Positions 1 to 64,000 are shown, counted from the stretch's first letter. The stretch is 64,000 bases of DNA from Candidatus Omnitrophota bacterium (GCA_041651035.1 JBAZKC010000002.1:120697-184696); one strand, 5' to 3'. Made by a program: numbers and translations. Notes: generated from the sequence alone by a model not told the origin.

Positions 1-999
1 TCCAGGAACAGGGATTTTCCGGAAATAAAGGTTATTGATATGAGGTCTGTATACCGCGCGCCAAAGCAAAAAGGCCTGGTTTTATCAAGATATTTAGAGG
101 ACGCTATAGCCGCAAGCATTAATTCAGGCGGCAAGGCGCTCCTTTTCTTAGACCGCAAGGGTTTTGCTACTTTTGCCTCCTGTTCTACCTGCGGGAAAAC
201 CCTTAAATGCCCGCGCTGTGATATTAATTTAGTTTATCATTTTGATATTAATTCGTTGAATTGCCATTATTGTAATTTCAAATCTGAAGCGCCCAAGATT
301 TGCCCTGAATGTAACTCGGGTTACATCCGGTTCTTTGGGGCGGGCACAGAAAAGATAGAAAGCGAATTGTCCAGGATATTTGTAAAAGCGGTGGTAAAAA
401 GATTAGAATCCCGGGAGGATATGGATATTAAATCTGGCGATATATTCGTGGCAACCAGCGCTGTAATTAAACACGCAAACTATAATTTTGATATTGTGGG
501 TGTGCTGGGTATAGATAATTCCCTAAACCGCATTGATTTGCGCTCAAGCGAAAAAGCCTTTGCCTCCTTATTAGGCCTGTTAGGATTGACTGAACGCAAG
601 TTTATAATTCAAACAGCCCTGCCCATGAATAACTGTTTTCAGGCGCTGGTAAAGAAAGATATCGGTATATTTTACAAAGAGGAACTAAAACAAAGAAAGC
701 AGCTTGGTTTCCCTCCGTATAAACATATGGTTTTGGTAAAATTGCGGGGTAAATATGAGGACAAGGTTAAACAGGCAAGCCTTTCTTTGTCCGAAAGATT
801 AAATACTCATAATAAAAGCAAGGATATACGGATCCTTTCGGTTAATCCGGGCTATCCATCTAAATTACGGGGTAATTTCTATTGGCAAATATTAATTTCT
901 TCCGGCAATCCTAAAAAGGTAAGTGAGTTCTTAAAAACGTGCTTAAAATCTTTTTCGTCTTCTGGTATAATAGTCACCGTAGATGTTGACCCGTTGTAG
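1..999 (+). CDS. priA: Primosomal protein N' (PriA), C-terminal fragment. The ORF is open to the window start.
   Basis: Cys-rich zinc-binding region (CSTCGKTLKCPRCD...CHYCNF...CPEC) typical of the PriA C-terminal domain. The reading frame is open from base 1. Confidence 0.7.
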   Translation, partial: SRNRDFPEIKVIDMRSVYRAPKQKGLVLSRYLEDAIAASINSGGKALLFLDRKGFATFASCSTCGKTLKCPRCDINLVYHFDINSLNCHYCNFKSEAPKICPECNSGYIRFFGAGTEKIESELSRIFVKAVVKRLESREDMDIKSGDIFVATSAVIKHANYNFDIVGVLGIDNSLNRIDLRSSEKAFASLLGLLGLTERKFIIQTALPMNNCFQALVKKDIGIFYKEELKQRKQLGFPPYKHMVLVKLRGKYEDKVKQASLSLSERLNTHNKSKDIRILSVNPGYPSKLRGNFYWQILISSGNPKKVSEFLKTCLKSFSSSGIIVTVDVDPL

Positions 1000-1034
1000 A
1001 TAGTAGGTAGTAGATAGTAGGTGGTAGATAGGGA
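996..1034. repeat. Tandem repeat of about 2.5 copies of a 14-nt unit tagatagtaggt(a/g)g, followed by tagggagaag carrying an SD-like GGGAG.
   Basis: Direct reading: gtagatagtaggtagtagatagtaggtggtagataggg. A related copy lies at 31043-31086 and an inverted copy at 1412-1438. Confidence 0.8.
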
Positions 1035-1042
1035 GAAGTAAA

Positions 1043-1423
1043 GTGGCTAAAATACAAAGTTTTGAAGATTTAACTGTTTGGCAAAAAAGCCATGCGTTAG
1101 CCTTGGAGATTTATAAAATTACAAAGCATTTTCCATCAGAAGAAAAATTTGGATTGGTTTCGCAAATGAGAAGAGCGTCGGTTTCGGTTGCCGCGAATAT
1201 TGCGGAAGGGTTTAAAAGAAGAGGAAAAAGAGATAAAATAAATTTTTACAATATATCGCAAGGTTCGTTAACAGAGTTGGATTATTATTTAATTTTAGTT
1301 AAAGATTTAAAATATTTAGATTCTGATTCTGTCGGTAAGCTTAAACTTGTTGTAGATGAAGTTGGGAAGATGTTAAATGGCTTAATTTCAGCCATTGAAT
1401 TATCCCTAACCCCTGTCTACTAA
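1043..1423 (+). CDS. Four-helix-bundle protein (TIGR02436, the '23S rRNA intervening-sequence protein' family); GTG start
   Basis: Sequence WQKSHALALEIYKITKHFPSEEKFGLVSQMRRASVSVAANIAEGF is the hallmark of this family. Flanked by inverted TAGTAGGTAG repeats. Confidence 0.8.
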   Translation: MAKIQSFEDLTVWQKSHALALEIYKITKHFPSEEKFGLVSQMRRASVSVAANIAEGFKRRGKRDKINFYNISQGSLTELDYYLILVKDLKYLDSDSVGKLKLVVDEVGKMLNGLISAIELSLTPVY

Positions 1424-1438
1424 CTACTACCTACTGGC
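1412..1438. repeat. Inverted copy (cctgtctactaactactacctactgg) of the upstream TAGTAGGTAG repeat
   Basis: Its reverse complement, ccagtaggtagtagttagtagacagg, matches the repeat at 996-1034. Together they bracket the four-helix-bundle gene. Confidence 0.7.
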
Positions 1439-1439
1439 T

Positions 1440-2390
1440 ATGAAAATTATCTTTTTCGGAAGTTCACAATTCGCGGTTCCTTCACTGGAAGCGTTGTTGG
1501 CATCCGGCCATAAAGTTTCCTGCGTAGTCACGCAGCCGGACAGGAAGAAAGGCAGGGGATTCCATTTAGAAGGAACGCTGGTTAAGGCTCTGGCTTCTAA
1601 GTCCGGCATCGCGGTTTATCAACCCGAGGTAATTAATACCAAAGAATCAATCAAGTTCCTAAAAGACTTAAGCCCTGATTTATTTATAGTTGTCTCCTAT
1701 GGGCAGATATTATCACGGGAAATACTAGAGATCCCAAAAATATTTTCCCTAAATGCCCATGCTTCGCTATTGCCTAAATACCGCGGGGCAGCCCCCATAA
1801 GCAGGGCAATAATTAACGGAGATAAGTCCAGCGGGGTCACTATTATGAAAATGGCTGAAAAGATGGATGCCGGGCCGATAATTTTGCAGGAGGCAGTGGA
1901 TATTGAGGATGATGATACAACCCTTACATTAGAAGGCAAGTTGTCAAAGAGGGCAGCGAAGCTATTGATCGATTCTCTTAAATTAATAGAGAATAAAACT
2001 TATAATTTAACCGCGCAGGAAGAAGATAAGGTGAGTTTGGCGCCGAAACTTAAGAAAGAAACCGGATTGATCAATTGGGAGATGCCGGCGCAAGATATCA
2101 ATAATGTAGTGCGCGGGTGCGTGGGTTGGCCGGGAGCCTTTACTTATTACAACGGCAAATTATTAAAGATATATAAAGCAAGGGTTATCCCTTCTGTTTC
2201 CGGATCATCAAATTCATCTCCGGGAGAAATAATAAAAGCGGATAAGGAAAATATAATTGCCGCCGCGGGAAAAGATAATTTAGTAATCGAGGAATTACAG
2301 ATAGAGGGCAAGAGGAGAATGAGAGCCGAAGAATTTATCGCGGGGCATAAAATTAAGCCGGGAGAGCAGTTTGGTTGTCCCACCTCGTAA
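1440..2390 (+). CDS. fmt: Methionyl-tRNA formyltransferase
   Basis: N-terminal MKIIFFGS...VVTQPDRKKGRG and the SLNAHASLLPKYRGAAPI motif. Confidence 0.9.
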   Translation: MKIIFFGSSQFAVPSLEALLASGHKVSCVVTQPDRKKGRGFHLEGTLVKALASKSGIAVYQPEVINTKESIKFLKDLSPDLFIVVSYGQILSREILEIPKIFSLNAHASLLPKYRGAAPISRAIINGDKSSGVTIMKMAEKMDAGPIILQEAVDIEDDDTTLTLEGKLSKRAAKLLIDSLKLIENKTYNLTAQEEDKVSLAPKLKKETGLINWEMPAQDINNVVRGCVGWPGAFTYYNGKLLKIYKARVIPSVSGSSNSSPGEIIKADKENIIAAAGKDNLVIEELQIEGKRRMRAEEFIAGHKIKPGEQFGCPTS

Positions 2391-2455
2391 GATATGCTAA
2401 AATTTCCTTTGCATAATAAATTTAGTATGATATAATTTTAAGATATGCCAGAATT
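2384..2455. repeat. Two direct copies of the AAGATATGCYARAATT element. The second copy spans the GalT-like start codon. A TATAAT lies at 2431-2436.
   Basis: cctcgtaagatatgctaaaatt at 2384-2405 and taattttaagatatgccagaatt at 2432-2455. The same 22-mer recurs at 41765 and, inverted, at 44684. Confidence 0.7.
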
Positions 2456-3473
2456 AAGAAAAGATCCGATCATAGGTAGATGGGTAATTATTGCCACTGA
2501 GCGCGCCAGGCGGCCTGATCAATTCAGCGGCCAGCCGCAGGAGGTTGTGCCTGAGGGGGAGGTTTGCCCTTTTTGTGAGGGTAATGAATCCAAGACTCCT
2601 CCGGAAATATACGCGCTCAGGCCCGGGCATTCAGCTGCAAATACCCCTGGATGGGAATTAAGGGTTGTGCCCAGTATCGCGCCGTTCTTAAGGATAGAAG
2701 GCAGCCTTGACCGCAGGGGCAATGGCTTGTATGACCTGATGAATGGTGTTGGGGCCCATGAGATCGTCATCGAGACAAATCAGCACATAGCCAACATGGC
2801 GGATTTAAGTGAGGAGCAGATAGCCAAAGTCCTCACTTGTTATACAGACAGGATCACGGATCTGGAAAAGGACAAGCGTTTCAAATACGTCTTAGTATTT
2901 AAAAACTATGGTTGGACAGCCGGCGGCGGAAGTGTTAAGCATTCAAGGTCTCAGTTGATCGCTACCCCGGTTAACCCTAAACGAGTTAAGGAAGAATTAG
3001 TAGGTGCTAAGGCGTATTATGAGTATCATGAAAGATGCGTATTCTGCGATCTGATAAGGCAGGAGATAGCATCCAAGGACAGGCTTATATTGGATATCGA
3101 CGGTTTTATAGCGATAACGCCTTTTGCCGCAAGGTTCCCTTTTGAAGTCTGGATCCTGCCAAAGAAACATTCCCCTGATTTTACCAGCCTGGAAATGTCC
3201 ATGCGCCTTGACCTTGGCCGGGTAATAAAGAAAGTCCTGGCTAAATTGAAAAAGGGATTAAATGATCCGCCTTACAATTATGTCCTGCACACAGCTCCTT
3301 TCAGGCGCCAGGAGGTGGGTTATTGGAAAAGTATAGATAATGATTACCACTGGCATATTGAAATTATGCCCCGGCTTACCCGTGTAGCGGGTTTTGAGTG
3401 GGGCACCGGATTTTATATCTGCCCTTTGCCGCCTGAAGACGCGGCAAAGTTTTTAAGAGAGGTTGAAGTTTAA
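2445..3473 (+). CDS. GalT/HIT-family hexose-1-phosphate nucleotidyltransferase-like paralog 1. The catalytic His-Pro-His is replaced by His-Ser-Arg.
   Basis: CPFCEGNE zinc motif and GalT-like C-terminal HWHIEI motif. KHSRSQLIATP aligns with EHPHIQTIALP of the downstream paralog. Confidence 0.7.
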   Translation: MPELRKDPIIGRWVIIATERARRPDQFSGQPQEVVPEGEVCPFCEGNESKTPPEIYALRPGHSAANTPGWELRVVPSIAPFLRIEGSLDRRGNGLYDLMNGVGAHEIVIETNQHIANMADLSEEQIAKVLTCYTDRITDLEKDKRFKYVLVFKNYGWTAGGGSVKHSRSQLIATPVNPKRVKEELVGAKAYYEYHERCVFCDLIRQEIASKDRLILDIDGFIAITPFAARFPFEVWILPKKHSPDFTSLEMSMRLDLGRVIKKVLAKLKKGLNDPPYNYVLHTAPFRRQEVGYWKSIDNDYHWHIEIMPRLTRVAGFEWGTGFYICPLPPEDAAKFLREVEV

Positions 3474-4474
3474 TGTCAGAATTAAGAAGAGACCCTATTG
3501 TAGGAAGATGGGTGATAGTAGATACGGATCACCCCAGCAAGCCGGAAGATTTCCAGCATGAGCCTCATACCTGGCGGGGAGGGACGTGCCCCTTCTGTTA
3601 CGGTAACGAGCTATTGACCCCGCCGGAAATAGATTCGACCAGGGATCCTAATACCAGGCCTAATACATCCGGCTGGCAGGTCCGTGTGGTCCCGAATAAA
3701 TTCCCCGCGCTCCAGATCGAAGGCGATATAGACAGGCGGGCATTGGGTATTTATGATATGTCCAACGGCGTTGGAGCGCATGAGGTGCTGATCGATTCGC
3801 CCTACCATAATAAAAACCTTCCGGACCTGTTAAACAGCGAGATAGAGTGTATTATCTCTATGCTTTGCCGCAGAGCCATAGATCTTACCAAAGACCATCG
3901 TTTTAAATATTTAATGATCTTTAAAAACTATGGACCCGCGGCAGGGGCTTCATTAGAGCATCCGCATATCCAGACCATCGCTCTTCCTATGGTTCCTAAG
4001 AACGTCTTAGAAGAGATACACGGCTCAAGTAACTATTTTAAATACCGCGAACGCTGCATATTCTGCGATATGGTAAGGCAGGAGGAACAGGAAAAGGAAA
4101 GAATAGTCCTGGAAAACAAATATTTTCTTTCTTTTTGCCCGTTTGTCTCGCGGTTTCCTTTTGAGATCTGGATAATTCCCAAGAAGCACAGCAGCCATTT
4201 TTGTTATATACATCCTGAAGAGATCCCGTCGCTGGCGGAAATAATAAAAGATACTTTATCTAAATTAAGAAATGTTTTTCCTGACCCGGCGTATAATTTT
4301 ATTATTCATTCCTTGCCGATAAACGGCGATGCCGGGGCCGGCGTAGGTTATTATCATTGGCATATTGAGATTATGCCGAAATTAACACGCGTTGCTGGTT
4401 TTGAGTGGGGATCGGGTTTTTATGTTGTTTCAACCCCGCCGGAACTGGCCGCTAAATATTTAAGAGAAAAATAA
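3473..4474 (+). CDS. galT: Galactose-1-phosphate uridylyltransferase-family protein (class I GalT-like) with a canonical HPH active site
   Basis: CPFCYGNE motif, EHPHIQ motif and HWHIEIMPKLTRVAGFEWG motif. TAATG overlap with the upstream paralog. Confidence 0.75.
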   Translation: MSELRRDPIVGRWVIVDTDHPSKPEDFQHEPHTWRGGTCPFCYGNELLTPPEIDSTRDPNTRPNTSGWQVRVVPNKFPALQIEGDIDRRALGIYDMSNGVGAHEVLIDSPYHNKNLPDLLNSEIECIISMLCRRAIDLTKDHRFKYLMIFKNYGPAAGASLEHPHIQTIALPMVPKNVLEEIHGSSNYFKYRERCIFCDMVRQEEQEKERIVLENKYFLSFCPFVSRFPFEIWIIPKKHSSHFCYIHPEEIPSLAEIIKDTLSKLRNVFPDPAYNFIIHSLPINGDAGAGVGYYHWHIEIMPKLTRVAGFEWGSGFYVVSTPPELAAKYLREK

Positions 4475-5509
<1,035 letters not shown>

Positions 5510-5532
5510 TTTTTTAGAAGTTTATCTGCTGG

Positions 5533-5570
5533 AAAAGGAGCGACAGAAATGTCGCTCCTTTTTTGTTTTA
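5533..5570 (+). terminator. Rho-independent terminator after gap
   Basis: Hairpin ggagcgaca-gaaa-tgtcgctcc followed by ttttttg. Confidence 0.8.
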
Positions 5571-5577
5571 TCATGAC

Positions 5578-5640
5578 AGGGACTGTCCCCGCAGTCGGCT
5601 ATAGCGTAGCAAACTAAAGGGGACTGTCCCTAAGATAAAA
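5578..5640. repeat. Two copies of the GGGACTGTCCC palindrome (GGGGAC-N-GTCCCC family) separated by about 30 nt
   Basis: Direct reading: gggactgtcccc ... ggggactgtccctaag. The arms GGGAC and GTCCC are reverse complements. Confidence 0.8.
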
Positions 5641-5707
5641 ATCAGGTATAACTCTTTTCGTTAGAAAATAAGAGTTCCTGCGTCTATTATAAGTGAGGGC
5701 ATAAATT

Positions 5708-6403
5708 ATGGAGCTTAAAAAGCGTATACCTATAAACAACTGGCCTAAGGAAGACCGGCCCAGGGAGAAGCTATTAGAGAATGGCGAGCATACTTTAAGC
5801 GATTCCGAGCTGCTGGCGATCATTTTGAGGACAGGAGTAAAGGGAGAAAGCGCCTTGGATCTGGCAAGGAGGATTTTACGGAAATTTAAGACTTTTCGTA
5901 AAATGGGGCAGGCGGATCCGCATCACTGGAAGGAATTAAAGGGCCTGGGTGACGCGAAGCTTGCCCAGATAAAAGCATCCATCGAGATAGCAAGAAGATA
6001 CCAGGAAGAAAAACTTAAGGAGAGCCGTCCTAAAGTAGAGTCTTCAAAAGATGTGGTTGGTATCCTCAGGCCCCGGATGCAGGATTTAAAAAAAGAGGTA
6101 TTTAAGGTTTTGTTCTTAAATTCACAAAACAGGATTATAGATATAATTGAGATAGAGGAAGGAAGCGTGGATCAGGCAAGGCCTATAATAAGAGAGGTTT
6201 TTCAAGAGGCCCTAAAGCAGTTTGCTTCTTTTCTGATCTGTGTCCACAATCATCCTTCCGGAGATCCTAAGCCTAGCGAAGAAGACAAAGAGTTCACGCG
6301 GGCATTAGCTACCGCAGGAGACGCGCTGCTTATAAAATGCCTGGATCATATAATTATCGGAAACGGGAGTTATTTCAGTTTTTGTGATGAGAAGCTTATT
6401 TAA
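5708..6403 (+). CDS. radC: DNA repair protein RadC (JAMM/MPN-domain, UPF0758)
   Basis: C-terminal HNHPSGDPKPSEED JAMM-like motif. N-terminal helix-hairpin-helix-like region. Confidence 0.85.
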   Translation: MELKKRIPINNWPKEDRPREKLLENGEHTLSDSELLAIILRTGVKGESALDLARRILRKFKTFRKMGQADPHHWKELKGLGDAKLAQIKASIEIARRYQEEKLKESRPKVESSKDVVGILRPRMQDLKKEVFKVLFLNSQNRIIDIIEIEEGSVDQARPIIREVFQEALKQFASFLICVHNHPSGDPKPSEEDKEFTRALATAGDALLIKCLDHIIIGNGSYFSFCDEKLI

Positions 6404-6621
6404 GGAAGGAAGTCCTGAAGTTTCTTTTTATAGATCGCCGCGAATTCTTTTAATTGGACGGTGTCAATGCGGCGCTGTCCGGCTTCTAATTTGGAGATGT
6501 AGGATTGCGTCCTGCCTAATTTTTTAGCCGCGTCTACCTGCCTGAGTTTTGCCGCTTTACGCGCTTTAATCAGCTTACCGACTAAATCCTTATGGCTCTT
6601 TGTAAAAATAGTTTTATCCAT
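6400..6621 (-). CDS. XRE-family helix-turn-helix transcriptional regulator of 74 aa. The ORF track over-extends upstream; the start is taken at MDKTIF.
   Basis: KLRQVDAAKKLGRTQSYISKLEAGQRRIDTVQL is a canonical HTH_3 (XRE) motif. Confidence 0.7.
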   Translation of the reverse strand: MDKTIFTKSHKDLVGKLIKARKAAKLRQVDAAKKLGRTQSYISKLEAGQRRIDTVQLKEFAAIYKKKLQDFLP

Positions 6622-6666
6622 TTCGCTTGACACCTCAGGATTCCTATAATATACTAATCTTGTTAA

Positions 6667-6685
6667 TATTCCAAAATGGAATATA
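6667..6685. promoter_or_regulatory. Perfect inverted repeat atattcca-aaa-tggaatat upstream of the XRE regulator gene; candidate operator
   Basis: Direct reading. It sits in the divergent promoter region between the xre gene and the secreted-protein gene. Confidence 0.4.
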
Positions 6686-6829
6686 GATATTAGGCAGATT
6701 AGGATGAAACACCCTGCGCTTATCGTGCCCGGAGCATAACAGGTATTGCGCCGGGTATAACCCAATAAGTTACACCCAAACATATCGGATTGTTTGGTGT
6801 GGCCTTTCTGGCCAAGGAGGGTTTAATCT

Positions 6830-7321
6830 ATGCGAAAATTAGGGTTTTTAGTTGTTTTTATCTTGGGTTTATTTAATTTATGCCTTGCCGCGGAGGAATC
6901 CATTACCATTACTACGTATTATCCGTCACCTTATGGAAGCTATAACCAAGTAGAGGTGCACCGCAGCGTTACTTATAAACCGGTAGATAAGAATACGCTT
7001 GATGATCCTAAAGAAGGGGAGTTGGTTTATAATTCTTCTGATGATTCGTTATATCTTTACAACGGCTCTACCTGGGTAAAGCAAGGAGGAGGGAGTACCT
7101 GCGTCGTCACCTACAATAGTGTTGTTGGTAGCTGTAGTTGTCCCAGTGGTTGGACTCTTAAACTAGATCTCGGTCCCTGGGGCTACTGCTACAGCACCTA
7201 CTACCGCCCCGCCTTTTTCCGCCCGCCGGGCGGAGGCTGCCCCAGCGACAGCAACTGGGGGGGGAGCGGCACCAATATCGGCGCCTCTCTCGGTGAGGGT
7301 TGTTTTTGTTGCCAAAACTAA
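6830..7321 (+). CDS. Secreted hypothetical protein with a signal peptide and a C-terminal domain containing 10 Cys
   Basis: N-terminal MRKLGFLVVFILGLFNLCLA signal peptide. C-terminal CSCPSGW...CYSTYY...GGGCPSD...GCFCCQN. SD aaggaggg upstream. Confidence 0.6.
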   Translation: MRKLGFLVVFILGLFNLCLAAEESITITTYYPSPYGSYNQVEVHRSVTYKPVDKNTLDDPKEGELVYNSSDDSLYLYNGSTWVKQGGGSTCVVTYNSVVGSCSCPSGWTLKLDLGPWGYCYSTYYRPAFFRPPGGGCPSDSNWGGSGTNIGASLGEGCFCCQN

Positions 7322-8092
7322 ATGATTCGTAGGGGAAACTGGTTATTTATTACACTTTTCTTTTGCTCCAACACTTTTGCTTACGATATTAAACCTTATT
7401 TAAACCAATCTCCTTGCGAGGACGAAAAACTTAACTTGGTTTTTTGTTCTTTAAATTACCAAAATAAAGAAGATTCCTTAGAAGATACAAAGATACTTAT
7501 CCGAAGGCTAAAGGGAACCAATCCTTTTGATGAATTCAGGAACCTTGGATTTTGGTATATAGCCCTATCTAAAGAGGAAGAGAGGGAGATCTTCAAGCCA
7601 GCGCCAAGTTTTCCTCCCTGGCAAGTCCCTCAAGGCTTCATAAACAGTATCTCCAAACGCATTAAATCTGTTTACAAGTTAATCATAATTGACGCAAGAG
7701 GATATGTCTCATGTTCGGAGTTATCTTCTCTTGCTAAAACTTCTTTGATCATGTTAGGTAAGGCACGATATAAAGATGAAAACAGTTTTACTAAAGGGTT
7801 TTTGCATGAGTTGGGCCATTCTTTAGGCCTGCGTGATGAGAGTCCGCAGGGTGAAGCAATGCTTTGTTTACCCGGGCCGCCAAATTGCGCCGTTACCAGG
7901 CAGGAAGCAGAGAGGCTTTGGGGTGATCTAGTAGGAAAAGATTCAAGAGCAAATTATATTTCCGGCTGCTGCGGGAATAAGAATTATATCCGGCCAACCA
8001 TTGCTTCTTTGATGAATGATCCGGATAAGGCAGAGGATTTTGGTCCGGTGAATGAGAGGTATTTGCGCCATGTTTTAGGGATAGGCCCCTAA
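7322..8092 (+). CDS. Putative secreted zinc metallopeptidase with an HExxHxxGxxDE motif (M64-like)
   Basis: Hydrophobic N-terminus, HELGHSLGLRDES motif and a Cys-rich C-terminus. The start abuts the stop of the upstream gene. Confidence 0.5.
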   Translation: MIRRGNWLFITLFFCSNTFAYDIKPYLNQSPCEDEKLNLVFCSLNYQNKEDSLEDTKILIRRLKGTNPFDEFRNLGFWYIALSKEEEREIFKPAPSFPPWQVPQGFINSISKRIKSVYKLIIIDARGYVSCSELSSLAKTSLIMLGKARYKDENSFTKGFLHELGHSLGLRDESPQGEAMLCLPGPPNCAVTRQEAERLWGDLVGKDSRANYISGCCGNKNYIRPTIASLMNDPDKAEDFGPVNERYLRHVLGIGP

Positions 8093-8146
8093 GATCGATT
8101 CTCCGAGAACCACCTATCGGGGTCAGTCCCCTGGATTTAAAAATCT

Positions 8147-8176
8147 TGACATTGTATATCATTATGATATACTTTA
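8147..8176 (+). promoter_or_regulatory. Sigma70-like promoter for the toxin-antitoxin operon: TTGACA-N16-TATACT
   Basis: Direct reading: cttgacattgtatatcattatgatatact, followed by the SD ggaggtg. Confidence 0.55.
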
Positions 8177-8192
8177 AGCGGAGGTGATAAAG

Positions 8193-8426
8193 ATGTCCGC
8201 GATGATGAATAAAGAATTGTTGATAAGGATGCCATCTTCTCTTTATGAACAAACGATTAAACTCTCCAGGAAAAGATACATGACCATTTCTTCTTTTATC
8301 CGGGAATTGATTATCGAACAGGTAGAAAGCTCTCTATCCGCGGAAGAAGAAAAGATTGTCGCGCAGGCCGAGAGGCAGTATCTAAAAGGAAGAGGCGTTA
8401 ACTGGAGAAAAGTGAAGCGTGGTTAA
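8193..8426 (+). CDS. Ribbon-helix-helix (CopG-like) antitoxin
   Basis: Small protein directly upstream of, and overlapping, a RelE/ParE toxin gene. SD ggaggtg upstream. The ORF track begins at a GTG at 8184. Confidence 0.6.
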   Translation: MSAMMNKELLIRMPSSLYEQTIKLSRKRYMTISSFIRELIIEQVESSLSAEEEKIVAQAERQYLKGRGVNWRKVKRG

Positions 8427-8691
8427 CTTTGAAGTCCTTTTAATGCCTCAAGCGCTTAAATTCTATAAAACCTGTCCGGAAGAACTCGCCGGCAGGCTAA
8501 ATAAGTGCTTTGAAGAGCTAGAAGGCAATCCTTTCTTCGGGCCGAATATTAAAATATTGAAAGGCGAAAAGAGGCGTTATAGATATCGTATAGGTACCTA
8601 TCGGGTAATTTACGGCATTGACAAAGAAAGCAATAAGGTTATTATTACTTTAATTGCTCCCCGCCATTCTGTATATCGAAATATAAGTTAA
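8419..8691 (+). CDS. RelE/ParE-family type II toxin. Start is either GTG at 8419 or ATG at 8443.
   Basis: YRYRIGTYRVIYGIDKESNKVIITLIAPRHSVY is the typical RelE/ParE C-terminal region. 8-nt overlap with the antitoxin. Confidence 0.7.
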   Translation: MVNFEVLLMPQALKFYKTCPEELAGRLNKCFEELEGNPFFGPNIKILKGEKRRYRYRIGTYRVIYGIDKESNKVIITLIAPRHSVYRNIS

Positions 8692-8708
8692 CGAATAAAT
8701 CTTTCCGC

Positions 8709-8790
8709 AGGGGCTGTCCCTTAACTTCGGCTTAGGGACAGGCTCCTAAGACCAGCCCTTAGGGGACTACATTTCGGACCCAGTCCCTGT
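8709..8790. repeat. Cluster of GGGGAC-N-GTCCCC family palindromes
   Basis: Copies: aggggctgtccctta, cttagggacaggctcctaag, cccttaggggactac...cagtccctg. Confidence 0.7.
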
Positions 8791-8812
8791 TTTTTATGCT
8801 ATAATCCCGCTT

Positions 8813-11068
8813 ATGAACTATCTAACCGTACTGGTTATAGGCTTAAGTGGGATAGTCGTGCAGGTTTTGCTTTTGCGCGAACTGCTGGTGAGTTTCTACG
8901 GCAATGAATTAACCTTAGGGATAATTCTGGCTAATTGGATTCTCGCGGAAGCTTCGGGCGTATTTATCTCCGGGAAGTTTATTGAAAGGGTTAAAAATAA
9001 AGCAAACGTATTTATTATACTACAGGTATTATTTTCCATACTATTGCCTGTATCTATTTATTTGTCCCGCACCTTTAAGAGCCTGATAGGCATTCCTTTT
9101 GGCGAAGGAGTGGGATTATACACCATATTTTATGCTTCTTTCTTGATAATCCTTCCGGTGGGGTTCTGCCACGGTGCATTATTCAGCTCTCTGTGCAAGA
9201 TATGCTCTATAAAGATTAAAGATTTGGCCGGCGCGATAGGCAAAGTATATGCGTGGGAGACGATCGGCACAATCTGCGGCGGAATAATCCTTACCTATCT
9301 ATTCATACCATATCTGAATTCTTTTCAAATAGTTTTCATCCTATCCGTAATTAATCTTGCGGCTTGTTTATTTTTCTTTAAAGATACGGCTAAGGTTTTG
9401 AAATATATTGTTTTGGTTTTGATATTTACGGCAAGTATTTTTTCTTTGCAAGGCGGGATAAAATACCTGAACAAGCTTTCTATCAATAAACAATGGAAGC
9501 AGCAGGAAATCCTGGATTACCGGAATTCTAATTACGGCAATATTGTCGTAACCAAAAGAGAGGGGCAATACACGTTTTTTTATAACGGCATACCTGTAAT
9601 AACTACTCCGTATCCGGACAAGCAATTCGTCCAGGAATTCGGGAATTTGCCTTTGTTATTTTCTAAAAGCCCTAAAGAGGTACTGGTAATAAGCGCCGGG
9701 GCAGGCGGCCTGATAAACGAGATCTTGAAACACCCTGTAAAAAAGATTGATTACGCGGAACTTGATCCTTTACTCATAGAAATGTTAAGGCAATATCCGT
9801 CAGAACTCACGCAAAAGGAATTAACCGATCCGCGGGTTAATATTATGAATTTAGACGGCAGGTTTTTCGTTAAGAATACGCCTAATAAATATGATGTAAT
9901 TTTGATCGGCCTATCTAAGCCGTCGGATTTAAGCGCAAACCGCCTGTTTACCCGCGAATTCTTTTTTTTGGCTAAAGAGAGGCTAAATCCGGATGGGATA
10001 GTAGCGTTAACTTTACCCGGTTCCCTGACTTATCTAAGCCGGGAATTAAAAGACATTAATGCCTGCGTATTGAATGGGCTTAAAGATAGCTATGCTTATG
10101 TCCGTGTTATCCCCGGAGATTACAATATGTTCTTGGCTTCTAACAGTAGAGATATACTGGAAATCACTCCGGATATAATTACGCGAAAGATAGAGCGGAA
10201 AAATATAAGAACCGATATTCTGGTACCAGCTTACATAAACTTTAGGCTAAATAAGGCATGGTCGGATTGGTTCCAGCGTTCATTAACAGGGGCAACCGAA
10301 AAAGTTAACCAGGACCTAAGGCCTTTTGCGGTATTCCAGATGCTGATTCTTTGGAATAAGCAGTTTTCTCCGGGGCTTGCGTATATTTTTGGAATGTTGG
10401 GGAATTTGAATACAGGTTTCTTAGCGGTATTAATATTAGGCATAACTTTGATATTATTTTGTATCTTTTGTAGGAAACGAAGCACCAGTCCAGCTATTGT
10501 ATACAGTATTGCTACTACGGGATTATTCGGCATGCTGGCAAATCTGGTCTTGATCTTTAGTTTCCAGGTTTTCTATGGTTATTTATATTATATGATAGGA
10601 ATATTGATCAGTATCTTTATGGCCGGCATAGCGCTGGGCAGTATTTTTATGACAACTGCCCTTAAAAGGATTAAGGATGGCTTAAGGTTATTTATTGAGC
10701 TTGAGGCAGGGATAATCGTATTTTCCTGCATAATGGCAGTAACATTAACCAGATTTATGTGGTCAGCTCGCCATATCCCATTGATTTTTGCCACACTGCT
10801 TTTTATTTCCGGGTTATTTCTAGGATTGGAATTTCCTCTGGCAAGTAGAATATATCCGGGAAGAAAGGAAGAGGCGGGTAATACTGTAGGAGTGCTTTAT
10901 AGCGCTGACCTGATAGGCGGCTGGGTTGCTGGTGTATTGGGGAGCATTATATTGCTGCCTGTTTTAGGGCTTTTTAATACCTGCCTGGTTATAATTATGT
11001 TTAAACTAAGCAGCCTCTTTCTATTAGGGACACCCAATCTGCTAAAGCCGAGGGTGTCCCCTAAATAA
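8813..11068 (+). CDS. Polytopic membrane protein fused to a spermidine-synthase-like (aminopropyltransferase/methyltransferase fold) domain
   Basis: Multi-transmembrane N-terminus. Central region VLVISAGAGGLINEIL...NIMNLDGRFF...YDVILIG matches the spermidine synthase fold. A TATAAT lies 7 nt upstream of the ATG. Confidence 0.65.
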   Translation: MNYLTVLVIGLSGIVVQVLLLRELLVSFYGNELTLGIILANWILAEASGVFISGKFIERVKNKANVFIILQVLFSILLPVSIYLSRTFKSLIGIPFGEGVGLYTIFYASFLIILPVGFCHGALFSSLCKICSIKIKDLAGAIGKVYAWETIGTICGGIILTYLFIPYLNSFQIVFILSVINLAACLFFFKDTAKVLKYIVLVLIFTASIFSLQGGIKYLNKLSINKQWKQQEILDYRNSNYGNIVVTKREGQYTFFYNGIPVITTPYPDKQFVQEFGNLPLLFSKSPKEVLVISAGAGGLINEILKHPVKKIDYAELDPLLIEMLRQYPSELTQKELTDPRVNIMNLDGRFFVKNTPNKYDVILIGLSKPSDLSANRLFTREFFFLAKERLNPDGIVALTLPGSLTYLSRELKDINACVLNGLKDSYAYVRVIPGDYNMFLASNSRDILEITPDIITRKIERKNIRTDILVPAYINFRLNKAWSDWFQRSLTGATEKVNQDLRPFAVFQMLILWNKQFSPGLAYIFGMLGNLNTGFLAVLILGITLILFCIFCRKRSTSPAIVYSIATTGLFGMLANLVLIFSFQVFYGYLYYMIGILISIFMAGIALGSIFMTTALKRIKDGLRLFIELEAGIIVFSCIMAVTLTRFMWSARHIPLIFATLLFISGLFLGLEFPLASRIYPGRKEEAGNTVGVLYSADLIGGWVAGVLGSIILLPVLGLFNTCLVIIMFKLSSLFLLGTPNLLKPRVSPK

Positions 11069-11146
11069 AAAATAATTCCGGACAGGGGGACACCCTCCCG
11101 ATTGGCTGAAAGGGTGTCCCTCGATTGGCAAGTTGGGTGTCCCTAA
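11026..11146. repeat. Five copies of GGGACACCC / GGGTGTCCC, including a 9-bp-arm hairpin overlapping the CDS end and two direct cgattggcNNNNgggtgtccc units
   Basis: Direct reading: agggacaccc...gagggtgtcccctaa ... gggggacaccctcccgattggctgaaagggtgtccctcgattggcaagttgggtgtccctaa. Confidence 0.8.
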
Positions 11147-11212
11147 AAGGAATTGACAGGAAATATAATTTAATATATATTATAGTCTTAATTAAATAGG
11201 GGGTATTAAGGC

Positions 11213-12394
11213 ATGAGCAAGATGGGTATAAAGGATATGGATTTAAAGGGTAAGACGGTATTGATGCGCGCGGATTTTAATGTGCCGCAGGATGCCAGTT
11301 TAAACATTACCGATGATATACGCATAAGAGGGACATTGCCTACCATAAAATATATATTGCAAAACGGCGCTAAAAAGCTGGTATTAATGAGCCATTTAGG
11401 CAGGCCGGATGGCAAGATTGTGGAAAAATACAGCCTTAAGCCGGTGGCGCTTAGATTAAAGGATTTATTGGGTGAGCCTGTAAGATTCTTGAATGACTGC
11501 GTAGGCGATGATATCAAGAAAGAGATCAGTGAGTCAAAAGAAAGAATAATACTTTTAGAAAATTTAAGGTTTCACGCTGAAGAAGAAGCTAATGATCCCG
11601 GTTTTTCTAAGCAATTAGCTTCTTTAGCGGATGTATTTGTCAATGACGCATTTGGCACAGCCCACCGCGCGCACGCCTCTACAGAGGGCGTTACTCATTA
11701 TCTTAAGTCCGCGGCAGGTTTTCTTTTGGAAAAAGAGATCGAATATTTAGGTAATGCTGTGCAAGATCCTGTCCGGCCGTTTATGGTTATTTTGGGCGGC
11801 GCTAAGGTTTCCGATAAGATAGGGGTTATTGAGAATTTACTTCCAAAATGCGACGCTATTTTGATAGGCGGAGGCATGGCCTACACGTTTCTTAAGGCGC
11901 AGGGAAAAACTATCGGTAATTCTAAGCTGGAGAAAGACAAGCTTGAACTGGCTAAAGGGCTCCTGGATAAGGCAAAGAAATTAAATAAAGAGATTATTTT
12001 ACCCATAGATCACATAGTGGTAGAAAATATTGATCCTAATGCTAAAACAGAGATCGCGGGAGAAAATATCCCCGATGGAAAGATCGCGGTTGATGTCGGG
12101 CCAAAGACCATTTCTTTGTTTAAGGATAAATTGAGATCAGCTAAAACCATTGCCTGGAACGGGCCTTTGGGCATTTTTGAAATGGACGCGTTTAGTAAGG
12201 GTACGCGTGAAGTTGCCGAGTTTATCGCCACTTTAAAGTGCGTTACGATCATCGGAGGCGGAGATACCGCGGCAGCAGTGGCAAAGTTCAAGCTGGAAGA
12301 TAAGATGACCCATATCTCCACCGGCGGCGGAGCGAGTTTGGAGTATCTGGAAGGAAAGGCTTTGCCGGGAATTGCCGCGCTTACGGATAGGTAG
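11213..12394 (+). CDS. pgk: Phosphoglycerate kinase
   Basis: VLMRADFNVP motif and GGGASLE motif. Confidence 0.95.
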   Translation: MSKMGIKDMDLKGKTVLMRADFNVPQDASLNITDDIRIRGTLPTIKYILQNGAKKLVLMSHLGRPDGKIVEKYSLKPVALRLKDLLGEPVRFLNDCVGDDIKKEISESKERIILLENLRFHAEEEANDPGFSKQLASLADVFVNDAFGTAHRAHASTEGVTHYLKSAAGFLLEKEIEYLGNAVQDPVRPFMVILGGAKVSDKIGVIENLLPKCDAILIGGGMAYTFLKAQGKTIGNSKLEKDKLELAKGLLDKAKKLNKEIILPIDHIVVENIDPNAKTEIAGENIPDGKIAVDVGPKTISLFKDKLRSAKTIAWNGPLGIFEMDAFSKGTREVAEFIATLKCVTIIGGGDTAAAVAKFKLEDKMTHISTGGGASLEYLEGKALPGIAALTDR

Positions 12395-12411
12395 CTAAAA
12401 CCATAAATAAA

Positions 12412-13185
12412 ATGAGAAAAACTATTATTGCCGGAAACTGGAAGATGTATAAAACCATAACAGAAGCCATAGAATTGGTTACTGGCCTAAAGAGAGAATT
12501 GTATAAATTGGATAACCAGGCCGTAGAAGTAGTGGTCTGTCCGCCGTTTACGGCGTTAAGCGAGGTTTCCGAGGTAACGGATGATTCGATAATCCAATTA
12601 GGCGCTCAAAATGTTTACTGGCAGGATGAGGGCGCTTTTACGGGTGAGATATCTCCTAAGATGCTAAAGGACGCCGGATGTAAATTTGTAATTATCGGGC
12701 ATTCCGAACGCAGGCAGAATTTCGGAGAAACAAGTGAAACAGTAAACAAAAAAATAAAGGCGGCTTTAGCGGCCGATCTTACGCCGATAGTTTGCGTGGG
12801 TGAAACTTTAAAAGAAAGAGAAGGCGGTTTGACCTTTAAAGTCCTGGATGAACACGTTGGTAACGGCCTTAAAGGGCTATCCGAAGATGATGCCTTGAAA
12901 ATAGTTATTGCTTATGAGCCGGTATGGGCGATAGGCACGGGTAAGACCGCTACTCCGCAGCAAGCTCAAGAAGTGCATAAATATATTCGCGATTTATTAA
13001 AAAAAGAGTATAATGAAGACACGGCTAATAGTATAAGGATACAGTATGGCGGAAGCGTAAAGCCGGAGAATATTATCGAGCTCATGAAACAGCCGGATGT
13101 CGACGGAGCTTTGGTCGGCGGGGCAAGTTTAGCGGTTGAATCGTTTGTTCAAATAGTAAAGAAATCCTGCGAGGTCCTAAAATGA
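12412..13185 (+). CDS. tpiA: Triosephosphate isomerase
   Basis: AGNWKMYKT motif and IIGHSERR motif. Confidence 0.95.
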   Translation: MRKTIIAGNWKMYKTITEAIELVTGLKRELYKLDNQAVEVVVCPPFTALSEVSEVTDDSIIQLGAQNVYWQDEGAFTGEISPKMLKDAGCKFVIIGHSERRQNFGETSETVNKKIKAALAADLTPIVCVGETLKEREGGLTFKVLDEHVGNGLKGLSEDDALKIVIAYEPVWAIGTGKTATPQQAQEVHKYIRDLLKKEYNEDTANSIRIQYGGSVKPENIIELMKQPDVDGALVGGASLAVESFVQIVKKSCEVLK

Positions 13186-13538
13186 CATTTATAATTATTC
13201 TTCATGTAATAATATGCGCGGCTTTGATCATACTGGTTTTAATTCAAAGAGGCAGGGGGAGCGGGTTGGTTGAAAGTTTTTCAGGGGTAGAATCGATGTT
13301 CGGCACCAAGACTAACGAGTTCCTTACGCGCACCACTACCATATTGTCCATTTTGTTCTTTTTGACCTGCTTAAGCCTGGCAGTTTTATCCGTAAGGCAA
13401 AGCAAGTCCTTAATGAGAAACGTCAAGCCTCCCCAGGCAGAACAAAAGGCTAAAAATGATGCCGCTCCCGCGGCTCAAGCACCGATAGCGGCTGCCGCGC
13501 AACAGGAGAAAACCCCAGAGGTACCCAAGACTGAATAA
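13182..13538 (+). CDS. secG: Preprotein translocase subunit SecG, with an Ala/Pro-rich C-terminal tail
   Basis: LVLIQRGRGSG motif, position after tpiA, ATGA overlap. Confidence 0.8.
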   Translation: MTFIIILHVIICAALIILVLIQRGRGSGLVESFSGVESMFGTKTNEFLTRTTTILSILFFLTCLSLAVLSVRQSKSLMRNVKPPQAEQKAKNDAAPAAQAPIAAAAQQEKTPEVPKTE

Positions 13539-13560
13539 AAAAATATTCTGGATCTTCGCT

Positions 13561-14724
13561 TTGAACAGCGCGGTTTATTTCGCGCAAGGAATACAAGCCC
13601 TTCCTTCTCAAGGGCTTTTTTATTATTTAAAAGAGGGCCTTAATTTCTCCGCAGAAAAAATAATGCTTATTAACAGCATTATTATATTCGCCTGGGTGGT
13701 AAAGCCTGTAATAGGATATACCATAGATAATTTCTTTAATAAAAAAGCCTGGATTTTTATCGCGCTATTATCAGATATAATCATAGTTTTGATATTAGGA
13801 TTAACACAACTGCCCATTTTTACGCTGGTGGCTTTATTATTGGTAAATTCCACTAATGCCGCTTTCAGGGATGTGAGCGTAGACGGGATAATGTGCGTAG
13901 AAGGCAAGAAATACGGCCTGACGGGCAGGATCCAGAGTATCCAATGGATAGCTCTTTCTATAGCAGGCCTGCTTACGGGCGTCTTAGGCGGATACATCGC
14001 CCAGAGCTCAGGATACAGGCTGGGTTTCTTATGCCTCCTGCCTGTCTATTTAATGGTGGGGTTGGCCGCGTTCTTTTATAAAGAAAGCAAAAACCCCAAA
14101 GAAGGATATCCTGCCAGGTATTTATTTACGGAATTAAAGAAATTATTAATGGATAAAAAACTGCTGATCATCTGCGTATTTATTTTTCTTTATAAATATT
14201 CTCCTTCTTTCGGGACCCCGCTTTTTTTTATTCAAAGGGATAGTTTTAAATGGGGTAAGGTATGGATAGGTACGCTGGCTACGATCTCTACTGTCTTCCA
14301 GATAGCCGGGGCCCTGCTATATTATAAATTCAGCCAGAGAATAAATCTTAAGAAATGGCTGTTGATATCCGTATTTTTAGGAGCTGTTACTACCCTAAGC
14401 TATCTTTATTATACGCCTGTGACAGCGGTTGTTTATGATATCCTGTATAGCCTTATCGGAATGTTTATCTTTATAATGGTTATGGACTTTATGGCAAGGA
14501 GCACTGTCAGCGGGCTTGAGGCTACTTCATTTGCCCTGCTTGCCAGTATAAGCAACCTGGCTTTGGTTTCCAGCAATGTTTCCGGGGCTTTTTTATTGCC
14601 GAAGCTAGGCCTAAAATGGCTTATTGTTGTATCCGCGCTTACCAGTTTCCTGTGCCTTCCATTGATCAATAGAATAGACTTCTCCAAGAACAAATTAATG
14701 CTTGAAGGGGTAAAAGAAGAGTAG
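13561..14724 (+). CDS. MFS-type membrane transporter, possibly of the folate-biopterin transporter family. Start uncertain.
   Basis: 12 predicted transmembrane segments. In-frame upstream translation LNKKIFWIFALNSA looks like a native N-terminus but has no ATG. The ORF track uses a TTG at 13561. Confidence 0.6.
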   Translation: MNSAVYFAQGIQALPSQGLFYYLKEGLNFSAEKIMLINSIIIFAWVVKPVIGYTIDNFFNKKAWIFIALLSDIIIVLILGLTQLPIFTLVALLLVNSTNAAFRDVSVDGIMCVEGKKYGLTGRIQSIQWIALSIAGLLTGVLGGYIAQSSGYRLGFLCLLPVYLMVGLAAFFYKESKNPKEGYPARYLFTELKKLLMDKKLLIICVFIFLYKYSPSFGTPLFFIQRDSFKWGKVWIGTLATISTVFQIAGALLYYKFSQRINLKKWLLISVFLGAVTTLSYLYYTPVTAVVYDILYSLIGMFIFIMVMDFMARSTVSGLEATSFALLASISNLALVSSNVSGAFLLPKLGLKWLIVVSALTSFLCLPLINRIDFSKNKLMLEGVKEE

Positions 14725-14738
14725 TATAATTATTTCCT

Positions 14739-15338
14739 ATGCTAAAACTATTTGAGCCTTATATGCTTGCCTTTATACCCATATTTGTGGCAGTAGATGC
14801 CATAGGCAATATTCCTGTGTTTGTTTCTATTGTTGAGGGGGTAAACAAGAAGCAGAAACGCAGGATCATCCTGGAATCAGTTATCACCGCGACCGCTTTA
14901 GCGGTCCTTTTTATGTTCGTCGGTAAATGGGTATTAGGGGCTATCGGCGTAACCATACCGGATTTTCAGATCGCCGGAGGAATACTTTTATTCGTGATAG
15001 CTGTGCGGCTTTTATTACCCGGTTCGCATAAGGCTCTTTTGTCCAATGGCCGGGATAAAGACGCGGGCGTCTTTCCTTTGGGAACACCTTTGATCACCGG
15101 GCCGGCGGTGCTAACTACGGCGTTGATGATACGGGATAGTTTCGGTATCGCGCCCGCGTTTGTTTCTTTGGTCCTGAATATGCTGATCACCTGGTTGACG
15201 CTCATGCAGGCGGATTTTATTATAAAATTTATGGGCTCCAGCGGCACGCGCGCTTTTTCCAAGATCATGTATATTTTATTGGCTGCAATAGCCGTAATGA
15301 TGGTGAGGCGCGGTATGTTAGGCGTAATGCTAAGATGA
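14739..15338 (+). CDS. MarC-family (UPF0056) integral membrane protein
   Basis: Sequence IPIFVAVDAIGNIPVF and overall MarC-like topology. Confidence 0.7.
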   Translation: MLKLFEPYMLAFIPIFVAVDAIGNIPVFVSIVEGVNKKQKRRIILESVITATALAVLFMFVGKWVLGAIGVTIPDFQIAGGILLFVIAVRLLLPGSHKALLSNGRDKDAGVFPLGTPLITGPAVLTTALMIRDSFGIAPAFVSLVLNMLITWLTLMQADFIIKFMGSSGTRAFSKIMYILLAAIAVMMVRRGMLGVMLR

Positions 15339-16561
15339 TGCGCAGTGTCTTAACATTTATAATGGCAGGCGGTAAAGGAGAGCGGCTGTATCCTTTAACT
15401 AAAGACAGGGCCAAGCCGGCAGTGCCGTTTGGCGGCATATACAGGATCATAGACTTTACTTTAAGTAACTGCATAAATTCAGGCCTGCGCAAGATTTATC
15501 TTCTTACCCAGTATAAATCCGCCTCTTTACAAAGGCATATACGGCTTGGCTGGAATATTTTACCGTCTGAGTTAGGCCAATTCATCGAGATACTTCCCGC
15601 CCAACAGAGGGTCGGCGAATCCTGGTATTTGGGGACTGCCGACGCGATCTATCAAAATCTTTACACCTTAGAGATTGATTATCCTGATGAAGTCCTGATA
15701 CTGGCCGGAGATCATATTTATAAAATGAATTACTATACCATGATAGACTATCATCGGGAACAGGACGCGGATTTGACGGTGGGGGTGGTAGAGGTAGATA
15801 AGGACAAGGCCGCTCATTTAGGCGTAGTAGAGGTAGATAATGCCGGCAAGGTAATAGGATTTGAAGAGAAACCCGCCAAGCCTAAAACAATACCCTATCA
15901 GCCGGATAAGATATACGCGTCTATGGGCATATATGTTTTTAAGCATCCCATCCTTGAGCAGGAGCTTCAGGAGGACGCCAAGAAACGCAGCTCTACCCAT
16001 GATTTTGGCAAGGACATAATCCCGCAGATGCTTAAGAAGGGCTTAAAGGTGGCTGTCTTTAACTTTATCGACGAGAATAAGAAAGAGGCGCAATATTGGC
16101 GGGATATCGGGACTATGGATGCCTATTATGAAGCGAATATGGATTTAGTGCAGGTTGATCCCGTATTTAATCTTTATGACAAAAACTGGCCCATAAGAAC
16201 CCTTCAGGAACAATTTCCTTCAGCTAAAACAGTATTCTCCGGTGAAGAAGTTACCGGCAGGGTGGGTTTAGTGCTTGATTCTGTAGTTTCTAACGGCTGC
16301 ATCGTAAGCGGCGGCAGGGTCCAGCGTTCAATACTTTCTCCGAATGTCAGGGTGAATAGTTACTGCCAGGTTTACGATTCTATCCTTATGGAAGGCGTGA
16401 ATGTGGCTAGATACGCGAAAATAAAGAAGGCAATAATTGATAAAGATGTAAGTATCCCCCAGGGCGTAGTGATCGGATATGACCCGGAAGAAGACAAAAA
16501 AAGGTTTTATGTGACTGAATCAGGGATAGTCGTAGTGGCGAAAGGGACGGAGATTAAATGA
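15335..16561 (+). CDS. glgC: Glucose-1-phosphate adenylyltransferase
   Basis: N-terminal AGGKGERLYPLTKDRAKPAVPFGG motif. C-terminal left-handed beta-helix region. Confidence 0.9.
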   Translation: MMRSVLTFIMAGGKGERLYPLTKDRAKPAVPFGGIYRIIDFTLSNCINSGLRKIYLLTQYKSASLQRHIRLGWNILPSELGQFIEILPAQQRVGESWYLGTADAIYQNLYTLEIDYPDEVLILAGDHIYKMNYYTMIDYHREQDADLTVGVVEVDKDKAAHLGVVEVDNAGKVIGFEEKPAKPKTIPYQPDKIYASMGIYVFKHPILEQELQEDAKKRSSTHDFGKDIIPQMLKKGLKVAVFNFIDENKKEAQYWRDIGTMDAYYEANMDLVQVDPVFNLYDKNWPIRTLQEQFPSAKTVFSGEEVTGRVGLVLDSVVSNGCIVSGGRVQRSILSPNVRVNSYCQVYDSILMEGVNVARYAKIKKAIIDKDVSIPQGVVIGYDPEEDKKRFYVTESGIVVVAKGTEIK

Positions 16562-17007
16562 TCCGTAAAGCCAGGATAGAAGACATAAAAGAGATACAAG
16601 GCTTAATCCAGTATTTTGCTAAGCTGGACTTGATGCTGCCGCGTTCTTTGAATGAGCTGTATGAGAATTTAAGGGATTTCTGGGTATGCGAAGAAAACAA
16701 TAAGATCGTGGGCTGCGCCGCTGTGCATATTTCCTGGGATGATTTAGTAGAAATAAAATCTGTAGCCGTAGCAAAGACAAGGCAAGGCAAGGGAATAGGC
16801 AAAGAATTAATATCCACATGCCTGAATGAGGCCAAGCATCTTGGAGCCAAGAGAATATTCGTGCTCACCTATAAGCCGGATTATTTTAAAAAATTCGGGT
16901 TCAAGAGAGTAAAAACTTCCGACTTGCCCCATAAAGTCTGGGCGGAATGCATTAATTGCTGCAAATTCCCGGACTGCCAGGAAATCGCCCTTCTAAAACA
17001 ATTGTAA
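16558..17007 (+). CDS. GNAT-family N-acetyltransferase (N-acetylglutamate-synthase-like)
   Basis: Acetyl-CoA-binding motif VAKTRQGKGIGKELI. Confidence 0.7.
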   Translation: MIRKARIEDIKEIQGLIQYFAKLDLMLPRSLNELYENLRDFWVCEENNKIVGCAAVHISWDDLVEIKSVAVAKTRQGKGIGKELISTCLNEAKHLGAKRIFVLTYKPDYFKKFGFKRVKTSDLPHKVWAECINCCKFPDCQEIALLKQL

Positions 17008-17064
17008 AAATAGATTATTATGGTATAATCGCACTTTCACTGTCCCTATATTAAGGAGGAAGAT

Positions 17065-18216
17065 ATGGATTATTTATTCTCTGAAGAAACTAAAATGGTC
17101 AAGGACTTAGCGCACAAAATTGCCGAAGAGAAAATCCGGCCGGTTGCCGCTAAATATGACCAGAGCGAAGAATACCCCTGGGATATTATCAAGGTAATCG
17201 CGGATGCGGGACTTTTTGGCTTGTTTATTCCGGAAGAATACGGTGGAATGCATGTAAATGTTTTAAACCTCTGCTTAGCTACCGAAGAGATGTCCCGCGC
17301 CTGCGGCGGTATAGCCGTATGTTACGCGGCTTCGGCATTAGGGACTTTCCCGATAGTGCTATTCGGAAACGATGAACAAAAGAAGAAATATCTTCCTGAT
17401 CTGGCAAGCGGAAAAAAGGTAGCCGCGTTCGCGGTTACGGAGCCGGAAGCGGGTTCTGATGCTTCGGCGATCAAGACCACCGCTAAAAAAGAAGGCGATT
17501 ACTATGTTTTAAACGGTTTAAAGCATTTTATTACCAACGGCGGGGACGCGGAAACATATGTTGTCATCGCCATGACCGATAAAACAAAAGGCGCTAGAGG
17601 GGCTTCCGCGTTTATTGTGGAAAAAGGGACTCCGGGTTTTACGTTCGGCAAGAAAGAAGATAAATTCGGGATCCGCGCATCTTCAACCAGGGAGTTGATT
17701 TTTACTGATTGCAAGGTTCCTAAAGCTAACCTCTTGTCGAAAGAGGGAATGGGTTTTATCGTGACTATGAGGACTTTTGATATGTCCCGTCCGGGCGTAG
17801 CCGCGCAGGCGCTCGGTATCGCGCAGGGTGCGTTGGAATTAGCGGTAAAGTACGCCAGAGAAAGAGTGCAGTTTGGAAAATCCATATCCAGTTTCCAGGG
17901 GATACAGTGGATGCTTGCTGATATGGCTACCGGAGTAGAATCGGCAAGGGCATTGGTTTATGCCACCGCCAGAATGGTTGATGCCGGCATTAAAGACGTG
18001 GCAAAGGAATCCGCGATGGCGAAGATGTATGCCTCTGACGTTGCCATGAAAGTTACTGTTGACGCCTTGCAGATATTCGGCGGTTACGGTTACATGAAAG
18101 ATTATCCGATAGAAAAATACGTGCGTGACGCGAAAATCACCCAGATCTACGAAGGCACTAACCAGATCCAGCGCAGTATAATCGCGTTGCAGTTGATCAA
18201 GGAAATGGCTAAATAG
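17065..18216 (+). CDS. Acyl-CoA dehydrogenase (butyryl-CoA dehydrogenase-like)
   Basis: FAD/acyl-CoA DH motifs: AFAVTEPEAGSD and the C-terminal YEGTNQIQ. Confidence 0.9.
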   Translation: MDYLFSEETKMVKDLAHKIAEEKIRPVAAKYDQSEEYPWDIIKVIADAGLFGLFIPEEYGGMHVNVLNLCLATEEMSRACGGIAVCYAASALGTFPIVLFGNDEQKKKYLPDLASGKKVAAFAVTEPEAGSDASAIKTTAKKEGDYYVLNGLKHFITNGGDAETYVVIAMTDKTKGARGASAFIVEKGTPGFTFGKKEDKFGIRASSTRELIFTDCKVPKANLLSKEGMGFIVTMRTFDMSRPGVAAQALGIAQGALELAVKYARERVQFGKSISSFQGIQWMLADMATGVESARALVYATARMVDAGIKDVAKESAMAKMYASDVAMKVTVDALQIFGGYGYMKDYPIEKYVRDAKITQIYEGTNQIQRSIIALQLIKEMAK

Positions 18217-18223
18217 GGAATAT

Positions 18224-19006
18224 ATGAATATTATTGTCTGCATAAAACAGGTTCCAGAGACTACGGAAGTCAGGATCAATCCTGAAACTAATACCTTGAT
18301 CCGTGAAGGGGTTAAATCCATAATCAATCCTTTTGATATGTATGCTATTGAAGAAGCGATAAGGCTTAAGGAAAGGTTTGGAGGCAAAGTTAGCGTTGTC
18401 ACTATGGGGCCTCCTCAGGCTGATAACGCTTTAAGAGAAGCAATTTCTCTTGGAGCGGATGAAGGGTTCCTGGTTTGCGATCGGGCTTTTGCCGGAAGCG
18501 ATACCTGGGCAACCAGTTATACTTTAGCCGGGGCAATTAAAAAAGTAGGAAGCTTTGACCTGATACTCTGCGGAAAACAGGCTTCCGACGGAGATACCGC
18601 CCAGGTTGGGCCGGGAATATCTACGCATTTGGATATACCCCAGGTGACTTACGTAAAGAAAATAGAAGAAGTAAGGGATAATATAATGCGTGTTGAAAGA
18701 ATGATGGAGGAAGGTTTTGAGATCATTGAAACGCCCTTACCGGTATTATTGACGGTTGTTAAAGAAATAAATGAACCGCGCCTGCCTTCGTTAAAAGGAA
18801 TAATGAGATCAAAGAGCGCTAAAATCACCATATTGACCCAGAAAGAGCTGGATCTTGATACGCAGAGCATTGGGCTTTGTGGTTCTCCTACGCAGGTTGT
18901 TAAAATTTTTACTCCTCCTCAGAGAGCAGGCGGCCAGATGCTTACAGGGGAAATCTCTGAGATAGTAACAAAACTAGTAGAGTTAGTCAAAGGCGAGGTC
19001 CACTAA
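18224..19006 (+). CDS. etfB: Electron transfer flavoprotein, beta subunit
   Basis: MNIIVCIKQVPE N-terminus; EtfB fold. Confidence 0.9.
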   Translation: MNIIVCIKQVPETTEVRINPETNTLIREGVKSIINPFDMYAIEEAIRLKERFGGKVSVVTMGPPQADNALREAISLGADEGFLVCDRAFAGSDTWATSYTLAGAIKKVGSFDLILCGKQASDGDTAQVGPGISTHLDIPQVTYVKKIEEVRDNIMRVERMMEEGFEIIETPLPVLLTVVKEINEPRLPSLKGIMRSKSAKITILTQKELDLDTQSIGLCGSPTQVVKIFTPPQRAGGQMLTGEISEIVTKLVELVKGEVH

Positions 19007-19007
19007 T

Positions 19008-20231
19008 ATGCCTATCACTATAATCGTAGAAAAATGCACCGGTTGCGCGCTTTGTATGAAGGCCTGCCCTTTTGATGCCATACGTATGGTGGAGAAAAAA
19101 GGCCTGCCTGCCGGCAGGCAGGCGGTAATAGATTTGAATAAGTGCAATCTCTGCGGCGCATGCCTAGATGCCTGTAAATTCAAGGCGGTTTTACTTGAGA
19201 AAGACGTTAATAAATGCGCTTTACCCGATATTAAAGATCATAAAGGAATTTGGGTTTTTATAGAGCAGAAGAACGGGAAAATCCAGTCGATTTCCTATGA
19301 GCTTTTAGGAAAAGCCCAGGAGCTCTCCCAGAAATTAGGCTGCCAGGTCAGCGGCGTCCTGATCGGTAATAACCTTACCGACCAATTGGATGAAGTCATT
19401 TGGCACGGCGCGGATAATATTTATCTGGTTGAGGCGCCGGAAATCGCTAATTTTCAGGATGAACCCTACACCAATATACTGGTTGAATTGATCAGGAAAT
19501 ACAAGCCTGAGATCTTCTTATGCGGGGCAACTGCCATCGGCCGTTCTTTGATCTCCCGCGTGGCGATTAAGATCAAGGCAGGGCTTACCGCGGATTGCAC
19601 GGGCCTGGATATTGATCCTGCCAGGAAAATACTTTTACAGACCCGCCCCGCGTTCGGCGGAAATATTATGGCTACCATCATCAGCCCGAATTACCGTCCG
19701 CAGATGGCAACAGTGCGCCATAAAGTAATGCAGCCGATGGAGCCTGATAAAAAGAGGAAGGGCAAGATCATCAGAGAAAAATTTGACGCTAAAGTATATT
19801 TCTCGCGCACGAAACTTCTGGATATTGTTGAAGAAGTGGAGTCTTTGGTAAATATTGCCGAAGCGGATATTATTGTTTCCGGCGGCCGAGGTATGGGAGG
19901 CCCTGAAAATTTCAAACTCTTAGAGGATCTGGCGCATGTATTAGGAGCCGCGGTTGGCGCTTCCCGGGCGGCTGTAGATTCCGGCTGGAAGCCTTATTCC
20001 CATCAAGTAGGCCAGACCGGCAGGACAGTCGCTCCTAAAATGTACATTGCCTGCGGTATCTCGGGCCAGATCCAGCACTTAGTCGGTATGCAGTCATCCA
20101 AGATCATCGTGGCTATTAATAAAGACCCCGATGCCCCTATTTTTAAAGTAGCTACCTATGGTATTGTCGGGGATCTTTTTACGGTCATACCGGCCTTAAC
20201 CAAAAAGTTTAAAGAAGTTCTCAGGAAATAA
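19008..20231 (+). CDS. etfA: Electron transfer flavoprotein alpha subunit with an N-terminal 2x[4Fe-4S] ferredoxin domain (CarE/FixB-like)
   Basis: [12 protein letters not shown] and [11 protein letters not shown] cluster motifs, then an EtfA domain with an FAD-binding C-terminus. Confidence 0.85.
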
Positions 20232-20233
20232 TT

Positions 20234-20256
20234 AGCGCTTGAAAGCGCTTTCTTAA
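20234..20256 (+). terminator. Rho-independent terminator after etfA
   Basis: Hairpin agcgct-tgaa-agcgct followed by a T-run. Confidence 0.6.
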
Positions 20257-20338
20257 TAGCAAGATTTACCCTTGAAAGTATAAAGAAAATAAGGCAAAAT
20301 TAAGATAGGGGTTATCCATGTATTAACGGGGGAAAGGT

Positions 20339-20689
20339 ATGTCAAGCATATCCTTTGAAGAAAAAAGGTCGTTTCCCAGATTTCCTATCAAGATCCCATT
20401 AGTATGCCTAGACGAAAATTCTAATAAGGACTTGGAAGCCGCCGAGGTGTTTGATATAAGCGCGCAAGGGATAGGTATAATTACAAATGAAGAGTTATCT
20501 TTGGGTGTACGCCTAAATATAACCTTGAAGATGCCTGATAACGGAGAGCAGGTCTCCCGTAAAGGCAAGGTTATCTGGATAAGAAAGATCCAGCCCGTAA
20601 AATACAGGACAGGCGTCAAATTAGAAGAGCCAAAAATAAAACCGATCCCGCTGGTGCTAAGAATCATAAATTTTCAAAGGAAATATTAA
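20339..20689 (+). CDS. PilZ-domain protein (c-di-GMP binding)
   Basis: RxxxR motif (RSFPR) and DxSxxG motif (DISAQG). Confidence 0.75.
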   Translation: MSSISFEEKRSFPRFPIKIPLVCLDENSNKDLEAAEVFDISAQGIGIITNEELSLGVRLNITLKMPDNGEQVSRKGKVIWIRKIQPVKYRTGVKLEEPKIKPIPLVLRIINFQRKY

Positions 20690-20712
20690 TCTTGCCAGCC
20701 ATTTACCCACTT

Positions 20713-20752
20713 AATCTCGCTAAATGTCTTAAATAGCGAGATTTCTTATTTT
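20713..20752 (+). terminator. Palindrome aatctcgcta-N11-tagcgagatt followed by a T-rich tract; putative terminator
   Basis: Direct reading. Confidence 0.5.
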
Positions 20753-20861
20753 CACATCTTTCAACACTATAACCACCCTTTATGTATATATATGTCAAAG
20801 AATGTTAAAATTCTCCTTGACAAAAAATATTTTTCCGGTATAGTAAATTCAAGCGTTATTT

Positions 20862-21053
20862 ATGATGGAAAGGAAAGCTATGAACGGCGGATTAATGACC
20901 ATAGAAGACCTATCAGATTACCTGAAAGTTACACGCAGGACAATTTATGACTGGGTAAAACACAATAAGATCCCCGCGGTTAAGTTGGTTGGCCAGTGGA
21001 GATTTAAAAAAGATAAGATTGATGCCTGGATTGAGAACAGGTCGCTACATTAA
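20862..21053 (+). CDS. Small HTH_17 (excisionase/MerR-like) DNA-binding protein. The start is possibly the ATG at 20880, which follows SD aaggaaag.
   Basis: MTIEDLSDYLKVTRRTIYDWVKHNKIPAVKLVGQWRFKKDKIDAWI fits the HTH_17 pattern. Confidence 0.65.
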   Translation: MMERKAMNGGLMTIEDLSDYLKVTRRTIYDWVKHNKIPAVKLVGQWRFKKDKIDAWIENRSLH

Positions 21054-21067
21054 AGGGAGAAAAGTAT

Positions 21068-24000
21068 ATGTATTTTAAAAAATTGGAATTAATCGGTTTT
21101 AAATCCTTTTGTGATAAAACGGTTTTACATTTTGAGCCGGGTATTACCGCGGTTGTCGGGCCAAACGGCTGCGGAAAAAGCAATATCTTTGATTCTATAC
21201 GCTGGGTCCTGGGGGAGCAGTCAGCCAAATCCCTGCGCGGTTCAGAAATGCAGGACGTAATTTTTAACGGTACGGATTCAAAAGAAGGAGTAGGATTAGC
21301 TGAAGTCAGCTTGACTTTTGATAATGAAAAAAGGTTTTTTAATATAGATCATCCTGAGGTATCTATAACCAGGAGGCTTTTCCGCTCGGGAGAGAGCGAG
21401 TATCTGTTGAATAAAACCCCCGTGCGCTTAAAGGATATCCTGGACCTGCTTATGGGCACCGGTATCGGGGCGGAAAGTTATTCTATAGTAGCACAGGGTA
21501 AAATTGACATGGTATTAAGCTCCCGGCCTGAAGACAGGCGTTTGGTTTTTGATGAGGCAGCCGGTATTACCAAATACAAATCGCAGAAAAGAGAGACATT
21601 GAGGAGGCTGGAAGAAACCGAGCAGAACCTCTTGCGGGTTAACGACATTATTACGGAAGTAAAACGCCAGATAGGAAGCCTTGAGCGGCAGGCAAATAAG
21701 GCGCGTAAATATAAAGAAGTATTCGAAGAGTTGAAGTCCAGGGAAATAAGTCTATCGGTTTTAGAAAAGCAGGGGCTTTTTAAGCAGAAAGAAGAGATCA
21801 TCAGCCAATTAAAAGAGTTAGAGCTTAATGAGGCCGCTTTATTAAGCGCGATTCGCCAGCAGGAATCCAGTGTGGCGGGGCGCCAGGCAGAACTAAAACA
21901 ACAGGAAGAAAACTCGATAGCCATAAGAAATCAAATATTAAGCCTGGAGAACCTCATAGTAAGGAATAATGAACACGTAAGTTACAATAAAGAGAAGGTT
22001 GTGGAATTAACCCAGAATTTAGAGCATTTAGAAAACCAGATAGGGCAAGTAAGAAACAGGATTATTCTAGACGAAGAGAAACTGGCCCAGGTTAAAGACG
22101 CCTATGGGAACGTAAAGAAAAACATTGAAGCAAAATCGCTAGTGCTCGCGGAAAAAGAGAACCAGATCAATATCCTGGCGTCTTCCATTAAGAATTCGCT
22201 GGAAACCATAGCCAATTCCAAGAAACAGATCATGGATTTCGCTAATAAGATCGCTAACGCTAAGAATGAGATCTCCGATTTTAGCGCCAAAGAACAGATA
22301 TATCTGGCGCGCAAGAAAAGGCTGGAGATAGAAAAGGCAAAGGTTTTTGAAGAGAAATCCGTGACAGAGGAGAGTTTGACCGTTGTTACCCAAGAGGTAG
22401 AGTCTTTAAAGAAGGTAGTAGAAAGTATTAACCTTAAGACCTCCGGCATAAAAAATGATCTGGAGCAAGAAGGGTTAGTCTTAACCAATATCAATGCGGA
22501 TATTCTGGGTGTAGAGAGGCAGAGGCTGGCCCTGGAGTCCCAGAAGGAATTCCTGGAAAAACTAAAGAGTAAATACGAAGATATAGGAGAGGCGCTTAAC
22601 GCGGTTATCTATCTGGATAAGCTGCCTTCTGAGAATATGAGCGGCCTGGTGGTCAAGGTGAGGGACCAGGTCAATTTAAGCGATGAAGATAAGGTTATTT
22701 TAAAACCGGCAAATTTTAAATTGTCAGGAGAAGCCAAGCCCATTGAATTAGATACCCAGAAAATAGATGAAAAGATAAGCCATCTCCAGGATAAACTGGG
22801 AGTCCTAAAGAATGAAAAGGCCGCCAAGGAAGCCCGGGTTGAAGAATTAAATAATGCCATTCTTCTGCTTCAGCAGGATTTACGCAATCAAGAGATCGCG
22901 CTGGCAAATAAAGATACCTCGCGCCTGACTATATTGGAACAGTTTAATAAGATAGAGGAAGAAGAAGATATCATAGTCATGGAACTCCAGGACGTCGGAA
23001 ACGAGATCTCCGTCTTAGAAAAGAATATAGAAGTTTCCCAGTCGCGTTTATCCGAGTTAAATAAAGAGCAGCACCAGATAGAAGGGCTGATCTTACAAGA
23101 AGAAGATAATATATCCGAAAATAGCGGATTAAGGGAAGAGGTGCTGGTGGTCATCACCCAGACAAAGACCGAACTGGAAAATCTTAATAAAAGTATAATT
23201 TCCGACGAGTCTACTCTCAGGATACTCGAAGGTACCTATAAGCAGGACTTAGAGAGCCTGGCGAATATAGAGAAACAGATTTGCGACGGGGGAGCTAAAA
23301 AAGAATCACTCGCGCTGGAGATCGCGGATGCCGAAACAAAGGTCATTCGTTTTAATAAAGAGATAGAAGAGCAGAACAATTTGCTAAAAGAAGCGGAAGC
23401 TAAATACCGCCAGGATACGGAAGGCGCAAGCGGAATGCTTGGTAAAATAGAATCGGACAGGGCAGAACTTGATACCATAAAGAATAAGTTGTATGAATTG
23501 CAGATGCGCGATAAAGATATAGATTATAAGTACAGGAGCATAAAAGACAGGCTGCTGCAGGCTTATAAAATAGATTTGGAGAGCCTGGATAATACCGCTA
23601 CCCCTGAGGATATGAATACGGTTTCGCAGGAAATAGAAAAACTAAAAGAAAAATTAGATTCTTATGGAACGGTAAACCTTGTGGCTATTGAGGAATACGA
23701 CGAATTAAAAAAACGTTATGATTTCCTGGTCCATCAGCAGAACGACCTTTTATCCGCCAAGGAGTCCCTGCACCAGGCGATACTTAAAATAAATCGCACT
23801 ACCAAGCAAATGTTCCTGGAGACCTTTGAGAAAGTGCGCGAGGAGTTCCGTAATTATTTCAGGCTGCTTTTTAACGGCGGGGACGCGCAGGTATTCTTGG
23901 TTGATGAGCAGGATCCTTTGGAGTCGGGGATCGAGATTATCTGCAGGCCTCCGGGTAAGAAATTGCAGAATGTTTTATTGCTTTCCGGTGGAGAAAAATC

Positions 24001-24307
24001 GCTTTCCGCGATAGCGCTTATATTTGCTATTTTTAAGGTGAAGCCGTCGCCATTCTGCATATTAGACGAGATAGACGCGGCCCTTGATGAAGCAAACGTA
24101 ACCAGGTTTTCAGGGATGCTGCAGGAGTTTACTAAAACCTCACAGTTTATAGTGATCACACATAATAAGAAGACAATTATCAACGCGAACGTGATGTATG
24201 GTATTACCATGCAGGAATCAGGCGTGTCTAAGATCGTATCGGTTAAATTTGCCAAGCAGGAAGCCGCGCCCGTGCCTGATCCCGTGCCTGAGCCGGAACC
24301 TGTTTAG
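21068..24307 (+). CDS. smc: Chromosome segregation protein SMC, 1079 aa, apparently lacking a canonical hinge domain
   Basis: Canonical N-terminal head (GPNGCGKSN Walker A, RWVLGEQSAK) and C-terminal head (LSGGEKSLSAIALIFA, ILDEIDAALD). Two ~330-aa coiled-coil arms are joined by a ~55-aa segment. No GRATFLPL or GG-rich hinge motif is seen. Confidence 0.8.
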   Translation: MYFKKLELIGFKSFCDKTVLHFEPGITAVVGPNGCGKSNIFDSIRWVLGEQSAKSLRGSEMQDVIFNGTDSKEGVGLAEVSLTFDNEKRFFNIDHPEVSITRRLFRSGESEYLLNKTPVRLKDILDLLMGTGIGAESYSIVAQGKIDMVLSSRPEDRRLVFDEAAGITKYKSQKRETLRRLEETEQNLLRVNDIITEVKRQIGSLERQANKARKYKEVFEELKSREISLSVLEKQGLFKQKEEIISQLKELELNEAALLSAIRQQESSVAGRQAELKQQEENSIAIRNQILSLENLIVRNNEHVSYNKEKVVELTQNLEHLENQIGQVRNRIILDEEKLAQVKDAYGNVKKNIEAKSLVLAEKENQINILASSIKNSLETIANSKKQIMDFANKIANAKNEISDFSAKEQIYLARKKRLEIEKAKVFEEKSVTEESLTVVTQEVESLKKVVESINLKTSGIKNDLEQEGLVLTNINADILGVERQRLALESQKEFLEKLKSKYEDIGEALNAVIYLDKLPSENMSGLVVKVRDQVNLSDEDKVILKPANFKLSGEAKPIELDTQKIDEKISHLQDKLGVLKNEKAAKEARVEELNNAILLLQQDLRNQEIALANKDTSRLTILEQFNKIEEEEDIIVMELQDVGNEISVLEKNIEVSQSRLSELNKEQHQIEGLILQEEDNISENSGLREEVLVVITQTKTELENLNKSIISDESTLRILEGTYKQDLESLANIEKQICDGGAKKESLALEIADAETKVIRFNKEIEEQNNLLKEAEAKYRQDTEGASGMLGKIESDRAELDTIKNKLYELQMRDKDIDYKYRSIKDRLLQAYKIDLESLDNTATPEDMNTVSQEIEKLKEKLDSYGTVNLVAIEEYDELKKRYDFLVHQQNDLLSAKESLHQAILKINRTTKQMFLETFEKVREEFRNYFRLLFNGGDAQVFLVDEQDPLESGIEIICRPPGKKLQNVLLLSGGEKSLSAIALIFAIFKVKPSPFCILDEIDAALDEANVTRFSGMLQEFTKTSQFIVITHNKKTIINANVMYGITMQESGVSKIVSVKFAKQEAAPVPDPVPEPEPV

Positions 24308-25485
24308 CAACAGGTGCTATTTTTGCCTTTACGTTTCGCCTGATAGAGGGTTTTGTCGGAAGCGGTGATTAATTCGGAAGGACTGTATCCATCACCTGGA
24401 AAACTCGCCAGGCCCAGGCTTGCGGTTAATTTCTTCTGGGGCAGTATTTCTTCATGAGTAAACGCGTGTTTTTCAATATCCGCCCTTAAGCGCTCAGCAA
24501 TTAAAAAAGCCTCTTTCTTATCTGTCACGGGCAGAATAATAGTAAATTCCTCCCCTCCGTAACGGCAGACAAAATCCATTTTTCGCGATTGATTCTTAAG
24601 CAATGTAGCCAGTTCTTTTAATATTTTATCTCCGGCCTGGTGGCCCAGCGTGTCGTTATAGACCTTAAAATCATCGATATCCAGCATGATCAGGCTTAAG
24701 GGGGATCCTGTTATTTTAGACTTTTCCATTTCCGCCTGGAGCAGGTATTGAAAATAGCCGTGATTCCATAGGTCGGTAAGAGGATCCATATGCGCCAGCA
24801 TGACTGTTTTTTCGTAAAGCTGGGAATTTTCTATTGCCAACCCTGCCTGGTTGGAAAGCATAATGAGCATACGCAGGTCATCTTTAGTGATAGGTTTCTT
24901 GGTAATGAAATTATCGGCCGCTATTATGCCTTTTACTTTATCTTTTGCCCGTAATGGCGTTAAAACCATCTCCTCGCTGTTTAGCATCTGCACTATTGAG
25001 GAGTTTTTATAATTTTGTATGGTTTCTTTAGTTAAATGCAGGGGCATTCCTTCCAGTGCCACCAAAGTCAATAAATCTTCATTTTTCTCCTGCAGGGAAA
25101 ATCTTAAGTGCTGGGTTTGCCGGTTAAAACCGGATTCAAATACCTTGTTGGAGAATTTGTAAGCGTTGATCAAATCCTCCAGGTCCATTTTCTCCTGCTC
25201 TATTTGAGTCCAGATACGGTTCGCTTCTTCCCCTGTTTCCGGGCCGATGCCCATTTTACCTTCGATTATGCCGTCTTTCTCGTTAACCAGAAACAACAGC
25301 GCCCGGTTAAAACCCAACGCTGTGTGCGCGGTTACGCCGGTGAGGATAATATAGAGGATCTCATCGAGCTTTAAAGTGGTGCGCATGGCATTGGATATCT
25401 CGTATAGAATGCCCAGCTCGGTTTTTGTCCGTTCAAGATCCTGTTTAAGCGCGGCTATGTTTTCCATAATCATAGACTTTAACAT
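24304..25485 (-). CDS. GAF-GGDEF diguanylate cyclase
   Basis: N-terminal GAF-like domain. RYGGEEF active-site motif. Confidence 0.8.
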   Translation of the reverse strand: MLKSMIMENIAALKQDLERTKTELGILYEISNAMRTTLKLDEILYIILTGVTAHTALGFNRALLFLVNEKDGIIEGKMGIGPETGEEANRIWTQIEQEKMDLEDLINAYKFSNKVFESGFNRQTQHLRFSLQEKNEDLLTLVALEGMPLHLTKETIQNYKNSSIVQMLNSEEMVLTPLRAKDKVKGIIAADNFITKKPITKDDLRMLIMLSNQAGLAIENSQLYEKTVMLAHMDPLTDLWNHGYFQYLLQAEMEKSKITGSPLSLIMLDIDDFKVYNDTLGHQAGDKILKELATLLKNQSRKMDFVCRYGGEEFTIILPVTDKKEAFLIAERLRADIEKHAFTHEEILPQKKLTASLGLASFPGDGYSPSELITASDKTLYQAKRKGKNSTCC

Positions 25486-25606
25486 ATTTTAGCGGCCGTG
25501 TCAAGGCAGGGGGAGATAAAACAGAACCGTTCCCTTATCTTTTGTTAGATTTCCTTTCCGGCTGCGTCTATTAATATAGAAAGGAGGCAAAAGGGGGATT
25601 TTTAGT

Positions 25607-25635
25607 TTGACAGGCACGTATTGCTGGGTTATAAT
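25607..25635 (+). promoter_or_regulatory. Consensus sigma70 promoter for recA: TTGACA-N17-TATAAT
   Basis: Direct reading: ttgacaggcacgtattgctgggttataat. Confidence 0.6.
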
Positions 25636-25666
25636 ATTTTTTCTAAAACAAGTTAAAGGAGGTAAT

Positions 25667-26698
25667 ATGGCTATCGCAGAAAAGAAACCATTAAAGGAAG
25701 AATCCCGTAATATTTCAGACAAGCAAAAAGCCCTGGAATTGGCTCTTTCCCAGATTGAAAAGCAGTTTGGTAAAGGCTCGATCATGAAATTAGGCGGTGA
25801 GGTAAAGGTGAACGTAGAAACAATTCCTACGGGTGCCCTTACTTTGGATATAGCTTTAGGCGTGGGAGGCTTGCCCCGAGGCAGGGTTATTGAGATATTC
25901 GGGCCGGAGGCTTCAGGCAAGACCACTATTTCTTTAACCGCGACAAGGGAGATCCAGAAGAAGGGCGGGGTAGCCGCGTTTATTGACGCGGAACATGCCT
26001 TTGACCCTACTTTTGCTAAAATAATCGGGGTCAATTTAGATGAATTATTGATATCCCAGCCGGATACAGGAGAGCAGGCTTTAGAAATAGCTGAAACATT
26101 AGTGCGCTCAAACGCGGTGGACCTGGTGATAATTGATTCCGTGGCAGCACTTACTCCCCGCGCGGAGATAGAAGGAGAAATGGGGGACTCGCATGTAGGT
26201 TTACAGGCCCGGCTTATGTCTCAAGCATTACGTAAGCTGACTGGAGCAATAAGCAAATCGCGCACCTCGGTTATTTTTATCAACCAGCTCAGGGAGAAAA
26301 TAGGCGTTATGTTCGGTTCTCCTGAAACTACTCCCGGAGGAAGGGCGCTTAAGTTTTACTCATCAGTGAGATTAGACGTAAGAAGGATCGCTACTTTAAA
26401 AGAAGGCGATATTGTCATTGGCAACCATGTAAGGGTAAAAGTGGTAAAGAATAAAGTTGCTCCTCCATTCAGAGAGGCGGAGTTTGATATATTGCATAAA
26501 GAGGGTATCTCTAAGGCAGGCGCGGTTTTGGATGCCGCGGTTAACCTGGGTATTATCGAGAAATCAGGTACATGGCTGTCTTTTCAGAATGAGAAATTGG
26601 GCCAGGGCAGGGATAGTGCTATAAAATCCTTAAAAGAAAAACCCAAATTACAGGAAGAAATAGAAAAAGAGGCCAGGAAGAAGCTTGGGACGAATTAG
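25667..26698 (+). CDS. recA: Recombinase RecA. The ORF track is over-extended; the start is at MAIAEKK after SD aaaggagg.
   Basis: GPEASGKTT Walker A motif and overall RecA sequence. Confidence 0.95.
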
Positions 26699-27146
26699 CA
26701 AGGGGACGCTTCAGGATGCAAGGGATTACGCGTTTTTGCTGCTTAAGTTCAGGCTGCGCAGTGAAAAAGAACTTTGTGAGCGCCTGAAGAAAAAAGGTTT
26801 TGAGAGCGGCACAATAAGAGAGGTTGCGGGGTCCTTAAAGAGCAAAGGGTTTATTGACGATAGGCTTTTTGCCAAAGCATGGATCAAATCGCGGCTAGGA
26901 AGGTCTTTAGGTTTAAGAAGAATAAGACAAGAGCTAAACTTAAAAGGCATAGATAAAGAGATCACGGATACTTATCTCAACGAAGTAAAGAAGGTTTATT
27001 CCGAGCAGGACGTAGTTAAAAATATCGCCCAAGAGAGGCTTGAGAAATTAAAGGGCGTTGAGCCACGCTGCGCCAGGAGGCGCGTATATGCCTATCTGTT
27101 GCGCCGCGGTTTCTCTCCCGAGATCGTTATTGACGCGTTAAACTAA
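26685..27146 (+). CDS. recX: Regulatory protein RecX (TTG start, overlaps the recA end)
   Basis: Three-repeat helical RecX-like sequence; position downstream of recA. Confidence 0.7.
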
Positions 27147-27150
27147 TATT

Positions 27151-29820
27151 ATGCAGGCAGATACCCTAAGAAAGAAATTCCTGGATTTTTTCAAATCCAA
27201 AAAACACAAGATCGTAGATAGCGACAGCCTGGCTCCTAAAGATGACCCGACCGTGTTGTTTACTCCGGCAGGGATGAACCAGTTTAAAAAGCAGTTCCTG
27301 GGCCACTTGACCGGCTTCTCCCGCGCCGCTACCAGCCAGAGATGTTTGCGCACAGATGACTTAGATAAAGTCGGCAAAACCCCCAGCCACCATACGTTCT
27401 TTGAAATGCTGGGAAATTTTTCTTTCGGGGATTATTTTAAAGAAGAGGCGATTGCCTGGGCCTGGGAATTCCTGACCAAAGAACTTAAGATCAATGAAGG
27501 CAAGCTTTGGGTTTCCGTATACAAAGACGATGATGAATCGTATAAGATATGGAAGGATAAGATAAAGGTGCCGGCAAATAAAATTGTAAAGTTAGGCGAT
27601 AAAGAAAACTTCTGGCCGTCTGAAGCAAAAGAAAAGGGGCCTAATGGCCCGTGCGGGCCGTGTTCCGAGATATTTTATGACCAGGGCGGAGGTTGTGGTA
27701 AGCCTGATTGCGGCCCTGCCTGCAGCTGCGGGAGGTTCCCGGAGATCTGGAATCTTGTATTTACGCAGTTTAACCGCAAAGCAGACGGGAAATTAGAGCC
27801 TTTGCCTAAAAAGAATATAGATACCGGTATGGGCCTGGAGAGGCTGGCGGCGGTTATGCAGGGTATGTCTAATAATTTTGAGACGGACCTGTTTAGGCCG
27901 ATAATCAAAGAAATTCTTTCTAGCGCAAAGAATAAGTCCGCTAATGATGTAGTTTATCCGGTAGCCGATCATATTCGCGCAATCGTCTTTGCTGTGTATG
28001 ATGGCGTATTACCTTCTAACGAAGGCCGCGGTTATGTGGTAAGAAAATTAATCCGTAAGTCTGTGCTTGCTTTGCGTCAATTAGGCATAGAGAAACCGTT
28101 CTTATATAAATTGGTGCCTGTATTAGCTGAAGTTATGAAGGCTCCTTATCCTGAATTATCCGGGCAAAAAGAGAATATCGCGCAGATTATCCTGGTGGAA
28201 GAAAATAATTTCATTCAAACCTTGAATTCTAGTGACGATATTATAAGAGAAAAAAATAAGCCTGTGCTAGATATGGCTAAAAATGATGGTGTTGATGCTG
28301 GCTATATTATAGCCAGCATACCTACAACAGGAACCGCAGCCATTACTGCTGTTAAGCTCTATGATACTTATGGTATACCCCTTGATTTAACAAGAGACTG
28401 GTGGGAAGAGAATATAAAAATAAAGTTTATTGAAAATGTATATACGGATAGCCTTGTTAAAGAATTAGAAAAGCATAAAGCACTCTCAAAGTCCCGCAGC
28501 GCGATGAAAGGCGATGTTTTTGATTTTAAAGATTTACATATAACGGCTACCAAGACTAATTTTTCCGGGTATGCAAAATACGAAACCAAAGCCAAGGTTT
28601 TAAAGATTATCAAAGATAGCGCGCCAGTTAAGAAGATAACTAAAGGCGAAGAAGCCCAGGTGATCTTAGATAAAACCGTATTTTACCCGGAATCAGGCGG
28701 GCAGGTAGGAGATACAGGCGAACTTATTAAAGGAAAAAATATTTTTCAGGTTACGGATACGCAAAAGTTTGATAAGGTTATTGTGCATAAAGGCGTAGTC
28801 AGAGAAGGCAGCTTTAAGAATGCGGATGAATTAAAAGCCTGTGTGGATATTGAGCGCAGGTTGTCTATAGGAAGAAACCATACTGCTACCCATCTTTTGC
28901 AGGCAGCCTTAAGGGAAGTTTTAGGCGCCCATGTGCAGCAGCAAGGATCTCTTGTCGCGGAAGATAAATTAAGGTTTGATTTTACGCATTTTAAGGCCTT
29001 AACCTCCGAACAGGTAGGCCGCGTAGAACAGATAGTCAATGAGCACATAATGAATAACGAAAGTTTGTCTATGAAGGAAATGTCTTTATCTCTGGCTAAA
29101 AAAACAGGGGCATTAGCTTTTTTTGGCGAAAAATACGAAGGTAAGGTGCGTGTAGTTTCAATCGGAAAAGTTTCTAAGGAGTTTTGCGGCGGCACACATC
29201 TGGATTCAACAGGACAGATCGGCTTATTTAAAATTATCCAGGAAGGTTCAGTCGCATCCGGAGTCAGAAGGATAGAGGCAGCAACAGGAAGGGCGGCCTA
29301 TAAGATCGCTAAAGAAGAAAAAGATATCGTAGCTGAGGCGGCTTCTCTTTTGGGGGTGCCCAAAGATAAGATACTTCAGGAGTTAGATAAACGTTTAGTT
29401 AAGGTTAAAGACCTGGAAAAGCGTTTAAGTTCGCAAATATTGGATATTGCCAGGTCTAACATAGACGAGTTGATAGAAAAAGCGCAAATAATAAACGGCA
29501 CAAAGGTCATAGCCGCTATGTTAGAAGGTTTAAATATGGATCTATTAAGAAAAAACGTGGACTTGATTAAAGAAAAAACGAATAACGCGGTTATAGCTTT
29601 AGGTTCTAATATTGAAGGCAGGGTGTTTTTGGTAATAGGTATAACTCCTGATTTAATTATAAAAGGATTAGATGCCTCAGTATTGATACGCGATATTGCC
29701 AAACTGATCGGAGGCAGCGGCGGCGGGAGAAAAGATTTCGCGCAGGCCGGCGGCAATAAACCGGAGAATTATCAAGAGGCCATAGAGAAACTAAAAGACA
29801 CTCTTGGGAAAACACTATGA
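27151..29820 (+). CDS. alaS: Alanine--tRNA ligase
   Basis: Class II motifs, HxxxH...CxxxH editing domain, C-terminal DHHA1 domain. Confidence 0.95.
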   Translation: MQADTLRKKFLDFFKSKKHKIVDSDSLAPKDDPTVLFTPAGMNQFKKQFLGHLTGFSRAATSQRCLRTDDLDKVGKTPSHHTFFEMLGNFSFGDYFKEEAIAWAWEFLTKELKINEGKLWVSVYKDDDESYKIWKDKIKVPANKIVKLGDKENFWPSEAKEKGPNGPCGPCSEIFYDQGGGCGKPDCGPACSCGRFPEIWNLVFTQFNRKADGKLEPLPKKNIDTGMGLERLAAVMQGMSNNFETDLFRPIIKEILSSAKNKSANDVVYPVADHIRAIVFAVYDGVLPSNEGRGYVVRKLIRKSVLALRQLGIEKPFLYKLVPVLAEVMKAPYPELSGQKENIAQIILVEENNFIQTLNSSDDIIREKNKPVLDMAKNDGVDAGYIIASIPTTGTAAITAVKLYDTYGIPLDLTRDWWEENIKIKFIENVYTDSLVKELEKHKALSKSRSAMKGDVFDFKDLHITATKTNFSGYAKYETKAKVLKIIKDSAPVKKITKGEEAQVILDKTVFYPESGGQVGDTGELIKGKNIFQVTDTQKFDKVIVHKGVVREGSFKNADELKACVDIERRLSIGRNHTATHLLQAALREVLGAHVQQQGSLVAEDKLRFDFTHFKALTSEQVGRVEQIVNEHIMNNESLSMKEMSLSLAKKTGALAFFGEKYEGKVRVVSIGKVSKEFCGGTHLDSTGQIGLFKIIQEGSVASGVRRIEAATGRAAYKIAKEEKDIVAEAASLLGVPKDKILQELDKRLVKVKDLEKRLSSQILDIARSNIDELIEKAQIINGTKVIAAMLEGLNMDLLRKNVDLIKEKTNNAVIALGSNIEGRVFLVIGITPDLIIKGLDASVLIRDIAKLIGGSGGGRKDFAQAGGNKPENYQEAIEKLKDTLGKTL

Positions 29821-31049
29821 AAATAATCCGTTTTACGAGCAAGAAGCTGGAGAAGATCTATAACCGCGGAGTTATAAGGCAGAGCCGCATTGAAGAAAAG
29901 GTCAGGAAGATCATTGAAGACGTGCGCTTATTTGGCGATGAAGCGGCCATAAAATACACTAAGAAATTTGATGGAGTTAAATTATCCCCGAGGCAGTTAA
30001 AGGTCTCTGAAATAGAGATCAGCGGCGCTTATCAAAATATCAGCCCTAATTTTGTCTCAAGCCTGAAGGTTGTTATTGATAATGTAAACAGGTTTTACCG
30101 CAAGACAATAAGAAAATCCTGGAGGATGAAGGATGCTGACGGAGTTGTGTTAGGAGAAAACTACGCGCCTTTAGAAAGGGTGGGCGTATATATCCCAGCG
30201 GGAACTGCGCCGCTTGTTTCTACTGTCTATATGACCGTCCTGCCGGCTAAGATCGCCGGCGTAAAGAATATAGCTTTGATCAGCCCTCCTGATAAAAATG
30301 GTTTTATAAACCCGCACATACTGGTTGTGGCTGATCTTTTAAAAGTAGATGAGATCTACCGGTTAGGCGGGGCCCAGGGGATCGCTGCCCTTGCTTACGG
30401 GACAAAAACAATACCCCGCGTGGATAAGATCGTTGGCCCGGGCAATATTTATGTAAGTGAAGCAAAAAGGCAGGTTTTTGGCGTTGTGGATATTGATATG
30501 ATCGCCGGGCCTACGGAACTGGTGATCATCGCCAACCGTTACAGTGATCCGGAATTTATTATCGCCGATCTACGCGCGCAGGGTGAACACGCTAAAGGCC
30601 TGGCTATCCTGATCACCAATTCCAAGGCCTTGGCTAAAGAAGTAAAGTCGCGGCTTGACGGCAATAACGGGCTTATTGTCCTGACTAAAAATTTAGAGCA
30701 GGCAGTGGAAATATCCAATAAGATAGCACCCGAGCACTTAGAGATCATGGTTAAGAATTCCCAGAGGTTAGTTAAAGGGATAAAGAACGCAGGAGCCGTA
30801 TTCTTAGGCCCTTACAGCCCGACAGCTGTAGGAGACTATGTCGCAGGGCCCAGCCATGTCCTGCCAACACTCGGGACCGCGAGATTCTTCTCGGGATTAT
30901 CAGTATTTGACTTTATGAAAAGTAACCATATAATAAGTTATTCTAAAAAGGCCCTAGAGAAGATACGGGAGCCGTTAGAGAAGATCGCCGGTATTGAAGG
31001 TTTAAGCAAACACGCTGATTCTGTAAAAGCCAGGTTTAAAACACAGTAG
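29817..31049 (+). CDS. hisD: Histidinol dehydrogenase
   Basis: Conserved stretch MIAGPTELVIIAN...AQGEHA. Confidence 0.9.
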   Translation: MKIIRFTSKKLEKIYNRGVIRQSRIEEKVRKIIEDVRLFGDEAAIKYTKKFDGVKLSPRQLKVSEIEISGAYQNISPNFVSSLKVVIDNVNRFYRKTIRKSWRMKDADGVVLGENYAPLERVGVYIPAGTAPLVSTVYMTVLPAKIAGVKNIALISPPDKNGFINPHILVVADLLKVDEIYRLGGAQGIAALAYGTKTIPRVDKIVGPGNIYVSEAKRQVFGVVDIDMIAGPTELVIIANRYSDPEFIIADLRAQGEHAKGLAILITNSKALAKEVKSRLDGNNGLIVLTKNLEQAVEISNKIAPEHLEIMVKNSQRLVKGIKNAGAVFLGPYSPTAVGDYVAGPSHVLPTLGTARFFSGLSVFDFMKSNHIISYSKKALEKIREPLEKIAGIEGLSKHADSVKARFKTQ

Positions 31050-31086
31050 GTAGTAATTAGTAGGTAGGGGTTAGGGAGAATAAAAT
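31043..31086. repeat. Copy of the TAGTAGGTAG repeat plus the TAGGGAGAA RBS module immediately upstream of hisB
   Basis: Direct reading: cagtaggtagtaattagtaggtaggggttagggagaataaaatATG. Compare with 996-1042. Confidence 0.7.
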
Positions 31087-31701
31087 ATGAGAAAAGCCAT
31101 TATAAAAAGAAAGACCAAAGAGACTGATATAGCAGTTGAATTGAATATAGACGGTTCCGGTGAATACGAGATAGAAACAGGCATAGGGTTCTTAGATCAT
31201 ATGCTGGAGCTATTTTCTTTTTGGGGGCATTTTGATTTAAAGGTAAAAGTCAATAAAGGTGACTTCAAAATTGATATTCATCACACAAATGAAGACGTGG
31301 GAATACTTTTAGGCCAGGTTTTTAAGGAGGCATTAGGCGATAAACAGGGGATTAAAAGGATAGGTTCCGCGTCTGTCCCTATGGAAGAAGTGACTGCAAG
31401 TGTCTCAGTGGATATCAGCGGCAGAGGATCATATAAATTAAACTTACCAATACTTGAATTAAATATAGCGGTTAGCCCTGAGGCGCAAGAAGGGTATGAA
31501 TTAAAATATGCGGAGCACTTCTTTGATGCTTTAGCTAAACAGCTAGGTATGAATCTTAATATAACAATTGAAAATATGAGTAGAGATTTACATGCTACTT
31601 TAGAGCCGGTATTTAAAGCTTTAGGTATCGCTTTAGATCAGGCCACGCAAATAGACCCGCGCAGAAAAGGAATTCCTTCTACCAAGGGAGTTATTGATTA
31701 A
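31087..31701 (+). CDS. hisB: Imidazoleglycerol-phosphate dehydratase
   Basis: IGPD motifs: GFLDHML and HH...E. Confidence 0.9.
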   Translation: MRKAIIKRKTKETDIAVELNIDGSGEYEIETGIGFLDHMLELFSFWGHFDLKVKVNKGDFKIDIHHTNEDVGILLGQVFKEALGDKQGIKRIGSASVPMEEVTASVSVDISGRGSYKLNLPILELNIAVSPEAQEGYELKYAEHFFDALAKQLGMNLNITIENMSRDLHATLEPVFKALGIALDQATQIDPRRKGIPSTKGVID

Positions 31702-32328
31702 ATGATCGCGAGAATTTCAGGGAAGGTAATTGAAAAAGGGGATAATTATCTTATCCTTGATACGGGTGGTATCTGTTATGAGGTGTTTATTCCGCAAACA
31801 GTTATGCAGCGCCTGGAAGAGAATATAAAGGACGGCTGCGCGTTGACCTTAAAGACTTTTCATTATTTCCAGGTTGAGCCGTCAAAGACTACTCCGGTAT
31901 TAATAGGGTTCTTAAATGACATTGAGAAAGATTTCTTTGAGATATTTATTACTGTTTCCGGTATAGGGCCGAGGGCGGCGTTAAGGGCGTTAAATAAGCC
32001 CATATCAGAGATCGCGCAGGCCATAGACAGCGGGGACCTGAATTTCTTAAGATCCCTGCCCGGCATAGGTGAACAAAGGGCAAAGGAAATTATCGCGAAG
32101 CTTCAGAATAAAGTTGCTAAATTCGGCCTGATAAAGAACGATAAGATAAAAGAAAAAGCGGGAGAATCCGGAGATACCGCCCAGGAAGTCCTGGCCGTGC
32201 TTATGCAGTTAGGTTATAAGAAACCTGAGGCAGCGGGTATGATAAAAACAGCCCTGGAGAAATCACCCGATATACAAACAACGGAAGAATTACTGAATGT
32301 GGTTTATAAGCAGAGGAAATCAAGGTAG
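31702..32328 (+). CDS. ruvA: Holliday junction DNA helicase subunit RuvA
   Basis: N-terminus MIARISGKV...GICYEV and HhH motifs. Confidence 0.85.
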   Translation: MIARISGKVIEKGDNYLILDTGGICYEVFIPQTVMQRLEENIKDGCALTLKTFHYFQVEPSKTTPVLIGFLNDIEKDFFEIFITVSGIGPRAALRALNKPISEIAQAIDSGDLNFLRSLPGIGEQRAKEIIAKLQNKVAKFGLIKNDKIKEKAGESGDTAQEVLAVLMQLGYKKPEAAGMIKTALEKSPDIQTTEELLNVVYKQRKSR

Positions 32329-32330
32329 AT

Positions 32331-32945
32331 ATGCCGGAAGATAACGTAAAGTCGGTAATAGAAGCATTACTTTTTGCCAGCGATAAGCCCTTGACTATTG
32401 AACAGGCAAAGAATGTTTTAGGCAGCTTGGAAGCCGCTGAAATACGCGCGATACTGGAACAGTTAAAATCAGAATACGAACATTCTAACCGCGGCATACG
32501 CATTGCCGAAATAGCGGGTGGTTTCCAGATGACTACCGCGCCTGATTTTGCTGTTTTCTTAAAGAAGCTGTTTAAAGAACGCCACGCGGATAAATTATCA
32601 AAACCTGCCTTAGAGACTTTGGCTATTGTTGCCTATAAACAGCCGGTAACTAAAGCAGAAATAGAGTCTTTGAGGAATGTGAACGTTGATGGGGTAATGA
32701 GCAGTCTTTTGGATAAAGAGCTTATTCGCATTTCGGGAAGAAAAAAGGTTCCCGGCCGGCCGTTTGTATTCGGCACAACCAGGGAGTTCCTGGAATGTTT
32801 CGGGTTAAGGTCTTTAGACGATCTGCCAAAAAAAGAAGAATTCGGCTCTTTAGCCAAAGAGAATGATGTGGAAGTGATCCCTGAAGAAGAAAACCAGACA
32901 ACGGAGGTAGCTAATGACTCTTGCAAGCCTGCGCAGACAAATTGA
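32331..32945 (+). CDS. scpB: Segregation and condensation protein B
   Basis: VIEALLFAS...P winged-helix ScpB signature. Confidence 0.85.
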   Translation: MPEDNVKSVIEALLFASDKPLTIEQAKNVLGSLEAAEIRAILEQLKSEYEHSNRGIRIAEIAGGFQMTTAPDFAVFLKKLFKERHADKLSKPALETLAIVAYKQPVTKAEIESLRNVNVDGVMSSLLDKELIRISGRKKVPGRPFVFGTTREFLECFGLRSLDDLPKKEEFGSLAKENDVEVIPEEENQTTEVANDSCKPAQTN

Positions 32946-33975
32946 TGTAATCGATAAAAAGATCGTTAAGCTTTTAAATATGCGCGCCGGTATCTCACTG
33001 GGCATTGGCAAATTAAAAGTAAGGGACGGTAAAAGTATTTATTCTCCTGCCCGGGAAGCTGAGGTTTTAAGAAAGGTTGCTCATTTAAGCCGCGGGCCTT
33101 TAAAATCATCCGCCTTAGAAGCGATATACCGCGAGGTCATGTCTTCAAGCCTTTCCCTGGAAAAACACTTAAAGATAGCCTACATGGGGCCGGAGGCGTC
33201 TTTCAGCAACTTAGCGGCTTTAAAGAAATTCGGCTCACAGGTAAACTACGTAGCCTGCGGTAATATTACCGATGTATTCCTGGAGGTGGAAAGAGATGCC
33301 GCGGATTACGGAGTTGTGCCTGTGGAGAATTCTATTGAAGGGGCGGTAACGCATACATTAGATATCCTGGTGGATTCAGACTTAAAGATATGTTCGCAGA
33401 TAATTTTAGACGTTGCCCATAACCTTTTAGCTAATTGCCCGAAAGATAAGGTCAAGCGGGTATATTCTAACCCGCAGGTACTTGGCCAGTGCCGTATATG
33501 GCTGCAGGAAAACTTGCCTCATGTTGAGCAAATTGAAGTTTCCAGCACTACGCGCGCGGCCCAGATCGCCGCGAAAGAAAAGAACAGCGCCTGCATAGCC
33601 TCATTACTGGCAGGGAAGGTTTATAAATTAAAGGTGGTCGCCCGTGATATCGAGGATTCACCGCATAATATTACCAGGTTCTTTGTCGTCGGTAAAAACG
33701 AGGTTGGCCAGACCGGGCACGACAGGACATCGATCCTGTTTTCTATCAAAGACAGGGTAGGCGCCCTCTATGATATGCTTTTGCCTTTTAAGAAATACAA
33801 GATCAACCTTACTAAGATCGAGTCAAGGCCGTCAAAGAAGAAAGCCTGGGATTATTATTTCTTCATGGACTTAGAAGGGCATCTGCGTGATCCGCGCGTT
33901 AATAAAGCGCTCCTGGAGTTGGAAAATAAATGCACGTTCTTAAAAATATTAGGTTCTTATCCCGTAGGTGAATAA
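32914..33975 (+). CDS. pheA: Bifunctional chorismate mutase / prephenate dehydratase
   Basis: CM domain (LRRQIDVIDKKIVKLLNMRA), PDT domain and C-terminal ACT domain. Confidence 0.85.
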   Translation: MTLASLRRQIDVIDKKIVKLLNMRAGISLGIGKLKVRDGKSIYSPAREAEVLRKVAHLSRGPLKSSALEAIYREVMSSSLSLEKHLKIAYMGPEASFSNLAALKKFGSQVNYVACGNITDVFLEVERDAADYGVVPVENSIEGAVTHTLDILVDSDLKICSQIILDVAHNLLANCPKDKVKRVYSNPQVLGQCRIWLQENLPHVEQIEVSSTTRAAQIAAKEKNSACIASLLAGKVYKLKVVARDIEDSPHNITRFFVVGKNEVGQTGHDRTSILFSIKDRVGALYDMLLPFKKYKINLTKIESRPSKKKAWDYYFFMDLEGHLRDPRVNKALLELENKCTFLKILGSYPVGE

Positions 33976-35057
33976 TGACAAGCTTAGCCAGAAAGAATAT
34001 ACTGAATATAAACCCTTATATAGCCGGTAAACCCATAGAAGAAACTAAGAGGCAGCTGGGCTTAAAGAAGGTTTATAAACTTGCTTCTAACGAAAATCCT
34101 TTGGGCCCCAGCCCTAAAGCGCTTGAGGCCATCAGGAAGAATTTGTCCGGGATCAACCGTTATCCGGATAGCTGCGGATTCTACTTAAAAAAGAAACTCA
34201 GCAGGTATTTAAATATCGGGCAATCTAACCTTATTCTGGGCAATGGTTCGGATGAGCTTATTGATATTATTATAAAGACCTTTGTAGAAGAGGATGAGTC
34301 TGTCTTGACCGCCGATACGACATTCCTGGAATACAGGATCATATCCGAGGCATTTGCCCGTAAGGTTACTACGGTCCCGTTGAGATATTTTAAATATGAT
34401 CTAGAGTCTATTGGAAAAAGGATCGACAAAAAGACCAAGCTGATTTTCATCTCAAACCCTAATAACCCAACAGGCACTTATCTTACGAAATATGAGCTGG
34501 AGAATTTTATGAGCGGCTTGCCTGATAATGTCGTCTTGGTCTTAGATGAGGCTTATGATACATTTATCGATGTTAATGATTTCCCGAATAGTTTAAAATA
34601 TACCGGCAATAAGAACGTCATAGTTTTAAAGACGTTTTCTAAAGCGTATGGTTTAGCCGGGTTAAGGATAGGTTATGCTGTGGCGCGCCCGGGGCTGATT
34701 TCCTGCATGGAAAAGGCAAGGTTGCCTTTTAATGTTAATGTTTTAGCGCAGGTGGCAGCAACTGCTGCTTTGGATGATAATAAGTTTTTGTTGAAGACGC
34801 GAAAATTGATTCTAGAAGGCAAGCGTTACCTTTACAGCTGCCTTACGGGCTTAGGTATAGCTTATGTGCCAACCGTTACTAATTTTATCCTTATTGATTG
34901 CGGCAGGGACGGCGCGGAAGTATTCCGCGATATGCTTAAATACGGGGTAATTGTGCGCGATATGAAGCAATATGGGCTCAAGAATTTTATCAGGGTTAGT
35001 ATCGGAACAAAAAGAGAGAATGAAAGATTTATTAAGGTGTTCAAAAAGATCCTTTAA
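33975..35057 (+). CDS. hisC: Histidinol-phosphate aminotransferase
   Basis: Class II aminotransferase with PLP lysine motif KTFSKAYGLAGLRIGY. Confidence 0.9.
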   Translation: MTSLARKNILNINPYIAGKPIEETKRQLGLKKVYKLASNENPLGPSPKALEAIRKNLSGINRYPDSCGFYLKKKLSRYLNIGQSNLILGNGSDELIDIIIKTFVEEDESVLTADTTFLEYRIISEAFARKVTTVPLRYFKYDLESIGKRIDKKTKLIFISNPNNPTGTYLTKYELENFMSGLPDNVVLVLDEAYDTFIDVNDFPNSLKYTGNKNVIVLKTFSKAYGLAGLRIGYAVARPGLISCMEKARLPFNVNVLAQVAATAALDDNKFLLKTRKLILEGKRYLYSCLTGLGIAYVPTVTNFILIDCGRDGAEVFRDMLKYGVIVRDMKQYGLKNFIRVSIGTKRENERFIKVFKKIL

Positions 35058-35069
35058 GGAGGTAATAGG

Positions 35070-36086
35070 ATGATCATAGTTTTAAAACCGGAGGCTACGG
35101 AAGAACAGATAAACCATATTATTGATAAGGTCAAGAAGCTGGGGCTTACCCCGCATGTGTCAAAAGGAACAGAACGTACTATAATCGGTGTCATCGGGCC
35201 TGAAGATATCCTGCGGGTTACCCCTTTAGAGGCTTTCCCGGGAGTTGAAAAGGCTATTCCGGTTTTATCTCCCTACAAACTGGTTTCGCGTGAATTTAAG
35301 CATGAGGATTCAGTGATCGATCTAGGCAAGGGTGTCGCGATCGGGGCTAAAAAGTTAGTTATCATGGCCGGGCCTTGCGCGATTGAAAATCAGGAGACTT
35401 TATACGAAATTGCTTCTGAGGTAAAAAAGGCCGGCGCGACAGTCTTGCGCGGCGGGGCATTTAAGCCGCGCACTTCGCCATACAGTTTTCAAGGGTTAGG
35501 GGAAAAGGGGTTAAAATATTTAAATAAAGTTGGCAACGATCTGGGTTTGGTCACGATCAGCGAAGTAATGGACCCTCGCGATGTAGAACTGGTTGCCAGT
35601 TACGTGGATATGCTGCAAATCGGAGCCCGCAATATGCAGAATTTTAACCTTTTAAAAGAAGTAGGGCTTACTAAGAAGCCTGTTCTTCTTAAGCGGGGCA
35701 TGTCTTCTACCGTAAAAGAATTGCTGATGTCGGCGGAATACATATTATCAGGCGGGAATTTTAACGTGATACTCTGCGAACGCGGGATCAGGACGTTTGA
35801 AGATTCAACGCGCAATACTTTGGATGTAAGCGCGGTACCTACGGTTAAACAGCTTTCGCATTTGCCTATAATCATTGATCCGTCACACGCGGCCGGTAAA
35901 TGGGGATTGGTCAGCCCATTGTCTAAAGCAGCTATAGCCGGCGGGGCTGACGGCCTGATCATTGAAGTGCATAGCCATCCTGAAGATGCCATGTCTGATG
36001 GAGCGCAGTCTTTAAAACCATCTAATTTCGCTAATTTAATGCAGGAATTAAAAGCATTAGCCAAAGTGGTAGGAAGGGATATTTGA
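35070..36086 (+). CDS. 3-deoxy-7-phosphoheptulonate (DAHP) synthase, type I-beta, with an N-terminal ferredoxin-like regulatory domain
   Basis: Core [11 protein letters not shown]...GARNMQN motifs. N-terminal ~70-aa extension as in Thermotoga-type DAHPS. Confidence 0.8.
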
Positions 36087-36916
36087 TGCGGTTATTTAAT
36101 AAAATAGCGATTGTAGGCACGGGTTTAATTGGCGGCTCAATAGCTTTGGCGATAAAAAAGAACCGGCTTGCTGATAAAGTTATAGGGGTCAGCCGCCATA
36201 AAGAGAGCTTATTATTAGCAAAAAGAAAAGGGGCCATAGATATAGGTTCCTGTGATTTAGGCATTATTAAAGATGCCCAGCTGGTAATTTTAGCAATGCC
36301 TGTAGACGCGATAATAAAATTAGCGCCTAAGATCTCTGCTATTGTCTCTAAAGATTGCATAGTTACTGATGTGGGCAGCACAAAAGAGGATATCGTTTCA
36401 CGCCTAAAAGGCGTATTTACTAATTACGTGGGAAGCCATCCTTTGGCCGGTTCAGAAAAAAGAGGTATCGCTAACGCGCGTCCGGACCTGTTTAAAAACT
36501 CCTTGTGCATATTGACGCCTGCGCGGGATACAAATAATAAGGCATTAAAGAAACTACAGGTTTTATGGGGCCGCTTAGGCGCTAAGACGGCTTTGCTTTC
36601 TCCCTCTGGACATGATAAAGCTTTGTCTTTTGTAAGCCATCTGCCTCATGTTGTCGCTTTTTCCTTGATCGGTATTATGCCGAAACAATATTTAAGATTT
36701 GCTTCAACCGGGCTAAAAGATACCACTCGTATCGCCGCTTCAGAAAGCGAACTCTGGGCTGCCATATTATTAAGTAACCGCAAGAATATCATACAGGCCA
36801 TGGAGTTGTTGCGGGTTAACATGTCCAGGATCAAGTCTGCCCTCCAGAAGAAAGACCTGGATCTATTGACGTTAATTGTAAAGCAGGCAAAAGCTAAAAG
36901 AGAATTATTGGGATGA
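36086..36916 (+). CDS. tyrA: Prephenate dehydrogenase. The ORF track begins at a TTG at 36083; the ATG at 36086 overlaps the upstream TGA.
   Basis: Rossmann motif IAIVGTGLIGGS. Confidence 0.85.
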   Translation: MRLFNKIAIVGTGLIGGSIALAIKKNRLADKVIGVSRHKESLLLAKRKGAIDIGSCDLGIIKDAQLVILAMPVDAIIKLAPKISAIVSKDCIVTDVGSTKEDIVSRLKGVFTNYVGSHPLAGSEKRGIANARPDLFKNSLCILTPARDTNNKALKKLQVLWGRLGAKTALLSPSGHDKALSFVSHLPHVVAFSLIGIMPKQYLRFASTGLKDTTRIAASESELWAAILLSNRKNIIQAMELLRVNMSRIKSALQKKDLDLLTLIVKQAKAKRELLG

Positions 36917-37572
36917 TCATTGCTGTTGACGGCCCAGCCGGAGCGGGCAAGAGTACGGTTGCTAAGATATTAGCCCTGAAGCTGGGTTTTCTTTATATTG
37001 ACACCGGAGCGATGTACCGGGCATTGACTTTAAAGGTTTTGGAAGAAGAAATAGATATTAAAGATACGGCTAAGATTATCGCACTTGCCTCGCAGACCAG
37101 CATTGACTTAATAAACAATCAGGGCGGCCCCTTAAAAGTTTTACTGGACGGCCGCGATGTAACTTCCCAGATACGCCAACCGCGGATAACTAAATTTGTT
37201 TCCGATATTGCCAGGATAAAAGGCGTCCGGGATATCATGCTGGAATTACAGAGAAAGCTTGGCAAGCAGGGGGATTGTGTTTTAGACGGGCGTGATATCG
37301 GTACAGTTATTTTTCCCGGCGCGGATAAGAAATTCTTTATCGACGCGGATCCTAAGGAAAGGACCGCGCGCCGTTATAAAGAATTAAAGGGCCTGGGGCA
37401 AGAGGTAAGCTTAACTGATGTTCAGTCCGATATAGCTAACCGTGATACCATTGATTCTACGCGGGAGTTCGCCCCTCTTAAGAAAGCCGATGACGCTGTT
37501 TATATAGATACAACTGATATGTCTATTGAGCAAGTAGTAAACGCGCTTCTAAAAAATATTCAAAAGTCTTAA
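36913..37572 (+). CDS. cmk: Cytidylate kinase
   Basis: IIAVDGPAGAGKST P-loop. Confidence 0.9.
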   Translation: MIIAVDGPAGAGKSTVAKILALKLGFLYIDTGAMYRALTLKVLEEEIDIKDTAKIIALASQTSIDLINNQGGPLKVLLDGRDVTSQIRQPRITKFVSDIARIKGVRDIMLELQRKLGKQGDCVLDGRDIGTVIFPGADKKFFIDADPKERTARRYKELKGLGQEVSLTDVQSDIANRDTIDSTREFAPLKKADDAVYIDTTDMSIEQVVNALLKNIQKS

Positions 37573-37574
37573 TA

Positions 37575-39371
37575 ATGGATAAATCTTTAATACGTAATTT
37601 TAGTATAATCGCCCACATCGACCATGGTAAATCCACTCTGGCAGACAGGATACTGGAGTTGACTGGCGCGGTGGATAAAAGGCATAAAGGTAACCAGCTC
37701 TTAGATGATATGGACCTGGAAAAAGAGCGGGGTATTACTATTAAAGCCTCGATGGTAAGGTTGGCGTATCGTTCTAGGAAAGATAATAAGGAGTACGTAT
37801 TAAACCTTATTGATACGCCCGGGCACGTAGATTTTACCTACGAAGTGTCCAAATCTTTGGCAGCCTGCGAGGGCGCGGTTTTAGTGATAGACGCCGGACA
37901 GGGTATTGAAGCGCAAACTGTAGCTAATTATTATCTGGCCAGAGACAACAAACTGACGGTTATCCCGGTGATAAACAAGATCGACCTTACCAGCATCGAT
38001 ATCCCGCGCATAGAGAAACAGATCACCGATGTTTTGGGCTTTGCTAAAGAAGACATATTGCGGGCTTCCGCTAAGGAAGGTATCGGTATTGAGGATATCT
38101 TAGAAAGGATCATTGAGGCCGTGCCGGAGCCTAAAGGCGAGATCGCCCGCCCCTTAAAAGCGCTGGTTTTTGATTGCCGTTTTGACCCTTTTAAAGGAGT
38201 GGTGGTTTTTGTCAGGGTAGTAGACGGTAATATAGATATAAATACGCAGCTTAAAATGATGCACTCGGGTAAAATTTATAAAATGGAAGAACTGGGAGTT
38301 TTAAAGAACCTTAAATATTCCCAGGTTTTGAGCCTTTCGGCAGGAGAAGTCGGATACTTTACCGCCAATATGAGGGACCCCAGAGAGATCGTTATCGGAG
38401 ACACTATTACCGATAATAAGAATCCCTGCCTGGGAGCCTTGCCGGGGTATAAGACTTTAAAGCCGCTGGTATTTTGCGGCATATATCCGGTTAATTCCGG
38501 GGATTTTCCCCGCCTGCGCGACGCGATGGATAAACTTAAGTTGTCAGACGCGTCTTTTTGTTTTGAACCGGAGAATTCCCAGTCGTTCGGTTTTGGATTC
38601 AGGTGCGGTTTCCTGGGGCTGCTGCATATGGAAATAGTCCAGGAACGGCTGGAAAGAGAATATAACCTTAATTTGATATTAACTGTCCCCAATGTCGTAT
38701 ACAAAGTAAAGAAAAGAAACGGCGAGTTTATAGAAATGGATACTCCCGCGAAGTTCTCCGGGCAGGACATAGAGGAAGCATATGAACCATACGTGAGCCT
38801 GTTGATAATTATTCCTGTTGAGGTGATCGACCCGGTATGTGAATTGGCAAAAGCGCGCCGGGGAGTCTTTTGTTCCAGCGACTATCTCGGTGATGACAGG
38901 GTAAAATTAACCTTTAATATACCTCTTTCAGAGATCATCGTGGATTTTTATGACCGGATGAAATCTTTAAGTAAGGGGTACGGCTCCCTGGATTATGAAT
39001 TCAAGGATTATTTTCCCACGAAGCTGGTCAGGATGGATATACTGCTGAATGGCACGCCCTGCGACGCCTTTTCTTCCTTGATGCACAAAGATAAAGCCAC
39101 GCATAAAGCGCACGCCCTGGTGGATAAATTGCAGGAACTTATCCCGCGGCAGGTCTTTGAAGTAACTATTCAGGCAGCGGTAGGCAGCCAGATCCTGGCA
39201 TCCGCTAAAGTCCGTCCCTTAACAAAGCATGTTACCAGTAAATGTTACGGCGGCGATATCACCCGTAAGCGCAAGCTTTGGGATAAACAGAAAGAAGGAA
39301 AGAAGAGGCTTAAGACATTTGGGAGAGTAGAAATTCCTCAAGAGGCATTCCTGGAGGTACTTAAAATATGA
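37575..39371 (+). CDS. lepA: Elongation factor 4
   Basis: GTPase motifs AHIDHGKST and DTPGHVDF; LepA-specific C-terminus. Confidence 0.95.
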   Translation: MDKSLIRNFSIIAHIDHGKSTLADRILELTGAVDKRHKGNQLLDDMDLEKERGITIKASMVRLAYRSRKDNKEYVLNLIDTPGHVDFTYEVSKSLAACEGAVLVIDAGQGIEAQTVANYYLARDNKLTVIPVINKIDLTSIDIPRIEKQITDVLGFAKEDILRASAKEGIGIEDILERIIEAVPEPKGEIARPLKALVFDCRFDPFKGVVVFVRVVDGNIDINTQLKMMHSGKIYKMEELGVLKNLKYSQVLSLSAGEVGYFTANMRDPREIVIGDTITDNKNPCLGALPGYKTLKPLVFCGIYPVNSGDFPRLRDAMDKLKLSDASFCFEPENSQSFGFGFRCGFLGLLHMEIVQERLEREYNLNLILTVPNVVYKVKKRNGEFIEMDTPAKFSGQDIEEAYEPYVSLLIIIPVEVIDPVCELAKARRGVFCSSDYLGDDRVKLTFNIPLSEIIVDFYDRMKSLSKGYGSLDYEFKDYFPTKLVRMDILLNGTPCDAFSSLMHKDKATHKAHALVDKLQELIPRQVFEVTIQAAVGSQILASAKVRPLTKHVTSKCYGGDITRKRKLWDKQKEGKKRLKTFGRVEIPQEAFLEVLKI

Positions 39372-39964
39372 GCGATAAAATTAAAAGTTCAGGAGTCATG
39401 AAGAAGTCCGTAGTGCGCGAGTGGGCTGAATCAATTATTATTGCTTTTATACTGGCAATGATCATCCGCGCGTTCCTGGCGCAGGCGTTTAAGATCCCCA
39501 CTGGCTCTATGCGGTCTACGCTCCTGGAGGGGGATTTGATCTTGGTGAATAAATTAATCTACGGAGCCAAAGTTCCTTTTACCGATCTAACATTGCCCGC
39601 GCTGGCGCAGCCTAAGAGAGGGGATGTGGTTGTCTTCATCTATCCTGAAGACCCTAAAAAAGACTTCGTAAAAAGGCTTGTTGCTTTACCCGGAGAAACG
39701 GTGGAGATAAAGAGCGGGTCCATATACATAAATGATGTACCGTTATTAAGCCCTGTATTTAACCAAAGGTATTATTATAACCGGGGAGATTTTGCCGAGG
39801 AAGGAAAAAAAATAGTCGTGCCTGAGGGCAGCTTCTTCGTTTTGGGAGACAATTCCGCTTCTTCAAAAGACAGCCGGTATTGGGGGTTTGTCCCGCGGAA
39901 AAATATTTTAGGCAAGGCGATGGTAATTTATTGGCCGCCTCAACGCATAAGGATAATACGATGA
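39368..39964 (+). CDS. lepB: Signal peptidase I
   Basis: Catalytic Ser motif SMRSTL and the GDNSASSKDSRYWG box. Confidence 0.9.
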   Translation: MSDKIKSSGVMKKSVVREWAESIIIAFILAMIIRAFLAQAFKIPTGSMRSTLLEGDLILVNKLIYGAKVPFTDLTLPALAQPKRGDVVVFIYPEDPKKDFVKRLVALPGETVEIKSGSIYINDVPLLSPVFNQRYYYNRGDFAEEGKKIVVPEGSFFVLGDNSASSKDSRYWGFVPRKNILGKAMVIYWPPQRIRIIR

Positions 39965-40524
39965 ACTTCGCGAATAAGATCTCTACATTCAGGATATTGA
40001 TCGTCCCGTTTTTTATTGCCAGTTTAATTTATTACTCTCCGCAAAGAGACTATCTTAGGTTTGTCGCCTTAGTCATATTTATTTTAGCGGTTATTTCCGA
40101 CGCGGTGGATGGGTATGTTGCCAGAAAATCAAAACAAATGTCTAAGGCGGGAGTTGTCCTGGACCCTCTGGGAGATAAATTGCTGCTGATGAGCGCTTTT
40201 ATTTGTTTGACCGTAGTCAAGGAATTCCCTTTAAAGTTCCCTTTGTGGGTTACTTTTGTGGTAATAAGCAGGGACGCGATCATCTTGTTAGGGACGATAG
40301 TGATCTATATGGTTAAACAAAGCATAGATATCTATCCGTCAAGATGGGGCAAGCTTTCCACTACTTTTCAGATGCTTTCAGTTATTTTTGTCCTTATGCA
40401 AGACAGGCACGCCTATATTATTTGGTGGTTAGCCGTAATTTTTACAATTATTTCAGGGGTATATTACACAAAGAAAGGGTTTAAGGCTTTATATGCTGTT
40501 GATAATTTCAGGGGCATTCGTTAG
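39961..40524 (+). CDS. pgsA: CDP-diacylglycerol--glycerol-3-phosphate 3-phosphatidyltransferase. The ORF track is over-extended; the start is at MNFANK.
   Basis: CDP-alcohol phosphatidyltransferase motif DAVDGYVAR...G...D...D. Confidence 0.8.
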   Translation: MNFANKISTFRILIVPFFIASLIYYSPQRDYLRFVALVIFILAVISDAVDGYVARKSKQMSKAGVVLDPLGDKLLLMSAFICLTVVKEFPLKFPLWVTFVVISRDAIILLGTIVIYMVKQSIDIYPSRWGKLSTTFQMLSVIFVLMQDRHAYIIWWLAVIFTIISGVYYTKKGFKALYAVDNFRGIR

Positions 40525-41128
40525 CTATCTTATCGGATCTATTCCTACAGCTTATATATTCGGCAGGCTGCTAAAAGGAATAGATATCCGTAATTTCGGT
40601 TCAGGTAATATCGGCGCGACTAACGCGTTACGCGTATTAGGCAAGCGCGCGGGAATAACGGTACTGGTTTTAGACGTACTTAAAGGTTTTATAGCGGTAG
40701 TTTTCCTGGGTAACCTTATAGCTTCTAAAACCGCCTTTATCCCGGAGGGCACTCTCCGGCTGATATTGGGATTATGCTGTATCTGCGGGCATAACTGGAC
40801 GATATTTCTGAAATTCAAGGGCGGCAAAGGCATAGCTACGACATTCGGCGTATTATTGGGTTTATCGGTTAAGATAGCAGGTTTAAAGCTGGTATTAGTT
40901 TTAATAATATTAACCTGGGTTTTGACTTTCATTATCACCAGGATCGTATCCGTAGCTTCGATCGTAACAGGTATTTCTCTGCCCTTGTATATGCTTGTAT
41001 TTAAACAGTCAAAAATGCTGCTGTATTTAAGCCTTTTACTCTGTGTTTTTGTCATACTGCGCCACAAATCCAACCTTAAAAGGATCCTTAAGGGGAAAGA
41101 ACCCCGTCTCAACTTAACAAGTAAATAG
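40493..41128 (+). CDS. plsY: Glycerol-3-phosphate acyltransferase PlsY
   Basis: GSGNIGATN motif. Confidence 0.9.
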   Translation: MLLIISGAFVSYLIGSIPTAYIFGRLLKGIDIRNFGSGNIGATNALRVLGKRAGITVLVLDVLKGFIAVVFLGNLIASKTAFIPEGTLRLILGLCCICGHNWTIFLKFKGGKGIATTFGVLLGLSVKIAGLKLVLVLIILTWVLTFIITRIVSVASIVTGISLPLYMLVFKQSKMLLYLSLLLCVFVILRHKSNLKRILKGKEPRLNLTSK

Positions 41129-41245
41129 TCCGTTTAGCACTCCTGAAAACGCTTTCTTTTAACGCTCCTATCATCTTGAAAAGCATTGATTTTAGATGGT
41201 ATACTTGACTTGTAATCGGACATATTTTAGGATGAGGAATAAAAT

Positions 41246-41602
41246 ATGAGAGACTTACTATTCAAAAATCTAACTTCGGTAGACAGAAAGCGTAAGGTAG
41301 TGTCCACCTCCGAAACTATGGAGAATCAGGGCATTAGAAGCGTAATACGCCGTCATTTTGTTTGTATGATGAAAGAGGTTATGGCCGAGGATATGGAAAA
41401 AAAGCCTTCGCCGTATCTTTATGTTTTAAAGATCCGCAATGCCAAAGAGCAAAAAGAGAAGTTTTTCTGCAGGATAAAAGGAAGCGTGTACGCGATAAAT
41501 AAGGGCAGGATATTCCTTATTGTTTTCGCGCATTCTTTAAAAGTTGATCTTGCGGCTACGACTCATGATCTGGCAGGATATAAGGAGGATAATAGTACCT
41601 AA
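41246..41602 (+). CDS. Hypothetical protein of 118 aa
   Basis: ORF with upstream SD gaggaat; no family recognised. Confidence 0.4.
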   Translation: MRDLLFKNLTSVDRKRKVVSTSETMENQGIRSVIRRHFVCMMKEVMAEDMEKKPSPYLYVLKIRNAKEQKEKFFCRIKGSVYAINKGRIFLIVFAHSLKVDLAATTHDLAGYKEDNST

Positions 41603-41662
41603 CTCTTTGGGGCATAAAGAGTTTTATCTCTGATTATTGTTAGGAATACGCGGAAAATCTAG

Positions 41663-41698
41663 GGGACGGTTCTAGAATAGAACCGTCCCCTTGTTTTT
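41663..41698 (+). terminator. Perfect 13-bp-arm palindrome ggggacggttcta-gaa-tagaaccgtcccc followed by a T-run. It is a terminator and a member of the GGGGAC/GTCCCC family.
   Basis: Direct reading. Confidence 0.75.
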
Positions 41699-41762
41699 AC
41701 CTGTCTTAACTTAGTTTCTTAGCAGCTTTCGCGGCGGCAAGATGCTTTATAATCCCTTCGTT

Positions 41763-41869
41763 ATCCCGCCTCGTAAGATATGCCAAAATTCTCTTCGTTA
41801 CCTTCGGTAACTTTGATAATTTTGGCATACTCGGCGGGATATCTTTGCGCATTATAAATGCGCAAAGAT
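41763..41869. repeat. Composite structured element: the 22-mer cccgcctcgtaagatatgccaaaatt, an inner hairpin gttacc-ttcg-ggtaac, an inverted partial copy aattttggcatactcggcggg, and the perfect palindrome atctttgcgcatt-ata-aatgcgcaaagat
   Basis: Direct reading. The 22-mer is identical to 2384-2405 apart from one substitution. Confidence 0.75.
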
Positions 41870-41879
41870 TAAATTTTTA

Positions 41880-41908
41880 TTGACACATTCGGAAAAAATA
41901 TATAAAAT
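41880..41908 (+). promoter_or_regulatory. Consensus sigma70 promoter TTGACA-N17-TAAAAT ending 6 nt before the ATG at 41915, implying a leaderless or near-leaderless transcript
   Basis: Direct reading: ttgacacattcggaaaaaatatataaaat aacgta ATG. Confidence 0.55.
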
Positions 41909-41914
41909 AACGTA

Positions 41915-44659
41915 ATGCAAAAACAGCCCACCAGGGTATTATCAATCTGTATAATTCTATTTTTATGCCTGACTACCAGTTCGGCTTTTGCCGCGTCTCA
42001 GGCAGCGCAGTATCTTTCTGAATTCGGCGCCACATTTTATCGCATGGGTAAGTTTGATGATGCCTTAGGCGAGTTTGAAAAAGTGCTCATGATTGAGCCT
42101 GATAACCAAGAGGCAAAAGCCTATATCAGGCTTATTTTTCAGAAGGAAGCGGCAGTACGCGCTCAAGCTCAAGTTAATCCCCTGGCAAAATCTTCAATAG
42201 GCGGGGCACCGGATGTAGATAATGTTAAACCAAGCCGGGAAGACGCGATCTCGAATACTTTAAACCAATTAGACAGTGAAAGTTCTTATGGGAAAAAACC
42301 AGGCACATCTTTAAATAAAGGCATAGTAATAAGCGGAGAAGCAATGCTGAGCCTGGGCGTTACGCCTCATGATGTGATCTGGAAACGGGCTAATTTTGAC
42401 TTAAACGAGGAATATCAAAGCTGGCGCAGGAATTCCACCGCGGTTTTTAACCGTGGTTTTAATACTTATGACCCGAGGGTTTATGATTCGCTGGTTATAA
42501 ACGCGGATACTCAAAATAAAGAAGGCTTCAATTTCCATACCAATATTACGATAGATCCCTGGAGTTTTGTAGGTAAGAGCGACAAGATCACGGTTACCGG
42601 TTCCAACGGCGATACCGCCCAGTTGCAGCTGTATTACTGGTCCAACACCGGTTATGTGGTAAATGACACGGCATATACTTCCTCTAAGGGGGATAGTTTC
42701 GGGATCCCCGAAGTAAAAGTAAAAAATGGAATATCCGATGGTTTTACTTCCACTTCTTACCGCTTAGGCGCCACTTACGATGTCCCCGCCATGAAGATCA
42801 AGCGGGAGTTCCAGCCGTTGCGCGAGTTATGGCTGAATTATAATAATGACCAGCTGAAATTCAGGGCGTTTCCCATGTCTTATCAGGACCAGGCTTATTC
42901 TTCAGATGATCCCATGGGGATAACTAATCACGGTATATGGTGGAACGAAAGTAAGTGGCTGCGCCAGTATACGCCAGGCAATTATAACTCCGGGGATACG
43001 ACACCCAGTTATACTAAGGGCTATTGGAATGACGCTCTTTCTTCCTTAAGTAAAGATTCTACCGGCAAATATTTAACCGCTTTAAGAGGTTTCTCTTTCA
43101 CCATCCAGCCGCAGGAACAGGTTTCTTTTGACACTACTATTGCCACGCCTAAAAACCTCTGGCAGGATTATGGACAGGTAGATAACATTATTTCCGCCAG
43201 CCGCCTTAAATATAAGCCGAAAGATAACTTTATGCTGGGCAGTACCTTTACCAGCCGCACGGGATTTATAACCGAAAAAAAACAGGAACTAGACAGCCGG
43301 AACTTTGTTGCCGGAGTGGATCTAGGATATGAGATAGCTGATGGGATAAAAGCCCAGGCAGAAGCATTGGGTTCTAAGTCATACTATGATGAGAGCAATT
43401 CTAACTACAGGACACAAGACCAGGGTAACGCCTACTATTTTTCTTTAATTACCCGCTACCCCAGAGAAAGCATCATGGACTTAAAATACGGCTATGATGA
43501 AATAGGCATGAAGAAAGGGGAAACTTTCCTGACCAAAAGCAAGTTTTACGCCGCGCGCATGGATAACGGTTTTGATTCAGCGCTTTCTGATTTCCATAAT
43601 ACGCGCCAGGATGTGTTCTGGTCAAGGCATATACATTTTCGCATGCCTTTGAAATATTACAGTTCCGGGCTATATGGCAACAGGACAAATTGGGATGAGT
43701 TAAACGCTACTAAGATAGGCGACGGCATCGATATCGGCCGTAATGTTTTAGGCTACCGTTTTGAAACATTCTTAGAAAATAAATTCTATAACCTTTTTGA
43801 CGTGCGTAACGTGCACAATGTAAAAGGAAAATTCGTGGAAAACGTAGTGCGGGACGAGGCCACTATTAAAGTAACTGATAAATTGACTGCCAAGGTACTG
43901 GGAATTTACCAGAAATTACCCCGGACTACGGGCGGAGTAGACCCTTTTATATACGATGGGGTAACAGGCGATTTTTTCCTTAACTCGGCAGTCCCTGACG
44001 GAGAGGATCCTTCTATTAAAACAGGTTCCTTTGGCTTAAATTATGATTTCTTTGATTGGTTGAGTATAAATGGTATATATGAACGCACGAATGATTATAG
44101 CCTGGCGTATGGCGGTTTCCCTCAGGATGTATATATAAACAATACTACCTTGTACGGGACCTATTACCAGAATGACAAACTCTACCGCGCTATTCAGTCT
44201 TTTCTTTACAACCAGCAGTATTATCCGCAGGCGCCTTATCCTTACTACAACGTGGCTAAGGCCGGGTTAAGGTTGGCCCCGTTTAAGAATATGGAGATGT
44301 ATATTGACTATGCTTATAACGAATTCAAGGCTGCCTCCATGAATTCCGACGGCATGAACCACGTAGGCTTTGAAGTAGCCTATATGCCGACCAGCAAATT
44401 CGGCATGGCTTTAAAATATATTTTCTCGCGTTCTCAGGATATGGATCATTTACTGGCAGGTGACGACAATATGATAGGGCACCATAACTTTTTTGGAGAA
44501 TTCAGGTATCTTCCTTCTAAAGACGATGAGCTTATCCTGCAGTACGGAGAAGGCAATAGCAGCGCTATCGGCAATATGGTTTTGGACCCTTACGGTGGCA
44601 GCATGCTTACCTTAGACACGCAGCATATTTTCCGCGCTTATTATCGTAGAAAATTTTAA
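41915..44659 (+). CDS. Large secreted protein of 914 aa: signal peptide, N-terminal TPR-like segment, aromatic/Asn/Gly-rich body and C-terminal Phe. Putative outer-membrane beta-barrel.
   Basis: Signal peptide MQKQPTRVLSICIILFLCLTTSSAFAAS; TPR-like YRMGKFDDALGEFEKVLMIEPDN; terminal ...YYRRKF. Confidence 0.55.
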   Translation: MQKQPTRVLSICIILFLCLTTSSAFAASQAAQYLSEFGATFYRMGKFDDALGEFEKVLMIEPDNQEAKAYIRLIFQKEAAVRAQAQVNPLAKSSIGGAPDVDNVKPSREDAISNTLNQLDSESSYGKKPGTSLNKGIVISGEAMLSLGVTPHDVIWKRANFDLNEEYQSWRRNSTAVFNRGFNTYDPRVYDSLVINADTQNKEGFNFHTNITIDPWSFVGKSDKITVTGSNGDTAQLQLYYWSNTGYVVNDTAYTSSKGDSFGIPEVKVKNGISDGFTSTSYRLGATYDVPAMKIKREFQPLRELWLNYNNDQLKFRAFPMSYQDQAYSSDDPMGITNHGIWWNESKWLRQYTPGNYNSGDTTPSYTKGYWNDALSSLSKDSTGKYLTALRGFSFTIQPQEQVSFDTTIATPKNLWQDYGQVDNIISASRLKYKPKDNFMLGSTFTSRTGFITEKKQELDSRNFVAGVDLGYEIADGIKAQAEALGSKSYYDESNSNYRTQDQGNAYYFSLITRYPRESIMDLKYGYDEIGMKKGETFLTKSKFYAARMDNGFDSALSDFHNTRQDVFWSRHIHFRMPLKYYSSGLYGNRTNWDELNATKIGDGIDIGRNVLGYRFETFLENKFYNLFDVRNVHNVKGKFVENVVRDEATIKVTDKLTAKVLGIYQKLPRTTGGVDPFIYDGVTGDFFLNSAVPDGEDPSIKTGSFGLNYDFFDWLSINGIYERTNDYSLAYGGFPQDVYINNTTLYGTYYQNDKLYRAIQSFLYNQQYYPQAPYPYYNVAKAGLRLAPFKNMEMYIDYAYNEFKAASMNSDGMNHVGFEVAYMPTSKFGMALKYIFSRSQDMDHLLAGDDNMIGHHNFFGEFRYLPSKDDELILQYGEGNSSAIGNMVLDPYGGSMLTLDTQHIFRAYYRRKF

Positions 44660-44705
44660 TCTCGCGCATTGCAAATGCGCGAGATTTTGCCATATCTTAG
44701 GAGTC
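44658..44705. terminator. Bidirectional terminator palindrome aatctcgcgcatt-gca-aatgcgcgagatt between convergent genes, fused to an inverted copy of the CTCNTAAGATATGSCAAAA element
   Basis: Direct reading. The palindrome belongs to the same family as 41841-41869. Confidence 0.7.
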
Positions 44706-44713
44706 GGCGAAAC

Positions 44714-47700
44714 TCACTTCCCCAAATAAATATCTATAAAATTAACCTGGCCTGATCTTATTTGTTGAGCATAGGGTGCGGGTATGATGTTAGAGGGTAT
44801 TTCAACAGGGTTGCCGCCTGCGTCATTGAATAATATCTTTTTGCAGGTAACTTTATCCTTGCCAAAGGTATCCTTGCGGAGGGAATTATAGTAGGTCACT
44901 TGTATTTTACCCAAGAAATTAAAGGTATAGGTTTTTTCTTTCTTACGGAACAGCCATCCGGCTAATAAGGGTTCAATCTTTAAGTTTAGCTCGCCCTGTT
45001 CGTTTAGAAAAAACGGGCAGGAGCCGATGTTCATGGTAAGCCAGATCTCCAGGAATTCAGCTGTCGAGCCGGACAGCCTCGCCACAAAGCCGTTGCCATG
45101 CAGATGTTTATCAGGAAAAGCGCTGCTGACTAAGAATGAGGAGTTTTCCAGTGTGCTGCGCCCGTATTGGACGGGGTCCTGAAAAGGTATAAGCACATTC
45201 TTAAAATCTTCATAGAATTCTTTATACAGGCCCTGTTTTAATATTTCTAACAGATATTTATATTCCATGTGCAGCCATATAGATTCGTTTTCCAGCCATC
45301 CCGGCGTAAATACGCGGCACCTGCCGATCTCTTCAGGCTGGCTGATAAGCGGAGCGGTTACTTTATACATCTTAAGCTTTTTATCGTAAAGTTCTCCCAG
45401 CCTTATCGCCCGGTATAAGGATCTTGCCGTGTTTATGTCTTTACAAAGTCTTAAGGCGTGCATTTGGCCTTCCAGGAAGAAGGGGAGCCTTTTCTGGATA
45501 AATTTAGTGGGTTTCACAAAGGGTTCTTTTAAGGGCTCATATTCTACCACTTCGTTTATAAAATAGGCATAATAAGTATTTCTTTTTTTATCCAGGGACC
45601 TGTCGATCCCTGTATTTACTTTCTCCAGCGCGGCATTTAAAATATCTTTTAGCTGGTTGGTTTCCATTTCTATTTCTTTACCGCTAAAGCCAAGCCGGGT
45701 TTTATGGTTATAGCCTTCTTTAAGGGAATGGCTTTTATCCCAATATTGGTAATCCGCGTCTGCCGCTTGCGAGGCATTAAAATATTCTTTTGTTAAGGAG
45801 TTTAAGCCGATAAGAAAGTTGTGGATTTCTTCGGTAACGCGCACTTTTCCTGAGTCAGCCCTGCCCAGGGCCCGCGTAATCAGCAGGATCAATCTTTTTA
45901 GCTCAAAGGTTTCGCAGAGAGAAGAGCCGAACAGGGAGGGCAGGCCATTTAAAGCATCGAACCAATTAGGCTTATCCGCTTCCATTTCGATGCCGCAGCC
46001 AAAAGGATCCAGTGAGGCCAGTTTAGTTGCCAACAGGCATAACAATTTATTAATTAGGGTAGTTTGGTATATTTCTCCCAGCCCGTACTGAGTCCTGACG
46101 ACATGAGCCTGGGTTGTTCTTTTCCGGATCATTTCTTTCTTGGCGTTGTCAGACACCAATGAATGCAGCTGCCTTACCTTACCGTACCTAAGCAGGTATT
46201 TTTCCTGCCGCGGCTTAACAGTTTCGATATTGTCGTAAAAGGTAAAAACCCTCTTATCAAAGAATATCTCCCGGTATTTTTCAGGGTAAAGGCTTAAAAA
46301 GCTATCCAGCAAATCAAGGTTATACGCCCAATGGTCTGTCCAGAATCCTTCGCCATGCTCTGCTTCCTGTAATTTCAGGGAATTAGATATAAGCAATCCT
46401 ATGAATTCATCGTATGCCGCGTTAAGTTTTATTTTATTTTCTTCGATAAAAAAGATCAGTTCCCCGGGGGTAAATCCCGTCAAGTAGCGTTTATCCTGGG
46501 GCGCGGATTTATCAGGCGGGGCATCCAGTTTATCCAGGAATGAAGCGATCTTTAAAATATCTTCTTCTCCCGCCAAACCCTTTAAGAGTATTCTTAAATC
46601 CGTTCCTTCTTTTAGTTTAAAGCTCGTGCCTTTGATTATTAAAGGATTAAAGCCGTCTGCCTGCAGAAGATTAAAGAAATAGATCAGGTTCTCGTCTTTT
46701 ATACCAGGGTTAAACCAGGCATCGCTTCTGCGGTTTTGATTCATATCGCGGTAATTACCGTTACCTTGCGAAAAATAAGCGGGCTGTAATTGGAATTTAT
46801 TATAATCTCTTTCTAGGTCTCCGTGTTTCCGGGAATAGAGATAGAACACAGAATCAGAAAGCGTGAGCGGGTAGCCGCCGCGCATAACATTGTCTAGGTA
46901 TGTCTGCTTAGCGTAGAGATCAAAGTGCCTGGAACTAGAGACTGTGGCTATATCGGACTCTATGCCGCTGATAATATTTTTATTTTCTTCTTTTTTCCGC
47001 GCGAGGTATCCGGCAGCGGTAATTTTATTAAGGGATGTATTCAGCATTTCCACGCTACTCATGGAACCTGCCACAGAGCAGAATACTTTTTCTTCGCAGT
47101 CGGATAATTCAAAGTTAAAGAGCAGGAAGGCGCAAGGGGTCTTACTTTTGGTTATTTGTTCTTTAGGATACCGAAAATTATTCGCGGCCAGGAATTCATG
47201 AGGCAAAGAGAAATCGGCAGGCGGGCCGAATATACACTGGGGATCTACTATAGGTTTTATGATCTTCGGCTTTTCCGGTCCGGGGAGAAAACCCAGGTAG
47301 AAATTACCTTCTTTTATATGAATGACTTCCGGCCTGTCTGAAGGGTCAACATCCAGTTTATAGAAAGGAGCACCTTTATCAAGGTTTTCCACGTTCATCC
47401 ATGCTTCTATGGTGCGGCTCATTTTCTTGAGGAAGAAGTTATTGACACCGTATGGCACGATTTGAGGCAGGCCGTCAAGTAATTGTATTTTCTTAGCGGA
47501 ACGCCCGGAATTTTTAATAGTTACTATTCTGGCTAGGCCGGCATAAGAATCATTGGGAATGTTGAAATATTCTACCTTTACTTTAAGGCCCAGGGATATA
47601 TTATCCTCTTCCAGCGTTAAGCCGGATGAAGAGACGCGCATTGAGTTGGCAATATTGAATCCTGAATTTACGGATCCATTCTGAAACGGCTCATAAAATA

Positions 47701-48001
47701 TCGTTTTCTTCCCTCGGGGGGATACTTTAATAAAAGTGCGGAAGCCCTGGGAGGAAGCCATCTGCCAGGCTTTGTTGGCAGGAAAAAATTCTAATATGGA
47801 GTGATCCTTGTCTTTTATACCGAAACTGGATATGGCTTGCCCGCGGTTAACGTAGAATACCCACATGGGTATGCCGTATTTACCGGCGATACCGGGGAAA
47901 AAGTTGGCGAATGGCTTAGAAGAGTTGTAGTTCTCTATAACGAACTCTCCCTCTTCGTTAAGGTAATATTTTGGTTTCTTATCTTTTGGATTTTTAACCA
48001 T
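44714..48001 (-). CDS. Large cytoplasmic GH94-like glycoside phosphorylase-family protein of 1095 aa, possibly 1,2-beta-oligoglucan/cellobiose phosphorylase-like
   Basis: The N-terminal pattern EFVIENYNSSKPFANFFPG...GFRTFIKV resembles the GH94 N-terminal domain (E[YF]VI..P..W.NY.G...YFYI). The size is similar to ~1080-aa GH94 oligoglucan phosphorylases. Recalled by pattern only. Confidence 0.4.
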   Translation of the reverse strand: MVKNPKDKKPKYYLNEEGEFVIENYNSSKPFANFFPGIAGKYGIPMWVFYVNRGQAISSFGIKDKDHSILEFFPANKAWQMASSQGFRTFIKVSPRGKKTIFYEPFQNGSVNSGFNIANSMRVSSSGLTLEEDNISLGLKVKVEYFNIPNDSYAGLARIVTIKNSGRSAKKIQLLDGLPQIVPYGVNNFFLKKMSRTIEAWMNVENLDKGAPFYKLDVDPSDRPEVIHIKEGNFYLGFLPGPEKPKIIKPIVDPQCIFGPPADFSLPHEFLAANNFRYPKEQITKSKTPCAFLLFNFELSDCEEKVFCSVAGSMSSVEMLNTSLNKITAAGYLARKKEENKNIISGIESDIATVSSSRHFDLYAKQTYLDNVMRGGYPLTLSDSVFYLYSRKHGDLERDYNKFQLQPAYFSQGNGNYRDMNQNRRSDAWFNPGIKDENLIYFFNLLQADGFNPLIIKGTSFKLKEGTDLRILLKGLAGEEDILKIASFLDKLDAPPDKSAPQDKRYLTGFTPGELIFFIEENKIKLNAAYDEFIGLLISNSLKLQEAEHGEGFWTDHWAYNLDLLDSFLSLYPEKYREIFFDKRVFTFYDNIETVKPRQEKYLLRYGKVRQLHSLVSDNAKKEMIRKRTTQAHVVRTQYGLGEIYQTTLINKLLCLLATKLASLDPFGCGIEMEADKPNWFDALNGLPSLFGSSLCETFELKRLILLITRALGRADSGKVRVTEEIHNFLIGLNSLTKEYFNASQAADADYQYWDKSHSLKEGYNHKTRLGFSGKEIEMETNQLKDILNAALEKVNTGIDRSLDKKRNTYYAYFINEVVEYEPLKEPFVKPTKFIQKRLPFFLEGQMHALRLCKDINTARSLYRAIRLGELYDKKLKMYKVTAPLISQPEEIGRCRVFTPGWLENESIWLHMEYKYLLEILKQGLYKEFYEDFKNVLIPFQDPVQYGRSTLENSSFLVSSAFPDKHLHGNGFVARLSGSTAEFLEIWLTMNIGSCPFFLNEQGELNLKIEPLLAGWLFRKKEKTYTFNFLGKIQVTYYNSLRKDTFGKDKVTCKKILFNDAGGNPVEIPSNIIPAPYAQQIRSGQVNFIDIYLGK

Positions 48002-48160
48002 AATCTTCCCCGTTGATTAATTAAGTTATTTTACACATTCTACGGGTTTTGTCTATAAGAATTTAATCGAAGCGCAGAAATTCCCGGGATTTTGGATTGT
48101 GTTTGACTTTTCAGGCAGGGAATGTTAATATAACAAGTTAAATATAAGGGAGGAGCGGTT

Positions 48161-48448
48161 ATGGCGATAACCAAGGAAACTGTAGAATACGTGGCGCATT
48201 TAGCGCGTATGGAATTGGAACCCAAGGAGTTAGAGAAACTCTCCAGGCAGCTAGAGGGTATATTGGATTTTATTGATAAGCTAAAAGCAATAAATATAGA
48301 TAATATAGTTCCCACGAGCCATATCTTACCAGTCAGCAATGTATTAAGAGAGGATAACCTTAAAGAATCTTTGCCTCCCGAGAAAGCGTTAATGAATGCT
48401 CCTGCTCGTGAAGGCAATTTCTTTGCCGTCCCCAAGGTAATAGAATAA
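48161..48448 (+). CDS. gatC: Asp/Glu-tRNA(Asn/Gln) amidotransferase subunit C
   Basis: Family signature and position upstream of gatA. Confidence 0.85.
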   Translation: MAITKETVEYVAHLARMELEPKELEKLSRQLEGILDFIDKLKAINIDNIVPTSHILPVSNVLREDNLKESLPPEKALMNAPAREGNFFAVPKVIE

Positions 48449-48460
48449 CTAAATTACAAA

Positions 48461-49903
48461 ATGGAACTTTACAACTTAACCGCGCATGAACTCTTAGGGA
48501 AAATAAAGAATAAGGAAGTATCTCCTGAAGAGATATTTCTGGCGCTTAAAAAAAGAATTAAAGAAGTCGATTGTAAAGTCAGGGCCTATGTGCGGGCTGA
48601 TAAATCAGAGGAAAGAATTCGTGAATCCAAGAACCCGAAGACGGGTTTATTAGAAGGCATCCCCGTTTCTATCAAAGACAATATCTGCACTGACAACTGC
48701 AATACCGAATGTTGTTCCAGGATACTGGAAGGATTTAAGCCGCCGTACGACGCTACCGTGATCAAAAAGCTTAAAGAAGCAGGCGCGGTAATACTGGGTT
48801 TTAAAACCAATATGGATGAGTTTGCCTTCGGGTCTTCTACTGAGAATTCATTCTTTGGTTCCACGCGCAATCCCTGGGACCTGGAACGCGTGCCGGGAGG
48901 TTCATCAGGAGGTTCCGCGGCAGCAGTGGCAGCTAATGAAGCCATTTTAGCCTTAGGCTCTGATACTGGAGGCTCAATACGCCAGCCGGCTTCTTTTTGC
49001 GGAGTGGTGGGGCTTAAGCCAACGTATGGCAGGGTTTCCCGTTATGGCTTAATTGCTTTTGCCTCCAGCTTAGACCAAATTGGGCCTATTACTAAAGATG
49101 TGCGAGACAATGCCCTCCTTATGAATTGTATTTCCGGATATGATCCTATGGATTCTACGTCTGTAGACACAAATGTCCCTGATTATACCCAGGCATTAGT
49201 CAACGATATAAAAGGCATTAAAATAGGGATACCTGAAGAATATTTTGTCGCGGGGCTTGATCCTGAAGTAAGAAGCGTGCTGGAAGAGTCTATCCATAAA
49301 TTAAAAGCCCTGGGGGCTGATTTTAAAGAAATTTCTTTGCCGCATACTGAATACGCGGTTCCGGTTTATTATATTATCGCCACTGCCGAGGCCAGTTCTA
49401 ACCTGGCCAGGTTTGATGGTGTCCAGTATGGGCTTAGGGTAGACAAGACGCGTAATCTTATCGATATGTATAAGAATACGCGCGCGGAAGGATTCGGCGA
49501 AGAGGCAAAACGAAGGATAATCCTGGGGACGTTCGCGCTCTCTCATGGCTATTATGATGCCTATTATCTGCGCGCGTTAAAAGTCAGGACGCTTATAAAG
49601 CAGGATTTTGACGCGGCATTTAAAGAGCTTGACTGCATCCTTACCCCTACTTCTCCTACGCCGGCATTTAAGATCGGAGAAAAAACAGCAGACCCGTTAA
49701 AAATGTACCTTTCTGATATCTATACCATATCCGTTAACCTGGCGGGGATCCCGGCAATATCTGTTCCTTGCGGCTTTACTAAAAAAGGCCTGCCTGTGGG
49801 GTTACAGATCTTAGCCAGGCCCTTTGCCGAAGAAATGCTTTTCAGGGTTGCTCATACATATGAGCAGAATACCTGCTGGCACAAAATGGAACCGAAGATC
49901 TAA
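48461..49903 (+). CDS. gatA: Asp/Glu-tRNA(Asn/Gln) amidotransferase subunit A
   Basis: Amidase signature [13 protein letters not shown]. Confidence 0.95.
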
Positions 49904-49904
49904 G

Positions 49905-51344
49905 ATGGATTATGAAGTTGTCATAGGATTGGAAGTGCATTTACACCTGAATACCAGGACAAAGGCGTTCTGCGGATGTTCTACGGAATTCGGCAAAGAG
50001 CCGAACTCTGGAGCCTGCCCTGTCTGCCTTGGTTTTCCCGGGTCTTTGCCTGTTTTGAATAAAACTGCCCTGGATTACGCGATTAAAGTCGCCCTTGCCT
50101 TAAATTGTAAAGTGCAAGAGTATACCAAGTTCGACCGGAAAAATTATTTCTATCCGGACCTGCCCAAAGACTATCAGGTCTCGCAATATGACCTGCCTTT
50201 ATCCAGGGACGGTTTTCTGGATATTTATTTACCCGATGCCAGGGTCAAACGCGTGGGGATACATCGCGTGCATATGGAAGAAGACGCCGGTAAACTTATA
50301 CATAAAGACACAGTAAGCCTGGTAGATTTTAACCGGGCCGGCGTGCCATTGCTGGAGATAGTGAGTGAACCACAGATGAATTCCGCGCAGGAAGCTTACG
50401 AATACCTGACTGTTTTAAAAAGCATCATTCAATACTTAGACGTTTCTGATTGCGATATGGAAAAGGGGTCTTTACGCTGCGACGCCAATATTTCCTTAAG
50501 GAAAAAAGGGGCTTTAGAATTAGGCACTAAAACAGAATTGAAGAATATGAATTCTTTTAAGGCGATAAAAGAGGCGCTTGTTTTTGAAATAGAGCGGCAA
50601 GGCGGGCTGCTTGATTCCGGAAAACAGATCATCCAGGAAACAAGATTATGGGACCCCAAGGAATTAAAGACCATTTCGATGCGCACAAAAGAGGAAGCGA
50701 AGGATTACCGTTATTTTCCTGAGCCTGACCTGCCGCCGTTTATAATCAAACCCGATAAGATCAATGAGATTAAAAAGGCTATTCCGGAATTACCCAGAGA
50801 GAAAATGCTGCGTTTTATAAAAGATTACGGGATACCGGAATATGATGCCAAGATCCTGGTTTCTTCCAAAAAAGATGCTGATTTCGCTGAAAAATGCCTG
50901 AAAGAATTCCCTGATACAAATAAGAAGCCGGTTGCCAACTGGTTGATCGGGCCGTTGGCTGGGGCAGCAGGCAATAGGGCCTGCGCGATCTCTGAACTGC
51001 GGATCTCACCCGCCGACCTTATCGGATTGATCGATCTGGTAGAAAAGAAACAGGCTATCTCTAATCTTACCGGCAAGTCGGTATTAGAAGATATGCTTGA
51101 TACCGGGGAGCCGGCCCAGAAAATAATTACAGAAAAAAACTTGGCCCAGATCTCAGATTCCGGAAGCTTGAATTTAATTGTTGAAGAAACGATCAAGGAA
51201 AATCCCGCCTCAGTAAATGATTACAGGTGCGGAAAGGTTAATGCCCTGATGTTTTTAGTGGGCCAGGCAATGAAAAAGAGCCGGGGTAAGGCAAATCCTA
51301 AAGCAGTCCAGGAGATATTAAAGCGGAGGCTAGCTGATGCGTAG
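49905..51344 (+). CDS. gatB: Asp/Glu-tRNA(Asn/Gln) amidotransferase subunit B. The ORF track is over-extended; the start is at MDYEVVIGLEVH.
   Basis: GatB N-terminal motif VIGLEVHLHLNT and C-terminal YqeY-like domain. Confidence 0.9.
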   Translation: MDYEVVIGLEVHLHLNTRTKAFCGCSTEFGKEPNSGACPVCLGFPGSLPVLNKTALDYAIKVALALNCKVQEYTKFDRKNYFYPDLPKDYQVSQYDLPLSRDGFLDIYLPDARVKRVGIHRVHMEEDAGKLIHKDTVSLVDFNRAGVPLLEIVSEPQMNSAQEAYEYLTVLKSIIQYLDVSDCDMEKGSLRCDANISLRKKGALELGTKTELKNMNSFKAIKEALVFEIERQGGLLDSGKQIIQETRLWDPKELKTISMRTKEEAKDYRYFPEPDLPPFIIKPDKINEIKKAIPELPREKMLRFIKDYGIPEYDAKILVSSKKDADFAEKCLKEFPDTNKKPVANWLIGPLAGAAGNRACAISELRISPADLIGLIDLVEKKQAISNLTGKSVLEDMLDTGEPAQKIITEKNLAQISDSGSLNLIVEETIKENPASVNDYRCGKVNALMFLVGQAMKKSRGKANPKAVQEILKRRLADA

Positions 51345-52620
51345 AAAACTTATTATTATTTTAGCTTTATGCCTTGCCGGGGTAGCTGTCTTCTCGCTGG
51401 CAAATTCAGGCGTAGATAAAAAAAACAGGGACGCGTTGTACAGGCAGGTTGAGCTCTTTTCGGATTCATTAGCCATCGTGCAATCGGAATATGTCGATGA
51501 GGCAAAACCCAAAGACTTAATATACGGGGCATTAAAAGGAATGATCTCTTCTTTGGACCCGCATAGCCAATTTCTTGATCCGGATACGTATAACGAACTA
51601 AAGGTTGATACGGAAGGAAAATTCGGCGGTTTAGGCATAGAGATCACCATAAAAGACAGCCTTTTGACGGTAGTGACGCCCATAGAAGACACGCCTGCCT
51701 GGAGAGCGGGGATAAAAACCAACGACAGGATAGTTAAGATCAATAATGAACTGACCCGCGACATGACTCTTGCCGACGCGGTAAAGAAAATGAGGGGTAA
51801 GCCCGGAGAAGCGGTGAACATCTCTGTCTTAAGGGAATCGGAAAAGAAGATCCTGGAATTCAAGATCGTGCGGGATATTATTAAGATAAAGGATGTAAAA
51901 GAGGCGCGGATACTGGAAGACGGGATTGGATATATCCGCTTGGTTGAGTTTAGGGAAAATACCTCCCAGGATTTAAATACGGCTTTAGAAAAACTAAGCA
52001 AAGCCGGCATGAACGCCCTTATTTTGGATCTGCGTAATAATCCGGGAGGATTGTTGGATGTAGCGGTCAAGGTATCTGAAAAATTCATACCTAATGGCAA
52101 GTTGATTGTCTACACCAAAGGCAGGCAATCTTCTCAAAACCTGGAATTTTCCTCTCATTCGAATCATCCTATTATAAATATGCCCATGGCAGTGTTGATC
52201 AACGAGGGCTCTGCTTCGGGAAGCGAAATAGTCGCGGGCTGCCTCAAGGATTATAAGCGCGCCATAATCGTAGGTGCTAAGTCATTCGGCAAAGGCTCTA
52301 TACAGACAGTTATACCTTTAAGCGATGGTTCAGCGCTAAGGCTGACTACGAGTAAATACTTCACACCGCTCGGTCAGATAATACACAATAAGGGTGTCCA
52401 GCCGGATATCGTCGTGGAAGAACCCCAAAAGGAGATTACCGCGGGTCAGGAACAGAAAACAGGAAAACCGGAAGAAATATTCGAAGAAATAGAAAAAAAG
52501 GTGAGGGCGGGAAAGCCCAATAAACCCGACAAACCCTTTGATTATAAATCCGATAATCAACTTATGCGTGCCGTGGATATTCTAAAGGCCGCTAAATTCT
52601 ACAAAGATACTAAAAGCTAG
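51337..52620 (+). CDS. ctpA: Carboxyl-terminal processing protease (S41)
   Basis: PDZ domain and S41 catalytic region GSASGSEI...K. Confidence 0.85.
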   Translation: MRRKLIIILALCLAGVAVFSLANSGVDKKNRDALYRQVELFSDSLAIVQSEYVDEAKPKDLIYGALKGMISSLDPHSQFLDPDTYNELKVDTEGKFGGLGIEITIKDSLLTVVTPIEDTPAWRAGIKTNDRIVKINNELTRDMTLADAVKKMRGKPGEAVNISVLRESEKKILEFKIVRDIIKIKDVKEARILEDGIGYIRLVEFRENTSQDLNTALEKLSKAGMNALILDLRNNPGGLLDVAVKVSEKFIPNGKLIVYTKGRQSSQNLEFSSHSNHPIINMPMAVLINEGSASGSEIVAGCLKDYKRAIIVGAKSFGKGSIQTVIPLSDGSALRLTTSKYFTPLGQIIHNKGVQPDIVVEEPQKEITAGQEQKTGKPEEIFEEIEKKVRAGKPNKPDKPFDYKSDNQLMRAVDILKAAKFYKDTKS

Positions 52621-52629
52621 CGCGCCGTT

Positions 52630-53433
52630 ATGAAAAAAGACTCAAAATACAAGATCGCTGTAGGGATCCTGATACTTATCATTATTGTATTGGGATTTTT
52701 TCTCGTCTCTAAGCCTAAAAAAGCAGCCGTAAGGGTCCCTGCTGTTGTAAAAGGAAGGATCGCCATTATTATTGATGATTTAGGCTATAACTTGAATAAC
52801 CTGCGCGTATTAGAGCAGATCAGGCGCCCCTTGACCTGTTCGGTATTGCCGAATTTAGAGTATTCGCGCAGGGCTGCTGAAGAGCTGCACGCGCGGGGAT
52901 ATCACGTGATCCTGCATTTGCCGATGGAGCCACAGGAGAAATACGGGTTGGAAAAAAATACCATTTTAACCAGCATGGATGAAGAAACTATCAGAAGTAT
53001 CCTCAGGCAGGATCTATCCAGCATTGTTTATGCCGAAGGGGTTTCAAATCATATGGGTTCGCGTGCCACAGAAGACCCGGCCACGATGGAGGCGATATTT
53101 AAGGAATTAAAGAAGAGGCGCCTTTATTTTTTGGATAGCTATGTATCTTCCAAATCTGTTTGTTCTCAATTAGCCGCTAAAATAAGCCTGGGCTTTGCCA
53201 AAAGAGACGTGTTTTTGGATAATAAAAGCGAACCTGCTTATATAAAACAGCAGATCTATAAATTAAAATCCAGGGCCGGATTTTACGGCTATGCCATTGG
53301 CATTGGCCATGACCGGAAGGCCACTTTAGAGGTATTAAAAGAAATGATCCCGGAATTAGAAAAAGAGGGCTACAGGATGGTTTTTGTTTCAGACGTAATT
53401 AAACAGGGTGCTCCTAAGAGGTTGAAGAGATGA
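52630..53433 (+). CDS. Divergent polysaccharide deacetylase family protein (YibQ-like)
   Basis: RIAIIIDDLGYN...VLPNL...HLPMEP motifs. Confidence 0.7.
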   Translation: MKKDSKYKIAVGILILIIIVLGFFLVSKPKKAAVRVPAVVKGRIAIIIDDLGYNLNNLRVLEQIRRPLTCSVLPNLEYSRRAAEELHARGYHVILHLPMEPQEKYGLEKNTILTSMDEETIRSILRQDLSSIVYAEGVSNHMGSRATEDPATMEAIFKELKKRRLYFLDSYVSSKSVCSQLAAKISLGFAKRDVFLDNKSEPAYIKQQIYKLKSRAGFYGYAIGIGHDRKATLEVLKEMIPELEKEGYRMVFVSDVIKQGAPKRLKR

Positions 53434-54413
53434 ACGTATTGGGGATTGAAACATCTTGCGACGAAACTTCAGTATCGGTAGTAGAGAATGGCAGGAAAGT
53501 CCTTTCTAATAAGGTAAGCTCAAGCCTGGCATTTCATAAGAAATATGGCGGGGTTGTCCCGGAAATAGCTTCCCGCATGCAATTGGAAACGATAACAGAA
53601 GTAGCTGAGGCGGCCGTAAAAGAATCGGGGGTCACTTTAAAAGGTATCGGCATGGTCAGCGTTACCAGCGGCCCTGGCCTTTTAGGTTCTCTATTAACGG
53701 GGATATCATTTGCGAAGTCCGTAAGCCTGTCTTTAGGCGTCCCTTTGCTGGGAGTTAATCATGTTTACAGCCATATATACGCTAATTTTCTAAACAGGCA
53801 GGCTATAATGTTTCCTTTTGTAGCGTTGGTTGTATCAGGGGGGCATACGAGTTTATTCTGTGTAAAGGATTTTGATAAGATGGAAACCCTGGGAGAGGCT
53901 CGGGATGACGCCTGCGGGGAGGCGTTTGATAAAGTGGCTAAGATCTTAGGGCTGGGGTATCCGGGCGGCCCCATTATCGAGAAATTAGCCAAAGAAGGGG
54001 ATAGTAATAAAATAAAATTCCGTTGTTCAGGCACCGAAGGAGAATTGGATTTCAGTTTTAGTGGAATAAAAACCGCGGTATTATATTTAACTAAAGGCAG
54101 GCAATTAAGCCTCGCGGATAAAAAAGACATTGCCGCTTCTTTTCAGAAAGCAGTCGTAGATGCGCTTATTAGAAAGTCTTTATTGGCCTGTAAAATAAAA
54201 AAAGTAAACAAGATAGTTGTCGGCGGAGGGGTGGCGGCGAATAATAAATTAAGAGAAACGCTCCGGGAGGCGGCTAAAGACGCGGGCAGGGAATGTTACT
54301 TTCCTTCCAAAGAATTATGCATGGATAACGCGGCAATGGTAGCGGGGCTCGGCTATCAATTATTCAAGAAAGGTTTCAGGTCGGGTTTGGGCTTGACCGC
54401 CCAGTTAGACTAA
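53430..54413 (+). CDS. tsaD: tRNA N6-adenosine threonylcarbamoyltransferase
   Basis: MNVLGIETSCDETSV N-terminus; Kae1/TsaD family. Confidence 0.9.
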   Translation: MNVLGIETSCDETSVSVVENGRKVLSNKVSSSLAFHKKYGGVVPEIASRMQLETITEVAEAAVKESGVTLKGIGMVSVTSGPGLLGSLLTGISFAKSVSLSLGVPLLGVNHVYSHIYANFLNRQAIMFPFVALVVSGGHTSLFCVKDFDKMETLGEARDDACGEAFDKVAKILGLGYPGGPIIEKLAKEGDSNKIKFRCSGTEGELDFSFSGIKTAVLYLTKGRQLSLADKKDIAASFQKAVVDALIRKSLLACKIKKVNKIVVGGGVAANNKLRETLREAAKDAGRECYFPSKELCMDNAAMVAGLGYQLFKKGFRSGLGLTAQLD

Positions 54414-54448
54414 AATATACTTCGCCTTAAGGAAGATCGGAGGTAAAC

Positions 54449-54892
54449 ATGCTTACGGACAATCAGATAATCTTACGCTTAACGTTATCTGTGCTCTTAA
54501 GCGGGCTTATCGGCATTGAACGCCAATGGCACCGCCGCACCGCGGGACTGCGCACCCATATTCTGGTTTGTCTCGGGTCTTGCCTTATCATGTTGACATC
54601 GTTGTATCTTTTTGATATATATAAAGATCAGGTCCCTCTGGATCCCGCGCGTATCGCTGCCGGAGTCATTACCGGTATCGGCTTTCTGGGAGCAGGCGCG
54701 ATCATCAGGGCAAGAGAAGGCGTAAAAGGGCTTACTACTGCCGCCAGCCTTTGGGTGGTCGCCGGGATTGGTTTAGCCATAGGATGCGGATTCTGGAAAG
54801 CGGGAGTTTTTACTGCCATACTGTCTTTGGTTGTTCTTCTGTTTTTAGGGCACATAGAAACAAGGATGTTCGGCAAAGAAGAAAGGTGGTGA
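54449..54892 (+). CDS. mgtC: MgtC/SapB-family membrane protein
   Basis: RLTLSVLLSGLIGIERQWHRRTAGLRTH signature. Confidence 0.8.
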   Translation: MLTDNQIILRLTLSVLLSGLIGIERQWHRRTAGLRTHILVCLGSCLIMLTSLYLFDIYKDQVPLDPARIAAGVITGIGFLGAGAIIRAREGVKGLTTAASLWVVAGIGLAIGCGFWKAGVFTAILSLVVLLFLGHIETRMFGKEERW

Positions 54893-54896
54893 TACC

Positions 54897-55400
54897 ATGG
54901 CTTTTAAGAAGAAATCGGAAGAGAAGATTCTTGATGTTGATGCTGCGATGCAGGGAAGCCTGGTTTTTAAGGATCCGGTAAGCATACGTATCAACGGCAA
55001 ATTTGAAGGAGACCTGGAAACCAGGGGTAATTTAACCATCAGTGCTACGGCAATAGTAGTGGCCGATATTGTAGGCGACAATATCATTATCGGAGGCAAG
55101 GTCAAGGGAAGAGTGACTGCCAAAGAAAGGCTGACCCTTTTACCTACGGCGGTAGTTGAAGGCGATGTGTATCCGGCGAAATTGAATATTGCCGAAGGCG
55201 CTATACTGGAAGGCAACTGTTTGATGCTCCATGATTTCTTAAACCCTGAAGAACTGGCCAGATACCTGGAGGTAGATTTGAATTCTATTATGGAATGGGC
55301 TAATTCAGGCAAGATGCCGGGGAATAAAGAAGGGAGCAACTGGAAGTTTGAAAGAAAGGCTATTGATTCCTGGGTTGCCTCCGGCAAGATAGAAAAATAG
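54897..55400 (+). CDS. Bactofilin-domain protein fused to a C-terminal HTH_17 DNA-binding domain
   Basis: Bactofilin beta-helix repeats (RINGKFEGDLETRGNLTISATAIVVADIVGDNIIIGGKVKGRVTA...). The C-terminus NPEELARYLEVDLNSIMEWANSGKMPGNKEGSNWKFERKAIDSWV fits HTH_17. Confidence 0.65.
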   Translation: MAFKKKSEEKILDVDAAMQGSLVFKDPVSIRINGKFEGDLETRGNLTISATAIVVADIVGDNIIIGGKVKGRVTAKERLTLLPTAVVEGDVYPAKLNIAEGAILEGNCLMLHDFLNPEELARYLEVDLNSIMEWANSGKMPGNKEGSNWKFERKAIDSWVASGKIEK

Positions 55401-55427
55401 CTAATAGGCGGCTGATAAGATAAACTT

Positions 55428-55739
55428 ATGAGAGAAGAAAAACTTTTAACCGTAAGGGATGTTTCTTTGATTTTAGGCATTTCAGAAAAAGAGGTCTTAG
55501 ACTTAGCTGAAAGCGGAGCTATCCCCGCGTATAAGATCGGCGGGATATATTTAAGGTTCAAAAAGAATCAGGTACAGGAATACAAATCATCAGGCAAAGC
55601 CTCTTTACATAAAGCCGATACCCCTCTAAGATACCCGCTTAAAGACAAGCTAAGCGACTTCTGCTATTTTAATGATTTTTATATTTTAACCAGCCTGATA
55701 ATAATTTTACTGTTAGCCGTCATATTCTGGGGGTACTAA
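55428..55739 (+). CDS. HTH_17 DNA-binding protein with a C-terminal transmembrane helix
   Basis: HTH_17 region LTVRDVSLILGISEKEVLDLAESGAIPAYKIGGIYLRFKKNQVQEY. C-terminal transmembrane helix ILTSLIIILLLAVIFWGY. Confidence 0.6.
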   Translation: MREEKLLTVRDVSLILGISEKEVLDLAESGAIPAYKIGGIYLRFKKNQVQEYKSSGKASLHKADTPLRYPLKDKLSDFCYFNDFYILTSLIIILLLAVIFWGY

Positions 55740-55740
55740 G

Positions 55741-56409
55741 ATTTCTAATAAAGGTTTCTGCGACTTAGGCTTTGCCAAGGTCGATACAGACAGGCAAAAA
55801 CGTAAAGGGCAGGCAGAGGTAATATATTGCCCGGGTAAATCCAGGGAGCATCTTAAGAAAATATCCCTGGAATTACTAAAGAATAAACAGGATTTATTGC
55901 TTACCAGGTTAAGCAAGGATAACTTCGCGTATCTTAAGAAATTGATCCCCCGGTTAAAATATAACGTTTTGGCCCGGATAGGCTATTATTTACAAAGAAA
56001 AAAAGAGCTAAAGAAAGGCCTGGTTATAGTTATGTGCGCGGGGACATCGGATATACCCGTAGCTGAAGAGGCGTTTGTCACGTTAGAAATAATGGGTAAC
56101 CGCGCGATAAAACTTTACGACGTCGGAGTGGCAGGCGTACACCGCCTTATGAAGAATATGGACATGCTGAAAAAAGCGCATGTGGTTATTGTGGCCGCGG
56201 GGATGGAGGGGGCTTTAGCGAGTTTGGTAAGCGGGCTGGTAAGCTGCCCTGTGGTCGCGGTGCCTACGAGCTGCGGTTATGGCGCTAATTTCGGCGGACT
56301 CTCCGCGTTATTGACCATGCTTAACAGCTGCTCTCCGGGAGTAGCGACGGTAAATATCGATAACGGATTCGGCGCGGGGTATCTGGCGAGCCTGATCAAT
56401 AATAAATAA
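55741..56409 (+). CDS. larB: LarB-like protein (PurE/AIR-carboxylase fold, COG1691). The true start is unresolved: no ATG/GTG/TTG precedes the conserved N-terminal motif.
   Basis: In-frame translation from 55741 gives ISNKGFCDLGFAKVDTDRAKRKGQAEVIYCPGKSREHL, a LarB-type N-terminal motif. It is followed by the PurE-like core GLVIVMCAGTSDIPVAEEA...VVIVAAGMEGALASLVSG. The ORF track begins only at a TTG at 55897. An in-frame stop lies at 55714-55716. Confidence 0.6.
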   Translation: MSNKGFCDLGFAKVDTDRQKRKGQAEVIYCPGKSREHLKKISLELLKNKQDLLLTRLSKDNFAYLKKLIPRLKYNVLARIGYYLQRKKELKKGLVIVMCAGTSDIPVAEEAFVTLEIMGNRAIKLYDVGVAGVHRLMKNMDMLKKAHVVIVAAGMEGALASLVSGLVSCPVVAVPTSCGYGANFGGLSALLTMLNSCSPGVATVNIDNGFGAGYLASLINNK

Positions 56410-56413
56410 TACG

Positions 56414-56818
56414 ATGAAGAGTGGAATAACCTTAAAAGAAGCGATAAAGTTTCATGGGCACTTAGGGCCATATCTGGTTTTAGGTATTTTAGCCGGCCTC
56501 CTGGCCTTAAAGAAATTAAGATGCAAGAAATATTTCGGTTTAAAAGTAATAGTCCAGGGGGCTCTTAAGAAACCAAAATCCTGCCTTATCGACGGCTTGC
56601 AGCTATCCACAGGAGCAACTTACGGCAAAGGAAATATTAGAAAATTGGATGGGCGCGAAATAAAAATAGATTTCCGAGGCCCTGCCGGATATAAAAAAGT
56701 TACCCTTAAGTTAAGAAAAGCCCTTATACAGAGGTTAGAAAAAACCCAAACCCATAAAGATTCGGAATTATTAGCAAAACAGTTATATAATACTGACCCC
56801 TTAAAACTGTTTATATAA
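56414..56818 (+). CDS. FmdE/FwdE-family domain protein
   Basis: FHGHLGPYLVLG (HGH motif with the usual Cys replaced by Gly) and CLIDGLQLSTGATYGKGN match the FmdE fold signature. Confidence 0.6.
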   Translation: MKSGITLKEAIKFHGHLGPYLVLGILAGLLALKKLRCKKYFGLKVIVQGALKKPKSCLIDGLQLSTGATYGKGNIRKLDGREIKIDFRGPAGYKKVTLKLRKALIQRLEKTQTHKDSELLAKQLYNTDPLKLFI

Positions 56819-56820
56819 AC

Positions 56821-58149
56821 ATGGCGCTTTCAGGATTAGATATTTATAAGTTATTGCCTAAAACTAATTGCCGCGAATGCGGATTCGCGACCTGCCTTGC
56901 TTTTGCCATGGCCTTGGCTAAAAAAACGGTAAATATTGACAAGTGCCCTTTTTTAAGCGCGGAGGCGAAGAAAATATTAGAGGCATCCAGCCTTCCGCCT
57001 ATAAAGTTAGTTTCTGTCGGCGCGGGAGAAAATAAGTTAGAGATCGGCAGTGAAACTGTAATGTTCCGCCACGAAGAGAAATTCTATCACCCCAGCGGCC
57101 TGGGTTTTATTATTGAAGACAGCTTAAGAGACCTGGAAATAAAACAGAGGTTGGAAAGAATAAACAACCTGCGATTTGAACGCATAGGGCAATTTCTTAA
57201 TGTGGATCTTGTGGCGATAAGGCAGAACAAGGGGGTAAAAAGATTTGTTGAAGCGGTAAAGTTAGTTTCAGATAATACTTCCTTAGCGCTTGTTTTGATG
57301 AGTGATGATCTGGAAGGGTTGAGGCAGGCGTTAGAAATAACCAAACATAGGAGGCCGTTAATTTACCGCGCGACTAAAGATAATGCCGCTTTAATTGCCG
57401 GCCTGGCAAGCGCCTATAATGTGCCGTTGGTAGTTTCAGGGGAAGACCTGGAAACAATTTCTAATCTTACCCAAGAGTTAAATAAACAAGGAGTAAACGA
57501 GTTGGTCCTGGATACGGGATTAAAGCCTATTCCGGAGAAAATCCGGGATTTAACTCAAATAAGAAGGCAGGCTCTTAAGAAATCAAACCGCAGCCTGGGG
57601 TATCCGGCTTTGGTAATAGTAGGCAGGCAAGACCCTTACACGGAGGCGATGGAGGCCGCTACTTATATTTCAAAATACGCCGGGATTGTTTTAATGGAAG
57701 GAATAGAGGCCTGGCAGGTTTTGTCGCTTTTGACCTTAAGGCAGAATATCTATACTGACCCGCAGAAACCATTGCAGATCGAACCGAAACTTTATCCTGT
57801 CGGACAGGCAAATGAAAGATCTCCCGTATTAGTTACCACTAATTTCTCCCTTACTTATTATACTGTCTTAGGCGAGGTAGAAGCAAGCAAGGTGCCCGCG
57901 CATATCTTAACTATTGATACAGAAGGCATGTCAGTGCTTACTGCCTGGGCAGCGGAGAAGTTTACTCCGGATAAAATCACCGATTTTATAAATAAATCCG
58001 GGATCGGCAGCTCGGTTTCGCACAAAAGGCTGATCATTCCCGGATATGTAGCGGTAATGAGCGGAGACCTGGAAGAAAAATCCGGCTGGCAAGTAACTGT
58101 CGGACCTAAAGAGGCGGCCGGCATACCGGCGTTCTTGAAGAATTTGTAA
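56821..58149 (+). CDS. acsC: Corrinoid iron-sulfur protein large subunit (acetyl-CoA decarbonylase/synthase gamma subunit)
   Basis: N-terminal [4Fe-4S] domain LPKTNCRECGFATCLAFAMALA...CPF; length of about 440 aa. Confidence 0.85.
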   Translation: MALSGLDIYKLLPKTNCRECGFATCLAFAMALAKKTVNIDKCPFLSAEAKKILEASSLPPIKLVSVGAGENKLEIGSETVMFRHEEKFYHPSGLGFIIEDSLRDLEIKQRLERINNLRFERIGQFLNVDLVAIRQNKGVKRFVEAVKLVSDNTSLALVLMSDDLEGLRQALEITKHRRPLIYRATKDNAALIAGLASAYNVPLVVSGEDLETISNLTQELNKQGVNELVLDTGLKPIPEKIRDLTQIRRQALKKSNRSLGYPALVIVGRQDPYTEAMEAATYISKYAGIVLMEGIEAWQVLSLLTLRQNIYTDPQKPLQIEPKLYPVGQANERSPVLVTTNFSLTYYTVLGEVEASKVPAHILTIDTEGMSVLTAWAAEKFTPDKITDFINKSGIGSSVSHKRLIIPGYVAVMSGDLEEKSGWQVTVGPKEAAGIPAFLKNL

Positions 58150-58150
58150 C

Positions 58151-60076
58151 ATGGAAAAATTCAAGGTTACATTTTATCCGGATAATAAAAGTATAACGGT
58201 AGAGAAGGATACGGCTATTCTTTCTGCCGCCATTTCCTGTGGAGTTTATATAAATGCCGTTTGCGGAGGAGATGGCGTCTGCGGCAAATGCAAAGTTATC
58301 GTTAAGAAAGGTAAGGTTATTACCCAGCCAAACGTTTCCGTAACCCAGGAAGAGAAAAATAATCATGTTTATCTTTCCTGCCTGACAACCATACATAGTG
58401 ATCTGGAAGTAGAAATCCCTCCGCAATCGAGATTAACTTTTGGTTCGATAAGCCCGGAGGAATTGGAAAAAAGGCTTAAAGGCCTATATTCCGAAGCCGA
58501 AGAAATTGATCCGGTCTCACCCAAAGAAACAGGAGGCTTTACCCATTCTCCATTGGCTACAAAACTTTATCTGGAAATTCCCCAACCGGACCTTAATGAT
58601 AGAATAAGCGACCTGGAGAGATTATACCGCGAGATCCGTAAAACCGTAGACATACCGTCTATGCAGACAGGATTAAGCAATATCAGGCAGCTTGGCGAAT
58701 TATTAAGAGACTCTGACTGGAAAGTCACGGTTACTTTAGGCAAAAGAAACGATACGGTAGAGATCGTCTTTATTGAACCGGCGGATACATCAGGCAATAA
58801 TCTCGGCCTTGCTTTTGATATCGGCACTACCACAATTTCAGGGCAGTTGATAGACTTAAATAACAAAAAGATCCTGGGGACAAAGGCAGCTTACAACAAA
58901 CAGGCAAGTTTCGGCAGTGATGTAATTACGCGGATCATCTATGCCAAAGAAGAAAACGGCCTGGATAAACTGCATAATGCCGTAACCTACACGATGAACC
59001 AGATAATAATGGAATTGACGCGGGAGCACAGTGTAGACCTCAAGGATGTTGCCTGCGTATTATGCGCGGGTAATACTACGATGATCCACCTTCTGTTGAA
59101 TATTGACCCGACATATATCAGAAGGGAACCTTATGTGCCTACGGGTAATTTTCTGCCTGTTGTTCGCGCCGCGGAAGCAGGCATAAATATAAACCCCCGT
59201 GGGCTTTTATCATGTGTCCCGGGGGTCTCCAGCTATATTGGAGGAGACACAACCGCCGGGGTGTTGTCAAGCGGCCTGTATAAGGAAGAAGACCTAAGTA
59301 TCCTGATAGACATAGGGACAAACGGGGAGATCGTATTGGGAAATAAAGATTTCTTTGTGGCTGCCGCCGCTTCTGCCGGCCCCGCTTTTGAAGGAAGCGG
59401 GCTTACCTGCGGCATGCGCGCCAGCCGCGGAGCGATCCAGAAGATAAAAATTCATCCTAAGGACCTTAGCGTAGATTTCAACACGATCGAAGGAGCTAAA
59501 CCGCGAGGAATATGTGGTTCGGGGTATATTGAGATGCTGGCTTCGATGTTATCCTGCGGCTTACTTGACAAGAACGGTAAAATAAAAGGAATAGGGCATA
59601 AGCGCGTCCGCGGCGGGAAGGAAAACAGGGAATTCGTGGCCGTGTTTAAAGAAGAATCCGGGACAGATGCCGATATAGTTATTACAGAAGCTGACATTGA
59701 AAACTTAAAGTGCGCTAAAGCCGCTATTTATTCCGCGGTCTCTATATTGGCTAAGCGCATGGATCTGAACTTATCCCAAATAAAGAAATTCTTCATCGCC
59801 GGAGGATTTGGAACTTATCTGGATATAAGCAGCGCGATTAGAATAGGATTACTTCCGGACCTAGACAGGACAAGGTTCTTTTTTATCGGTAACAGCGCTC
59901 TAGCGGGAGCGCGCGCGATGCTTATTTCTAACCAGGCGATGAAAGAAGCGGAAAGAATAGCAGGGAAGATCACTTATCTGGAATTATCAGTTGAGCCGGG
60001 ATACATGGATGAGTATGTGGCGGCCCTGTTTTTTCCGCACACGGACTTATCGCGTTTTCCCAGCGTTGATCTTTAA
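58151..60076 (+). CDS. Reductive activator of the corrinoid iron-sulfur protein (RACo; 2Fe-2S ferredoxin + ASKHA ATPase, DUF4445)
   Basis: N-terminal plant-type ferredoxin motif CGGDGVCGKC...C. About 640 aa with a C-terminal ASKHA-like domain. Sits between acsC and cooC. Confidence 0.75.
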   Translation: MEKFKVTFYPDNKSITVEKDTAILSAAISCGVYINAVCGGDGVCGKCKVIVKKGKVITQPNVSVTQEEKNNHVYLSCLTTIHSDLEVEIPPQSRLTFGSISPEELEKRLKGLYSEAEEIDPVSPKETGGFTHSPLATKLYLEIPQPDLNDRISDLERLYREIRKTVDIPSMQTGLSNIRQLGELLRDSDWKVTVTLGKRNDTVEIVFIEPADTSGNNLGLAFDIGTTTISGQLIDLNNKKILGTKAAYNKQASFGSDVITRIIYAKEENGLDKLHNAVTYTMNQIIMELTREHSVDLKDVACVLCAGNTTMIHLLLNIDPTYIRREPYVPTGNFLPVVRAAEAGININPRGLLSCVPGVSSYIGGDTTAGVLSSGLYKEEDLSILIDIGTNGEIVLGNKDFFVAAAASAGPAFEGSGLTCGMRASRGAIQKIKIHPKDLSVDFNTIEGAKPRGICGSGYIEMLASMLSCGLLDKNGKIKGIGHKRVRGGKENREFVAVFKEESGTDADIVITEADIENLKCAKAAIYSAVSILAKRMDLNLSQIKKFFIAGGFGTYLDISSAIRIGLLPDLDRTRFFFIGNSALAGARAMLISNQAMKEAERIAGKITYLELSVEPGYMDEYVAALFFPHTDLSRFPSVDL

Positions 60077-60828
60077 TGGGATACGTTATTGCCTTAGCTG
60101 GTAAAGGCGGCACCGGCAAGACTACGATTGCCGCGTTATTGGTAAGGATAATTAAAGAAAAAAAACTGGGTTCTATATTAGCGGTGGATGCTGACCCCAA
60201 TAGTAATCTTTGTGAATCGCTGGGGTTGGAATCAAAAGAAACTATAGGAAGCATTTTAGACGATATTACCGCTCATCCGGAGAAAATACCCTCCGGCATG
60301 CCTAAGGACAGGTTCATTGAATACCAGGTCCAGACTACGATCATAGAAGGCAATGGTTTTGATGTCTTAACCATGGGCAGGCCGGAAGGCCCGGGCTGCT
60401 ATTGCTATGTCAATAATATTTTAAGAAATATACTGGGTAAATTGATCAATGATTACCAGTATATTATCGTGGATAATGAAGCGGGGCTTGAACATTTTTC
60501 CCGGCGCACCACAAAAAGCGCCGATGCTTTAGTAGTTATTTCCAGCCCTACGTACGCGGGGTTAAGGGCGGCGGAGAGAATAAGCGGGTTAGCCAAAGAA
60601 TTAGGCATTAAAACCAAAAAGAACCTTTTGATCGTAAATTGTTGTGATAAGGAAATTGAGAGAGAAAGAATAAAAAGCCTGGATTTGGATTATTTAGGGC
60701 TCCTGCCGCTGGATAAGCATATAGAGCAGGCCGGTATAAGCGGGAATTCATTGCTGGAGCTGAAAGAAAACTCGCCAAGCTTGATAGCTCTTCGTAAAAT
60801 AGGAGATAAGATATGGCAATGCAATTAG
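60076..60828 (+). CDS. cooC: CooC/AcsF-family nickel-insertion accessory ATPase (MinD/ParA fold)
   Basis: Deviant Walker A AGKGGTGKTT and a conserved CxC (GCYCY) motif. Confidence 0.8.
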   Translation: MGYVIALAGKGGTGKTTIAALLVRIIKEKKLGSILAVDADPNSNLCESLGLESKETIGSILDDITAHPEKIPSGMPKDRFIEYQVQTTIIEGNGFDVLTMGRPEGPGCYCYVNNILRNILGKLINDYQYIIVDNEAGLEHFSRRTTKSADALVVISSPTYAGLRAAERISGLAKELGIKTKKNLLIVNCCDKEIERERIKSLDLDYLGLLPLDKHIEQAGISGNSLLELKENSPSLIALRKIGDKIWQCN

Positions 60829-61775
60829 CGTTAGAAAAATGGCCTGGCCGGGTCTATGAAGTAACCATAGGTGCTACTAAAGAAGAAGGGGGCAGCCGAA
60901 CGCATACCGTTAAGATCGGCGGCGCGCAGGCGCTGCCTTTCTTGTTTGACGAAGGCGCCATACCGAATAAGCCTTCTATCGCCTTTGAGATCTGTGATAT
61001 TCCGCCTGCTGATTGGCCGCAGGAATTAGTAAAGTGGTACGGCTCAGCCTTAAATGACCCGCTGGCCTTAGCGGAAAAATGCGTTAAGGAATACAAAGCG
61101 CAGATCTTATGCTTAAGGTTGCAGGGAGCGCATTCCGATTTCGGGGATAAAAGCCCTGAAGCGGAAGCAAAACTGGTAAGCCAATTATTAAAAAAAGTAA
61201 GTGTGCCCCTAATTATCCTCGGCAGCGGAGATGACGCTAAAGATAATCTGGTATTGCCTGCCTGCTGTGAAGCGGCTAAAGGAGAAAGATGTTTAGTTGG
61301 CAGCGCTGTACAGGATAATTATAAAACACTGGCTGCAGCGGTATTAGCGGACGGCCACAATATTATCGCTGAATCGCCTATAGATATAAATATTGCCAAG
61401 CAGTTGAATATCCTGATCTCAGATATGGACCTGCCTCTGGAGCGTATTGTAATAAACCCCACTATCGGCGCCTTAGGTTATGGCCTGGAGTACGCATATT
61501 CCATAATGGAGCGGGCTAGGCTTGCGGCATTATCAGGAGATAAAACAGTGGCCTCTCCGTTTATATGTTTTACCGGACAGGAAAGCTGGCGAGCCAAAGA
61601 AGCCAAGGCGGCTCAAGAAGAATTCCCCTCCTGGGGCCCTGAATCAGAGCGCGGCATAATATGGGAGACAATTACTTCGGTTGCCTTAATTCAGGCAGGA
61701 GCGGAGTTATTGGTTATGCGCCACCCCAAAGCAATCCAAAAAGTTAATGAGTATATAGATAAATTAATGAAATAG
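60813..61775 (+). CDS. acsD: Corrinoid iron-sulfur protein small subunit (acetyl-CoA decarbonylase/synthase delta subunit)
   Basis: TIM-barrel AcsD/CdhD-like sequence of about 320 aa; genomic context. Confidence 0.8.
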   Translation: MAMQLALEKWPGRVYEVTIGATKEEGGSRTHTVKIGGAQALPFLFDEGAIPNKPSIAFEICDIPPADWPQELVKWYGSALNDPLALAEKCVKEYKAQILCLRLQGAHSDFGDKSPEAEAKLVSQLLKKVSVPLIILGSGDDAKDNLVLPACCEAAKGERCLVGSAVQDNYKTLAAAVLADGHNIIAESPIDINIAKQLNILISDMDLPLERIVINPTIGALGYGLEYAYSIMERARLAALSGDKTVASPFICFTGQESWRAKEAKAAQEEFPSWGPESERGIIWETITSVALIQAGAELLVMRHPKAIQKVNEYIDKLMK

Positions 61776-61786
61776 GGGATTTAAAA

Positions 61787-62572
61787 ATGTTTATAATCGG
61801 CGAATTGATCAATGGTATGTATCAAAATATCGGCAAGGCGATAAAGGAACGGGATAAATCCGTTATCCAGAAGTGCGCGCTTCTCCAGGTTAAATCAGGC
61901 GCTGACGCTTTAGATATAAATTGCGGGCCTGCTTCCCGGCAGCCGGATTCCGATATCCAATGGTTAGTTGAGGTTATACAGGAAGTAACGGATAAACCCT
62001 TGGCCCTGGATTCCAGTAAACCGCAGGTCATTGAATCCGGGTTTAAGGTTGCCAGGAATAAAGTAATTATTAATTCTACCACTGCCGATGCGGATAAACT
62101 GGATATTTTAGTGCCTATGGCAAGAGAACATAATGCCAGGCTCATAGGATTGACCATAAGTGCTAAAGGCATACCTCAGAATAAAGACCAACGCCTGGAA
62201 TTGGCTGCTACGATCGTAGCCAGCTGTATTGATAAAGGTTTTCCCGTTGAAGACCTCTACCTTGACCCTATAGTATTACCGGTAAATGTCGCCCAGGCAC
62301 AGATGAAGGACATTTTGGAATCCATACGCGAATTTAAGATTATCTCTGATCCTTCCCCTAAAACTATAGTCGGCTTAAGTAATGTTTCACAAGGCGCCTG
62401 CCTGAGGAGCCTGATCAACCGCACGTTTCTTACCTTAGCGGCCGGCTTTGGCCTGGACGCGGCGATATTAGACCCTCTGGATCAGGCTTTAATGGACGCC
62501 TTAATTACCTCTGAACTGATTTTAAATAAACACATATACTGTGATTCGTATTTAGAGGCATACAAAAAATGA
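61787..62572 (+). CDS. acsE: Methyltetrahydrofolate:corrinoid/iron-sulfur protein methyltransferase (pterin-binding MeTr)
   Basis: 261 aa; pterin-binding-domain motifs GADALDIN...D and SNVS.G; genomic context. Confidence 0.8.
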   Translation: MFIIGELINGMYQNIGKAIKERDKSVIQKCALLQVKSGADALDINCGPASRQPDSDIQWLVEVIQEVTDKPLALDSSKPQVIESGFKVARNKVIINSTTADADKLDILVPMAREHNARLIGLTISAKGIPQNKDQRLELAATIVASCIDKGFPVEDLYLDPIVLPVNVAQAQMKDILESIREFKIISDPSPKTIVGLSNVSQGACLRSLINRTFLTLAAGFGLDAAILDPLDQALMDALITSELILNKHIYCDSYLEAYKK

Positions 62573-62955
62573 CACGCAGAAAGATCTTGAGGCATATTTT
62601 TAAATTCCACGGCATAGCAGAAAGCCTCCAATTTGCCGTAAAGGGGATCATTTATTTATTCTTATTTCATCGCAATATGCGCATAATCTTCATATTCGGG
62701 GCAGCGACATTCATCCTGGGGCTATGTTTTCATTTGGAAGGGATCCAACTCGTCTGTCTCTCTATTACTATAACCATGGTTTTCATGGCAGAGATATTTA
62801 ATACTTCTATTGAGATGCTGATGAATATGTTCACCACTAAATACCGCACCAGGATAAAGCTGATAAAGGATATCGCCGCAGCCGTGGTGTTGTTGACTTG
62901 TTTAAACGCTTTAGTTGTAGGATACGCGCTTTTCGTAAAAAAGTTGTTTAATTAA
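62569..62955 (+). CDS. dgkA: Diacylglycerol kinase (prokaryotic DgkA family membrane protein)
   Basis: About 125 aa with 3 transmembrane segments. The AEIFNTSIEMLMN motif matches the DgkA E..N(S/T).IE signature. Confidence 0.7.
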   Translation: MTRRKILRHIFKFHGIAESLQFAVKGIIYLFLFHRNMRIIFIFGAATFILGLCFHLEGIQLVCLSITITMVFMAEIFNTSIEMLMNMFTTKYRTRIKLIKDIAAAVVLLTCLNALVVGYALFVKKLFN

Positions 62956-63012
62956 AAGGCGATAAGCTTGCTTTTTAACTGTTTTATGCTAATATAAATC
63001 TTCGGTTGGCGA

Positions 63013-63090
63013 CGGCGGAGTAGCTCAGCCTGATAGAGCACGCGGCTCATACCCGCTTGGTCGGTGGTTTAAATCCACTCTCCGCCACCA
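63013..63090 (+). tRNA. tRNA with CAT anticodon (elongator Met or lysidine-modified Ile2), with a genomically encoded CCA
   Basis: Cloverleaf read by hand: acceptor ggcggag/ctccgcc; D-arm tagctcagcctgatagagc; anticodon loop ctCATac; T-arm ggtggtttaaatccacc; 3' acca. The anticodon stem lacks the three G-C pairs of initiator tRNA. Confidence 0.8.
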
Positions 63091-63117
63091 CTTTATCTTA
63101 TTAGAGAGGAGAAAAAA

Positions 63118-63549
63118 ATGGCGAATTCAGCTAAAACAGGGGTTTTATTTTTCTATATTATTCTATTTAGTTGTATCAACGCGTTTGCGCAGCAAAATGT
63201 TGGTTTTATGGCTCCTGAAGAAATACGGGAGCAGCAGATAAAAGCGAAGTTCCAGGAAATAGATACTGATAAGGACGGTTTCATAACTCCCGACGAAATG
63301 GAGGCGGAAAAGGAGAAATTCTTTAACCGGCTAGATAAGGATCAAAACGGGCTACTTGATGCGGAAGAAATGAAAGCGGATAATACGCCAATGTCGGAAG
63401 AAGCGGATAAGGATAAGGATCAAGTAGTTACTCCGGAAGAAGCCGATGCACAATTCAAAAAATACCTTAACGAGGTAGATACCGATAAGGACGGCAAGGT
63501 TTCAGAAGACGAATATACCGATTATTGGAAGTTGAGGATAAAATTCTAA
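63118..63549 (+). CDS. Secreted EF-hand calcium-binding protein
   Basis: Signal peptide plus three canonical EF loops: DTDKDGFITPDE, DKDQNGLLDAEE and DTDKDGKVSEDE. Confidence 0.75.
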   Translation: MANSAKTGVLFFYIILFSCINAFAQQNVGFMAPEEIREQQIKAKFQEIDTDKDGFITPDEMEAEKEKFFNRLDKDQNGLLDAEEMKADNTPMSEEADKDKDQVVTPEEADAQFKKYLNEVDTDKDGKVSEDEYTDYWKLRIKF

Positions 63550-63567
63550 CAAAAAGAGTAAAACGTT

Positions 63568-64000
63568 ATGGAGAATAAAGATAAAAGCAAAGAAGACCTT
63601 TTGTCAGAATTGCTCTTGGCGCATAAGTATATCGCGGACCTAGAAGCTTTGAAGGCGAGCGAAGAGAGATATAGGCAGATAGTAGAGAACGCCAACAGTA
63701 TTATCCTGCTCATGGATACTAAAGGGGATATTACTTTCTTCAACCGGTTTGCCCAAAGATTCTTTGGTTTTCGAGAAGGGGACGTCCTGGGTAAGAACGT
63801 TATCGGAACGATCGTCTCAGAAAAAGACCTGTCCGGATCAGACTTAGTAAGCACCATAAAAGACATTGTGAATAATCCGGAGCAGCATTCCGCAAATGAG
63901 AACGAGAATATGCGCAGTAACGGCGAACGCGTGCGTATCTTATGGACGAATAAAGCCATTATCGGCGATGATGGAAACGTTAAGGAAATCCTGTGTATTG
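63568..64000 (+). CDS. PAS-domain sensor protein, N-terminal fragment that continues past the window end
   Basis: Plus-strand translation: MENKDKSKEDLLSELL...YRQIVENANSIILLMDTKGDITFFNRFAQRFFGFREGDVLGKNV...NGERVRILWTNKAI is a typical PAS fold. It is missing from the ORF track because no stop codon falls inside the window. Confidence 0.7.
   Translation, partial: MENKDKSKEDLLSELLLAHKYIADLEALKASEERYRQIVENANSIILLMDTKGDITFFNRFAQRFFGFREGDVLGKNVIGTIVSEKDLSGSDLVSTIKDIVNNPEQHSANENENMRSNGERVRILWTNKAIIGDDGNVKEILCI

Follow-up and report, generated by a model that had tools for sequence, protein, structure and literature searches.

In the classical acs cluster of the Wood-Ljungdahl pathway (Moorella/Desulforudis type), the canonical gene order is cooS-acsB-acsC-X-cooC-acsD-acsE (PMC8671834), in which X is orf7/RACo and cooC is also named acsF. 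Other arrangements have been described. On one contig of Ca. Gorgyraea atricola, AcsE (58581-59444) and AcsD (59458-60411) are adjacent and lie apart from AcsB (81871-84048), CooF (85338-85859) and CooS (85864-87780) (PMC8542988 supplement), and its authors proposed reductive acetogenesis as an electron sink in this organism (Williams et al. 2021; PMC8542988). Wood-Ljungdahl genes have also been reported in Gorgyraia, and partial pathways without CODH and formate dehydrogenase in Omnitrophota (PMC10066038). Dehalococcoides mccartyi has an incomplete Wood-Ljungdahl pathway in which acetyl-CoA is cleaved for methyl groups, and its CFeSP module has no adjacent CODH. Two further systems are relevant to the locus described here. 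[quoted passage not shown] In the FmdE family, the N-terminal domain binds Zn/Ni via a His-His-Cys-Cys set, and only 13 members are co-transcribed with fmd genes, most members adjoining metal-ion transporters (PMC2954224).

We analyzed a 64-kb stretch of DNA (hereafter the window) that, judged by its sequence, belongs to a Gorgyraeaceae-type (GTDB UBA10183) Omnitrophota genome of an uncultivated bacterium. Its nearest relatives were Omnitrophota without exception, and its sister in the backbone tree was a locus labelled GWA2_41_15 (L003; Gorgyraeaceae/UBA10183). We consider it probable (about 0.7) that the region in Table 1 represents one half of a split Wood-Ljungdahl (acs) cluster, namely the corrinoid-protein or methyl-transfer half, within a housekeeping gene string. 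This figure covers the reading as a whole, including an ACS encoded elsewhere and larB, the FmdE-family gene, dgkA and the tRNA as neighbours.

Table 1. Features of the larB-acsE region and its flanks, in window coordinates.
Feature	Position	Strand	Remarks
Upstream backbone: gatA, gatB, S41 protease, polysaccharide deacetylase, tsaD, mgtC, bactofilin-HTH, HTH_17/TM	48461..55739	+	Pfam
larB	55741..56409	+	222 aa if start is ATT 55741
FmdE-family gene	56414..56818	+	134 aa; PF02663 match
acsC, CFeSP large subunit	56821..58149	+	PRK04165, PF04060, PF03599
RACo/AcsV reductive activator	58151..60076	+	PF00111, PF17650, PF17651, PF14574
CooC/AcsF-type P-loop ATPase (predicted nickel insertion)	60076..60828	+	3KJE match, CXC motif
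acsD, CFeSP small subunit	60813..61775	+	NF003376, PF03599
acsE (MeTr), methyl-tetrahydrofolate:corrinoid/iron-sulfur protein methyltransferase	61787..62572	+	PRK07535, PF00809
dgkA-type prokaryotic diacylglycerol/undecaprenol kinase	62569..62955	+	PF01219
tRNA-Met, anticodon CAT	63014..63090	+	ARAGORN; Rfam RF00005, 59 bits

An earlier note on this DNA had described eight genes spaced by -16 to +11 nt. The ORF coordinates agree with these positions and this spacing (gaps from larB to dgkA, in order: +4, +2, +1, -1, -16, +11 and -4 nt), and all eight proposed gene identities were recovered, by HMMs for LarB, FmdE, AcsC, RACo/AcsV, AcsD, AcsE and DgkA and by the match to PDB 3KJE for CooC. AcsC scored 579 bits against PRK04165 (cut-off 306), with matches to PF04060 (53 bits) and PF03599 (349 bits), and its translation contains an N-terminal [4Fe-4S] Cys motif (CxxC...C...C) besides a CdhD-type domain. 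AcsD, encoded nearby, scored 420 bits against NF003376 (cut-off 280) and also matched PF03599. With both subunits above curated cut-offs, AcsC and AcsD are the predicted CFeSP. All four domains of RACo, namely 2Fe-2S (PF00111), linker (PF17650), middle (PF17651) and C-terminal ASKHA (PF14574), were above cut-off. Its score against the AcsV model NF040756 (656 bits) is below the cut-off of 800, yet the match is full-length (1-632/632), and this score probably reflects a divergent lineage of the same family. AcsE scored 293 bits against PRK07535 (cut-off 259), matched the pterin-binding TIM barrel (PF00809) and remained under the cut-off of the narrower NF040758 model (177 versus 370 bits). DgkA matched PF01219 (DAGK_prokar) with 86 bits.

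No curated HMM matched the CooC-like ATPase above its cut-off. Its closest solved relative is CooC1 (PDB 3KJE; E = 4e-21), and the alignment to this structure contains a deviant Walker A motif (GKGGTGKT) and the CXC motif as GPGCYCY (CYC). Using the acs cluster of Acetoanaerobium for comparison, we found 42% identity to the acsD-adjacent CooC and 34% to the other CooC there. On these two identities and the position of the gene between RACo and acsD, it may be an AcsF, which serves ACS maturation, or a CooC, which serves that of CODH. In some related loci cooC is missing.

The acsC-RACo-cooC-acsD-acsE order matches the second (3') half of the canonical cluster, and the five genes agree with the classical type in both order and domains. 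Unlike in the classical cluster, cooS and acsB are not adjacent, and the module is set among housekeeping genes, with larB and the FmdE-like gene before it and dgkA and the tRNA after it. HMM scans detected neither AcsB nor CooS among the large ORFs of the window, a verified AcsB used as tblastn query matched neither the window nor any of 80 related loci, and in 80 related genomes the 10 kb on either side of acsC contained no acsB or cooS. The ORF scans and the tblastn search thus bear out the absence of acsA and acsB in cis, as previously suggested, and the window does not contain a complete CODH/ACS cluster, that is, one with acsB in the same cluster. Because the core is the classical 3' half and the AcsB, CooF and CooS genes of Ca. 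G. atricola lie about 20 kb from acsD/acsE on one contig, AcsB, with or without CooS/CooF, is best read as probably encoded elsewhere in the genome, on the strength of gene order and a member of the same family; in the window, none of these genes occurs in the 55 kb upstream of larB. A further suggestion, that the module may serve a methyltransferase system other than ACS, is disfavoured by the canonical order, the AcsF-like CooC and the published AcsB and CooS of the same family.

The eight genes from larB to dgkA are not a unit of their own, because the packing is equally tight (every gap ≤35 nt) throughout a run of sixteen co-directional genes that starts with gatA (48461) and ends with dgkA, and the order of these genes is conserved in the clade. 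The gatA-to-acsE order is found in approximately 70 related loci, the backbone being gat(C)AB-S41-deacetylase-tsaD-mgtC-bactofilin/HTH-HTH/TM-larB, where gatC was observed in the clade-A loci for which genes were called. Promoter and terminator scans of the region gave hits at chance level only. At the 3' end, dgkA is present in some related loci but missing from others and is a variable passenger. The tRNA(CAT) has a G-C pair between positions 1 and 72 and is therefore not an initiator tRNA. Both dgkA and the tRNA are passengers unrelated to the acs machinery. The tRNA is followed by genes for an EF-hand protein and a PAS protein, and by tilS and ftsH.

LarB, the predicted carboxylase/hydrolase of NPN cofactor synthesis, matched the equivalog model NF033503 with 285 bits over the full model (cut-off 175). 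The possibility that it is a canonical PurE was rejected, as the purE model TIGR01162 scored 38 bits against a cut-off of 150. The protein is approximately 57% identical to L. plantarum LarB (PDB 7MJ0; counted from the printed alignment). The equivalents of Glu180 and Cys221 (L. plantarum numbering), the catalytic residues of the L. plantarum enzyme according to structural work on LarB, align in 7MJ0 and are kept in 67 of 67 LarB sequences of the clade. The 5' end of larB has no ATG, GTG or TTG. In homologues the ATG lies one codon upstream; since this codon is AAG in the window (55738-55740), the identical 222-aa LarB at NCBI begins at ATT 55741. Compared with the L. plantarum operon, larA, larC and larE had no model match among the scanned window ORFs (NCBIfam on some, Pfam only on the rest), which agrees, for these ORFs, with the earlier description of a larB without larC and larE, and an FmdE-like gene occupies the larC position. 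A downstream PP-loop gene was considered as LarE and rejected, being TilS.

The FmdE-like protein scored 58.7 bits against PF02663 (cut-off 22.9) and resembles PDB 2GVI (E = 6.5e-8); it has the alpha+beta N-terminal domain only. Its motif is FHGHLGP, in which Gly replaces the Cys of FHGHxC. This replacement, already noticed in the window sequence, is shared by all 120 close homologues and by 135 of the 150 top-ranking cluster representatives, and the gene belongs to a broad Cys-to-Gly FmdE subfamily. The FHGHxC ligand set is thus incomplete, although the second Cys (C57) is present; H14, H16, D60, Q63, T69 and H114 are also kept, so that three of the four His-His-Cys-Cys ligands and the invariant His114 are retained. 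The single-domain protein B8FYU2_DESHY (PDB 2GLZ; Axelrod et al. 2010) and its like have in common with it the N-terminal-domain-only architecture, FHGH, a second Cys ligand and an Asp/Gln/Thr motif, and relatives adjoin metal transporters. In contrast to these proteins, the window clade has the invariant Gly, and its gene lies between larB and acsC rather than beside fmd/fwd genes or transporters; annotation of genes in the window and related loci yielded no fmd or fwd gene. Elsewhere, relatives in the subfamily have NikR, ABC ATPases and ZnuA-type binding proteins as neighbours, and fusions to HycI or to nucleoside hydrolases also occur. Outside Omnitrophota, none of 79 loci of the same subfamily contains any lar or acs gene. 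A weak nickel theme remains for this gene.

Comparison of related loci indicated that larB and the acs module can occur apart from each other. Two loci (L086 and L172) contain the backbone with larB-larC and no acs gene, three (L045, L051 and L079) have the acs module without larB and fmdE, and in four others (L029, L040, L049 and L054) the acs module, likewise without larB, is located behind trp genes. In a sister Omnitrophota clade, larB is followed by larC (LarC1+LarC2, or LarC1 alone), as in L. plantarum. LarC was directly behind LarB in 10 of the 10 contexts examined there, and LarB is therefore part of an NPN gene pair rather than an orphan recruited to acs. Across the relatives, the slot behind larB holds a full LarC, LarC1 alone, an FmdE-like gene or nothing, LarC and the FmdE-like gene never occurring together, and the backbone tree places a single clean switch between a LarC clade and an FmdE clade. 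From this comparison, larB and the FmdE-like gene look like neighbours by descent and not parts of the acs machinery. One observation counts against our best reading: in about 65 loci without LarC nearby, LarB is as conserved as GatA and AcsC, with the catalytic Glu and Cys kept, and the label of inherited neighbour leaves its working partner in those loci unexplained.

Alternatively, the FmdE-like protein may have replaced LarC in place and deliver metal beside LarB, which would then feed a pathway that makes a pincer-type or related pyridinium cofactor without LarC; we regard this as unlikely. The mutual exclusion of LarC and the FmdE-like gene and the clean switch in the backbone tree argue for such a replacement, but the exclusion runs along phylogenetic lines and counts as one event only. 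The retained metal ligands (PMC2954224) with His114, and the metal-related neighbours and fusions of the subfamily, are consistent with metal delivery; against this stand the 79 subfamily loci outside Omnitrophota, which are without lar genes, and approximately 35 loci with larB but neither LarC nor an FmdE-like gene in the slot, so the FmdE-like gene is dispensable beside LarB. Strong purifying selection on LarB, the recovery of only about 28 Omnitrophota-type LarC clusters versus thousands of LarB matches, and the absence of any relocated LarC among the 10 contexts examined also favour replacement. However, larE lies apart from larB and larC in the LarC clade too; the lar genes are therefore dispersed, and LarC may be present elsewhere in the genome.

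It is quite unlikely that the module serves mainly for one-carbon supply instead of acetogenesis, with ACS cleaving acetyl-CoA to give methyl-tetrahydrofolate, or with the corrinoid methyl group passing to an acceptor of the methionine-synthase type. In the acs-less loci L086 and L172, the slot between larB-larC and tilS-ftsH is occupied by a split cobalamin-dependent methionine synthase, comprising a 205/209-aa activation-domain-like gene and a 799/800-aa MetH core. This is an analogous methyl-tetrahydrofolate/corrinoid/activator system, but the substitution was seen in only two loci, and the shared position may be a coincidence. The CFeSP module of D. mccartyi, like that of the window, lacks an adjacent CODH, which together with MetH in the same slot of these relatives makes a role in one-carbon supply possible. 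Dehalococcoides is not known to have AcsE (MeTr) or CooS, whereas the window encodes AcsE and G. atricola has CooS. Dehalococcoides has been cited as a precedent for one-carbon supply (PMC9324843), and the partial Omnitrophota pathways (PMC10066038) point in the same direction, but G. atricola, of the same family, has CooS, CooF and AcsB, and reductive acetogenesis was proposed for it (PMC8542988); moreover, the direction of flux is not readable from sequence.

That LarB, the FmdE-like protein or both assist in ACS or CFeSP maturation as accessory factors, a functional tie raised in the earlier note, is highly improbable: larB(-fmdE)/acsC adjacency is kept across a large clade, LarB, the FmdE-like metal binder and CooC give the stretch a nickel theme, and larB, fmdE and cooC are all missing from one subclade (L045 and L079) that retains acsC, RACo, acsD and acsE (in their sister L051, the contig ends within RACo, before the cooC position), but that adjacency is no closer than among unrelated upstream genes, the separate occurrences of larB and the acs module and the 79 FmdE loci speak against such a tie, neither the Acetoanaerobium acs cluster nor the published canonical cluster table (PMC8671834) has a lar or FmdE gene, and a literature search for LarB and CFeSP jointly returned no match.

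Under the preferred reading of a split acs cluster, the region would be a vertically inherited compact gene string, and the mechanisms of the acs core enzymes are those that we infer from family membership. AcsE would catalyse methyl transfer between methyl-tetrahydrofolate and the corrinoid of AcsC/AcsD in its Co(I) state, RACo would use ATP and its 2Fe-2S centre to re-reduce Co(II) lost from the cycle, and the CooC-type ATPase would insert nickel into a partner nickel enzyme. This partner would be acetyl-CoA synthase AcsB, with or without CooS/CooF, and its gene would lie at another site in the genome. LarB, the predicted first-step enzyme of nickel-pincer nucleotide synthesis, would owe its position to descent. 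Ancestrally, HTH/TM-larB-larC would have preceded the acs module, and the larC slot of the window clade holds a small FmdE-family protein, predicted to bind metal. The finding is mostly ordinary; what is new is that the slot behind larB holds LarC in the sister clade and an FmdE-like gene in the window clade, a small evolutionary curiosity.

All eight genes were found where the earlier note had placed them, with spacings of +4, +2, +1, -1, -16, +11, and -4 nt, and profile HMM scores, with a structure match for CooC, confirmed each identity that it had named. The first gene scored 285 bits with the LarB equivalog model (cut-off 175) and only 38 bits with the PurE model, which rules out a PurE protein. 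The second scored 58.7 bits with the FmdE model (PF02663), ruling out an unrelated family. The scores of the AcsC, AcsD, MeTr/AcsE, and DAGK_prokar models were 579, 420, 293, and 86 bits, respectively. The RACo protein contains Fer2 and all three RACo Pfam domains and scored 656 bits with the AcsV model, under the strict cut-off of 800. None of the curated models searched matched the P-loop protein above cut-off; its best alignment was obtained with CooC1 from Carboxydothermus (3KJE), in which the CXC nickel motif is matched as well. The public annotation carries the correct name on every gene of the region. Positions of the features discussed here are listed in the table.

Features of the window and of related loci (L, genomic locus; P, protein cluster representative)
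Feature	Location or members	Remark
HTH_17/TM gene	window 55428-55739	directly upstream of larB
HTH_17/TM-larB stretch in relatives	L085:9022-9989, L086:9015-10000, L087:9019-9986, L088:8998-9965, L089:5211-6178, L076:8188-9155	
Bactofilin fused to second HTH_17 domain	window 54897-55400	upstream of HTH_17/TM gene
tRNA, anticodon CAT	window 63014-63090	downstream of dgkA
tilS	L081:996-1961	just past window end
Full-length LarC (LarC1+LarC2) behind LarB	L085, L086, L088, L089, L170	
LarC1 only behind LarB	L076, L087, L171, L172	
LarC cut by contig start	L075	
Split MetH	L086:12549-15565, L172:6714-9753	between larB-larC and tilS-ftsH
Insert between acsD and acsE	L064:9914-15592, L066:12435-18380	two divergent relatives
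FmdE-subfamily representatives with fusions	P0431, P0452, P0472, P0482, P0419, P0455, P0441	
Tandem galT-type paralogues	window 2445-3473, 3473-4474	adjoining gap, pgk, tpi
Acyl-CoA dehydrogenase, EtfB, EtfA	window 17065-20231	
Very large ORF, 914 aa	window 41915-44659 (+)	no Pfam or NCBIfam match
Very large ORF, 1095 aa	window 44714-48001 (-)	weak partial match to GH149 beta-1,3-glucan phosphorylase only

The best 80 AcsC relatives in one-genome-per-species collections came nearly all from Candidatus Omnitrophota MAGs or genomes labelled uncultured Planctomycetales, and almost all of them share the order gatA-gatB-S41 protease-deacetylase-tsaD-mgtC-bactofilin/HTH-HTH/TM-larB-(fmdE)-acsC-RACo-(cooC)-acsD-acsE-(dgkA), followed by tilS-ftsH. 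In a tree of five proteins encoded by the housekeeping backbone upstream of the acs module (acsC-RACo-cooC-acsD-acsE), L003 (labelled GWA2_41_15; Gorgyraia/Gorgyraeaceae, GTDB UBA10183) is the sister of the window. A protein of ~100 aa with an excisionase-type HTH_17 domain and a C-terminal transmembrane segment is always encoded ahead of larB, including in loci lacking the acs genes; in the clade with LarC, this small gene and larB overlap by 4 nt.

From gatA (48461) to dgkA, the window contains sixteen co-directional genes with all gaps ≤35 nt. The compact eight-gene operon proposed previously is thus correct as to its tight gaps, but not as a separate unit, being an arbitrary cut from this longer, equally compact array. 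Since the spacing is equally tight throughout, packing is not evidence of common function; in small, single-strand-biased genomes, close packing and kept adjacency span many unrelated genes and are a weak sign of it. A scan for terminator-like sites was at chance level (20 found, 18.6 expected), and 44 promoter-like sites, which are simple consensus matches, were found against 30.3 expected (sd 5.7). None of these sites marks a clear unit boundary, and they say nothing firm on transcription units.

Nearly every gene in the window (1-64000) lies on the forward strand, GC skew is positive in all 2-kb bins, and cumulative skew rises monotonically, consistent with a leading-strand segment in a compact genome that has a strong strand bias. 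The 1095-aa ORF is among the few minus-strand genes. Elsewhere, two galactose-1-phosphate uridylyltransferase paralogues stand in tandem, and an acyl-CoA dehydrogenase gene accompanies those of EtfB and an EtfA with an N-terminal ferredoxin-like 4Fe-4S domain, a layout typical for electron-bifurcating Etf systems. In the Rfam scan, the tRNA was the sole match, and neither a cobalamin nor a NiCo riboswitch was present. This tRNA lies two genes upstream of tilS and is not an initiator, because its 1-72 end is paired; tRNA-Ile2, instead of tRNA-Met, is a possible identity. The tRNA converted by TilS, a lysidine synthetase, is tRNA-Ile2(CAU).

With regard to the acs module itself, neither AcsB nor CooS was detected among the large ORFs of the window, and tblastn with AcsB of the Acetoanaerobium acs cluster, verified against solved ACS structures, gave no match in the window or in the 80 related loci, which were searched with flanks of up to 10 kb. 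The genes downstream of the tRNA encode an EF-hand protein, a PAS protein, TilS, and FtsH. The earlier observation of these eight genes with no CODH/ACS subunit in cis therefore stands, given the LarB and FmdE scores and the lack of AcsB or CooS nearby. A hidden acsB or cooS was considered for the gap of ~5.7 kb that separates acsD from acsE in two loci, L064 and L066, and rejected. Judged by eye from the translated ORFs only, these inserts appear to encode a STAS-like protein, several pilin-like proteins, and a large membrane protein, among others.

Compared to the canonical order cooS-acsB-acsC-X-cooC-acsD-acsE (gene table in PMC8671834), the acsC-X-cooC-acsD-acsE string of the window is the 3' half. 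Its CooC shows 42% identity to the acsD-adjacent paralogue of Acetoanaerobium versus 34% to the other one. In Ca. Gorgyraea atricola, which belongs to the same family (Gorgyraeaceae), a single contig carries AcsE (58581-59444) and AcsD (59458-60411) as well as AcsB (81871-84048), CooF (85338-85859), and CooS (85864-87780) (supplementary table of PMC8542988). According to Seymour et al. (PMC10066038), Wood-Ljungdahl pathways, some partial and some complete, occur in Gorgyraia and Velamenicoccia. The module is most simply read as part of a split acs cluster, in which the region would provide the half encoding the corrinoid iron-sulfur protein (CFeSP; AcsC/AcsD), the methyltransferase MeTr, RACo, and CooC, and the predicted ACS/CODH partner would be encoded elsewhere in the genome. 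Such a split is a minor variant of the arrangement; Wood-Ljungdahl genes have already been reported for this Omnitrophota family, and the region adds little as it stands.

There are also hints that the acs module may serve methyl-group supply as much as acetogenesis in these reduced genomes. Two loci, L086 and L172, have a split cobalamin-dependent methionine synthase where other loci have the acs module, in which a 205/209-aa gene product weakly resembles the activation domain of MetH and a 799/800-aa core has S-methyl_trans, Pterin_bind, and B12-binding domains. Judged by their domains, both would be methyl-THF/corrinoid systems with a reductive activator, and they share one chromosomal slot in different lineages. 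A precedent for such one-carbon supply in Dehalococcoides is cited in PMC9324843. However, the MetH substitution is known from these two loci only, and a split acs cluster remains the simplest reading of the module.

An accessory role of LarB and the FmdE-like protein in CFeSP or ACS maturation, as suggested by the earlier note, is not supported by the comparative loci. In L086 and L172, the backbone is complete as far as larB-larC, and the acs genes are missing altogether; conversely, L045, L051, and L079, which form one subclade, keep the HTH/TM gene and acsC and miss both larB and fmdE. The acs genes run on through RACo, acsD, and acsE, with cooC absent, in L045 and L079, and the contig of L051 ends within RACo, ahead of where cooC, acsD, and acsE would lie. 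About ten other loci miss cooC and retain larB. In L029, L040, L049, and L054, acsC lies behind trp genes, with RACo and acsD also downstream in the latter two. No literature on LarB together with CFeSP was found. These arrangements suggest that larB is not functionally tied to the acs module, at least not obligately.

In the sister clade, the nickel insertase LarC follows LarB directly, and the ten Omnitrophota-type LarC contexts that were examined all show this arrangement. Because of this position and the decoupling of larB from acs, LarB is best understood as one member of an ancestral larB-larC pair located ahead of the acs module. The downstream PP-loop gene was tried as a candidate LarE and is TilS (187 versus 21 bits). 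Among the best 120 matches of the LarC search, there were ~28 Omnitrophota-type LarC clusters, as against thousands of LarB relatives, and no relocated LarC was seen in the contexts examined. A dispersed lar pathway is the default assumption, since larE is not adjacent to larB-larC even in the LarC clade and the LarC search covers the best 120 matches.

The LarB of the window is ~57% identical to the crystallized L. plantarum protein (counted on the printed alignment), and the equivalents of Glu180 and Cys221 are present and invariant across 67 clade members. LarB matches GatA and AcsC in conservation; its median identity to the window protein is 63% in the LarC clade, compared to 70-72% in the clade of the window, whose loci lack LarC. 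Strong purifying selection on LarB persists in many genomes with no detectable LarC nearby. The larB frame has no ATG, GTG, or TTG between the upstream stop (55714-16) and TTG 55897, and the LarB model match begins already at residue 14 of the frame opening at 55741. NCBI's identical 222-aa protein (P0001), from a 385,813-bp contig, is annotated as starting at ATT 55741, 7 nt behind a GGGGG run. Nearly all homologous loci have ATG one codon upstream of this position, where the window has AAG (55738-40), and this T-to-A change also produces the TAA stop (55737-39) of the HTH/TM gene. Either the weak ATT start is genuinely used, or the MAG consensus is in error.

The FmdE-like gene occupies the exact LarC slot in the clade of the window. 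Whereas larB keeps its place ahead of acsC in almost all 80 loci, the FmdE-like gene was found in 31 of 86 loci and in none together with LarC. The backbone tree indicates one LarC/FmdE switch between the two clades, after which fmdE was lost in L027 and one large subclade. The placement of the FmdE-like gene between larB and acsC is confined to the clade of the window, and the slot change is the only novel element of the region.

The encoded protein contains the N-terminal domain only. As noted earlier, the Cys of FHGHxC is replaced by Gly, and FHGHLGP is invariant in close homologues, as are C57, D60, Q63, T69, and H114. The Gly variant proved to be a broad subfamily in an exhaustive search, which yielded 265 cluster representatives (E ≤ 1e-10), with HGHxG in 135 of the 150 best. 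Ten long proteins of the subfamily were scanned for fusions: five have an IU-nucleoside hydrolase domain (weakly in P0419, just under the Pfam cut-off), one an ABC ATPase domain, one HycI (hydrogenase maturation protease), and three the FmdE domain alone. In a metagenome scan seeded by a 4-sequence alignment, no lar or acs genes were found within 7 kb in 79 non-Omnitrophota loci, where ABC ATPases (11), ZnuA-type binding proteins (8), and NikR (5) recur as neighbours, besides ribbon-helix-helix proteins and ECF S-components. Solved FmdE members have a His-His-Cys-Cys metal site, occupied by a mixture of Zn and Ni in the protein from Desulfitobacterium, and the majority of the family's genes adjoin metal transporters (PMC2954224). 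Because of this metal site and the metal-transport neighbours of the subfamily, the FmdE-like protein is best described as a small putative Ni/Zn-handling protein.

If the slot swap is functional, a LarB-derived cofactor (nickel-pincer nucleotide, NPN, or related) might be made by a LarC-independent route with the FmdE-like protein delivering the metal, which we consider improbable; the user of such a cofactor could be among the conserved neighbours, the acetyl-CoA pathway module included. New NPN-dependent enzymes are now being discovered through the same neighbourhood logic (PMC13524815). For the long-unknown role of this large FmdE subfamily, the LarC/FmdE alternation behind LarB offers a candidate that can be tested, nickel or zinc handling, and a possible pointer to LarC-independent assembly of the pincer cofactor.
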